A stretch of DNA of 63,905 bases, the filler included, from Atractiella rhizophila (lineage: Eukaryota): NCBI GenBank assembly GCA_021432655.1. It is 3 parts of 3 records of this genome, joined end to end, with 100 filler letters (N's around TTAATTAATTAA, not from the genome) between each part and the next. Parts side by side here need not be neighbours in the genome. Positions count along the whole stretch, not along the records: positions 22,682 to 45,226 come from MU271814.1; 2 more parts are not named here. The stretch is one strand, 5' to 3'. Every line of letters starts with the position of its first letter. Position 1 is the first letter of the stretch. Of this stretch, positions 1 through 63,905 are shown piece by piece. Below the pieces are notes generated by a model. The model did no database searches. It was not told the origin of the DNA and worked only from the letters and a program-made list of their open reading frames with translations. Position numbers and translations under genes: made by a program.

Positions 1-74
1 ATACATTGTACGAATTTGGTGGGAGATTCTCTGGATGTGGTGGGAGCGTCAAGAGACAGCTGCCCAGGTGGGAG

Positions 75-264
75 TGTTAGTTGTAGTGTGTTGTTTTGGT
101 CATCTGCCTCTTATGACTCATATGAGTCATCACTATGTAGTTTAGTTTTGCCTAGGAGTGTTGGTGCTCATTATTGACCACCAACTACTCCTAGGTATGT
201 CTCTCTATACTTCATCAATGCCTCATTATTGACCACCAACTACTCCTAGCCTTAGATCCTTACA
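75..264 (+). mobile_element. Copia 3' LTR (type A, 190 bp)
   Basis: TGTTAG...CTTACA termini, preceded by the purine tract AGGTGGGAG; near-identical to 29703-29892 (minus) and 31389-31576. Confidence 0.9.
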
Positions 265-716
265 CCAAGGCACTTCCAGTAGCTAGCGTGGACAAGTTTT
301 GACTTCTGATAGGTTTGCGCCCCTACCCAAGTGTCTGAGGCAGCTATGGGGTGCAATAAAAATCCTTTCCTCCTCTGTGGGGTTATAAGACGCCGCTTTA
401 AGCGGTGCAAGCACTTTCCCTCTTCTTTTCATTGCAAAACTAATATGCTTTCTGATATATCAAGGATACATTGTACGAATTCGGTAGGAGATTCTCTGGG
501 ACTGTCAAGAGACAGCTGCCCAGGTGGGAGTGTTAGTTGTAGTGTGTTGCGTTGGTCATCTGCCTCTTATGACTCTTATGAGGCATCACTATGTCTGTGG
601 TTTAGTTCTGCCGTGTTGGTGCTCATTATTAACCACCAACTACTCCTGGGTATATCTCTCTATACTTCTCTAATGTCTCGTGCTTGACCATCAACTCCTA
701 GCTTTAGATCCTTACA
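265..716 (+). mobile_element. 3' end of a second copia copy: RNase H tail, 3' UTR, PPT and LTR type A (531-716)
   Basis: 265-338 matches the RNase H end at ~31110-31183 (KALPVASVDKF...GLRPYPSV*); GGTGGGAG then TGTTAG...CTTACA. Confidence 0.85.
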
Positions 717-957
717 GTTGTCTGTGCAAAGCATTGTTGGACCATTTAGAGGGAAACCAATATCTTGCAGAAGCTTTCTTCTTAGCCAAACCACATCTCG
801 CCCAGCAGATACCTCTAAAATGTATTCTGCCTCTATTATTGAGAGTGCCACAAGAGACTGTAACCTTGCTGCTCCAATTAACTGCTCTTTGCTTAAGAGG
901 TATATATCCTCTAGTGGACCAGCCTGTATCCTTTGCATCCTGCAAAGTTGGCATCAC
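717..957 (-). pseudogene. Degenerate copia RNase H fragment
   Basis: KDTGWSTRGY and QSLVALSIIEAEY...VVWLR...PTMLCTDN motifs split over two frames. Confidence 0.8.
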
Positions 958-1144
958 AGTGCGAAAGGCTGAGAGATCTCAAAGTTTGTAGCAGAATATT
1001 CAATGCAAATGTCTTGAGCGCAAGAACATGATGAGTTAAATGTGCTCAACTTTTACAGGCATGTCATAGATCACAAAGACATATCATTTCAGATTTTACA
1101 TCAGTATGCTAACGATGGTCACTATCATATCAATTTATTTCTGA

Positions 1145-3583
1145 TCATTGATGAGACACCTTTATCCTTTTACTTTTCTTCGTCTCCAAGTGGGTCATAA
1201 TTGCGATTCCTTTTGTTTGCTTTGCCTCTTCCACCAAACAAGCCCAACAGCATTGTCGATGCTGTATGACACATCCATCTGGAGCATAGCTAAGGGTGAT
1301 ATTCCATACCAATGGACTGCCTGCAACAAGGGCAACATTGACAGGGTCACTCTCTACAATTGAAGTAGCCGTTGAAGACTCCACAGTACTAATAGCGGTG
1401 TTTTTTTGCACAGATCCAGTTGCAGCATTGTTTGTCCTGTCCAGTAAGTTCATCCACCTTGTCCAGCTCTGGACAATTTCATCAAATGTCCAAGAGATGA
1501 TCCTCTTTGGCTCCCGTCTTGTACTATTCTCATGTGCACAAGGTGGCACTTTGCGGGCCATCATTTGTCCAAGATAAACAGCGGCTGGATCAAATCCTCG
1601 CATGGAGTTTGATGTGCAAACAACCACCATGAGTCGGTAGAATTCCTTCACATTGGATAGAATCAAGCTGACAACAGTTGGCTCCTCCACAACATGATAC
1701 TCAGGAGGATTAGTGAGGAGCTCGGGGATAGGAAGTTGATCAAATGTAACATGTGATGCTCTCTGTGATTGAACAATAGCTGTGTCAGAAGAGACTCCGG
1801 AGATCACACCGTTGACCGTACTAACTGCCCAAGAACCCTCAAGCGAGAAAAGCTCATCTAGCTGGAACCAGACTGGCACAATAGTCCTTGGACCAGCAGT
1901 CCAAAAAAGTGTCTCACTTCCTGCTATTGGTAGATTCTTCTCGTCCTCTGACCCCAAGTCCCACCGCAATCCTGTTACAGCTGTGCACACCATGCGGAAC
2001 CAGATATTCCATGTAATCTTCCCAAGGCTTGCAATCTCCCACAACAAGTGTACTGTTGCATCGAAAAGACTGTCTCCCGACAGATCATAGAGTGGCGAAA
2101 CATCCTCTGCGCCAGCTGCTTCTGCCATTGCATGCCCCACAAACAATAGCACCTCAGTAAGCATCACCAATTGCAGGCATCCTTTCTCCTGGGAGTATTC
2201 CTCATGATCCACACAACCACAGGTGCAGCGATCTCGAACTTGGACCCTGGCACTTTGAAGCTCCGGATACAGTTCAAGTACACGATCAAATGACGCCTCC
2301 TGATCCAAAGATGAACTTTGCGAGGACTCCTCGACCGACTTAGGGTCCGCTGAATCATTATCACCGCGTTCCAGGTCTTCATTGTAGAGAGCATTGTACA
2401 ATGGACGAAGAGGGGGATTTGGAGTAGTCCGCAAGGCTAACTGGAGCAATGTCGGAGTTTTGCCGATCCATCTGTTGAATGACATGGACCCCTTTGTGCC
2501 TGCAGGCACGACAAAACGTGCCAGGGGCACTTCAGATCTCAGGATCACCTGGAGATGCACGATAGAACGAACAATATCCTGCGCGGCAATTTTTGCGACT
2601 CTCTGATCGTCTGACGTAAGGTATAGGAATTTCGTTCTCCTGAAATTTGCAAAATCATAGAGTTTCCTACGAGACGAACCAGTCTGATGACCGACGCCTG
2701 GGTCCGTTAAACCCTCGTAGATTGAGGTTCCAGATTGCAAAGACGTCGAATGTGCAATGCTAATTGAGACTGACGATATATGTTCATCGTCATGGCAGTC
2801 CCTGTTCTCCTCACAGGCCTCCATAATCATAAACCTGAGTCTAGGTGACCTGTTTGAAGAGCGACCAGTGACACCAAGGTTACCCGAAGAAAAAATGATG
2901 CAGCTTATATAGCTGACTTCAATCGTACCATCCCAGTGGTATAAAATCCACATAAGCAAGTCGATCGGGCAGTAATTGGTGCAGACGACCAGGTCGTCCA
3001 AATCGTGCTGTTGAATCGCAGAGATTGCCAAAGCCAAGTAATCGGCTGCCATATAGTGTTTTGCAAGTTGGGCTAGCTCCTCTGGAGGTTGTGGGAAGCT
3101 ACGCAGATGAAGTGCAATGCTTTCCACCATCTTGGTAAGAACTGGGTGGATGCGTGTTTCAAAGACTGTCCGCATCCTTTGGTCCACTTTGGTGAGAATG
3201 ATTTGCGTGAGCAGATGGACTACATAGTCAAGACCATGGTGGCTCATAAGGACCGCTTCAGTCATTGCCATCCATTTCACATGTACGTTGGAAAAGACTG
3301 TCCTCCCCAGCGAGCGGGAGACGACAAGCTTGAGTCCGAACTTTTGACTGACAGGCATGATTTGTTCTTCTAGCAGTTCCAAGCCAGTTCTGTTTGGAAG
3401 TGCAAAATCCTTAGCCAGCTCCATGGTGGTGCTGAGACTGTCCCGATCAACACCTTCTCGCGCCAGCCATTCGTAGATATCCACAGACCAGTTGATGATC
3501 GATGTCGTCAGAGGCCCCGCCAAAAGATCGATTGCCCTGGCCGATAGATCCAATCCCCTCGTGGCAACAACGGTGCTCGCCAT
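1145..3583 (-). CDS. Intronless 812-aa hypothetical protein
   Basis: Uninterrupted ORF from the ATG at 3583 (MASTVVATRG); Cys motifs CTCGC and CCWAC; no domain recognised. Confidence 0.75.
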   Translation of the reverse strand: MASTVVATRGLDLSARAIDLLAGPLTTSIINWSVDIYEWLAREGVDRDSLSTTMELAKDFALPNRTGLELLEEQIMPVSQKFGLKLVVSRSLGRTVFSNVHVKWMAMTEAVLMSHHGLDYVVHLLTQIILTKVDQRMRTVFETRIHPVLTKMVESIALHLRSFPQPPEELAQLAKHYMAADYLALAISAIQQHDLDDLVVCTNYCPIDLLMWILYHWDGTIEVSYISCIIFSSGNLGVTGRSSNRSPRLRFMIMEACEENRDCHDDEHISSVSISIAHSTSLQSGTSIYEGLTDPGVGHQTGSSRRKLYDFANFRRTKFLYLTSDDQRVAKIAAQDIVRSIVHLQVILRSEVPLARFVVPAGTKGSMSFNRWIGKTPTLLQLALRTTPNPPLRPLYNALYNEDLERGDNDSADPKSVEESSQSSSLDQEASFDRVLELYPELQSARVQVRDRCTCGCVDHEEYSQEKGCLQLVMLTEVLLFVGHAMAEAAGAEDVSPLYDLSGDSLFDATVHLLWEIASLGKITWNIWFRMVCTAVTGLRWDLGSEDEKNLPIAGSETLFWTAGPRTIVPVWFQLDELFSLEGSWAVSTVNGVISGVSSDTAIVQSQRASHVTFDQLPIPELLTNPPEYHVVEEPTVVSLILSNVKEFYRLMVVVCTSNSMRGFDPAAVYLGQMMARKVPPCAHENSTRREPKRIISWTFDEIVQSWTRWMNLLDRTNNAATGSVQKNTAISTVESSTATSIVESDPVNVALVAGSPLVWNITLSYAPDGCVIQHRQCCWACLVEEAKQTKGIAIMTHLETKKSKRIKVSHQ

Positions 3584-6500
3584 AGTATTGTAGACAAGTA
3601 GGTAAGAGTACAGGGTCGAGTTGCGAGGAGACGAGGAAACCGAGGATGTGCGGGTGGAGGTTGTGATACAAAATGAGCCCCCAAGTAATGGTGAGGGTGA
3701 ATGGGATCTAGTAGAATCCTCAGATTCATTTCTGTCAGTTACACAGATGAATCCAATCAAGTGTCAGGGATACCCTGGACAAAACGCTAGGCTTTAGGAG
3801 CACAGACGTCAAGCTCTTCATTTAACGAAGACATATTATCAATCCCGTAGTTCCCCCCCGCAAACATGCCATCCTCCATGCTCTGAAGTGCTGGATAAAA
3901 ATAAACCTATCTCAAACCTGTGATGAGAGAATAACACCAACGAGCGCTGCATGCATCATCCTCAATCACAAGCTCTGAGGCAGGTGAAAGTCAAATGCCC
4001 CACCTAGTTAGTCGCAAATCCTGAAAAGAGTGGGACAGAATGGTAAGGTTTTCCTACAAACAGATTCAGAGGTGATCACAAACTCGAGTCCCTTCTGTCT
4101 CTTTCACTTTCGTACTTTTCGACAGGAAAAGACTTAAGTCATGTTCCTGACAGTAACTGCTCTGATTCCAATGAAGTCTTGATAGAGTTACTGTGCTTTA
4201 ATGATTGATTTATTGCACAGATCAATATTAACCCTATACTTCTCGAGACATCAATGGACCGCACAGTACGCGCACGGACGGAAGAGAGTACTTGATAACT
4301 CATCCACGTCAATATTTGAAAGCACCATATGCTTGTCCTCAAGCGTGAAGGGCTGAAGACTCTTCGCGAGAGGCTTGGATTGACTGTTATAAACTCTGAT
4401 TCCCCTGCTGCCCGTACCCTCGCTCTACGATCATAATCCAAGAGTACTTATAAAGTCAAACTTCACTCCCTTCCCTCTTTTGTTTCTACAATATCAGAGA
4501 AGAGGTTTCCTACGATAAAGCCTGTCCGACAAACACGCATTTATTTCCCTTCTCCTGTCGCTTCACGGTCGCGATTGAGGTACTCACTGCCGTGCGACAA
4601 GTAAAACTCGATCCTTCCAAATTGACCCTTTTTACTGCCAAGATATCAGATCTAACAGAGATGGGGTTGTCCTGATGATAAACTGATAAACCTTGTGCTT
4701 TCCTGATATCCGACTACTCGTGAACAAGGACGATGGTCGTTGTCCAAGCAGACACGTACATGTGGTCGGCGATGTCGGAAGGCTCAAAACCCGTCTGAGC
4801 GAGAGGCCTTTGGCCACCTTCGCAAACCTCTGGGGGCGAATAATTTGCGGTATAACCCTGCTACAACCGTTCGGTACTTCCACGGTTTAACCGAGAGCAG
4901 GACCTCGGAATATCTCACAAAATCGAAGTGTCCCAATCAATTCATAAGGTTTCAGGTGCTCAGAAGGCAACAAAAAGGTTGGATTCCTCTTGGTTCCTTG
5001 GTTCCTAGCCACTTACCAAAACAACCACCACATCCACATCCCTCCCCTTTCGTCCTCCCTGCATGCTTGCATTCCTCCCTAAAATCGAAATCGGCGCAGA
5101 ACACACGTGTATGGCGGATAAGAAGGTAAATGCCACTCAGTACACAGAAGGAAGGGGATGGTGACGTGAGCCATCCCGTAACAGCGGCGGCCCGGTCGAT
5201 CAAAACTTTGCCAAGGATGTTGAGGGTGAAACTGCATTTCGTGTGATTTAGCAATAGTGCCAGCTTTACTTTATGATCATACTGCTCCGTCTCTTCACAA
5301 AATCACTTGACTGTTTTTCGCTCTGCCTCCAACTCAACACTCTGTACACAATAGTAGCGCCAGCGATTTTCTCCAGGCACATGTGTGCCTTGCAGACTAT
5401 TCTCATTCTATAAGACTGTGAAGAAAGCAAACATAAAACAAAAACCTGCGTGATCCCAGAGCATTTGACACTTTCTGGATGACAGACATGATGTGCTTGA
5501 TGATTGTATGATCTGTTCCCATCTATCAGATGGAAGGTAGGGATCTGGAGGTTCCAAGTTCAATGAAGTTTCAACTGCTTCGTCTATCTAAGAGATGCAG
5601 GTTGGAAGTCTGGCAATTTGTCGGAGCTGGAGCTGGGAAAGTCTTCGATATCACCAGCATGTCCTGCTTCGCTCGGCGGACCTTGGGAGATACGCTGTCT
5701 GCTATCAGTTCAAGGAATGAGGAAGGTATGTTGATTGTCATTGAACGAAAGCGACTGGGAGGTTGACGGAGGCTGCAACATAGGTGTAAGGAGAGAGTGC
5801 AACTCAGTAATGACGGGAAAATCTTTTTCCTTTCCATCCACCAGATATAGGCATGGGGATCCCTTCAGAATTATCAGAGTCAGGGATTGCATGTCCGACT
5901 AGGACCCTTCAACACCTGCTACCGCTTTGCGAGACTCGCACTCTTCTGTGCAATTCAAGCATTTCAGCTAGCGAGAGGCATCCCATCCTGTTTAAGCTTG
6001 AAGTCCTCCAGCACATGAACAATCACAATTTTCTTGCTCTTAGTGTGTCGTGCACAAGGAGATTCCTTTGTCAATCAAAGGTTAGGGACACTCCTTCAGA
6101 ACAGATTTAAGAGGCATTTTCGAAGGTGAAAGGATGGAGAAGGGAAGGGGAAAGAGCTTGAGAAGGCTTGAAGTACAAATGAAGAATGGAATAACCATAT
6201 GACCACAAATCGTGGCCGACATGATTCCAGAAGTCAATCACAAATTTTTCGTGCATATTTCGCAAAACACAAGCAAACCCTGAAGCCAATCGCAATGTCG
6301 ACGTGAAACTCACTTGCAGAACGGCGGCAAGGCAGAAGTTGCAAACATATCTGGAGGACTTGATTGGAGGGAGAAAATCATATCATGAAGTGTTCACAGG
6401 TAAACAACATAGCGGAAAGTGATTCCTTTCACCTATTCTGACTTAAAACTACAATGGAAAATTTGTATGTCATTTGCACACAAATTTTTCCACTCAACCA

Positions 6501-6997
6501 GTGTCCAAATGACTGAAAGAGTGGACGAACCGTCTCCTACCAGCTCACAAACACTGAAAGTACTCATATGCCCCATCTAAGTACTCGCGATTCCGAGCAC
6601 AAGGTCTGGATTCATCATTTGGTCAGAAGCTGAAACGGTGGGGTTTCGGAATGGGGGTTTCGGCGTGAGGCATCATTTGGGTGGTCGTACTAGAGCTGAG
6701 TGATGTTATAAGTATCTTCAGCATGAAAACGAGACGAGGGGAGCGTGACTGACCTGATTTCGGCGTGTGTGAGGCGAGAGGGTGGACTTACTCTATGAGG
6801 GGACTAGAGAGCGGCAATCATCGTCCAGTTCGTCGTCGTCGATTGTTAAAGACCTCCAGACCAAGGCATCACCTTGGTTGTACTAGCTATGCGATGAGGT
6901 TATCGGGGTTTGGGTTGGTGCTCAGTAGGGTCAGGGTCGCTGAACAAAGCAGGACGAATAAGAATTTACTATTACTGTTTCCTTGCCTCATCCCAAA

Positions 6998-7570
6998 ATG
7001 GCCTTTTCAGCGCTTTTTGCGACATCTCGAGTTGCTGTAAGTTTATCCAATGATACGACTCCTGCGCTGAGCTTTCTCTCCTTGGCCACAGTCTTCAAGA
7101 GTTGCATTATCACTCGGTAGCTCCAGCCGAGGCTTCAGTTCTTGTTCCGTACGCGGAAAGGGTATAGTTCATTTAAATTCGATTTCAAAACTAGCTGACC
7201 TGCGGGGTGGTGGAGTAGACTTTGTCCAAGAATTGTATCTTAAAGAGCTCAAGGCCTACAAACCCGCCGTGGTCGCTAAAGATGCCCATGTTGGCCAAGT
7301 GAAGCAACTCCACATTCCATCTGCTCCTCCTAGTGTGTTCTTTTCCTCTCTCTGGGTACTAGCGCTGAACTGAAAGTAGAACCGGAAATCCCAACTTCTG
7401 CGTCCCTGTCATCCGCATTGGCGGAATACGAGAAGGATGTTCCTACTGCGAGCCTCAGTGAAGGAGAAAGCCAGGGAACCTATAAGAGCGACGCGGAAAG
7501 CTTTTTGGAGGAAATTGCGGCTCAAGACGGAGAGAAAGAATACGCGGCTGAGAAGGCGTCTCATCACTAA
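6998..7570 (+). CDS. ATP14: Mitochondrial ATP synthase subunit h (multi-exon)
   Basis: Ser/Arg-rich presequence, then DFVQELYLKELKAYKPAVVAKDAHVGQVK; GT-AG introns; missing from the ORF track. Confidence 0.8.
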
Positions 7571-7726
7571 GATGGTGACTTACAGACACTCAATCGTTAA
7601 TTAATTCTTTTGGACATTGTCTTCTCTGCGTTGGCAATGGAGTCCAATCGTACCAGTTATTCTCATTGCAATAGAAACTCGCGCCAAGCTAGCCCAACTT
7701 GGTAGAGAAGTTTCGTCAATAAATCA

Positions 7727-10247
7727 TCATTGCGCAAGGCTACCTAAGCTCCGCAAGAACGTTGGGGCGTCGACAACTTCCGTGCTACCATATATAATCT
7801 TTCTTCCACCTACAATAGCGGAAGTCCCACTACTTCGCTCTGCAAGCTCCAACAGATTCTCATACTCAACATAACCACCTCCACCGACCATGAATACGAT
7901 AGCGTTTGTGTATCCTGTCCTTTTCCCTCCACCGACCATTCCAGAACCGCCTCGGCCCCTACCTCCAAGCCTGGGATCAAATGAAAGATAGTCATCTGTC
8001 TCGCGGAGTGCTTGTTCACGTGCGCTTGAGGGATCCATGATGGCTTCCACGATACGCGTGACGATAAGATCTTTGCGAGCTGGAAGAAAGTTCTTTACAC
8101 CCTGCAAAAGATCGAAACCCCCAACCTGCAGGCCAGAATCCTTCAGTCGCTCGCCGAGCCGTGACGACAGCGAAGAGAATCCTCGGAACAGGTCATTTGT
8201 GGGATTCGAAGGAGTCGAAGTAGGTTGAGTGGTGGCAGTGGTCAAAGATGTCATTTTCGAGATCTCTCTTAGCCTATTACTTTGTCAGTCAGGGGAAAAA
8301 CATGGCAATGTAGGTCACACCGTTTAATGTATTCCCAAGGCCGTAGATCCACGCCCAAATCTTTTAATACAGTCTCAAACTCCATCAGTTCATCCTTAGA
8401 TAAATCCCCCGCAGTAGGGACTGTCAGGTACCAGTACGCTAAAAGGCGAAGTTTATCTTCTCCATTCTCCTTCGTCGGGTCTTTCAGAGTCTCCAGGATT
8501 TGCGATTTCGTCTATCAGATCAACCAGATCATAAATCTAGACAGTTCATGAAGGACGCCATGCGGACCTGTTTGGTAATGCTTTCCTCCATCTGAAATAA
8601 TTCATCAAGGCCTCGACTCTTGATACCTTGCAGGAGAGCGGTTGCAATATTCATGTGCGTGTCCAAGACGTGTTTGCGGGCCGTCAGTTCCGGGAGAGCA
8701 GTGATAGCTGCCCTAAGATGTGAGGCGTTGGAGGACATGTCTCTATGCCGATGTGAGATTCCACAACGACTGTGCATAGGACTTTACATTTGTGAAACGT
8801 CATTAAGGTCGCCAATTCCTGTCGAACGTGTCACTTCCGCAGCATCAGCCTTGTATCTAGCAAACCGCAACATTTAGCACTTTCAATAGACTAAGAAAAG
8901 CCTACCTGGAAAGTTCAGCATCGATCTCTTCTGCAACTTGTGGGAAGCTTTTTGCAAAATTCTTCTTCCAAAAGAAATCCTTGTTGTCCAAATCGTAGCT
9001 CTTCTTGGTTCCGGCTTCTTGGATGGTGACACGGTTCAGATGAAGGGTAACCACGTCGCTTACAAGCGCTTGGTATGTCCAAGAATGGGCGAACATCGTT
9101 GACAGGTCGAGGTTGCGATCGAGAAGGATAAGAACAGGTCTATCAAAAGCCGAGGAAGTGGAAGTCGCAGAAGTCCGCGAAGAAGTGGCCAAATACTCCC
9201 GTAGTTTGAGGTCGAGTTTTCGAGCCACCATTTCGGCAGCATTGCCTCGCGGAGAGCGAATAATCGGAATCTCTCCTATGATTTACGCGCATACAATCAG
9301 TCACTTGAACACATAATACCAAGTTTCGTAACAGGGAGGCACAATATAAAGCGTATACTTGCGGAACAGAGCCACGACGACAAGAAGAAATCTCAAGTCA
9401 CCACCTGCAGGTAGGATGTTATCTCAAGTCATATAACATTGAATAGTAGATGACGAAGAGACACCATTGTTGACAATATTCAGCACCGGAAGTAACTTTG
9501 AAACATGCAGACTTCCTTCGCAACACGTTGAAAGAACAGATGACGCACCGAGACACCTCACAACGCCTTCCAATCCGCCGGCGACCTTCTCTGCCAACGC
9601 CTCCAGTTCCTCCTCGCCAGCTTTCGTATCATTCAGCTTGGCATATGTATCTGACATCTCCAGGCTAATCAGACTTGTGCTGAGAGTCAGAAAGTCGAGA
9701 TTGTGATCGTGCACCTGTTGCAATATCGTTGAGCAAATAAAAATCGGAATGGTACGTGGAGATTCACAGAGACAATGGAGTCGCTCATTCCGCTCCCGGA
9801 AACGAGGGAGGCGAGTTCTTCCAGTAGCGGGCGAGGGAGAGGCGAGAGGAAATTAAGATAGTACGCTTCGTAAGTGCCTGCGTTTATGTCCTGAGCAATA
9901 CGACTGATATTTTCACGGGTTGGCAGGACCAAATAAACCGCAGGAACATCGGGCAAGCTAAGGCGCTGAGCATGAAGCTGCCTGTCGTCGAAGTGAGCAC
10001 TTCTTTGGTCAATATTAGTGATAACAGACATGTGCAGTGTTACTCCGATGTCGCGCAAATCTTGTACCCTCAACGCCACGCTTAGAATGTCTTGGGCTCT
10101 CCCATCGAGAATGAGGACCTTCCAGGTCGGCGGTTGAAAGGTGCCTATGCCATTCTGGGCTGAGCCGGGAGGTGAGGTGGTTGGCGGAGGGTTGTGCAGG
10201 TTGAGAAGCGTCAGCAGAGCATTAGTGTGGGATTGCTGCAGTGACAT
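7727..10247 (-). CDS. SLY1: Sec1/Munc18 family protein Sly1
   Basis: WKVLILD...[69 protein letters not shown]. Confidence 0.93.
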
Positions 10248-10393
10248 TGGATAGGGAAATAGCCAAAGACAAGAGCTGGTGCTGCCTGCCTGTAAGCTTG
10301 GTTGCTTGTGTCTCGTTTAAGCTTTGATCAGCTTTGGTCCTGAGTCCTGACAGAAAAAATAATCAATCGTGTAAAGCCAACCAGTTATTGAAG

Positions 10394-11813
10394 ATGGCCA
10401 CTTTAGCAGCTCAGCTTGCGGCTCAACAAGTCGCCTATCAGTCGTCTCAAACCTCGAAACCCTCGGCGAAGCCAGTTTTCGCGGACAAAAAGACCATTGT
10501 GGCTTTGGAGCTGGATGGGGAAGCAAAGATTGAGTCAGTGAGAGTGGATGGGCTGGTTCGTGATTTCTTTTCTAGTAGAGTAGGATTGGTACGATGATTG
10601 TGATTGTGGTAAACCCCACAGGCAGCGATGAAAATTATCAAGCATGCCAAAGATTCAACTAATTCTTTGGTTGTTGGACAATTGCTCGGAATCGACCGAA
10701 AAGGAGTTGTTGAAGTCAGCGATAGTTTTGCATTACCTTCTGGCGCTCTTGCTTCCGCTGTGGATAGCGAGAAAGAGCTTCACGGGCCGAAAATTGGTGT
10801 GTCAACAAGTCCAACGAGAATAGGTTTTGTTGACTATGAAGAGTAGCTGTCCGATACACGTCTTCAATCATGTCTCGCCTGGTAGACCTTAATAGTGATG
10901 CCTGCATTGTTGGGTTTTATCTCGCCACGTCCTACGGACAACACCTTTCGACTCCGGGTTTCATTGATGCACTGTTGGCAGCTCAGCAAGGCTATCCCAT
11001 AGGAGGAAAAGGGCCAACAACCAAGAGTGTGAAGTTTGGTGCCCCAGTCGCTGCCGCAACGCCCAACTCCCCACAATGGGGCAAGCCAGGGGCCGCGGTT
11101 GCTTTGGTTTATGGTTTGTCCTTTCCACTTGCTATATTCATGTACTAACAAGTGGTCGAAGATGTGGCAGCTTCATCACAGGGAAGCATCTCACTGAAGG
11201 CTTTTCGCCTTAGCTCTTCCTTCTTAGAAGCCCACAAAACGAACACGTTTGATCTTCAGAGGTTTGTCATCGCCTTTTCCTTTGCGGACGACTGCTAATT
11301 ACAAACAGCTTCGCCGATCACCGTTTAACTTCTTCGAACATCCTCGAAGAACTTCCGGTCGTCGTCCAATCCACCTCACTCCTCTCCGCTTTTCTGAGCA
11401 CACTGCCTGCGAACCCATCCGACGAATATGCTTCCTTTTCCCTACCAACATCGACTTCGCAATACTCTGTCCCTCCCTCCCTGACGCACACCGCTTCCTC
11501 CCTCATCCAGTCTCTCGAATCCCATTCATCCGCGCAATCTACACTTTCCTTTCAACTTCGTCAGCTTGCGCGCGAACGTACCCGCTTAGAGCAAGCTGGC
11601 GGGGCGGCGTTAGCCAAGCGGAAGGCTGAGAATGAAGAAAGGAAAAAGAATGGATTAGCTCCTCTCCCTCCCAGTACAATTGAAGAGATTGCACTCAACA
11701 ATCTCGTTGAGCCAAGTAGACTGGAGGTGGAGTGTGCTCTTGCTGGCGTGAGAGGCGGCGCAGAAGCATTGTCGGAGGGGGTCAAGTCAGCTGTATTGCG
11801 GATGGTTGTGTAG
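10394..11813 (+). CDS. EIF3H: Translation initiation factor eIF3 subunit h (MPN domain)
   Basis: VRVDGL..MKIIKHA..VVGQLLGID..VEVSDSFALP, VGFY, LKAFRLS; C-terminal RKAENEERKKNGLAPLP and EPSRLE. Confidence 0.85.
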
Positions 11814-11977
11814 TTCCTGTGAAATGTCCCATGCTTTCGGTTGACCTGTGCTGCCATTGAAACTGTATAAATCCTCTCTGTCTCCTGTGAGAGTTTGCGG
11901 CACCGTTACAATTGCAAAAGTTTCTTCCAGTAGATACAAGTCTTTTTCTTCTTCGTTGTATGTATAGCCCTAAAATG

Positions 11978-13385
11978 TTACATAGAAGTCGTCGCATCGA
12001 CCTCAATCTACAACCGGAAGGCAATGGGGTAAGCAATCTGTCCTTGAAAGGAAAGAAAAGACGTACAGTCGGGGTCACAGAGCTAATGAACTATCAGGCA
12101 CCATCAGTACGTCTCATGGGCGGAGGCTCTGCCTAGACGTACCTTTAGAAAGACAATGAGGTACTGATCAACTCTTAATCCTTCCGGCTCTTCTGCTGCA
12201 GGATCTTTCTTATCCCCAGTCTTCCCTGTCATCTTCTTAACCACACCTGCTCCCCACCCCTTCCCGCTCTTCTTCTTATCTGTGGAAGCAGGTTCCAAGC
12301 CCATTTCCCTTCGTTGAGCTTCGATGACGCTCACGTTCATGCGCTCAATGACTTTCTTCATCACGTTAGCATGTTTGCAAGGATGGACGGACGCCATGGA
12401 AATGTTGTTCAAGTGGGGGAAGGGCTCGATAGTGACAGTCTTCTGGGCGTAATCAGGAGAGATGTCTGAAAAAATCTGGGCAGGGGGAAGGATTGTCTTG
12501 TTCTACGTAACAGAACGCGTCAAGGAGGTTGTAGTGAGGCGAGAGGACGAACCTCGTCGTAACCCATAAGCCAGAAGCGAGGGGTTTGGTAATACTTGTC
12601 GTAGGTGATGAAACAGTTATAGGTCCGAACTTGGAGGAGGTTGTCAGAGGCCCTGTAAAATGACACTCGGTGGCTCGATCAGAATGATGAATGCACCTAC
12701 GAGCTGATTGCTTTCATTCCTTCTTCTGCAGATCGTTTGAGAGTGGCCTGATCTTCTTCCTCCCTCACTCCACCATCTTCGAATTCTTCCATATCATCAA
12801 TCTCCGGAATGTCGTCCATATCTGGAATGGCTTCGTCTTCAACAGCCTTCGAGTTGTCCATCGACAGATGGGCCATTGCAGAACTAACATCCGCATCTGC
12901 TGTAGGGAAGGAGTGATCCAGGTCTGGAATGTCTTTGATTTCCCTAATTGGTTGCGAACTGCCTTCCGACTCCCGATTTGTATGTGTGGTGACCCAGTCG
13001 TCTTCATCTTTCACAGCACCTTCTGCAGCAAACGACATCATCGTCTCCGCGTCTTCATCGGCGTCAGTGTAGATCATCTGAGAGACGCGACGAAGGCAGG
13101 GGACTATAGCACAAATGATTAACGTGACATTCATAAGTGGATCTCAGAACAAGGAAACACACCATTGCGACTGATGAGATATTGCTTGTCCTTCGGGAGG
13201 AAATCACGCGTCTTGCCCTCGTCCCCTTTCTCCCAACTCCAAGTAGGAAACTTGTAAACCAGATAGTCACCTGCAGCTACGAACTCCTCTGGAGTGATCC
13301 GACCGTGTTCCTTGAACTGTGAGGTGCGAAGGACTGGAGCGAGTGCATCACGAATTAACCAGAACTGCGTTTGTAGAGACTGCAT
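11978..13385 (-). CDS. ATG3: Autophagy E2-like enzyme Atg3
   Basis: [39 protein letters not shown], catalytic [25 protein letters not shown]. Confidence 0.95.
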
Positions 13386-13826
13386 CTTGGAATCCTACAA
13401 GGATTCATCTCAGTCAGTCATTAAACACGGACTGAAGTGTTGCGCTGGAGAAAGGAGCAAGACTACTCGGGACAGGTGTTTCGTGCATCACGATGGTGGG
13501 AAAACGAGCTTGATAACGCGTTAACATGGATGGAGACCAACAATCATGTCCTTCTGGCTGCAGAATCAAGCTAGAAGAGGACGCACACGATAGAATGCCT
13601 ATGCCTATATGCCAACAAAGAAGCTACTGGGACTCTCCAAGGCCTTTGTCGCTCAGCTCGACTGAGCAATCGATCAATCGTGCATGGGATCCTCCGATCG
13701 GTTCCGCTGTTGTTAGCTGTTAATTGCAACTTGTCAATTTTTCCAACTTGTTTTACTTATTACAATATTCCACAATAATACTCGTTATCGACGCCTGACA
13801 TTTCGAATGTCGCTCTGGAGAAATAC

Positions 13827-14430
13827 ATGGAGCCGTTTACCAGCGAATTGTTAACTTCAATTTTACACCCGTCTAAACTTGAATTCAAAGATTATCAACC
13901 TCAACTCCTTGTCGGAGCAATATGCGCGTCTTTCTTCGAGCTACCAATCCATTCTGATATCATCTAAACAGGCTTTTCGCAGTCTGTCATTTGGTCGATA
14001 CGATATAAGCGCATAGCTCCACTGTTCGTCGTCCGTATTGAATCCACAACAGTGCCTTATGCTCAGCTTGTCATCCCATAGGTTTGGTGGCGTTGGAATG
14101 CTGGGTTATCTATGTTACAACGCCTCTACCCTTCGAATGCGTGAGAGAGGCTATCAATCCGCCTACCTCCCTCCAGCTTTGTTGGGCTGGATGATGTCCA
14201 CCGCAGCCATTATGGGCTTCCGCAATGGGATGTGGCCAAAAGTCTGGCTCCCCATAGGCATAGTAGGTTCTGCATGGCACCTCCAACAGTGGTTGCTATC
14301 ACGAGAAAAGAGGCGTGGATGGGGCGAAAAACGAGAGGCGTCCAACATCTGGATGGGTCAAGGAGAAGCATGGGTGTCTCGAGGGAAGTCAGAGGGTTTT
14401 GGACGACCTGTTGACGAGCGGTATCGTTGA
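13827..14430 (+). CDS. Small putative membrane protein, unknown function
   Basis: ORF with hydrophobic segments (FGGVGMLGYLCY, LLGWMMSTAAIMG, WLPIGIVGSAWHL); start and exon structure uncertain. Confidence 0.5.
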
Positions 14431-14591
14431 CTTTGACGCTCCTTAGCCGAGCGAAAGCAAACTCAGCAGTGCAGTAATCGTCAGAGTATGCAAAATTATC
14501 ACCACACAACACAAGTTTGCTGTTCCATCACACAAAATGCAGTGCAAATCAAGACAAAGTTAATGTTTGGAGCATATGAACATGGAGAGGC

Positions 14592-17500
14592 TCAATAACG
14601 TTGCAGAATCTCATTCTGCAGCTCTTTTAACCGGCGTACCAGGTCCTGTGAGGTGAAACCGAGCGAGCTGAGTCCCATAAGGTGTCGTCCTAACGCTGCC
14701 TGGATTTCCGCCGCATAGACGTTTTTGCCATGTTTTAACCACGTCTCCGTGAGAAATACGATCTCCCTCGTGAGGTGTAACAGTCCGTCCGATGTGTGAA
14801 ATGGGATTGCCTTCAGCATTGAGGTTCAACAGCAAGCAATTGCCAACGTAATAAAAACAGACCTTACTCCGCCAAAGGTCATCCAGGACATTGAACAGAT
14901 GGCTGTGAGGAATTCCTCCGGCAAGGAGGGCATTTACGATCCAATGTGACTGAAGGCTGGTTGCAGAAACCTCTTTGAAATCGAATTCCTCAAGCAGTAA
15001 GACAATTGATCCTGACATTAACGTGAGGTCAGTCTTGTAGGGCCACCTGGAAGATTAGCAGACACCAACGCAGTGGAAAAGTTGCTGGATACAACCGTCG
15101 AGCCAAATCGGTAAACTTCATACCGACCGCATCGAATCCCTTGTCCTTGACGTGCTCGAAGATGGTACGGTAAATACCTTCAGAGTCCTGTTCGTCATAT
15201 TCAGCCACATTGAATATCACTAGTTGCATTTCGAAGAGGTCGAGGGGAAGGGCGAATTCGTTATATAACTGATAGGAAGACTGTCAACCCTTGTCTAGCT
15301 GGACCAGCAATGCCTACCTCTGATATTGAGAACAGTTTCTCGTTGAGTTTTGCGAGTCGCTCGGCGCGTAGCTCTAGGTCAATGTCTTGGTTGTCTTGGA
15401 GATCTCTCACGATCCCTAACTGGACCTGTGCCACCTCTTGAACCTAGTCAGATAGGTGTCAAAACTTGAGATGGCAGGGCATACCAAGCTTTTCTTCCAA
15501 GTGTTGAACCAACTGGATGACTTCGGAAGCATCTGCCGGAGTTGGAGGTTGTGACTTCGCGTTGGCAAGTGCTAACGACAGATACTCGATTCGTGCTGCA
15601 AGGGTATATTGCCTACACTAAGAGGTTAATAAAAGCTGCTTTCCTGACGTTAGCAAGCAGAATACTCTTCCGAATCTGCTAAGTGACTCAACACGATAGC
15701 AGCGCTGAGGTAAGACGAATTTTCCACGTAATATTGCCATAGAAGCTCCCAACGCTGGAATCTTCGAAGAAAACCTTCTATGAAACTGGATCGGACCTGG
15801 GCAGTGCTTTGGTTTTAGGGGTTTAGATGTTGGGTTAAAAGTAGTACTCACACGAAGCAACTGGTCGACCATATTATGCTGTAGATACCAGCGATAAAGA
15901 AAGTGATGGAAGCACTCGTCATCACTGCTTAGAGCCTTCCCGAACGCATTCTCTTGGATCGCCTTTATCTCATCAGCTACCGACGACATTTTAGTACCTT
16001 GACAGTTTTGTTCACAGCCCGCATACCCTGAAGACTGGCTTGCTTCCCTCCGGAAGCTATTCGAGTAGAGCTCAAAACGTCTAATCGCATCTGGTCTACC
16101 TTCTCCAGTGTCTCCGTAGCCATTTTATAACAAGCCTCTCTCTTGTTATAAAGTTCGCGGCCAACAGTATCGGTAGGGGGCATACCTTGCTGCCAGAAAG
16201 CAAGTCCCTTGTTTTCGGAATCCCATTGCCTCGCACACGCGAGAGCGAGATCGATGGCACCTACACATGTTCAGTCAAGCGAAATCGAATAGAAGATATA
16301 ACAGACCGGAGGGAAAGTGAAGTGAATTGAAATGATTACAAATTTCGAGCAATTTTTCGTGTGAAAGGTGCTTGGTAGCCTTGAGCAACAATCTTCGCAA
16401 AGGGGTCAGGAGTGAGGGAGCATCGAGGGAGCATCAAACCTGAGTGCTTCATGAAGAGTGCTATTTCGTTCTGAGGGCACATGCAAAGTACTAGCTCGAC
16501 GTAAACTTTCCAGAGCCTGGCTAAAGTCAGCACCTGAGTTAATTTCGGGGATTACCTACCTTATATAACAGGACGTCCTCAGCGCTACAGAAAGAGCCGC
16601 AACGATGTTGGAGAATATCACTAATGGCGTCGATCTTTCCACCGACAATCTGAGCATGCACAGACAGGCTAGTGCGAACATACGCTTTGTTGCTGACCAA
16701 TCTGTTGATTGATAATCACATTCACGAGACTTCGAGCGATTTCACGTCCACTTTCCGTTGTCAGTAAGGTCTGATACGTAAGAGACATCAATCCTGTTCG
16801 TATGGCTTCGGTACACCTAGATTGCGTCAAGTTACGAATAAACAAACCAAAAAGACTTACCCAGCAACTATGTTTGGGAGCTGATAGTCGATCAGAAGAA
16901 GGGTGAAAGCGATAGCCTCAACCGCTTGCGTCAGAAGCAAACGCAACGTGTTCAGTGATTGTTGTTCAGCCTTTACTTGCGTCAACTCCGAAGCAAGTAC
17001 TGAGGAATGTTGCTACGCACAGCGTTGGAATCACGTTCCTGTCCAGCATGTCGCCGTTGGTCGACGATGGCAGTGAAGAGTTGCCAATCACTGTTTGACA
17101 TTCAAAATAATGTTCATTAAAGCGGACTACCAACCGTTCTACAAATGACTGTAAAGCACTCAAGTCGCGTTGGACCATGATCAATGTTTTCTCTGGAACT
17201 GCACTCGTGACTGGAAGGTTTTGCCTAGCGGGCAATTCAGCAACGATCAGGACCAAGTGTCAAATAAGCTCACGCAGTTTGAACAACAACCTTCTCTTTC
17301 CAAATGGGACGAAGCAATCGTGCTAAACAGATGGCCAGAGCTTCATGCCTTCCACTGAAAGCAACTTTCCCGTCTGAAGAAAGACTTCCTTGAGAGATAC
17401 TGGCCTGGCTGCCTTGCGTGAACATACGATCAAGAGAGGTTGCGTGCCCCCCTAATTCGTAGAGGAGTCGTTTTGCCGAGTTAATAGCTTCATGAGACGC

Positions 17501-19601
17501 CTGCCGCTGACCAGTAACAGTCATCCCATCCTCCGATTTCGATAGAGAGAGGATGCCAATGCCAGCTGCCACGCAGAGGCACATTGCGCAGGTTTGGTCT
17601 CTTCCAAAGCTGGAGTCGTATTAGTTATTGCTGATGGGTGAACGAAAATCATACTTTTCGCAGAACAATTGAAGATCTGTGTCTCGCGTAGAGGAAACAC
17701 CGATCCCGGTGTTCAAAAGGTTGAACAGGACATCAACGGGTCGTTGGCGAACGACGAGATTGGTGCCCATGTTGGTGACGATGAGAAACTCTCTCCGTTT
17801 GTCAAAAGTCTGACCCGCCAGTTCGTGCGACGCGAAAAAGGCAGATGGAGGCGAAATGTCCTCCAGAGCCCAGACACTGCCCTCAATGTCCAAAAGGGAG
17901 GAAAATTCAAACAGTTGAGGAGACATTCTCGTCCCGGCTAGCGATACCACGGGGTTGACGCCGGAAGTACTTCTGGACTCCAAATGACCCTTCAGCAATT
18001 TGCCAGCATCAGGCGCGGCGGCAATCAAATTGCTCGTACTGTTGAGCTCGTCTATTGACCCAGCGGTAGAGGCAAGGAAGAACCCGCGTTTAAAGCAGGT
18101 TGCGGCCGCTATATTATCAAATACTGGAAAACCTGGAGAATGAGATGGTTGCGTTTGTGGGTTACCTTCATCATAAGTCAGCTCCGGAGTTTTGGAAGAC
18201 GGGAACAGTACTCGACCCATAAGGAGGCTGTATCGAAGTTGAGGCTGCTGGTTGACCGCTTGGAGGCAGCCGAACGTGATGAAGTTGGAGAGCGGGATAA
18301 GACGACATGTAACCAACAGATCGATGGGAGAAGTACAGCCGAACACCTGAGAAAGCACTTTAGCGGAGAAAACCGGACGCCTGCACCTTACCAGTATTTG
18401 TGCATGCCATCAAAGAAATGAGAGAGTCTCCGGCTTCATCCTTTCCGATAATGTCGAGAGAAATCAGTCGGCATGTTTTTGGGTCGAGCACTTGGCTGGG
18501 CACTGTAAACCTCAACGCTTCCCGACAAAGATCTGTGATCTTGACGCGCAAATCCGGTGCCCCATCCAGGCTGCCAGAAGAAGTCCAGATGTTGTACATT
18601 TCTATCGAGTTACCGCGTTGGAGGCAATAAACGAGACCTCTTTCTGAATCTACTCGACATTCCGTCCTGTCATCGATACTGCCAGAATGCTGAACAGCTG
18701 TCTTGGGCGAGAAATAGTTGAGAAGAGCATATCGTGGATTATTCGTTAATCCGCCCTTTGTCCAGTCAAGAACTTCGCATTGTTTTCGGGTGTAAGTTTC
18801 TTCAGAACGATAGTCAATTTCATGAAGATGTCCTGTGGAGCCAACGCAAAATATTCGCCCGTTTGTTGTGGACCCAAATGAGGATAAAGTTAGGCCGTAA
18901 GTAGGTACAGAAAGGTTGGTGAGGTATATGGCAAGGTCAGAACGATTTGTTGGCGAGTCCTGGGCAGTAGCGAGCGCAAGTCCAAACAAAGTGACGGAAG
19001 TAGGCGTAGACACAACCAAAAGGTGTTTGATAGTGTCCACAAACATTCCTGGCAACCAATAAGACAAGGAACAGAACAGAGTTGACACAAACCTGGTTTT
19101 GGCACCACGAGTCCAACACCCACAATTGTGTCGTCTATTTGGTCAAAGACGTGAAGATTATCCCTAGAAGTAGCCGTGTCAACTCAAACTTGATCAGGTA
19201 TAATAAACTTGGATGTGTCAAGAGGCACGAAGAGGAAGCGATAGCGTTCATGCAAAACACCTCCTAGAACCAGGAGCAAGAAAAACTCACGGGTCTTTCC
19301 AGTCCCATAACCAAATCCTCTTCCCAAACGCAACATACGCTCGCTCTACCTCCTTCAATACTCCAATGATAGCCCCAGCTCCTGAGGCTCCATCAGCAAC
19401 ATTAATTTCGTCCAGGACTGCATCTGGCATCATGTATGATTCCTTCTTGAAGAAGGGAGCCCATAACGGCGAAGGAGCGATGGAGTAGGTGTTGGGAGGC
19501 GAAACACCTTGAGACACAAAGCTGTAAAGGGGCGGGAGAGTGTCGTTGGCAATTCTACTATCAATTACGTTTGCCGCTGTGGAGAGGTGTGGTTGGGCCA
19601 T
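14592..19601 (-). CDS. NUP170: Nucleoporin Nup155/Nup170 family
   Basis: VGLVVPKPG.FVDTIKHLLVVST, NGRIF, FSGRHEALAICLARLLRPIW, DECFHHFLYRWY; large multi-exon gene. Confidence 0.88.
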
Positions 19602-19930
19602 TGGATTGAATACGCGAAGGCGCTTCAGGGCTGGTCAAGAGGGCTGGAAATGGGCAGGTGGCGACCAAGGTGCACGTCAGGACAGGTCAAAGATATCAAA
19701 GAGAGTAACGCGTCCAATCGTTGTTTACCAACTTTTCTTTGGCTTGCTGTACAGGTCCGTACTTGCTTGTTACCAACTTAGTCCCTTCGTGACTCAATGG
19801 TAAATGTCTTTCACCACAAATCTCCATTGGCCATGCGGCTCTTGCCTAGGATTCTAAGTCCTATATGATGATTGTAATATGCAGCAGAATATGGACCTGT
19901 ACGTTTCTTTACATGGAATATCTTCGACAA

Positions 19931-21932
19931 TCAGACTTGTCGACAAAGCTCTACTCCACGGTTAACCTATCAACGAACTTTCAGCACGGCCACACCAGCA
20001 GAGTCAACAAGGCGACATACCTGGAGCTGGCAGAGCCACGGTTCGATAGCAGTACTGATGAGCGATGCTACCAAGATCCCAAACGTGTCTGCCACACCAA
20101 CTGCCCCCAGACGAAATTCCTTTTCTCGTCGCCTATTCCACAGCATGCAGTTCAGAAAGACGGGGAATACACTAGGTAAGAGGAAGGACGACGCACAGCT
20201 CATCCTCGTCTTTCGGAGGAAGCAGAGATAACCCAGCCACGTCATCCTCATCCCGCGACATGCCGACATAATGGTAGGTCATGGCGTACGCACTACCTCC
20301 GCATAAACCTTCAATTGCGATCAAAAGGGCGGAAAGCCAGAGGGGTCCAGTGCCTGGTCCTACTAGAGCCGTGATCCACGATTTCCAAGCTTCCAGAATG
20401 AATAAACACAGGAGCAGGCATTGAAGCATTGAAGGCAACGGCAGGAGGTGTCTAGGCAGAGGAGGTAGGCGAAATATCGAGATCCACGACCGCGAGAAAA
20501 AGACGAAGATCTGATAGATCACCTAACGCACAATTCAGTATATTTCCTTTAGTGGTAAGAAACTCTTACTTGCCACAAGACATAATAATCTCGCAGTCCT
20601 GTAATTATAGAGCCCCAGAACGTGTCGGCCGGAGGTAGGGCCCAGACTAGAGATGGAGATACACCTTGATTAATGGAATATTCTGCGACGTAAACTAGAA
20701 ACAAAGGTAGCATAAAAGTCCACAGTAAAGGGCGAAGTAATCTGATTTTCCGAGCCAGTGTTAGTGGGTTCGGAGTGGGGTGGACATGTTTGTGTAAATC
20801 TGTTCCTGACCTCTTTAATCTCATATCTAAATCTCACAACTACTCTCACCTCCGTCCTCTTCTTCCTCATCAAGCAATCCCTGGCGCTCAGGTGACGCGT
20901 TATCCTCTTCATCCACTGCAACCTGCTCATATCCTCTGCTGTTGCGTTGCACAGGCAAGAGTTGGTGAGGTTTGGGGAGGATGGTGAAGAAAGTTGCCGC
21001 CATTGCCAACGGTAGCACAGAAACCAGGCCAAGTCCCAGGCGCGGACCTAACTGTCTCAAAAACCACCAAAAGAGCGCGCCGAGACCCGCTACAACTTAC
21101 TTAAACAAGCTAATTAGGCCAAACAAGGCTCACCTGCTCCTGTGCCAGAAGAGAACCAACCTTTATAGTTGAACAGAATCAATCTTTTGCTAACTTATCG
21201 AACCAGAGGTAGAGCAAAGTGACGTACTCACGGCACGAGACCCGGAGGCAGAGTAGGTAGCAGAGAGCTGGAGAAACGTCATTTCACCTAAGCCTAAGAC
21301 CATAGGGAATTGTTAGTGTTCAGCTGGCTGAAAATATTGGATGGGGATGGAGAGGAAGCTTGCCTGATGAAAATGATGCTAATGAGATTCCGGCCAGCCT
21401 GAAAGCAAAAGACGGTGACAGGGCTACACAGACCATCCCTGTCGTCGACATTGCGACGCAGGACGACACCCTGTGAGTATAGGAAATTGCTCCCTAATGG
21501 GCCCAGTAGGAATTGGCCTCACAACCTTGGCTAAATCAGAGATGATAATGGCGTACAGAAAATAGATATGGCCAAAAGAGCTTGCAGAGAAGAGCTGGGG
21601 TGATATTGAAGAAAAGAATCACGCCCTGCTCAGTGAGACATTCGTCAGTTGATGTTCGCATTCACGAAAGAGTGAACCATGCCTTTGGAACGGACTGAGA
21701 AGGCACCAAATCTGCAATTTCAGGATACCACCATGTTAGGCTGAGCCAATCCAAAGGCAGAGAAAGGACTTTCCAAGGGCTCCCGCCAGGACAAAGACGT
21801 AGAGGATATTATTCAGGAGTCCAAACAGCTTACTCCATCATAATTATTCATCACCCTGTTGAAGCGACTGAGAAAAGAGCTCACGAAAAAGGAGCAGTCG
21901 AACCGAACCCAAAGAGCGTTTTCTTGCTCCAT
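19931..21932 (-). CDS. BTN1: Battenin/CLN3 family vacuolar membrane protein
   Basis: LFGLLNNILYV..AL DLVP, FMLPLFLVYVAEYSINQGVSP, YQIFVFFSRS, EGLCGGSAY, EFRLGAVGVADTFGI. Confidence 0.9.
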
Positions 21933-22240
21933 GAATTTCCACATCTTTCCGCCCTGTTTTCCGCCCAAAGTGTCCATCCTCTCCATTTCAATTGATTCAG
22001 TTGCAATCCGCATATATAAGGGGGATCTCAAACCCCCGCAGGTGGAAAGGTCAATAGGAGATAGGGTGGCAGAAAGTTGAAGATCAGAGCAGGAACTATG
22101 ACTCAACAGGTGTGGCACCACAATGAGCCAGATTGTTTTCTTCAGACAATATCATAGTGGAGTTATACAAGGTACATGCCGCCATTTTCTATTCTAACAG
22201 ACATAGATATGGTACACTAGGCGGCGCTACAATTGCCTCT

Positions 22241-22581
22241 CTACTGCTGCTGTGGGGCTGACCTCGAGTCAGGTTGTTCATATCTGTTTCGCTGTCAGAG
22301 GCCTCAGGAAGCCCAAATTAGGAAAACGCACCCTTCGACTTTCATATCGTTGAGGCCCAGTTCCTCATTCTGTTGCCAGCTACGATCATAGAACTCGATC
22401 TTCATATTCGGGTCGTCATCTGGAGCATAGAGATTTTGGATGTAGCTATTGGCTAGAGGGTCATCGAGAACGACGGTAAACTCTCGTTCGACAGCCATAA
22501 TCTGTCTTAACATCAGGACAAAACAGAGGTTTATCATGTACCGACTCACAGATTTCATCTTCTGTAAGAACTCCTCCATTA
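22241..22581 (-). CDS. ZPR1: ZPR1 zinc-finger protein, 3' end only (truncated by assembly gap)
   Basis: [26 protein letters not shown]...[18 protein letters not shown]. Confidence 0.88.
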
Positions 22582-22681
22582 NNNNNNNNNNNNNNNNNNN
22601 NNNNNNNNNNNNNNNNNNNNNNNNNTTAATTAATTAANNNNNNNNNNNNNNNNNNNNNNNNNNNNNNNNNNNNNNNNNNNN
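22582..22681. other. Artificial 100-nt scaffold spacer (N44-TTAATTAATTAA-N44)
   Basis: Six-frame stop linker inside an N run; identical structure at 45227-45326. Confidence 0.95.
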
Positions 22682-23129
22682 CACATCTCACATCGTTTGA
22701 TATCTGATAACATCATATACTCAATGTTTTTCAATTCAGCAGGCTCAAGATGGCTCCTCACCATTTCTCTTTTCTCTGTTCCATTCTTATACCACTCCGC
22801 TTCTTCAACCAGCCATTTTTTGCTTGATAACACACTAACAGTTATCAATACAGGTGTCTCTTCACCTTCAATGCCATTGCAGTTCTCACTCCACCTTTAT
22901 CACTAGGTCCAATTCTCCTACCCTGATAAGTACACGGCCTTTCTCTGTTCCCTCTTAATGTGCTGTTCTGCACTGTCTACACTCCTCCATGTAAGCTTTG
23001 TCAGATGCTCACTGGAGCTTCTAGAAGCATTAGATGGAAATATTAAATATTGGATATATAATTTTTATTCCTACTCATATTGTAAAAATATAAATATGTA
23101 ATCATATTTTATTATGTAGATGTTAGGGC

Positions 23130-23245
23130 TGACGCTCTATAAGGCCCTTGATCTTCTTAGACGCGGGTACTAGAAATCCCAGTTTTAGCATTGATAAAGT
23201 AACCCATAGGGGACATCTGCATATATGGGATGCCAAACTATGACT
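23130..23245 (-). pseudogene. Decayed copia integrase C-terminal remnant
   Basis: Resembles 27840-27935 (gaaatcccag...gtaacc.ata.gg.acatctgc...atgggatgcca). Confidence 0.55.
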
Positions 23246-23258
23246 TCCCTCATTCTTT

Positions 23259-23327
23259 CAACTTCAGACATACCAGTAGAGCAACTTCAGACATACCAGT
23301 AGAGCAACTTCGGACATACCAGTAGAG
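23259..23327 (+). repeat. 3 x 23-bp tandem repeat CAACTTCAGACATACCAGTAGAG
   Basis: Three adjacent copies with one substitution. Confidence 0.9.
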
Positions 23328-23656
23328 CCTAAGGCTCCTTGATCTGAGGAATTAAATTGCCAAGTCTCCACCATCACATGATCATTGCAATAGACCATTA
23401 TATCCCTTTCTCTATCACATCAGTGGACCTTAGGACTCAACCACGTGCTCTAGGAAGATGTTTGGGATGGAAATGGCTCCTAGTGGGTTGGAATTTGCTG
23501 GATTGAACAGTCTTGCTGCAGCAGATGATGTCACTATGCCTCAAGCAAGCCTTGAGTGGATGGCAGACACTGGTGGAACTTCCTACATGTCTCCCCATTG
23601 TCACTGTTCAGAACCTACCAGAAGAAAGTTANNNNNNNNNNNNNNNNNNNNNNNNN

Positions 23657-26600
23657 CTCTACGAAACGTTTCAGTCCTCCTTCCTCTTGCGCAACCTTGG
23701 CGGAGTCCCTGGTGACCTGCTCACCTTTCTTGCAGTCCTAGTCCACCCTCTTCCTTTCTCTCTACGAGGACGGCAGGAAAACCTAAAACCACTTCTACTT
23801 CTCCTCCTCCTGCAAAACTTTCTAGTCCCTCTCGCCCCCCTCTGAATCCCACCTCAGGGGTTTAGCAAAACTTCCTAATTCCCTACTTCCTCTTCTAGTC
23901 CTTCATCTCCTTCTCTCCCTTCTTCGTGGTCTGTCCGGTGTCCGACGAGGTCTCGCCGGTCATTGTGGGGGTGATGCAGAACAAGGAGTCTCTCTGGGAA
24001 CCTGACCTGATTACTACCACCCTTCTGTCTGTCTTAGCGGACTAGGAGAGGTTTACTGCGGAGGAGTTCTATAGGGACGGGGACGTCGAGGAGGTGGTCA
24101 GCTTTCTGCGATAGGACTTGCTGTCTCCTCTGGTGGTCAGCTCAAGACCTTCCGTGGATTCGACGGGGTTGGTGTCCTCCTCTCGAGACTCCTGCTCAAC
24201 CGTTACGACCGATTCCTAACAACCTAATAATGCCTCGGACTTCGCAACCTCACACCAAAATACCTCCAATGACTTGTCCGGTACCGATGTCCTCACGTCC
24301 TAGTGTAGGGGTTCTGTATACGTCTTCGGTACTTCTGAGGTCTCCGCTTTGTTACCGTACTCCGCTGCCACTTCCTCCAAGTTCGCGTGAACCTGTTGTT
24401 CTCAACCCACGACCATTTCGGTGGTTTCCCTCGTTTTCAGTAACCTAGGTCTACCCACAAACGATAGTTCTTCTTCAGACTACCGAGTTAACTCGCAATA
24501 TTCCGATCTAAGCAGTAGTTCCCGAAGAGGGTCGCAGGACCTAAGCTGAAGAAGCTGTGGAAACGTAGGTGTCAGTTTACCCGGTGAGAGTCTTGGTAAG
24601 AAAGCGAACGGACACAGGACCTGTACCTTGACCTTAGTCACCTGTAGAGTTGACGCAAAAACTTGCCTCTTTACCTGCGACTTCAGATACGGTTCGTCGG
24701 TCTTCCAGTGGGAGTTCCAGGAGGTCTTATGCGAGAGTTTGAGGAGTTTCGTTAGATACCGTGGTCCGTTCCTCCTGCAGTTACCGTCTTCTTTGACCTG
24801 TCCCTCGAGCACAGGTACCCGAAGTGGTTCCAGTTCACACTGTCGTTAGAGACCTAGATGAACTTACCACTTCAGTTCCACTAACAGGGTCAGAAACACC
24901 TGCTATATTGCTAACGATCGTGCAGGTTTTCGCGACACCTCCTCAAGTTCTTCCTCAATCCTTTCTCTAAGTTCGACTCCCTGGAACCTCGGTGCCTTAA
25001 AAAACGAACCTCACTCCTAATCCGCCCTATCCTTCGTCTTCTTCTACACCAACCTAGTCCTCGTTATGCAATTCCTGGAAGAGAAAGCTGTCTTCTACCT
25101 ATCGACGTTCGGACACGAGTGAGGGGAGTCACAACCGGTACCAAATAGCTTCGTTCTGACAGGAGTCTGGTTCCTTCTACTTCTTGTCTACGCTTGGTAA
25201 GGGATGTCGGTACAACACCCCAGAGAGTACATGGAACGTCAACGGTGTGCGGGACTGTAGCGGGTGTGAGTTCCTATGACCGGCCAGATGACCTCCTATG
25301 GAGAATTGACAGCCTCCTCCTCGTCACTCGACCTCATCGTTCAACGTCAGAGAACACCGTGAGAGTTGGTGCCTCCGACTCATGTAGAGTCCCCATAGTC
25401 GTCCTGTTCTCCACCAAACCGACTCTTCAGAAGACGTTCTCTAACCGAAGCGAGGTTTTCCAAGCTGTTGTGAAAAGTGCCTGTCGTTGTCGCGAAACGT
25501 TCAGTCGTTCTTAGGACTCGTGGTACCTGCGTACTTCATGAACCTAGAAGCGAAGATGACCGAGTCCCTGTGTCATCTTAGACCTGAGTAGTGGGGTCGG
25601 AAGACGGGACCGCTCAGATACGGACACCTGGAGGAGTGGTTCCGAAATGGTCAACGACCGCAATGTTTTAAGGCTCTTTACTACCCAGACGCGGGGATGG
25701 GTTCACATACTCCGTCAATACCCCGCGTTATTTTGAGACAGGAGGAAGACCCCCAATATTCTGCGGCGAAATTCGCCATGCTCCTAGAGAGATGACCAAA
25801 ATCTGTAAATTGATTATACAAAAGAAACACACTACAGTGAAGTACTACGGAAGTAAGCCACCCTCGAAGTAACCTACCAATAAGACCTACCAAGAGCCTG
25901 AACCACCCTCGAAGTTCTTCGCCGACGGGTCCACCCTCACAACCTAATCCACAATATAAAGACAATACAAACACACCAGTCGGTGGAAACAACACAAACG
26001 AAGTAAAGCCTCAAAATCGGGGGATCCCCCGTCAAATCCGCCAGTAGTAGAAACTGGTGGTTAGAGACAGGGGGTCCATACACAAAGGGATAGTTATAGT
26101 AGTAGAAACTGGTGGTTAGAGACAGGGGATCGAGGTAGGTCGTAGTCTAATAGAGTGCCACCGGTACTAACTACTCCTTCAAGTCGTAGGTGTCAGCGTT
26201 CTCGTAACTCCTATCGGCGGTAACAGGCGAGGTCCAAGTATTCTTCCCACGAGATAGAAAGAGTACTTGTTACCTTTACCGTCACTCTTAACGCATGGGC
26301 GTAGAACTGTAAGCACGCCTGGAAAGGAGGGTCGACTACTTAGTTTCATGCTTCCGGTAGTAGGCTGTTCCACAGACGGACCTTAGGCCTGACCTTCGTC
26401 CCGTTACATTCCTCTCAGCCTCTCCCTGCCCGCTCGCAAAGGAATTAGACGTTAACTTGACGAAAGCTAAGAGCCACGAAAGATTGTGGAAGTACCTGTT
26501 CGTGAAACGCCAGTTCAGCTCCCTAGCCACCTTCCTTAGAGAGTTGGTAAAGCGATAAAGTCTGCCATATCCGTAAATTTTACATTATTACAAACAAACC

Positions 26601-27805
26601 CAGACGACAAGCTACGACTTAGCGTGCGGAGGCGACAAGTCAGCAGAAGGCAAGAACTGCATCGTCAAGTTTAGGTAGCAGCTGCGTGGGACGATAGACC
26701 GTCCGTACGACTTATAACTGTTAGGGAAACTAAAACAGGAAATTCCTAAATCATGGAAAATTTGAACCTCGTTACTGAATGATGACTTAGCTCAGTGCTA
26801 TTAACGCCTCTCCCATCATTCTCTCCTTCGACTACCACGAACATGGTTCGAGGACACTTCGAGTAAACTGTCGGTATATACACCTCAAGAACTAATAAGA
26901 CGGGCCGTGCTATCAGCTGGCCGACGTCTTCTTCGTAAGCCAGCTGCGCTTTCTACATTCCTATGACTCTATCGCTTACATTCGTTCCTTGGGCTCTGCT
27001 CTCCTCAACTTCTCTCTCTGTTGCATGTGCAAGGAGGCCGAGATGGTCCTATTTACAAGGCCACGCGTGGAGGAGAAGTCTCACTCGTTATTGACTTGCC
27101 TGAACTTCTACCAACTTTAGCGCTTTCGACAATGGTAGGCTACTATCTCCTTAACTCCCGACGTCGAATACTTTTTACCACAGGTAACACAATCAACATC
27201 ACACAACAAAACCAGTAGACGGAGAATACTGAACATACTCAGTAGTGATACATCAAATCAAAACGGATCCTCACAACCACGAGTAGTAACTGGTGGTTGA
27301 TGAGGATCCATACAGAGAGATATGAAGTAGTTACGGAGTAGTAACTGGGTGGTTGATGAGGATCGGAATCTAGGGAATGTGATCCAAGATAAGTCTTACG
27401 AATCGAACCCTGGTCCCGTTCACCGGCCAAGTCGTTTCGAGTTCTCTGAGGGAAGCTCTACAGCTCTGAGACCGATGACCGCAGACTCGTACTCGGATAT
27501 ATCCATTACAGAAAAAGGGCAAAGCAAGACGTTTACAGAGAGAGTAACTATATATCCCGTCGTACGAAGTTCAAGGAATCACCGGCTAGGTGCGGCACGA
27601 GAAAGAGTCGATGAAGTTTCACTACGCCTACGTAGACGGGAGAGCATATGGCCATATGTTTCACATTCCTAGATTCCGATCCTCACCAACCACCAGTTAT
27701 TATTCGTGTAATCTCTTCATATCTCTCTGTATGGATCCTCACCAACCACCAGTTATTACTCGTGGTTGTGAGGATCCGTTTTGATTTGATGTATCACTAC
27801 TGAGT
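23657..27805. other. Segment stored as complement without reversal; contains copia RT-RNaseH (~24310-25711), PPT, LTR type B (25939-26156) and LTR type A copies (27189-27380 and ~27663-27805)
   Basis: The base-by-base complement read left to right gives PKTYAEAM...WVFAIKKKSDGSIERYKARFVIKGFSQRPG, VDISTAFLNG, PVFVDDI, PYSHVVGSLMYLAVATRPDIA, QSLVALSTTEAEY and GLRPYPSV*, plus LTRs matching those elsewhere in the window. Confidence 0.93.
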
Positions 27806-29702
27806 CCTCTCATCAAATTTCGCAATATCTCGAGTGTAGACCTTCTTAGACACTGGATCCCAGAAATCCCAGCCTTTAGCGTTGGTAGAGTAACCTATAA
27901 AGGCACATCTGCGTGTATGGGATGCCAGACTGTGCCGTGCCGTCTTTCTTCCTTCTGAACTTGGACATAGGCAGTGGAGCCTAGGACTCTGAAATGTGAA
28001 ATATCGACCAATTGTCCTGTTAATTTTGTGTAGGGAATGGACTGATTGATGGAGGAAGAGGGGGATCTGTTCCTGATGTGAACAACAGCCGAAGCAAGGT
28101 GAGGCCAGAGGAATAATCAAACCAGATTCCTCCAGTATCGCCACCATACCCTCCTGAATCGTCCTATTTGCTCTCTCTGCTCTCCCATTTTGATGAGGAG
28201 AGTTCCTAATCGTTTGCTCACGCTGGATGCCACAATTTCGAAGGTATTCATTGAAATCTGCTGAGGAGTACGCGCCTTCTTTGTCCTCCCTGAATCTCTT
28301 GATTTTCCTTCCAGTCAAGGTCTCCATCATAGCTTTGTACTCCTTAAAGCATTGAGGTGCTTCTGACTTCTTCCTGAGAAAAGCAATTGTCCAGTGACTT
28401 GTTGCCTCGTCTATAAACGTCACCCAATAGCGAAATCCTTCTCTTGAAGCAACTGGGAGCGGTCCATGAAGATCTGAGCTGATCCTCCCTAAAATTTCCG
28501 TCTCCCTATTCTCTGCAGCCTTGTTGTAGATCCTATGCTGCTTCCCAGCGATGCAGGGCTCACAGATGGGGTCAGGAGCGTCCTCTGAGTCCAGAATCAT
28601 TCCTTTCACGAGTCCTTTCTTCACCATTCGCTTTACATCTTCATGATTCAAGTAGGCAAGTCTCCTGTGCTACAGGGAAGCGTTTAGAGGGGTAGTGGAG
28701 GCATGTGCAACGAATTCTGAGGCCATGAGCGTTCTTCCATCGATGATGGCACTCATGTTTCCTCTCCTGTGGTCAACGGTCGCTAAGAAGCAGAGATTTC
28801 CAGCCTTGAGGAAGCGTACTCTGCTCCCAATGATGGTCACAGTTACACCTTCGAAGATTGTGAGCTTGAAAACAGATAGGAGATTGCTGCACAATTTGGG
28901 GACGTGTAGGACATTCTGAATGGTGACCTTCTTCGACTTTTTATCCTCCAATTTCGCCTCAATCACCACTTCTCCTATCCCAGTAGACCAGATCACTTCT
29001 CCATTCGCAACTCTGATGGGTACAACGTGTTTTTGATAGGATTTGAAGAAGTGGGAATGTGGAGTCATTGATGAAGTTGCTCCTGTATCGATAATCCAGT
29101 CAGTCCCAGCTTTCTGGTGACTAATGGTATCATCTACCGCTGCATAACTGGTCTCTCCAGCGAATTCTGGCTTTTCCGTTCGACTTTGGCTTCCTTCACC
29201 GCTTCCAGCTTGCCATACTTCGATCTCTACTTCTCCAACTCGATCCTATTGCGTCCAGAAGCAGTTTCTGGGCAGTGGGAGACGAAGTGGCCCTTCCTGT
29301 GGCAGTAGTTGCACACAGATTGCGAAAAATCTCGAGTTCCTCCTCTTCCACCACCTCTGGGATGCCATCCTCCTCATCCTCTGTTGCTGCTGGACACCTG
29401 ATTTGCCATTTGATTGTTGGAGATGGCTTCCTCTGAGTTCTTGGTGGCTTGGATCGAGTAGAGTGCTTGTTTGATTGATTGGAGGTCGGTGGATGTCATC
29501 AGGGTTAAGTTCTGGACGAAACTAGCGTATTCTGGGCCTAAGGAGCGAATGAGAGCGAGGGATTGGAGATCTTCCTTCAAATCATCGAGGGAATAGTCCT
29601 TGGAGAGCGTGTTGGTGAAGTCTAGAAGCAGCTGGTCGCTTCTGGCACACAGGGTAATCAGAGATTCGCTTTCCTTCTTCTGGAGGGCAAGGAGGGTGTT
29701 GA

Positions 29703-29892
29703 TGTAAGGATCTAAGGCTAGGAGTAGTTGGTGGTCAATGATGAGGCATTGATGAAGTATAGAGAGACATACCTAGGAGTAGTTGGTGGTCAATGATGAG
29801 CACCAACACTCCTAGGCAAAACTAAACTACATAGTGATGACTCATACGAGTCATAAGAGGCAGATGACCAAAACAACACACTACAACTAACA
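29703..29892 (-). mobile_element. Solo LTR type A inserted in copia gag, 5-bp TSD GTTGA
   Basis: GTTGA at 29698-29702 and 29893-29897; removing the LTR and one TSD copy restores STRFTALNTLLALQKKESESL. Confidence 0.92.
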
Positions 29893-30388
29893 GTTGAGGG
29901 CAGTGAAACGAGTTGAGGTGCGCTTCTGTTGGTGTATGTCTTGAAGGGTGGACCAGATCTTGACTGGATCTTGAAGGACAGAGACGACATGGGCTTTCTG
30001 GGTTGCTTCTAGGCTAAGGAACAGGATTCCAGCCGCTTGGTGAGCTGTCCTTTTGCCACTGCTTTTGCTCCTTCAAATCTTCTGGTTTTGTCTCTACTCC
30101 AGAGACTATCTCCCATAACCCCTTTCTCATCAATTCTGCCTGCATATCAATGCACCAGGTGCCATAGTTCTTCTCTCCAAGGGGGGTAATCAAAATTTTA
30201 TTTTCTTCGGCCATGGTGATAAAATTCGAGTTTGGATCGTCCGATCTTCGTAGAAATGGGTGGATATAGGCGTAAGGGGGTCTCGTTTATGATCCCAAAG
30301 TTTCAAACCGATTGGACAACGGATGGCTGAGTGATCAAAATTTTCAACCAAGTGGGTGGCAAAACTGATCTGTCAATCCCTAGCCACC

Positions 30389-30401
30389 GCTCTCGCTACC
30401 A
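30389..30401 (-). promoter_or_regulatory. Primer binding site TGGTAGCGAGAGC (probably tRNA-iMet)
   Basis: Directly follows the CA end of the 5' LTR; TGGTAGCG matches the start of the Ty1 iMet PBS. Confidence 0.7.
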
Positions 30402-30567
30402 TGAGAGAATCTGATGCTGGATGGAGCTAGGGGACAGGGATTGGTGGTCAAAGATGATGACCGCCTAAACTGCCCCCTAGGGGGCTAAAACTCCGAAGTA
30501 AAGCGAACACAACCAAGGTGGCTGACCACACAACACAAGACCATGAAATATAACACCTAATCCAACA
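30402..30567 (-). repeat. Copia 5' LTR type B (166 bp)
   Basis: TGTTGG...CTCTCA on the minus strand; homologous to the complement of 25939-26156. Confidence 0.85.
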
Positions 30568-30813
30568 ATGGTAAGGATTGCACCGCAATCAGGATGGTTG
30601 TGGAGAGCTTTTTTGATGCTGTGTGCTTGAGTCACAGTTCCACCAAACTTCGGCAGACTGAGCATCAAATTTGTTCTGGGTGGCACTGACCTTTTTGATT
30701 TGAGCTTCAGACAGCCAAATTTCTTGCCCGTCGACAAGTTTTTTGGTGGGCATCGCATCAACTTTTTGATTTCACATTTTCCAGTTGGAAACCTGGTGTT
30801 GTCGCTTTTGGCG

Positions 30814-31576
30814 TGTACAATCCCTCGTTGCTCTTTCTACCACGGAAGCGGAATATGTCTCAGGAGTCTCAGCTGGCCAAGAAGTTGTCTGGCTAAGGAA
30901 TCTTTTAGAAGAAATCGGCATCGCTCCTCAAGGTCCTACAGCTCTCTTCACAGACAGCAGCAGCGCTCTACAGGTATCCAAGAACCCTGAGCACCATGGT
31001 CGAATGAAACACCTGGACCTTCGCTTTTATTGGCTCAGGAATGTTGTTGAGATGGGCAAGATCAGTCCAGTCTTCTGTCCAGGGGTCAATATGCCAGCGG
31101 ACCTCCTTACCAAGGCACTTCCGGTCGCCAGTGTGGACAAGTTTCGAGTTATGATGGGTTTGCGCCCCTACCCAAGTGTCTGAGGCAGTTATGGGGCGTA
31201 ATAAAAATTCCTTTCCTCCTCTGTGGGGTTATAAGACGCCGCTTTAAGCGGTGCGAGGACATTCCCTCTTCTTTTCACTGAAAAAACTAATATGCTTTCT
31301 GCTTTATATCGAGTATACATTGTGTGAATTTGGTGGGAGATTCTCTGGATTTGGTGGGAGCATCAAGAGACAGCTGCCCAGGTGGGAGTGTTAGTTGTAG
31401 TGTGTTGTTTTGGTCATCTGCCTCTTATGACTCGTATGAGTCATCACTATGTAGTTTAGTTTTGCCTAGGAGTGTTGGTGCTCATTATTGACCACCAACT
31501 ACTCCTAGGTATGTCTCTCTATACTTCATCAATGCTCATTATTGGCCACCAACTACTCCTAGCCTTAGATCCTTAC
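30814..31576 (+). mobile_element. 5'-truncated copia: RNase H end, 3' UTR, PPT, LTR type A (31389-31576)
   Basis: QSLVALSTTEAEYV...FTDSSSAL...HHGRMKHLDLRFYWLR...MPADLLTKAL; GGTGGGAG + TGTTAG...CTTACA. Confidence 0.9.
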
Positions 31577-33230
31577 AATAAATGCCCGAATATAGAAAAT
31601 AATGCTGACATAACTTTCTCCATTACTATCAGAATCTTCTGTATCATCCTGACTGTAGTTCATATCGCCATCTAATGAAGTCTCCGTCGTAGGCCCTTTA
31701 TCTTGCTGATCGACCTTATGTTTTCGAAACATATGACGATGCACCCATTTCCCACTGTGGGAATCCTTCCTGCATCTATTACAAGTACACCATCAATAGT
31801 TCTTAGAAGGGTGCATTGGTCTACTCTGTTGGATTAACCACTGGGCTAAAATGACTAGTCATTTACCAACAGTGCAGATTAACCCTTTGTACCCAAGTTC
31901 AACATACTCTCCATCATAATGATCCTCTATCTCTGTTTCTGAGCTGTTACCGACAATATAACCAAATACGTCCAACTAAATAACCAAATACGTCCAACTA
32001 ACTTCTCAGTTAAGTATATTCTACGTAAACAATAACCTCTTTAAACATCACATTTCTCTCTTTCAAACTGAAGGTGTAATGGTTTCTGAAGATTATTCAT
32101 CAGATGATCAGGAAAGCGAGCATTCACAGGAGGATCTGGATTTTGCACTTGGAAATAGCAAGGGGATAGAAGCTTCTTTCAGTGAGCGCAAAAGTGGTGT
32201 TGATTTTGCAGCCGGTCCGTTCTTTCTTGTTCTTGTTTCACTGTGGAATGGGTATTAAAGGTATTGATTTAGGTGTGCCGTCATCAAACTTCAACTTTCT
32301 CACACGTTCAAGCAACATCTCATCGCGTACCCCAATCTCTCGACTATCTACCCCATCCAGGGATTCACCAGAACCATCCCATCCTTCTCAACTCTGGAAT
32401 TGTCATCTCAACCTCAACACTGTAGAGGGTCAAGGTCGTTCACACCTAGGTTCGCCGATATCGCCTCACCATAATCTAGACCTTTCAGAGCCCCCAAATC
32501 TTTGGCAAATCTTGGCCAGTGTCACAACAACTGATCTTCTTGCTTTTAGTCCTGTGTATCAACGAGCACATGATGAGAATATAGCTGTGCAGACCAAGAT
32601 TAGGGTTCTCAGATCCGTTCTCCCATCTGCACTTATTAGTACACATCATGATGCATATGCAATGGGCATGTTAGATCGCTATACGACAGCTTTAAAGATT
32701 ACAATCGCACACCACCTCCAGCTCAGCCACTGCCTCATCCTCATGAATCCTCCAGTCGTCATTTAGTCTCCCAGAGCCATACCAAAGCAGTTCTGATGCT
32801 ACCGCGATTCCAAGATTTAACTGAGTTGATTTCCCCATGATAACCTGCTGGACAAGTGCGGAATTCAAGGCTTGGAATGATGTTTACAAGAAGCTCAGAA
32901 AAGATGTGCGGAAAGGAACGACACAGGACTTCATTCAGGGTGAAGACGGCCAACCAATCTCACCTATCCAAACCGAGCAGATCAGGGAATGGATCGGTCA
33001 GCGGTTTCTTGGAAAGGACTACAGCTAAATAGTCTCCACGTATACCAATCAACTCTTACACGTGTTCATCAAACATTTTCCTCTCCTCGGCTATTGTGAT
33101 GGTTATTTCCAAGCTCTCTATTTTCTCAATGCCGCAAGCTATACTAGGAAACGGAGTATTGTACGGACGGAGAAGAAAGCACAGATCAAGTTTGAACTGA
33201 AGGATGCCAAGCCCATCTTGAAGAATACCG

Positions 33231-33460
33231 TGTAAGCATCTAAGGCTAGGAGTGGTTGGTGGGCAATAATGAGACATTAGAGAAGTATAGAGAGACATAC
33301 CTAGGAGTGGTTGGCGGTCAATAATGAGACATTAGAGAAGTATAGAGAGACATACCTAGGAGTGGTTGGTGGTCAATAATGAGCACCAACACTCCTAGGC
33401 AGAACTAAACTACATAGTGATGACTCATAAGAGTTATAAGAGTCATAAGAGGCAGATGAC
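33231..33460 (-). mobile_element. Partial LTR type A with the internal 55-bp unit duplicated
   Basis: Starts TGTAAGCATCTAAGG; units at 33246-33300 and 33301-33355. Confidence 0.85.
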
Positions 33461-34559
33461 TTCAAGCCAGTCTAAACTGCTGGACGTCTTTTCGAAGCAC
33501 GAGTGGATTAGTTAAGTGTGAACAGCAGTATGTTTCTGTACTTGCTACGTAGTACATTATCGATATTCCATGAGTTTAGATTTACGGGACTTAACCTAGA
33601 TTGCTATAAAGTGAGGCAAAAGGAGCTCCTCCAACTCTCAAACCAGATGATATTGAACACCCTGAAGTAATTGTTATGGCTGTCCGTTCTGAACGACAAA
33701 ATTATTTGCAACAGTTTGATACACAAAAATAGTTTATTTGCAATTGAGAAGGGGATTGTTCCTCATATTCAGAGAGTAGCCAGAGGAGACTGTGAGTTTG
33801 AACAATTTTATTAAAAAGAAAGGGAATTTACTAACAATGTATTATTAAGCAGCAATCAAAGTATTCTGGACACTCCCTCCACCAGTGAAAGTGACGTACA
33901 CAAAGCCAACAAAGAAGGGTAACCTCGGAGCTGAAAAGACTTGTGGTCAATGCAAGAAGCAAAAGGATGGGTATGGTGAGAAGAATACAAACAATCACAA
34001 GCGCAACATCTGTGACAACAACTTTCTGTATTGGTCCAAGGTCCTGTACCCACTGCCAAAGACCAACTTATACAATGTCCTACTTCGTAAGAATATGTTG
34101 GGGAAGTGAAGCATAGATGAGAATGTGGTAAAGAAGTTTTTCACAGATATCAAGGATGGGAAAGTACCAGATGTTGATCAATTGGTGGAGATATTGAACA
34201 TGCGAGTTTTTATGGCAATGACATGGGTAGAGGGACTAGGTTTTGACAAAAGAAAGGTTGCATATTAAAGCGGGATGAGAAAGTAGTGGTTCATTTAGTG
34301 AGTAGTCAGAGGCAAATAGATATCCTTTGTGATTTCAGTCGGGACATATAAAGCACCAGCTTCCACTTTTGAAATTTTTTATAAATATCACATCAACTAT
34401 TATAAAACAAAGGCAAATTTTGAGCTTTTATTTGATCAATTACAACTGCAGTTGCAAGAGGACGGAATGCACAGTTACAGATTCATGCAATGTAAATAAT
34501 GTGAGTTCATGCTCTGCTTTGTTAATATCCCCTCAATGCTAATAATCCTCATACGTCAT

Positions 34560-35200
34560 GATAGCTAGCTCTCAGGCCCTGCATTCAATGCACTTATGCC
34601 TGAGATACAATGGATAATGGTGAAGTAATAGGGAATCTTATCTTTGACATATATAGGGTGTGTATGTTTTCCTCTGCTGTTTTTGATGTTCACTCAAACT
34701 CTCAAACTTATTACGCATCATACATAGTAATATCTAGCCCTCTGGCCCACCACTCACCATGCTTACATCTTAAATACGATGGAAAATAGCGAAGCGATGG
34801 TGGAATTGTATTTTTGACATATATATGAGGTGTGTATTTTGTCATCTGCTTTTTAAATATTCACTCATTCTCAACACATATTACATGTCGTTGAAGCTAC
34901 ATCACAGGCCTTCCATTCATGCTGCTTACATCTAAAATACGATGAATAGCGGTGAAGCAATGGAGAATTACAATTTTTGATATGTATGAGGTGTGTATTT
35001 TTTCCTCCAATTTTTTGATATTAGCTCATTCTTACTATGAATTATACATCGTTGTAGCTGGCTCTCAGGCCTTCCATTCGCCCCACTCACTCCTGAAATG
35101 TGATGGATAATGGTGAAGTAATAGCAAATTGTATTTTTGATATATGAAGATGAGTTTTTTTTTGCACTGCTTTTTAATGTTCACTCATCATTATTACATG
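34560..35200 (+). repeat. Degenerate AT-rich tandem repeat, ~4 units of ~165 bp
   Basis: Recurrent tggtgaagtaata / tttgacatatat / gtgtgtatttt / ttcactca motifs near 34618, 34787, 34950 and 35111. Confidence 0.65.
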
Positions 35201-35373
35201 TTATACAGGGCAACAACAGCATCATATACGCTATGTTCAAGCTGCTTAACAGGAAAACACATTGGGTATTGATGTCAGAAGGTGTGATCACATTTCAAGT
35301 TTCCACGTACCTGTATTTGTTTTGTTTTTTTTTGCTTCAGAGACAGACACATGCCATTTCATAGACCCTGGAT

Positions 35374-36427
35374 TAGGGATGGCTATCGTACCGTATCGTC
35401 GTCTCAGCACCACTTCCAGACGGTACGTGTCCCTGTCTCAGCTCGTATTGTACTGTAACAAATTTCCATTGTCAGATACGTACTAGTACGGCGGAAAACG
35501 GGAGAATACGACGGATTACGGGTTATATGGCATATAGCAATTCCATCACGTCTTAAGTATCACGTGTCACACTTTCGTCACTTCTGACCGGCTCTGCAAC
35601 GTCATCCTCCAATGTCATCAGCTCCATTTGCAAACTCTGTAAGCTGAGATTTCCGAAGGAAGCATGCAATGTGATCCTGAGCATGATAAGGTCGTGTATC
35701 TCAGTATTCTAGACAATGACAGCAAATACCTATGGTATCATGAGCATCAGAGAAGATGTGCTTGACTCCCACAGCACAACATATAGCACTGAAAAACCTG
35801 AAAACAAGTGAGAACACTTTAGGGAGACACGTTCTGAAATAGCCAGAATATCTCGAGCCAGAAAAGACAAGTTGTGCAAGTTGTGCTTTGACTCTTACTT
35901 CCAAAAGGAAAGTGGATCAGCTCCCAAGCCAGGGTTACATGCTTGAAGAGATGGTTAATTTCCTTCATTACTCTATTTTCATCCGCTGCCGCCTTTGGAC
36001 CATGACCGATAGAAGCAAGATAATCGAGAATGGAGAGAGTCGAAGACGTTTATATGTTTGAGGAGAGGAAGGATGTGTTATCGGTGCGAGTGCTCGTCTT
36101 GTTTCATAAGCTGCAGCCTCAATGTGTCAGTTTTGTTGAAGAATCTAAGAACGTTGCAAAGGAAGCATGGACCATGGATTGAGAGTATGCAACTGTGTCA
36201 GACCATCGCCTCCACTGTCCTCCTTTGTAACCCATTGCTCTAGCTGCAAATTGCCTTCCTCCACCGTAACCCGTAATACGACGGATTTTCTGGATGAAAA
36301 CGGACGGGACGTGGAGGATGGCGTATCGTATCGGATCGTCCCGAAGAACAGTCAAGCAGGACGGACGGGTACGGTACACGTATCGGACACGTACGTCTGG
36401 GACGGTGCGATCCGATTGCCATCCCTA
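35374..36427. mobile_element. Non-autonomous hAT-superfamily DNA transposon (1054 bp)
   Basis: TIRs TAGGGATGGC(T/A)ATCG; 8-bp TSD CCCTGGAT at 35366-35373 and 36428-36435; subterminal ACGG/CCGT-rich motifs at both ends. Confidence 0.88.
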
Positions 36428-36992
36428 CCCTGGATCAGTCTAAATTGTATTCAAGATGAATTGTTAATCATTACTACATTTTTGCATTCAAGAATTTCGA
36501 GGTCGACCACTTTTGTGTGCGCAGCCCGATGTGGCGCAAATCTCCCCAAAATTGAGCGCAAAACCTTCGGGCGACCAGTTCGCCACATTGACTGTGGAAG
36601 CTCTGGGGCATGGGGATCAACAGTCACATTGCATTGATTCCATAGGATTTTAATGGATCTTTGAGTGTTTGACCACTGATAAGTCAATCCTGAACTGGAA
36701 TAACATGGCAGCGAGGGAGCGCCAAGGAGCGAAGGACGTCGAATTTGCAAACTTGTGTTTGACTCAACTTATGTCTTGTCACATTTCCGTTTACCCTTCC
36801 CCATTTCCATTCTGAGAGCAAGGCGATTTCTAATGACCTTGCAGCTCTGCAAACACCGTTCATCCCGGCCAGATTGCCTCCCAATAACAAATATATCCCA
36901 TTCCATCGTAAGTTCGGGAATATGTGATGCGGATGAAGGGACAAGCGAGTGAGGGCCTGTTTGGGTGGATGACGCAATCTGATACCCAAACA

Positions 36993-38747
36993 ATGGCAAC
37001 CGATGACGGAGCAGATGACGATGCACTTTTTTTTCGGAATTGCCGCCCCACGTCATCGACGACAACTTCTTCAGAGACCACACGAATGACACTCATGGCC
37101 CATGAAATCTTCACTTCCGAGCCAACTGGTGAGTGTCAACGGTGCATCCGTCCAGCGATTGAGATTACTTTCCAGCGGAGACCCAAAGTCTCCAATCACT
37201 GGCAACGAACAAGACCTCGAGAGACGAACCTAATCCCTTCGAGCTTGCCTTTAACCCGTCCCACCAGTCATCGCCCAGTGCAAGCGGAGTTAAAAGGTCC
37301 AACTCGACCTCGCCCAACGACATCCACATCAGTGGCATACACACACCAAGAACTCCTGGGAACAACAAGCTGCCGCCATTTAGCTCCATAGAAACCCGGA
37401 GCATCCCATCAGAGCTGAATTGGAGTGCGAATGTTGACAGGTATGCCATCACTTTGTGAGAGGAACTACGCTTAGTGAAGGTACCCTGCTATTAGTTTAA
37501 GGAGAGGGCCGCTATCTCCTTCCTTGCTTGATGGGCCGGTGCAGCAGGATCCGTCGTTAGGACTTGCTCACAGCTTCCCGTTTAAAACAGGGCTCACGCC
37601 TCAAGGGTCTGGTCTCACTCCGCTCCTCAATGGTTCACTTCCTCCTATCACGCCAAATACGGCTTCAGCAATACAGCATTTTATCATGGGTGACTCTCCA
37701 GCGCCACCTCCAATATCCGCCACCAATCTTGAAGGAAACCTTACAGATACGATTGCAGGCAATTCACAGGCTCCATATACTTCAACCCATACTGTTTCCG
37801 ACAGGATATCTAGCTTGCCAGCGTCCTTTCCCGTCCTGAGCACTCAAGCGGAGTCGCCATCACTCAATTCAGCTGAGCGATCAGTTATCGCTGCTGCCTC
37901 GGGATCTAGAAGTCAACCTGCCGCGCTTCCTTCTCACTCCCGAATTGCATCAGTTTCCCAGACCACTGCTTCAGCGAATTTACTACTTCCTGATGCATCT
38001 CGAAATCAGAATGGGCTTTTTCTCCTCACACAAGCACACGAATTCACTCAACAACCTGACGATATTGCTGCTGCTGCTGCTCTGAGTAGCCTTAATAACA
38101 ACAGTGGTTTTGGCGCTTTGCCAGTTATTGCTCGACCGTCGGCCGCGAAACAACCGCCCACCGTGGAAATCGAGAGCAAGCCTTCAGGTTCGCAAACCAG
38201 AGGAAAGAAGGTTACTCCTACTGGGGGATCCAAGCGCAAGAGGACAGAGACCTCAACATCGGGTGCTGGTGGAGGGAGGAAAGCAAAGAGGACAAAGATG
38301 GTTGATGACTCGGAAGAGGACGAGGAATATATGTCTCTTGGGAAGGAGAAGGAGAAAGACGACAAACCAGAGACGGAAGAGGAAAAGCGAAAGAGCTTTC
38401 TCGAGAGAAACAGGCAAGGTGTGCTTCTCTATCTTTTACTGTGGGCCAAACTTGCTGATATTGTGCTGGTCCAATAGCTGCGCTTAAATGTCGTCAAAGT
38501 AAGTCGCATTGTTCGTTGGTGAAGATTCACTGATGTAGAGGTAGGAAAAAAGGCATGGTTGGCATCACTTCAAGCCAAAGTAGAGTATCTGTCTACTGAC
38601 AATGAGGCACTCCAAGCCACAGTCGTCAGCCTCCAAGAAGAGATTACCTCCCTGCGTACGCTCCTATTGGAGCATCGAGAGTGCCTCCTTCGCAGCAAGG
38701 ATGCCCAATCTCGCCAAGCATCCACCCTGTTGGGTTACACTCAATGA
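36993..38747 (+). CDS. ATF1: ATF/CREB bZIP transcription factor (Atf1-like); start uncertain
   Basis: NPFELAF and KTGLTPQGSGLTP motifs; bZIP ETEEEKRKSFLERNRQAALKCRQRKKAWLASLQAKVEYL. Confidence 0.85.
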
Positions 38748-39023
38748 GAGGATAACACGTACATAGTTGCTTTCGTGTTCATAGTTCGCTATTAGTTGCA
38801 TGCAGACTTACAAATGGTAACTTACTTCATTTGATTGTGTTGTGTAACAGGATTGTAATCGCTCCACAGTGCGCTAATTCTTCACCTGTCTAGATGGTCG
38901 ATTCAATTGTAGATATTTTGCGATTAGATTGTCCTTGTGCAAAGTTCGTTCTTTGGACAATGCTCGCAAGCTGCCACAAAAACAAAGTTCAAAGCTAGCA
39001 AAAGAATCATAGTGTAAAAAGGT

Positions 39024-39620
39024 CTAGAGGTTATCCATATGGGCCAACGCTTCTTGCTTTTCTTTCTCACTGAATATCCTTGGCTACAGACGTGGATAAT
39101 TTAGCGATGCGCATATAAAAACGAACGGCTTACTGGAAGGTTGCGTTCCCTAAAAGCCATTGATAAGTGTGAATGAGACCTGAAAATGTTACCAATAATT
39201 ACGCACCATTTCGTCCCACCAGGAAAGCTAGGAACTAAACGAACAGGTCAAACAAAGCACCTTAGAAGAGAAAATGGAATTCTACCTATGTACGGGTCTG
39301 GGTGATCCCATTTCGCTACCTCTTTCTCAGCTTCTGCTAATAACTTTGCGACTGCTCGAGGATCTCTGACTTGGCGGTTCTGCTCAAACATAGCTCTTAT
39401 ATGTAGAGCTTTGATACGCCATTCGTCGTGACGAATGTACCAATTAAGGCTTCCTTTGAGGGCTCGCCTGGGCAGAGTGTTAAAGGTTGTGGAATAGCGG
39501 GAGGTATCCTACCTATACAAATGCTGTTGTACAATCAGTATCTAGGCAGCTAAAGATATCCAGGCCTACCTGAACGTAACGGCGATGAGCTTGAGAGAAA
39601 GGAGAGACAGCTCCGGACAT
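39024..39620 (-). CDS. NDUFB9: NADH:ubiquinone oxidoreductase B22 subunit (LYR family)
   Basis: MSGAVSPFSQAHRRYVQ...RALKGSLNW...IRAMFEQNRQVRDPR...HPDPYI.PSFPGGTKWERN; missing from the ORF track. Confidence 0.85.
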
Positions 39621-39803
39621 CGTGCTTTGTGGTGAGTGGTTTGGTTGATGAGGGTTAATGATGTTGAAGTAAAACAAACTACCAACCACATCAGCATCAG
39701 TTGTCTGTTGTCTTGCAACGTCGAGCTATTCGTTCACTTAGGAATTGAAGGTTGGTACCAAGGTCTCATGGAGCATTTCTGATTTATGCAGACATTAGGC
39801 AGC

Positions 39804-40290
39804 ATGGAGCTTCCACCCCTTGCCCAGAACTTGTGGTCCAGCTACACGTCGAGCAGTGAGTAAACGCTCAGCTTTGCGCTCAAGATTTCAGCTGAGCTCC
39901 CATGAAGCTCCTGCTCGGTTGCGACTTATTGACAATTTATTGGTCTTCTTGATGCTAACCGGAGTGTCGCAATTCGTCTACTGTCTTTTCGTGACCAACT
40001 TCCCCTTCAATGCTTTTTTAGGAGGGTTCGTAGCTCGTCTTTTCTCTGGATCGTAGGCTTATGAACTATGTCAGTTTTGCAGCAACAATTGGTCAATTTG
40101 TTTTGACAGCTTCATTGCGTTCACAAGTTAATCCCAAAATGCGTGCCACTTTTCCTTCAGTATCCCAAGAACGGTAAGGCTTCCTCCCTCTTCGCTCGCG
40201 ACGCTTACAGTTTCATGTACCAGTGCATTTGCGGATTTCGTGTTCTCGTCACTCATACTTCATTATTTTGTTTTCAATTATCTCGGATAA
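39804..40290 (+). CDS. OST2: Oligosaccharyltransferase subunit Ost2/DAD1
   Basis: RLRLIDNLLVFLMLTG..QFVYC..NFPFNAFLGGF..IGQFVLTASLRSQVNP...ERAFADFV...NYLG*. Confidence 0.92.
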
Positions 40291-40587
40291 TGCATCATTC
40301 TCGATTCAACTTGCAACATTCGTCCCCGCTCACAAAAGCTGGAAATCGTCGACCTTGAGATTTTAACGCATATTAACCAACCCTTACGTGAGGAGAGAAA
40401 ATGATGTTCAGTTGCAGCCGACTACCGATTAGAAAAAGGCTACAGAACACCCTTTCCGTGTCATGACAGAGCTCAGGACAGATTCAGTGTGCAAATTGAG
40501 ATATAAATGAATAATACGGATGGAAATGCAAAAGGCACACAAATACCTAATTATACAGATTCATATCCTCGGTGCCGTCTAACTGTC

Positions 40588-42236
40588 CTAAACCGCCTTC
40601 TTCTTCTTCTTCTTCTTCGGGTCATCATCACCTTCCTCTCTCGACCGCTTCTTGCTTTTCGGCACTTTCTCTTGAATCTCTGCCTGCTTTTCTTTCTTCT
40701 GTCTTTCTTTTCCCTTCTTTACGCTACTCGGGTCCTCCGACTGGGCTTCAGGCTCGGCTTCTTTTAGCTGCTTTAGCACCGCAGACATCACCTAGAGACA
40801 GTGTTTAGTACACTTCGCCGAGGTTAAAGCCCGAAATCACCTCTGCATTCTTGGTGGGATTGGATCCGGATTCATAGAATGCTAACCGCTCCTCAACTTG
40901 ATTCCGCAAGGCTTCACCGAATTTTGTGGTTGGTGTTTCTGGGCACGACTGCTCAGTACATCAAAAATGATAGGAGGTCACGAACCAGTGAAACAATCGA
41001 TCCGTGAAGCTATTGAACACTTGTTGGCAAGAAACCGCGATACCCGTCCCTTATTCTTGGATGCTGCTCGTCCAATAAATGTACTCTGAAACACCGTCAA
41101 AATGGTCCCGATCAGGGAAAAGGACTGACATGATATATTAGGCCATACTTAGGTGTGTTCCCCTTTGTTTTCAGAGCTCGGAATAGAGCCTTTTCGGCTC
41201 CAAGAATTTGTACTGTGCTCGCAGGATATTTGCTAAGGTTGGTCAAGCTTCCTGCGTGACTGATAAGGCGTGCTCCAACTGCGTCGCCAATGAGAGCTGC
41301 CAGGTTTGGAGCCACAAGGTTCATCTTCTCTGACAGGTACGTCTGCAGCTCTTTCCGATAAACGTAAAGGTTAATAACCCGATTAGCAAAGTTGAGAATG
41401 TTTATTAGGTCAACGGGTGATATATCCGTCCCCATGGAAGCTCGTGAAGCATCGTAAACGTTTTTGGCGCGCGTTTCGTCGTCATCCAGGATTTCGGAGA
41501 GTGTGGACAGGTTGTCTTCAGTCAACTGCGACTTGTCGGCGATCGCTTGGACCATCCGAGCATACTGGAGATTGTCTGGCACGAGCTTAACAAGTTCGGG
41601 AAAGTGCCAGCCATACCATTCTCGGACTCGCATGGCAAACGTGTTAACGTCCTTGTCGAGCTGGTCGAGGAGTGCAATAGCTTGAATAATCATGTTGTCG
41701 CTCCGGTTTACATTGAACTTCACTTTGGCTCTTGAATATGCGTGCCCGAGTCCAAGTTGAGCTCGCGCTACATCACCAGTTGAAAGATCTCCTATAATTT
41801 TTTCGGCATGCAGTCGTATGCCACGGATGAGTTCTTGCGAGCGATCTGAGGCGTCGCACTCTATGCTCAAAGCGTTTTTGATTGAAGAACCGAGATTGCG
41901 ATCCGCGACACCCAAAATGACATTAGACTTGTCTGACGGGAGGTTCAGCTCGAGAAGGGAAGACAGGTGCTCGTTGACAACCGCTGGATACCTTGTTGAC
42001 TACATTCATGCAAAAATACAAGAGAACACACCTTCAGAGAGATCATTCGCATTCTCCAGAGCGTGTGCAGCGTCTTTGAAAGGCGCAAAGCTGACCAGTT
42101 GGCATGTCTTTGAAAATTTGGAAAAATCAGCAATGGAGTCCTGTACGTTCTTTGATTTCGACCCAATCTCCTCATGGCCCTTTGACTTGAACAATGCTAA
42201 CCCTGCCGCAGATTCGAAAAGGACGTAGTTGGCCAT
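40588..42236 (-). CDS. NOP56: Box C/D snoRNP protein Nop56
   Basis: [76 protein letters not shown]; Lys-rich tail. Confidence 0.95.
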
Positions 42237-42348
42237 CTTCCTCCTACCACCAGCAGCTGGTCGACTACTCTGGAAAATTTTAGGACAGGTCAATCTCATC
42301 AACCATCCTCATCTGCGTGACCATCAAGACCCTGAGTCGAGGTCAACA

Positions 42349-43616
42349 ATGTCTCTGCCCACACCAACTCGCAAGTTCTCAAACGCCAGCGTCAGCGCTC
42401 TACCTCCTCACATGCGGAACAATCTGGCCAGTCCTCCTCTGTCCGCGACAGGCACCTCTGTACTCGATCTCAACCTCGATAATGCGCCGCCAGTCATCAT
42501 CTCGAGGAAGGATCAAGCTGCCAGTTTCGCTGCTTTCGACAACTTAATGAGCTCCGCAAAGGCACTTAGGAATTGCATGCTCGCAATGAGTCAAGCAACA
42601 GCATCCTTTGCTACAGCGTTGCAAGACTGCGGGAGACTTAAAGGGGCAGGGACTACCGAGTCCAGAGAACAACTCTTGACCTTTTCGGGTTTCTATTATA
42701 TGCAAGCGTCCACTCTTTGGAGGTGTTTACGCTGAATGAGAGAGTAGGGAGAGCTCCATGCAAGCATTGCTAGCGGATTCCTTCTATCGCAACTTCGAAC
42801 TCGAGCTACTCGATAAGGGAGACGAGCATAAACACAGCACTATGGATCGAAATATTTCTCATCAGAAGATTTTGACCGAGAAGACACGACTGATACAAAA
42901 GACCGAAGCTGACAATTTGAAGATGGGAAGAAAAGGCATTCGAGGCAAGTGGCTCACACACACAACCCCAAATATTGAATGATGACTAGACCTAACGTCG
43001 TTCCGGAACGCACTTACCCATTTGCAGGTTCTGGTCCAGGATATGGATAGATGCACGCATTTAATTTTTCACATCTTTACCCACTTGACCCTGATATGAC
43101 GACTTATACAGGTAAAGTTGAACATTACAAAGAAGCCCTTGCTTCCGAAGAAGAATTATGGAGCTTGGTATCGAACAAAGCGGGCATCACTGTTAGGTCC
43201 TGTAGGTTCCTGACTCTGACTAACACCCGTTACTAAAAGTGCCGTCAGCGCTGGACATACACGAAAGATTGTCAAGCAAAGGAAACACAGATCCACACCT
43301 CGCTTCCCTAAACGAGGATAATCCGGATCCATTTGCTGTCTATGAAGATCCCAATACCTCTTCCGCCCAATACCAGACCATCCTTTCACCTCTATCTCTT
43401 CTCCCGTCAACCATGCACAACCACCCACACCGTGATCCAGAGCTAGCCCGTGGGCTTGACCGTAGCCTCAACAACGTCACAGAGGAAGAGGAAGAGGAGC
43501 GCGACATAGCGCCACGGGTGTTAATGAGTCCAGAATTGAAGGCAACACTCATTCCAAGCAGTGTGGATCGGACAAGCAGCGATGGAAACGAGTTTCCTTG
43601 GGGCGATGCTAACTGA
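42349..43616 (+). CDS. Ivy1-like I-BAR/IMD domain protein
   Basis: IISRKDQAASFAAFDNLMSSAKALRNCMLAMSQATASFATALQDCGRLKGA followed by a helical RDLTSFRNAL region. Confidence 0.6.
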
Positions 43617-43726
43617 AGTAGGCCATGACATTTAATTAATGAAATGAGGAATGTTAACGAATCGTTATCACAATGTATTCTGATTGTGCGAATTCTAATG
43701 ATAACTTATTTGGTTCGCTTACAATA

Positions 43727-44415
<689 letters not shown>

Positions 44416-45226
44416 TCAAAGATCAGTTTAACTGAGTTAAAAGTTACAACGACCAACATTGCACCAACCAGAGACGTGACCAGAGGGAAAGGTTAGGTTA
44501 GGGTAGGGAATCGCAAAGATGTCTTCATTGCTAGGTAGACTGTTTCAGAGCGAATTCTTTTCTCCCTCTTTGGCTGTGTCTTAGTAGGCTCTCTCTTCCT
44601 GTTATGTCTTCCCTGACAGAGCATCGTGGCAACAGCTTGAAGACTTACTCCGACTCCATTGGGATAACTCATTATCTAGTCAATAGATTATCTGAATTCG
44701 ATAGATCTGAGGTTGAGTTCTACTGGCCACAACTTTGGTGAGTTGTTGTACATCAGGCTAGCTTTGGGATTTGAGACGCGTTGTCAGTCATTTGCTTGTT
44801 ACGAGGCCAACAGAGTCTACAGCGTTAGAGACATTCATCATTCAAAGATGCGAAGAGTCTACACATACGGCTATGCTGGTAAAATCGTCTGCTCCTTAAA
44901 CGACCCTTGACTCTTCTGAATTGCTTGAATTGCGCAGACTCTTTGGTTTCTTCAAACCTACCTCCATGACTTCTCACAGTCTTCCTCTCGCTCGTCTCTC
45001 AATCCTAGCGACAGTCCCTCCTTCGTCATTACGCGAAGAGCTTTCAACAAAGTCCAACACATCATCTTTTCCGATCCAGATGTCAGCGATTTTCTGCCGC
45101 CAGGTGACGAAGACATTTACGCCCATCAAACATCTGCGGTCGCTTTACAAGCCCAAAAGCAGATTGGCTTTAAGGGAAAGATGAAGGAGAAGCTTGCTCC
45201 CAAAGCTGCGCCAGTGACAGTCGGCA

Positions 45227-45326
45227 NNNNNNNNNNNNNNNNNNNNNNNNNNNNNNNNNNNNNNNNNNNNTTAATTAATTAANNNNNNNNNNNNNNNNNN
45301 NNNNNNNNNNNNNNNNNNNNNNNNNN
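45227..45326. other. Artificial 100-nt scaffold spacer (N44-TTAATTAATTAA-N44)
   Basis: Same linker as 22582-22681. Confidence 0.95.
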
Positions 45327-47076
45327 GGCTTTCTCCTTCTTGGGCAGACTAACGAGCATGTCGGTGATGTCGTCTGCCATGGCCGGTTCTAGCTGTGAAA
45401 TAGCTGCGTGCAGTCTTTCTCGTTCCGTGCCAGTCGGAGGGATGATGGGAGTTGACATAGGAGATGGAGCCACGACAGGAGCTGCGACTGGAGGAGAGAC
45501 TGCCACCGCTGGTACCTCAACGGGCACGGCGGGTGTAGCTGGCGTCGTGGGTGCTGGAGAGACCATTTGGAAAGAAGAGTCAGCGGATGAAGTGGAAGCT
45601 TCCATTCCATTCGCTTTGGGTGAATCGGCGGACTAGTATCGCCCTCTGAGCACACGAGATTGGTGGCGAAACAGACACTTACAGCAGCATCACTTAAGGT
45701 GATGTTAGCAGGCGATCCAGGTGTGGAGCCCTCGTTATGCTCCAGGGTGGGCATGACCGAGCCGGTGGGTGACAATTCCCCAGTCTTCTTCCTCTCTTTC
45801 TGTGCATGAATTTGTTTCAATCTCGGCTCCCTGCTCTTCTTCGGTTCATGAAGTCTAACAATGATATTCCTTCCGGGATCATCAGGTTGAGAGATCGAGT
45901 AAAGCTTCTTTCCGTCCATCGCCTTCAACGCGTCTGCGGCTTGGAAATCCTTCTCAAAAGACACGAAACCGAATTCGCGGGACATGTTCGACATCTCGTC
46001 CTTCATTACTCGAGCGGACACGATTTGACCAAACGGTGAGAAATGGGTATAAAGATCCTGAGAGGTAATATAGGGAGAAAGGTTCTTGATGAACAGATTG
46101 CAGGGGTCGATGACCGGTGCTATTTTGCCTCTAGATTCGTGTTCCAGACGCTGCTGAGCTTGTTGCTGGAGCGAGAGGATAGAAGATGTCATGGTTGGAC
46201 TCGGTGGACCGTAGTTTGGCATAGGGCTCGACATCCTGAACATCTCGCTGGGAGCAGGACTCCTCCAGCCACTCGACAACGCAGAGGACCAGTAATATCC
46301 TCCACCAGAAGGGACGAACGGAGCGGCTTCGGCCCATTTCTGTCCACTCTTAGGACCAGTGGGAACTATTGCAGAATACTCGTTGACCGTAATCATGGTG
46401 CTCCCAATCTCGGAACAATGGAGCTCCGCCATGGCCGTTCTGGCATGGGAAATCTCATAGAACTGAACGACACCCTCTCCGTTAAACTTCGGAGGAATGC
46501 CAGAACCCGGATATGGGTCGTAGTAGTTCAAGGTAGCCTTATAGATCGGTCCGTAAGGGCGAAAGACTTGGAATAGGTAACCGGCGCTCATACTCTCTGG
46601 AAGGTTCTTGACCAGTAATGGTTGCACGTTCGATGCGGGGGGCTTGTCGGATCCTGGGTTTGGGCTGATGGAGAGCCGCATTTGGCATTTGTATGCTGGG
46701 AAGCTGTGGCCTTGAACAGTAGCATACGCCTTCTCCGCTGCATCCATATCGTCCTCTCAGCCCGTGCCTTTGAAGATGGAGGGACAACTGACCTTTTGCC
46801 TTCTCTTGGAAGAGAATCTTCCCGCTGACAGGTTCATAAATGCTAGCGGCAGGATTGCGACTTATTTCTGGCCTTCATACCGCCACGCAACATCACTCAG
46901 AACCAATCCCTTTGTACAAAGAAAACTACGCACCTAATTTTGAGGCAATCAGCTAACGCATCCGCCAAGTCACTATCGGTAATTCCATTCACTAGTCCAT
47001 GGACGTAGAGTACTGATTCTTGGAGGTAAGGATGAGGGGGACCAGGGATATCCAAATCGTTTGTTGGAGATGCCAT
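45327..47076 (-). CDS. Multi-RRM RNA-binding protein with MLLE/PABC-like domain (Rrm4-like), 3' end broken by gap
   Basis: RRMs LLVKNLP..FRPYGPI and NLFIKNL..FSPFGQIVSARVM..SREFGFVSF; ERERLHAAI..ADDITDMLVSLPKKEKA resembles an MLLE helix bundle. Confidence 0.75.
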
Positions 47077-47643
47077 TTCTTCTTGATATCACTTCTTGAG
47101 AAATTTTTGGAGAAGGTGGAAAACTGGAGATTGGAAGAAGTGTAAAACTGCTGAATCCGAGATGTAAAAGTGAAAGCTATAATTTTTGGGTCAGATATAA
47201 AGAAGAAGGGGCATAGATCGTGAAATTGATAGGAAAGGTGGTCGTCCTTTGAGAAAGGGCAAGTCAGAACTGAACTAAGATTTCCTTTGTCGCCTTTTTC
47301 CTTTCTTGGAACATTTTGATTCCGCAACTTATGTGCTATTTTCTGTCATTTCTACCTTTCTCCGCTTTCTCGCTATATAACCCTAGCTCTAGATGTTTTA
47401 TCTAGCCTATCTTAAAGACCGTAACACTCTGGCGCATCGTAATAAGTGTATCACACATGGGAACAAGGAGAGGAGAGCTGAAGTACAAAATGTTAGTTGA
47501 CACTTCCTCACAGTGAGTACCTTCTCTATCAGAGACTTATGCGATGTGCAATCGTGCAGATCCATATTGCACCGTTACCGATTTATTTTACTAAACGTTT
47601 ACCTGTACTCAACCCACATACATCCCTTTGACACCTTCAAAGT

Positions 47644-50600
47644 TTAAAGGCTGTAGTAAAACCCGACCGTATTTTCAATTGGTCCTCGACGGCCATTCTT
47701 TAACAAGTTGTTTTGGTACTTGAACCAAATCGTGAGTAGTATCACGACGGTAATGAGGAGAAACTGGAAGCCAACGTTCGCCCAGAGTCCAGGCTATGCG
47801 AGTTAATCATGGCTTTCAGTATTTTTGGTTTCGAAGTAGAAGCAAAGGAAACATACAAGATATTTTGGACTGTCTTTGGAGCGCATGATCAGAGGCGAAA
47901 TAATCCCTCCCACTCCGCCGAACGCAACGACAATGGCGTTAGACACGGAGCGTTTCGATTGACCCACGATGTTGGTTGATTGCTTTACATGAGGGACTTA
48001 GTTCATATTGTTTTTAGCAAGCTGACTTGGAAACACTCACATATGCAAGGACGGTGGGGATGTTGACCGTCGCGCCGCTAATTCCAAGGATAACACCAGC
48101 GTAGCGTGCCTGTCGCCATTCCACTGTCAATGTACAATTTCAAAATAGGAAATAGCCCACATCGTTATTGTCCAATGCGTAGGCAGTCATGAGGAGACCG
48201 CAGATAGACAGCAGAGACTGCCCGATGAGGAACAGGTATCGATGACCAAATCTATCCGCACAGTAGGAGAGGATGGTGGACAAGGTGACTGCCACGATCT
48301 ATATTAATTATATCAGTCCATCGATTGCTGTTGCATGAAGACAAGAGCGTGCATAGGGAGGAGTCGCGAGCAATTGAGACTGTGCCACAGATTTTCCAAA
48401 CCCTGCCAGAATAATGGGGAGGAAGGATGAATAGGCGTATGTCGACACAGTTGTGCAGCAGAATAAGATCCCGAACGCCCAAATCTTGAGATCGAGGAAG
48501 TACACTTTGATTTTCTCTATCGTGATTGGGTCGTAGACGGCTGTGGAGAAAAAATCAAATCTCGTACTGAAACGAAGATTTGAACACTGACCGTCACCTC
48601 TGTCGACGTCAATGCGACGCTTTACAATCTCAGTTTCTTCTGCAGAGAGAAACTTGTTCTTGTCCGGGAAATCAACAATGAGAGGATAGGCAATCAGTCC
48701 TAAGTCAGGGGTGAGAACTGGAAATCAGGCCCCCTCAGAAGGAATCAGACCTAATCCGATGGTAATAATCCCTTCTACTAAAAATATCCAACTCCATCCA
48801 GCCAAATCATTCTTGCCTGCCAACGTCGAAAGGCCGTATGCGATGATCGGAGAGAATCCAGAAATCAAGCTCGCAACTACACCCTTCTTCATATATTTCA
48901 CAACTGAAACAAATTGGGCCGCTCACTGTTCCAGAAAGCAGCAAGACGAAGCTGCATCTCGCGGCGGGTATACCAGGTGCTGATTAAGTAGGCACAGGAA
49001 GGAAAGAATCCTGTACCCGTTCGTGGATGAGCTGCTTGCTTTTTCATGCATGGGCGACTAACCGGCCTCGAGGAATCCCAAGAGTGATCGCAAGCCTGCC
49101 AATGTGCGCCACGTTGGGGCATAAGCCATACCAACGAGGATAGATCCCCAAGCAACAGTGATGACGGAGAGCAGTAGAGAAGGTCCTACTCTCCTCACCA
49201 CCATGTTGGCAGGTAGCTCGAAGAGGATGTATGGCACGAAGAAGGCGATGATAACAATCCTGTTCTCCCAACCTTAGTCAACTTTGACGAATGGCGGGAA
49301 GACAATGAGGCATACGTATAGCGGTCTCCCACATAAAGAACTAGGTCACGAGCAAGACCAGCAACGTAGGCGAGTCCAAGGTTGGACCTGTCTACAAACG
49401 CAATGATTCAGTCCTAAGCTCATATGAATAACAGGAGCGCGTACCGATGAGGGAGAAGCTGTATAGCAACCCCAAGATGGGGAGCAGTCTCAAGTCAACC
49501 TTCCGCCTGAACATGCATTAGTTTCCAAGCTCTCAATTCTCGATGGGTCAAAAGCATACATTGTTCTTCTTTCCAACACAGGGTCAATAGGCTCTCCTTG
49601 ACCTACAACCCTAACGCCTGCCTGGTGGTCTCCTTTCCCATCCTCAACCTGGTCAATCTCACCCGTTGCCTTTTCGTTCAAATCACCCCCTCAGAAGGAA
49701 TCAGACCTAATCCGATGGTAATAATCCCTTCTACTAAAAATATCCAACTCCATCCAGCCAAATCATTCTTGCCTGCCAACGTCGAAAGGCCGTATGCGAT
49801 GATCGGAGAGAATCCAGAAATCAAGCTCGCAACTACACCCTTCTTCATATATTTCACAACTGAAACAAATTGGGCCGCTCACTGTTCCAGAAAGCAGCAA
49901 GACGAAGCTGCATCTCGCGGCGGGTGTACCAGGTGCTGATTAAGTAGGCACAGGAAGGAAAGAATCCTGTACCCGTTCGTGGATGAGCTGCTTGCTTTTT
50001 CATGCATGGGCGACTAACCGGCCTCGAGGAATCCCAAGAGTGATCGCAAGCCTGCCAATGTGCGCCACGTTGGGGCATAAGCCATACCAACGAGGATAGA
50101 TCCCCAAGCAACAGTGATGACGGAGAGCAGTAGAGAAGGTCCTACTCTCCTCACCACCATGTTGGCAGGTAGCTCGAAGAGGATGTATGGCACGAAGAAG
50201 GCGATGATAACAATCCTGTTCTCCCAACCTTAGTCAACTTTGACGAATGGCGGGAAGACAATGAGGCATACGTATAGCGGTCTCCCACATAAAGAACTAG
50301 GTCACGAGCAAGACCAGCAACGTAGGCGAGTCCAAGGTTGGACCTGTCTACAAACGCAATGATTCAGTCCTAAGCTCATATGAATAACAGGAGCGCGTAC
50401 CGATGAGGGAGAAGCTGTATAGCAACCCCAAGATGGGGAGCAGTCGCAAGTCAACCTTCCGCCTGAACATGCATTAGTTTCCAAGCTCTTCAATCCTCAA
50501 TGGGTCAAAAGCATACATTGTTCTTCTTTCCAACACAGGGTCAATAGGCTCTCCTTGACCTACAACCCTAACGCCTGCCTGGTGGTCTCCTTTCCCATCC

Positions 50601-50656
50601 TCAACCTGGTCAATCTCACCCGTTGCCTTTTCGTTCAAATCTTCAGAGGATGGCAT
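47644..50656 (-). CDS. MFS transporter, anion:cation symporter (Dal5/Tna1-like) family, with an internal 956-bp duplication
   Basis: RKVDLRLLPILGLLYSFSLIDRSNLG, IAFFVPYILFELPANM, GFFPSCAYLISTWYTRRE, GWSWIFLVEGIITI, GFYYSL*. Confidence 0.85.
48730..50640. repeat. Near-identical tandem duplication, period ~956 bp
   Basis: Identical ORFs at 48898/49854 and 49044/50000; a few substitutions and indels between copies. Confidence 0.92.
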
Positions 50657-51715
50657 GTTGGTTTTTTTTCACGTCAGGTCTTGTTTAGGGCTTTAAGGAG
50701 AGCTTCGTGCACCTTCAGACAAGACTGTGAGGAAGAGGCGAGGAGGCAGAAGTGGGACAGCGTCGAGCTGCTGATCATTGCGTCTCCCTTTATGCACAGT
50801 TTGGTTGGGTTGGACTTCCGTACCGAGTTCGCCAAGGATAGATAGAGTGCTTAGGGTGAAGTTTGGAACTTGATTCAATATTGTTGGCAAGAGTTCTTGC
50901 TAGCTGAAGAAGTCCTTCCTCCGGGCTCGAGTGCGGGGATTCCAGCACGAATGCAACAAGGAAATGAATTGTGATCGAAATTTGTTGGGTCACACAACTC
51001 ATGCCAAGTTTATCCCCGTAGCACCCAAGCAAGAAGGAACACATTGCGACCCATAGAAACATGATAACAAACTCTCTCCGAGAAGGAGATTGAGAAGGGG
51101 ATTAGGAGCTTCCGGCTAACACTGAAGATGAATGTGTCCGTCCATCACTGCCCTGACCGTTTCATCCTTCCGTCGTAGCACCTGCTCTCTTGGGCGTTCA
51201 ACAGCAGTGGTCGGATGAATGTTCCGAGTGGAAGGGGCAAATTGAGGAAATTGTGAAGGTCTCAGTAATCATTTGCGTAGCCAGGCTCGGAGAGGACCAC
51301 GAAGTTCCGTCAATCCCTGATGATTCAGGAGAATTGTGCCGCGGATTCTATGGAACTTCGAACAGGCTAGGAATGACCAATGTGTTGGTCAAAAGGGCCA
51401 GGACGGGGCAACAGGTCCAATTTTGGCCAAGACTTTGGAGGACTACAAGTACATTTCTCAAAATAAATCTCGCAAGATGTTGAAACTAGATTGTCACAAC
51501 GCCGTCTGCGCGAGACTGTATATCGCACAAAAAAAAAGGAAAGAGGTTATCAAAGTGCTGCAAGGAAACGATCATATCCTACCACTCGTGCAGGGGTGCG
51601 TGGGACATCTAGGGGTCTGATTCACGATAGCACCACTCTATTCTAATGGGAAAGAAAGGAAATAAAGAATCACAACGAGCTTCTCACGTAATAAAAATAC
51701 AGCCATTGCATCTTT

Positions 51716-53127
51716 CTACGCCGCGACCCCATTTGCGTGTCCATTGCCATTTGCAAGAGGCTTCGACAACTCCTTCACATTCAACTTGCTCGCTCCCTCC
51801 TTCAATCCTTCCAGCGCCAAAATCTCTTCCAGTCTACCAATCAGAGCCTTCTTGTCTCCCTTGTATGGCCGAAGGGGACGACGAGGAGCACCTCCATAAC
51901 CTGAAACCTCCTCCAACAACCACTTGTTCCCACTGATACCCGTCTTGGCAGTAATTCCATCGGCGAGAGAGACGACTTCTTGGAGCTTTTGAGCCTCCGC
52001 GAGCGCCTCAGGAGAGTAGGAGGAGACGACTTTCTCCACCGCCTTGTTCAGACGCACGACAGTTTTCTACGACGCAAGATTTGAACTCAGTCAGCCAGTC
52101 CTTGTTCTCGTAAGTGCTGAGCGAGATGAAGAAACACAAACAGGGAAGACGTTGGCCAGTCCAGTAATGCAGCCGCCAGCTTTGACGAAAGCGGACGGGA
52201 GGAGGAAATCGGCGAAGCCTCCGAGGACGACGAAGTTGCCTCGTTTGAGGTTTGTCAGACGAGAGAGCTTGCCAACGCTTCCGCAACTATTCATGCCACC
52301 CACATCAAAGCCATCAGTATTTATCAAGTGAGGGAGAAAACATGAAGGAGCTCACGTAAGCTTGACGCCAACAACGTTCGGTGCCAGGTTGGCGATCTCC
52401 TCAATCAGGTCAGAATCCAAATCAATTCCGGCGCTCGCTCCAGGATCTGGCAAAACGTTCAGCAGACGTACTCCCTTCGACCGACGGAGAGATTCTTACA
52501 ATTGTAGAGAACGACCTAATGGCTGCCATCAGCTAGGAAGTGGGGGAGAAAGGAGTTACGTACAGGGGAAGGAGATGCAGCAGCGACGTCCACAAAGTGA
52601 TCACGAAGGGACTCTCTGTCTAGTGCTCCAGCATAATAACCGCCTGTGATGACCATAACGTGGGTCGCACCGAGCTCATGTGCCTCTTTGCAAAGTTGTA
52701 TCGTCTCTGCGGAGCGAAGAAGCGAAGAATCATCAAAATCGGACCTTCGTCGCGTCCATCAAATCTTCACTCACCTAAGGTAGATCCAGCACCAGTTCCA
52801 GCGATGAGAGGCACATCGAGCTTTTCTCGATCCAACGCTTCTCTGACGGCTCGGAGGACGTCGTTTCTCTCCTGGTGAGTGAGGTGGGACGCTAGAAATC
52901 TCCATCGGTCAGCATGCTTTGGAGAAGAGATAACTCCACACGGACGCACCTTCTCCCATGCTTCCTCCAACAACCAACCCCAACCCTTCCTTTGCCATTC
53001 TGATGGCATGATAAACAGTGGTGGCGACATCGACCTCCTCTGTGCCAGGCTCGAAGAAAGTCATGAGGGGGACATAGACCCCCGAAGGGAGTGTGGTTGG
53101 GACGTAGACGGTGTTGTTTTGAACCAT
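51716..53127 (-). CDS. DHDPS/NAL-family aldolase, LGA1/GaaC-like (2-keto-3-deoxy sugar-acid aldolase)
   Basis: GVYVPLMTFFEPGTEEVDV, LVVGGSMGEA.HLT..ER, PLIAGTG, PNVVGVKLTCGSVGKLSRL, GGFADFLLP, GCITGLANVFP. Confidence 0.85.
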
Positions 53128-53401
53128 GGCTGGGGGCGTGCAAGCTACTTCTGGGATGGAGCTGTCGAATGGGGAAATAGGCTGGGGAGAGTGATCATCT
53201 TTATACCAGATCTCAGACGGCGGATCGTGGGGGCCGGCAAGTGCGGAGTACGGTCCGCCACGTACAGTGCTACAAAAGGCACGCAAAGCAGCATGAGAGC
53301 AACGATTCAACACTGAAAATTACCCCAAATCATCCACCAGGATCAGAGTCTAGCTTCGTCGTCTTGTTGGTCAGGAAAGTAAACAGGAAAAGTTAAACAG
53401 G

Positions 53402-55507
53402 ATGTCAATTACAGGATTCAAAGTCGAGGATTTGCGATTCCCGACATCCTTGAGCGGGGATGTAAGTGGGCAAATACCTCCTTAGCGCAAGGCGCGGAAC
53501 TGATGGAGGGAAATGAAGGGAACAGACGCGATGAACCGCGATTGCGATTATTCGGCGGCGTATGGTGTGTTTTGTCCTTCGAATAGACATCCCACGCCCA
53601 CAAAGCGCGTGGGAACATGCCGAAAATCGTGTTAATTGCATTGACTCAAATTGGGCCCAATATTCGCCAGCATGCTCGTCGCATCAATGCGTCGCCTTGT
53701 CCCTTAGAGCGTGGACTGTCTGACATGTGGTTCCCCTGGCACAGTGACCTTGAACACGGACAAAAATGTTGCTGGGTATGCCTCTATCCCGTGTTTGGAA
53801 AGAGTTGACGATGATCGGAGATCAGCTCTGGCATGACTTTCACCATCGGTCGCGGGAACGACATCGTCTGCATGGCCGTCACTCAGGTTGCTGAGAAACT
53901 CGTCGGGAGATCCCTTCCTTCTCTCCTTGACAATATGGGAGCAAGTTGGGACTACCTCCTCTCCGATCCACAATTTCGTTGGATTGGCCCTGAGAAAGGA
54001 GTGATCCACATCGCCATCGCCGCCGTTGTCAACGCGTTATGGGACCTAAAGGCCAAGTTGGCCAGAAAGCCTCTCTGGAGGCTTATAGTTGATATGACGC
54101 CAGAGGAGTTCGTCCAAAGCACTTCGTTCAGGTAAGCACACTTGGACGACAAGAAAAATCGTAATGTATGAGGTTTCAGGTACATATCGGACGCAATCAC
54201 AAAAGAGGAGGCACTTACTCTTTTGAAAGAAAAGGAAAAAACGAAGCAGGAAAGAATTGATTTGGTGACCAAAATTGGCTATCCTGCATATACTACCTCC
54301 GTTGGTTGGATAGGTGCGCAGTTCACTAGGGTCTTCACCAAGCTGAACGAAAACCCAGGCTACAGTGATGAAAAGGTCATTCGCTTGACGAAAGAAGCGA
54401 TTGCTCAAGGATTCAACCATTTCAAAGTCCATTCTCATTACCTGCGCCGAGGTGTTTGCTGACTGGCCCGCAGGTAAAAGTTGGGATCAGCGTAGAAAAC
54501 GATCTTCAGCGTCTACGACTCGTTCGTTCAGTCATAGACGATCCAGCTAACTTTGCCAACCGGGAGAAACCCGATCCAGCAACGATTGAAGGCAAAAATG
54601 CCGGTCCAACCGGCGCGGTTCTCATGGTAGATGCAAATCAAGGTGTGTGATCGCTTCTAAAGTGGGGGTTCTGGATGCTTACCAGCTGCTGACCTGCCTA
54701 CCAGTTTGGGACGTCCCACAAGCGATTGAATGGATGAAGCAGCTCGAAGAAATTAAACCCTGGTTTATTGAAGAGCCAACGGCCCGTTAGTCGACCTTCC
54801 CTTGCTCCTCTTATTACTGCGTCATTGACTCTTTTGCACAGCCGATGACATTTTGGGTCACGCGCGCATCAGAAAGGAACTAAAACCATATGGAATTGGT
54901 GTTGCGACGGGGGAGCACGCTCATAATAGGTAAATAATAGCCGTTTCCGAGCAAGGAGGGATGGGAAGACGTTGACACTTTATTCTACTCAGGATGGTCT
55001 TCAAACAACTTCTGCAGGCAGACGCTATCGATGTCGTTCAAATCGATTCTTGCAGAGTTGCTGGAGTGAACGAAATTCTCGCTATTCTCCTCATGGCCGC
55101 GAAGTTCGGTAAAATCGTCAACCCTCATGCTGGTGGAGTCGGTCTATGTGAATACGTCATTCACTGTACGCTTCTCTTCTCTTCAGCGATAGACGAACTC
55201 ATTCGGTTGCAGTATCACTCATCGATTACATTTGCGTCTCAGGATCCATGACAAGGAACGTACTCGAGTACGTGCTCGTTTTGCTCCGTTAGAATGTCAT
55301 TGACTCTTCGCCAGATACGTTGATCATCTTCACGAACATTTCCCAAACAAATGTACCATCAATCCGCAAGGACGCTACAACGTTCCGCAGAACCCAGATG
55401 AGGGATATTCGATCGACATTTATGAAGAAAGCAAAGCAACTTATCGCTTCCCCGATGGGAAGTACTGGAGTTCAGAAGAAGCTAAGAAAGCGCATGGGTT
55501 GAAGTGA
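53402..55507 (+). CDS. Enolase-superfamily L-galactonate/L-fuconate dehydratase (LGD1/GaaB/ENOSF1-like)
   Basis: [81 protein letters not shown]. Confidence 0.9.
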
Positions 55508-55553
55508 GGGTATTTGGGAATTGTGTATTTGTATCCATTATCTCAGTACTCAC

Positions 55554-56839
55554 TCAAGTGTCAAAATTTTCGTGGTTGTCACAATCTGGAAGAAACCCAA
55601 AATCCCTCGACAAGATCTCCCAAATTGCCCCTTCCGTCATGGGTACCTTCTGCACATTCTCAAAACCCCCAGAGGATCCATGCCTTGAGTAATACTCTCC
55701 AGCTTCAGGGTCCCTGTTAGAATCAAATACTAAGCTCCATCTAGTACCGGAGGGCAAGAGCCGTGAGATGCTCATGAAATGCGAAAAGTAAGCGGAGGAG
55801 CAATGACTCGTGAAGCTAGAATAGTGATCAGGCCAAGTTGAACGACGAGCACATGTGCTCACTAGTTAACGATTTCCCAATCAAATTGGGTGCAGGGCAA
55901 GTTCACAAAGTGATAAAGAGGACTGTTGTATCGTTCCTTCTTCTCCAAGAACCCTTTCTCGAACGTTCTGTATAGGGTCCAGCTAATCCCGCTATCTTCG
56001 AAGGGAAGGAACTGCTTGTCAGCACCTGGGAGAGGCTCTTTGAGCAGAAAGAACGATTCATCGTCCGTAATTGATTCTGAAGGTATGCCATGCGTCAAGA
56101 GTATACTGCATGACAATCAGCCCCTTTAGCTTTAATAATGAAAGGGATGCACGAACGGATAGGGCGATCCACCACCACCAAATCCCACATCACATAGCCA
56201 CTCCCCTTCTTCACCAGGGACGGAGACGATTAAAACCTGATGATTATTTATACCGCCCCAATCGTAGCCTACTTCCTTAGGCTCCTTGTTTCTCAGCATA
56301 TAAACGCGAGCTGGAACCTAATCCTTCACCATTAGCATGTGTTGTCACCCTTCTTGATGCAAAGGAGACGGGCTTGGGCAACTTTAAAACCGATGGAGCG
56401 AAGGACTGCCGCAAACTGTATGCTTTGTAAGTAGAGGGTCAGTTGAGAGAGGAACACATGCCAATCCATTGTTGGCAAAGCAATACCTGAGAGTCATCGG
56501 TCATTATCTATTCTCGTAACGGGTGAGAAGTGAGCACCCTCCCCTCCTAAGCTCTACGATTTGTCGATAACAATCCTGAACATCAATGTTTACACCGTCA
56601 CCCCCACCCCAGGTAAATGGTTTCTCGGAATGTTGAGGATCGCAGCCAATTGTCTTTTTCAGATGCATGCGAGATGTATCAAATGGTATGTTCGTTAAAG
56701 TTGCAAACTGGAGTGCCCGAAGATACTTCGAAGAAGGCTCTTCTGGAGTGCTCGAGAGGGACACTCGGGTCAGATAGGAGTTCACTTGCTCGGGTGTGAG
56801 GAGAGCGTAAGAGGTCCAAGAGGCTGATGGCGTCGTCAT
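55554..56839 (-). CDS. Arylamine N-acetyltransferase family protein
   Basis: YLTRV..LRALQ..LTNIPFD, IVELRRGG+YCFANNG, FAAVLRSIGFKV, DVG.GGG. Confidence 0.8.
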
Positions 56840-57482
56840 CTTTGATGTCTACTATCTGGAGGCGGCAATAAGCACGTCACGCTCAAGCATAACATCTTTT
56901 ATCGGAGCCAATAGTCTGAGGCTAAAATTGATCAAGAAGTACTAGTACTACCCAGTTAATAAAGGCAGCTACTAGTAGTGCTTCCATACGCTCTTACTCC
57001 CGAGCGCGTAACCATGATGGAAAGGTAATACGGCAAAACAGGCGAAAAATATATCTAATATCACACACCTTTCTATCTCCTACGTTGTCAAAGAAATCTG
57101 AACTCGAGTACAGAAGCTTGATCTATACTGTAGCTTCTGGTTAGGAGATATTTTACTTGAAGTCATGGTGACTGATCTTTGTCAGTGACTCGACCCTCTC
57201 GCTTTCGTATTGTATAATATAATCAGATACAGTGGTGCTACCCGCAGGTCAGGCAGCCCTGTAATATGGAATGGCCGTTTGTGTGGGCGCTTGTGGAGAC
57301 GTCCATAGTTATCGACTTTCATGCTTCCGGTCATTAATCCCACTCAGAAAGCCTGTTGACTTAGTCGATTATCGTGTAATAATATCGAAGACATTCGAGA
57401 TTTGCTAATATTCGAGATATACATTGTTACCATTCTTTTACATCTTACTCGTAGTGGCTCACTTTGTTCAACATATAGGAAC

Positions 57483-58399
57483 TTACGTGCCTCCCAGCCT
57501 ACTTCCCACCCCTTCCATACCCTGCACCTTCGTATGGTCTGCCGGGTTGGCCTTCAGCTCATAAACTGTAATCATAGGTTGTTCCTTCGAAATAATCGAA
57601 TCAACAAGAAATAAGGATCGCGGAATGTGACCAACCTTAAATTCTGAGAACTCGCCTTTGAAACCGATGTAGTAGACGCGTGTGGAATCCTCTCCATGGT
57701 TTGATGGAAAGAACAGCGAGAGATTCTTCACCGTTGGAAATTTTGCCACTCTGTGAGTTTTATCAGAAGCGTCAGCGCGAGTTAAAATTCAGAGACGGAA
57801 GAAGTAAGGAGAATGGGGACCTTAATGGATATTCTACCGCTTCTCGCGAGATTGGAATGTCGATTTCTTGGGTTCCAACAGAAGATTCAGCTTCATTGAA
57901 ATCAAGCGTTCGGTTCGAAAACTTGGTCGTGATTTCAATAAAATGTCTCTATTGTTGAGAAAGACGCACAATTTTGAGCTTGTTTGCCGTGTTTCCTGAC
58001 AAAATGTCAAAGGTCATAAATGTATCAGAACGAAGGAGGGATACACACCGGAAGGTCCAGATTTAACTATTATTGAGCGCAGCTTCACATTACCCGTGAA
58101 AGGGACCTGAATAATGAGCTGCTCGTCCGCGTCGCTTTCTACAAACTGCCCATCCAGACCAGAGGAAAATCAACAACATTGTTTTCTTGTCTAAGCTCTG
58201 CAACATGACGAACCTTGCTCTCATCTAATCGTTCATCCCAAGGCTTGAACACATTTGTGGCCTTGTTTTCAATGGCATTCAAGAACTGCACGTTCTCGAT
58301 ATCAATCTTGCTAAACAGCAAATCCTGTGTCCCTTCCCCTGCGACAAGGTGTGAGTCGTCATGTTCGTGGCCGCAGTGCGTGTCGTGGACATGTGGCAT
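57483..58399 (-). CDS. PITH domain-containing protein
   Basis: LFSKIDIENVQFLN, VFKPWDERLD, ESDADEQLIIQVPFTGNVKLRSI, KFPTVKNLSLFFPSNHGEDSTRVYYIGFKGEF, YELKANPADH. Confidence 0.9.
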
Positions 58400-58641
58400 C
58401 CTGTTCACTGGCCAGAAATTTCAGAAGGTCTCCAATTCGCGTAAAAGTCAGGTATAAGTCAAAGGATTGAAAAAGGGTGGAACAAGCGGTCCTGTCCGAT
58501 CATCCAAAACAGGGAGTTGGCCGGAGATAAACGGAGAATGTCTCGACATAATTTCGTTGTTCCATTTCCATTTCAGGACAGGTGCAGGCAGAAGAGATAT
58601 TAGATATTTCGGCCTGATTTCTTTGCCACAAAGCAACGACA

Positions 58642-61600
58642 ATGCAGCGCACGAACTTGTTACTGATACTTTCTTTGGCGATATTGATCATCCTGGTATT
58701 TGCGCCAACCGCAAATGCTTTTGGTGAGTTCAATCTTGAAAACCGTTAGTCTAGTCAGGACGTTTTGGTGATGTTTGATATGGAACAGGTGCTGGCAATA
58801 TTCCTAGTTTCGCCTATCTCGAAGGTATGCATTGCACAATGTCTAGAGATGAGTGATACATTTGTGGCACCAGGCAAGGCGTTCAGGCATGGAGATATCG
58901 AAGGTTTGTGTTCACTTTTTGGAAGATCTCTCGCTGATCAACAATATCATCTTGATAGATATACTAGAAGGAATCAAGAAAGGTGGTGGATTGTTGGGGA
59001 GAGGAAAGTTTGGAGGATTGGGTACGTTTCCCTTTTTTTCACCAATTTTGATGAATTTTGATCGATGTGGCAATAGATGTGAAACGAGTATACTTTGGCA
59101 ACTGGTACAGTTTTCTACTGTTCTATCTGGGTTATCGAAAAGTCTGAAAGACTTAGCTGACAATGTGTGATGTAAAGGCTTAGAGATTACAGTCAAGCGA
59201 TGGACGTTGCTGGCCTCACTAAGCTATCTAAACAAACGATCATCAACTTATGCATGGTGCTCGGCTTTCTGGCTCACGGATATGTAGGTTTCTGAAATTT
59301 CCCAGAAGAGTAAATGTGACAATCATCAGGCAACTGGAGAATTCGAGGTCACAGAAGAACGACTTGGCGTTTATCTGCCTGTCGAGCATGTAAGCTGTTT
59401 TTTCGGCAGCTAATAGATTGCGACTTTCTTACAACATTCGCGACTGGTTGACAGATCGACAATCCCAAGGATTACAACTCGAACAAAGATGCACGTACGG
59501 TTCATCCGCAGCTGAGACCACCTGTGGAACCTCGCGAACTTGAGGTGTGTCTCACCGCCTTCTCTTCTTTCCAAGCGCTCATCGATAAATTCTCAGATCG
59601 ACCCTCGAACGGGAATGAAGGTTTATCCATGTTCTACGCCCCATCAGACTTGTGTATGTTGACAACAGTTTAGAATTACATTGCGAACGAAACCGGCGGT
59701 TGGGATACCTCCTCTGCACTCATTCGCCGAGTCCTTGAAAAGTGCATTGAAACTGGAAGGAGGTATAGGGCATCGAAAAATATTGCAGATGAATACGAGA
59801 GTTATCGGCTGTTGGGTACCGCATTGCATACTTTGGAGGATCTGGCAGCTCACTCGTACGTTACTGTCAACGTTGCAGAGATCTGCTGAAATGTGACACA
59901 GTAATTGGTGCGAGATTTCACTTGTACGCTTGGGCTATCGGAAGGTGTTTTGCCATGTTGGAGATGCTGGTACGTAGCCCCCTTCCACATTTTGCATGGC
60001 ATTAAAGAAGTTCCATTGACGGCACATTGCAAGTGATCATTCAAACGCCAAACGGTCCCGCTCCCCCTCTCGTCACGGGCACATTTGGGAGCGACGATTT
60101 TATCCATTCCCTCCTTGGAGAAGCAGGTGACAAGTTGAGCGAGGCGTCAGTCAGCGACTTGAATAAGGCTATCGACAATGTACGGCCATCCTCCCCCTCT
60201 TGGCGGAGCACAGTTTGACGATGGGTTATGGATAGGCCCACAACACTACAGATAGAGGAGGCGGAGGAGATACCCTGAGGAACCTCATATTCTCTTTACC
60301 TGGGGGAATTGGAAACGATCCGGAGCTCAGTAGGGGAATGGCAGAATGTGAAGGTGCGCCGTTCAATTCTTTCCCTGTAGTTGCCATAGGAATAGCTCAC
60401 TACTTCCATAGGTATAAGATCGAGAGCGGCGAATATAGATCCGTCCCAAATGAGCCCTCAGGACTTGCATGCTACACTTTGGAAGGTCCTGACGTTTCGT
60501 GACAACGTAAGTATTCTCTGGGTTAGAGTTCCTGAGAGTTGCTGATGACACCTGGTAAGGTCGTGAAATCAATCGAGAATACCATCGAGAAGATTCCGGG
60601 CTTGAGTACTTTGGTTGGGAAGATCACAGACTCTATAAACAAGTGTACGCGTCCCCACCTTACCACGTTAAGGAATACAGGACTTGAGAACTGAAAGATG
60701 CACGTTCTACCAGTCGTCTTTGTAACGCTGGAACCTTACCTCAAGGTAGGCTTCTCAAAAATACACTGAACGTGTTGTAATGCGTTCTGTTGTCTTAGCC
60801 TCTCCTTTCTTCTGCTACCGGAGCGCTCCAAACAGGGTCAGCGGAGATCCTCAACAACTCAGACCAGGTCCATCACACTTGCTGCCCATTAGGATATACT
60901 AATCAACTTTTAATGATTTTAGTTTCAAGTCTTCGATAACCCTCAAGCTAGTGATCCAACTCATTCGTTTTTGTCGAAAGATCACTTCAACTTGATTCTG
61001 AACGAGGTGTGTCCTGTCGTTCAGCTTTTGGGCTAGGATTGATCCGTTCCGTAGCCTGCTGGAAACCTCGCAAAGATCATCGTGAACCATACGGTGAACT
61101 TAGTGGTAAAGGTATATCGCTTGTTTTCTGTTGATTAATCGCAGGCCTGAAAGCCCTTGAAGGCATGGGAAAAGTCAGATGTAAACGTTCGCCAGACTAT
61201 CGATACCATCCTGGAGGCGCTCCACCACCCCTACTTTCTGAACGAGCGATCAGCAGTGCAAAAGGAAATGGGTGCGTTTTCGTCCCTCCCTCCTCCCCTG
61301 TGTTCCAGAGCTGAAGAGATTGCTCCAGGCACTTATATGAAACAATGGATCGAAGGCATGTCTCCAGCAGACAAGGAATTTATCTTGAAAGGACTCGAGC
61401 GGGTATACTTTCTTCTGCTCGACCATCCAGAGCTTGTTAACCGATACTATCTGATTTGTGCATAGGATTCGGTGCGAGCAGGGAAGAACAAACGAAAGGG
61501 TTCCAAGGAGGAACAAGTCGGCCATGGCCAGAACGGGCAATACCAATCTTTCCTACCGCCTCCTTCCGAACTGTTAGGGAAGATAGGCCAACAAGCGAAT

Positions 61601-62119
61601 GCCAGCATCCCTGGTTTTTCTCAAGCTACTTCGTACTTCCAGTCAACCCAAGGAGTTGGACGCGACATGCCTTCTCCATCCTATGCTCCTCCGCCTGGCC
61701 CACCAAGGGACTTCAACACCCGAGAATTCGCGCCTCCTCCTGGACCACCCAGTGGATATTCTTCGCCTCCCATTCGTCCCCCATCTCCTTCGAGATACGG
61801 CGGATCGCCTACTTCTTATGGACCGCCTCAGCCGCAGCATCATCAGCATGGGCACCACGAACATCACGAACGCAGGGACTATAGGGGGGAGTCGCTCAGC
61901 TACTACGATACGAATACGAATACAAGTTATGCTCCCCCTGGAATGCCACCACCGGGGGCACCTCCGTCTGCCATGCCTGATGCCTCTTCCTACGGTGGAT
62001 ATGGAGCGCCTCCTTCTGGCCCTCCTGCTCCCGGTGGATTCCCGGATGCTCAGAACTATGGCGGGTATAATCCTCAGTACTATGGTGGAGGACAACAAGG
62101 AGGAAAGCCTTGGTATTGA
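58642..62119 (+). CDS. Het-C domain protein with signal peptide and Pro/Gly/Tyr-rich tail
   Basis: Signal peptide then FGAGNIPSFAYLEGKAFRHGDIE, YFGNWLRDYSQAMD, ATGEFEVTEERLGVYLP.EHIDNPK, LHTLEDL, PLVTGTFG, DPTHSFLSKDHF. Confidence 0.88.
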
Positions 62120-62849
62120 GAATTGAGACAATGAACGATTGGAAATCTTTACGAGCAGAATGTTGTAAGGCTTTGAAACAATGTTGATCGAAACAAAGTG
62201 TAATTAGGCTCTCTTTTATAGACATTTGGTTATCAATTAACTATCTCTCAATTAACTATCTCTCCATATTATTTCCTTGTGCATAAGTCGCTAGTGTACT
62301 GTGAAACAGTGGACGGTTCAGCATCACGTGAAGATTTTCTGACGCGCATTTCGTTACTGAAACCCAAAAAACGACGTTAATGTTGGTGGGACATATCATT
62401 TTCTTATCCTGTGGTCAACTTGACATGGCTCATGCACCCGCGTCGCTGGAATGCATGCTCCAGTGGCGAATTTAGGGAAGCTTTTCGCGACGCGTAAAAC
62501 TCCAACAGCTTGTTTTGGTATGATCTCATTTGGAGAGCGGGACATGGGAAAGGGGGAAGCTTTCTCAGGACCCTATAAAACCACCAAGTCTTGGCTTCTC
62601 GCCACCATTCTGCTCGTCTTTCTGATATCTCTGTTGGTGCTTGGTGCTCCTCCGTTGCTTCGTTTTCTGCTCAATCTGCCCGTCAAGTCTGAAGGACTGG
62701 GCGATCGAGCGATAGAGCATATCAACATCTTCCTTCTTCGCTCTTTTGAGATCACACTACTTTACTTCGTATCATAATCACATAACATATCATTTTCTCG
62801 AGACTCCGCACAGCAACAACACGACCCTCTTCTCCTCAAGTCGAACAAG

Positions 62850-63905
<1,056 letters not shown>

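Follow-up and report, generated by a model that had tools for sequence, protein, structure and literature searches.

A mirror-written block beside an assembly gap hides the 3' half of a degenerate copia element in Atractiella rhizophila

Background

The Ty1/copia retrotransposons of basidiomycete fungi carry their domains in the order gag, protease, integrase, reverse transcriptase (RT) and RNase H, as in the polyprotein P0007 (Retrotran_gag_2, Pol_BBD, gag_pre-integrs, rve, SH3_retrovirus and RVT_2). The reverse transcription of such an element copies only the DNA between its own long terminal repeats (LTRs). The element of Atractiella rhizophila described here has the same domain order, shares TG...CA LTRs and PBS-like and PPT-like sites with this group and is 44-59% identical to its members in the RT and RNase H HSPs. 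It differs in that the copy is broken, in that its pair of LTRs (termed LTR-B) lacks a shared target-site duplication and in that its 3' half is written in mirror image in the deposited record.

DNA strings of this mirrored kind have been described in two other settings. Reversed, uncomplemented DNA serves in Dfam as a homology-free decoy (PMC3531169); the string is altered in the way found here, which likewise hides transposable elements and genes from homology searches, but the alteration is deliberate there and accidental here. The same string transformation, a systematic A-T and C-G exchange, has been attributed to GenBank sequences and claimed as biological 'swinger' DNA; according to that paper, swinger DNA has been reported for this A-T plus C-G rule only, and its author alone interprets such GenBank sequences in this manner (PMC4942731). 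In the present case, by contrast, the related reads run in the normal orientation and an assembly gap adjoins the block. A third described system, the gap filler PBJelly, treats 25 or more N as a gap and, by flank extension, shrinks a gap that it does not close (PMC3504050, accessible portion), the default minimum gap being 25 (PMC6240028, accessible portion). Breakpoints in repeats and a gap that reaches the 25-N limit recur at the locus described below, for which a one-sided extension into the gap is proposed; 25 N is, however, a minimum gap size in PMC3504050 and not a signature of the program, and the accessible portion of that paper does not mention an orientation fault.

Methods

The window, that is, the whole stretch of DNA analysed (63,905 nt from assembly GCA_021432655.1, filler included), consists of three pieces of 22581, 22545 and 18579 nt. 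They are joined by identical artificial spacers of 100 nt (44 N, TTAATTAATTAA, 44 N) at 22582-22681 and 45227-45326, and neighbourhoods across these spacers are not real.

The normally written integrase on the minus strand (27812-28669) was used as the search query. It returned 125 longer relatives, the best 120 of which were stored as a set of copia polyproteins for tblastn; the best-scoring named relatives are from basidiomycete fungi.

Read evidence was taken from contigs, not raw reads, of X1 and X2, two publicly available runs from a single related sample; seven runs of small share (X4-X7 and X9-X11) do not enter it. The contigs of this multi-copy element were aligned at 85% likeness, with at most 30 loose letters at each contig end, and the loose letters were compared with the start of the block by eye. 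Inside the block, the comparison with reads covers a single further site, the LTR-B module. Composition was examined in 500-bp tiles across the window with a strand-aware order-3 Markov model.

Results and discussion

Homology evidence for a mirror-written block

The block at 23657-27805 (4149 nt, assigned to neither strand) is natural DNA in mirror image, with its sequence in reverse order, placed between an N gap and the start of a contig, and its first base belongs beside 27806. The gap at 23632-23656 directly precedes the block and comprises exactly 25 N, as the earlier note had described, and is the only 25-N gap in the window.

As deposited, the block contains only short ORFs on both real strands, while its complement read from left to right contains open stretches of 400 and 231 codons. 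None of the 11 ORFs of at least 60 aa lying wholly inside the block reaches the Pfam cut-off (one hit has an E-value of 0.12) and none of the best 120 of 125 copia polyproteins matches the block as deposited (best score 26.9 bits, E<=10). Searched against the complement, 85 of the 120 polyproteins match, with scores of up to 328 bits and E-values below 1e-100, and all 222 HSPs run from left to right. The right flank is matched by the full set of 120.

The earlier note had held that copia pol is legible only in the plain complement. Indeed, the five copia motifs that it quoted all occur when the complement alone is translated, at nt 24492, 24639, 24894, 25219 and 25364, and are absent from the block on both real strands; one of them, STTEAEY, has a single occurrence outside the block, at 30836, in another copy. 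The LTR copies that it had reported in the complement were likewise recovered, the complement-only image of the block aligning at 82-98% identity to LTRs in other parts of the window. The best of these, to the repeat termed LTR-A, reaches 98% over 192 nt. The two LTR-A pieces of the block align at 94-98%, as mirror images only, and every complement-only blastn match in the window involves the block.

Composition of the block and of the window

Eight of the nine tiles inside the block have negative, mirror-leaning scores (mean -10.3), as against three of the 118 tiles outside it (mean +10.8, minimum -3.2), and all six tiles of the window that fall below -5 lie in the block. A region at 26157-27188, discussed below, has an LLR of -25.1, compared with positive values for 49/49 natural tiles, which belonged to the training set. 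The two LTR-A pieces score slightly positive (+3.8 and +4.3), and their mirror status is therefore taken from the alignments. Composition is normal in the rest of the middle piece and in the other two pieces, and tiles together with complement-only homology disclosed no other mirror block in the window, at a resolution that blocks under about 500 nt could escape.

Read contigs at the junction

Contig pieces of X1, X2 and X3 start at 27806. Those of X1 and X2 align from this position rightwards and are preceded by loose letters that correspond to the start of the block read backwards, with 26 of 27 letters identical in X2 (two contigs; chance about 5e-15) and 13 of 14 in X1 (three contigs; chance about 2e-7). 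The nearest match to the X2 27-mer in the window as deposited has nine mismatches. It was thus rightly proposed that reversal brings the first bases of the block against the integrase end at 27806. Furthermore, a module that only the LTR-B of the block has occurs in the read contigs in normal orientation, its letters agreeing with the block at 26075-26097 read backwards (19/21), at a site 2.4 kb inside the block.

Over 270-450 nt of the left flank, the X1 and X2 contigs carry 8-9 differences from the window (about 2-3%) and hence probably represent a related strain and not the source strain. The loose ends derive from paralogous copies, matched at 85% likeness. Read depth is zero in 15 of 30 bins (23738-27697) in all four runs, and the remaining 15 bins are all covered by X1 and X2; such contigs show presence, not absence, and the zero depth is accordingly given no weight. 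None of 47 pattern matches to related loci in metagenome contigs was confirmed.

Since the loose letters include the first base of the block and the alignment starts at 27806, the reversed block abuts this position without overlap, giving FDER-EMLCK and not the overlapping junction FDERCFAK read previously. The single read difference is synonymous in the FDER-EML frame, and in the FDERCFAK frame it would replace Phe by Ser, although most of the homologues listed continue after FDER with x-F-P-G, which is superficially nearer to the latter. In 81 of the 120 polyproteins, an integrase HSP ending at 27790-27830 is accompanied by an RT HSP that starts within the initial 850 nt of the complement of the block, and RT follows integrase in all 81 of these informative homologues (order protease, integrase, RT, RNase H). 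The linker between integrase and RT has a median of 141 residues in the homologues versus 199 codons in the block.

Organisation of the element and its surroundings

The contig that starts at 27806 carries the 5' half of the element in normal orientation on the minus strand. It includes an integrase at 27806-28669 (gag_pre-integrs, rve, SH3_retrovirus), a protease at 28673-29245 (Pol_BBD), a frameshifted gag at 29272-30216 (HSPs at 29272-30190) and a 5' LTR-B with TG...CA ends at 30402-30567, which is followed by the PBS-like TGGTAGCGAGAG. The gag is split by a solo LTR-A (29703-29892, minus strand), which is bordered by a 5-bp target-site duplication, GTTGA. Homologue residue 110 is found on both sides of this insertion, and read joints at 29697-29893 skip 195 nt, exactly the solo LTR-A, in other copies. 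This LTR-A was also considered as the 5' LTR and rejected, as it has its own target-site duplication and interrupts gag.

The remaining features are legible only in the complement of the block. The linker between integrase and RT (23657-24098) contains one +1 frame change near 23820-23850, and the copia RT (24099-25275) another in a T run near 25000. The RT HSPs, at up to 328 bits, cover the RVT_2 span of the homologues P0001 and P0007, by which the RVT_2 assignment is indirect. RNase H follows at 25271-25708, as seen from tblastn HSPs, and a PPT-like tract at 25924-25938 precedes an LTR-B with TG...CA ends (25939-26156) that contains a 54-nt GT...AG module; the same PPT-like tract precedes LTR-A at 74 and 31389. 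Beyond the LTR lies about 1 kb of non-copia DNA, also mirrored (26157-27188), with no match elsewhere in the window. A full LTR-A at 27189-27380, with two extra C in C runs and no target-site duplication, is separated by 280 nt (27381-27662) from a partial LTR-A in the opposite orientation (its 3' 143 nt, at 27663-27805), at what would be the far end of the extension proposed below.

To the left of the gap, the contig at 22682-23631 (950 nt) has normal orientation and composition and breaks off inside a second copia element, on the plus strand, where the protease domain of that element begins (23491-23604). This start is matched with E-values of about 1e-7 to 3e-5 among the 15 best HSPs listed and has no Pfam hit. 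Such a plus-strand copia would fit a reversed block that starts in the end of a plus-strand LTR. On its minus strand, the same contig holds a degenerate copy of the SH3 region of integrase (23150-23328; 78% to 27839-27950), then three copies of a 23-nt repeat.

State of the element

A gag, a copia-type RT and TG...CA LTRs with PBS-like and PPT-like sites are all present, and the block conceals the 3' half of a fungal Ty1/copia element, now dead, together with flanking DNA. The dead state of the element follows from stops and frameshifts in both halves, the solo LTR in gag and a skip at 25275/25277 of 56 homologue residues, the first RNase H aspartate motif among them, seen with 5/5 homologues listed. 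The two LTR-B copies align with 156 matches, 6 mismatches, the 54-nt module and four small gaps, and share no target-site duplication (ACCAT before the 5' LTR-B, CGGTG after the 3' LTR-B). The 3' half may therefore stem from another copy, either because reads were assigned wrongly or because copies recombined long ago. The continuous LTR-to-LTR element envisaged in the earlier note thus gives way to a broken one, in which the target-site duplication and the open gag-pol frames of a single intact copia insertion are lacking.

The end of the 54-nt module in the LTR-B of the block repeats the sequence preceding it, and the 5' LTR-B, without the module, yet keeps the ending of the second copy (TAG, not CAG). 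Loss by slippage or recombination fits this difference at least as well as splicing.

Origin of the block

The block at 23657-27805 is a data error in the record and not new biology. The most probable source, to which we assign a probability of about 96%, is a software artefact at the gap, whereby natural DNA was extended from 27806 and written in mirror image during a gap-related step. A short-read contig would have started at 27806, inside a multi-copy copia element, and a gap-filling step would have built an extension of about 4.1 kb outward from this contig end. The extension, possibly taken from a paralogous copy, would have needed reverse-complementing for placement on the plus strand to the left of the contig, and only one of the two operations would have taken effect, a 25-N placeholder remaining for the unfilled remainder. 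The block lies exactly between the N gap and the contig start, with copia repeats at the ends of both contigs. The continuation of the read contigs past 27806 with the reversed start of the block speaks for the gap-related artefact put forward earlier. The more specific wording, 'complemented without reversing', stands in so far as only one operation would have taken effect; complementing alone and reversing alone can each yield this string, according to the strand one starts from, and it does not reveal which of them occurred. Further, as the mirror takes in LTRs of either orientation and 1 kb of other DNA besides pol and LTR-B, the block is not a product of reverse transcription.

The step may have been a long-read flank extension of the PBJelly type. 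PBJelly leaves 25-N placeholders, and the program is here only a lead. Extra single bases had previously been taken to fit a long-read fill. The two extra C in the 192 nt of LTR-A, as against 0, 0 and one deletion in the three normal copies, agree with this, but the apparent +1 bases number only four (two in LTR-A and two pol frame changes) and the normally written 5' half also has frameshifts and stops, so that a long-read origin is weakly suggested. A gap-filling fault that writes mirror images was not found described in the literature searched, software trackers, subscription journals and supplements lying outside that search. It is conceivable, though on balance doubtful, that a gap-filling program has an orientation fault, as yet undocumented, which may affect many hybrid assemblies.

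There is little room for the explanation that the mirror arose after assembly, when a formatting, scaffold-joining or database step flipped a component wrongly. The artificial N44-TTAATTAATTAA-N44 spacers that join the pieces of the window do indicate that the record was post-processed, but only a sub-contig block between the gap and the contig start is mirrored, the other DNA reads normally, and the block continues the right contig directly.

Far less probable still is a biological origin, in which a polymerase exchanged A with T and C with G systematically, or copied 3' to 5' without complementing, and the copy was integrated. We know of no polymerase with such copying chemistry. In the related reads these letters join 27806 in normal orientation, and the block adjoins the N gap, replaces the missing 3' half of the element instead of forming an extra copy and extends over non-element DNA. 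Although sequences of this kind have been claimed (PMC4942731), the use of reversed, uncomplemented DNA as a decoy rests on the assumption that it removes true transposable elements (PMC3531169). A chance resemblance of the complement to copia is refuted by the E-values, by the contrast of 85/120 with 0/120 matching proteins and by the LTR-A identity given above.

Other observations in the window

More copia remnants in normal orientation, comprising RNase H pieces, PPT-like tracts and LTR-A copies, occur at 1-1100, 30791-31577 and 33230-33445, and one LTR-A among them contains 2.5 copies of a 55-nt unit. A direct tandem duplication of about 960 nt with 99.3% identity (48722-50641) represents either a recent duplication or a second assembly error. 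Fragments of host genes with Sec1, eIF3h, Nup133, Aft1 HRA, Nop and RRM domains at 7730-19142 and 37479-46756 are ordinary fungal housekeeping genes. The minus strand at 1148-3763 is free of stops over 872 codons but gives no Pfam hit, and a degenerate AT-rich tandem array (period about 161-170 nt, units about 70-75% alike) lies at 34549-35207.

Conclusion

In the record as it stands, any ORF called in the block is spurious, searches miss the RT and the integrase ORF receives a false stop at 27797. A strand-aware k-mer scan provides a cheap detector of mirror blocks; should the fault prove to originate in a gap filler in wide use, other public assemblies will have to be scanned likewise. The biological weight of the finding is nil, as the hidden content is a dead copia element; it matters for data quality and annotation.
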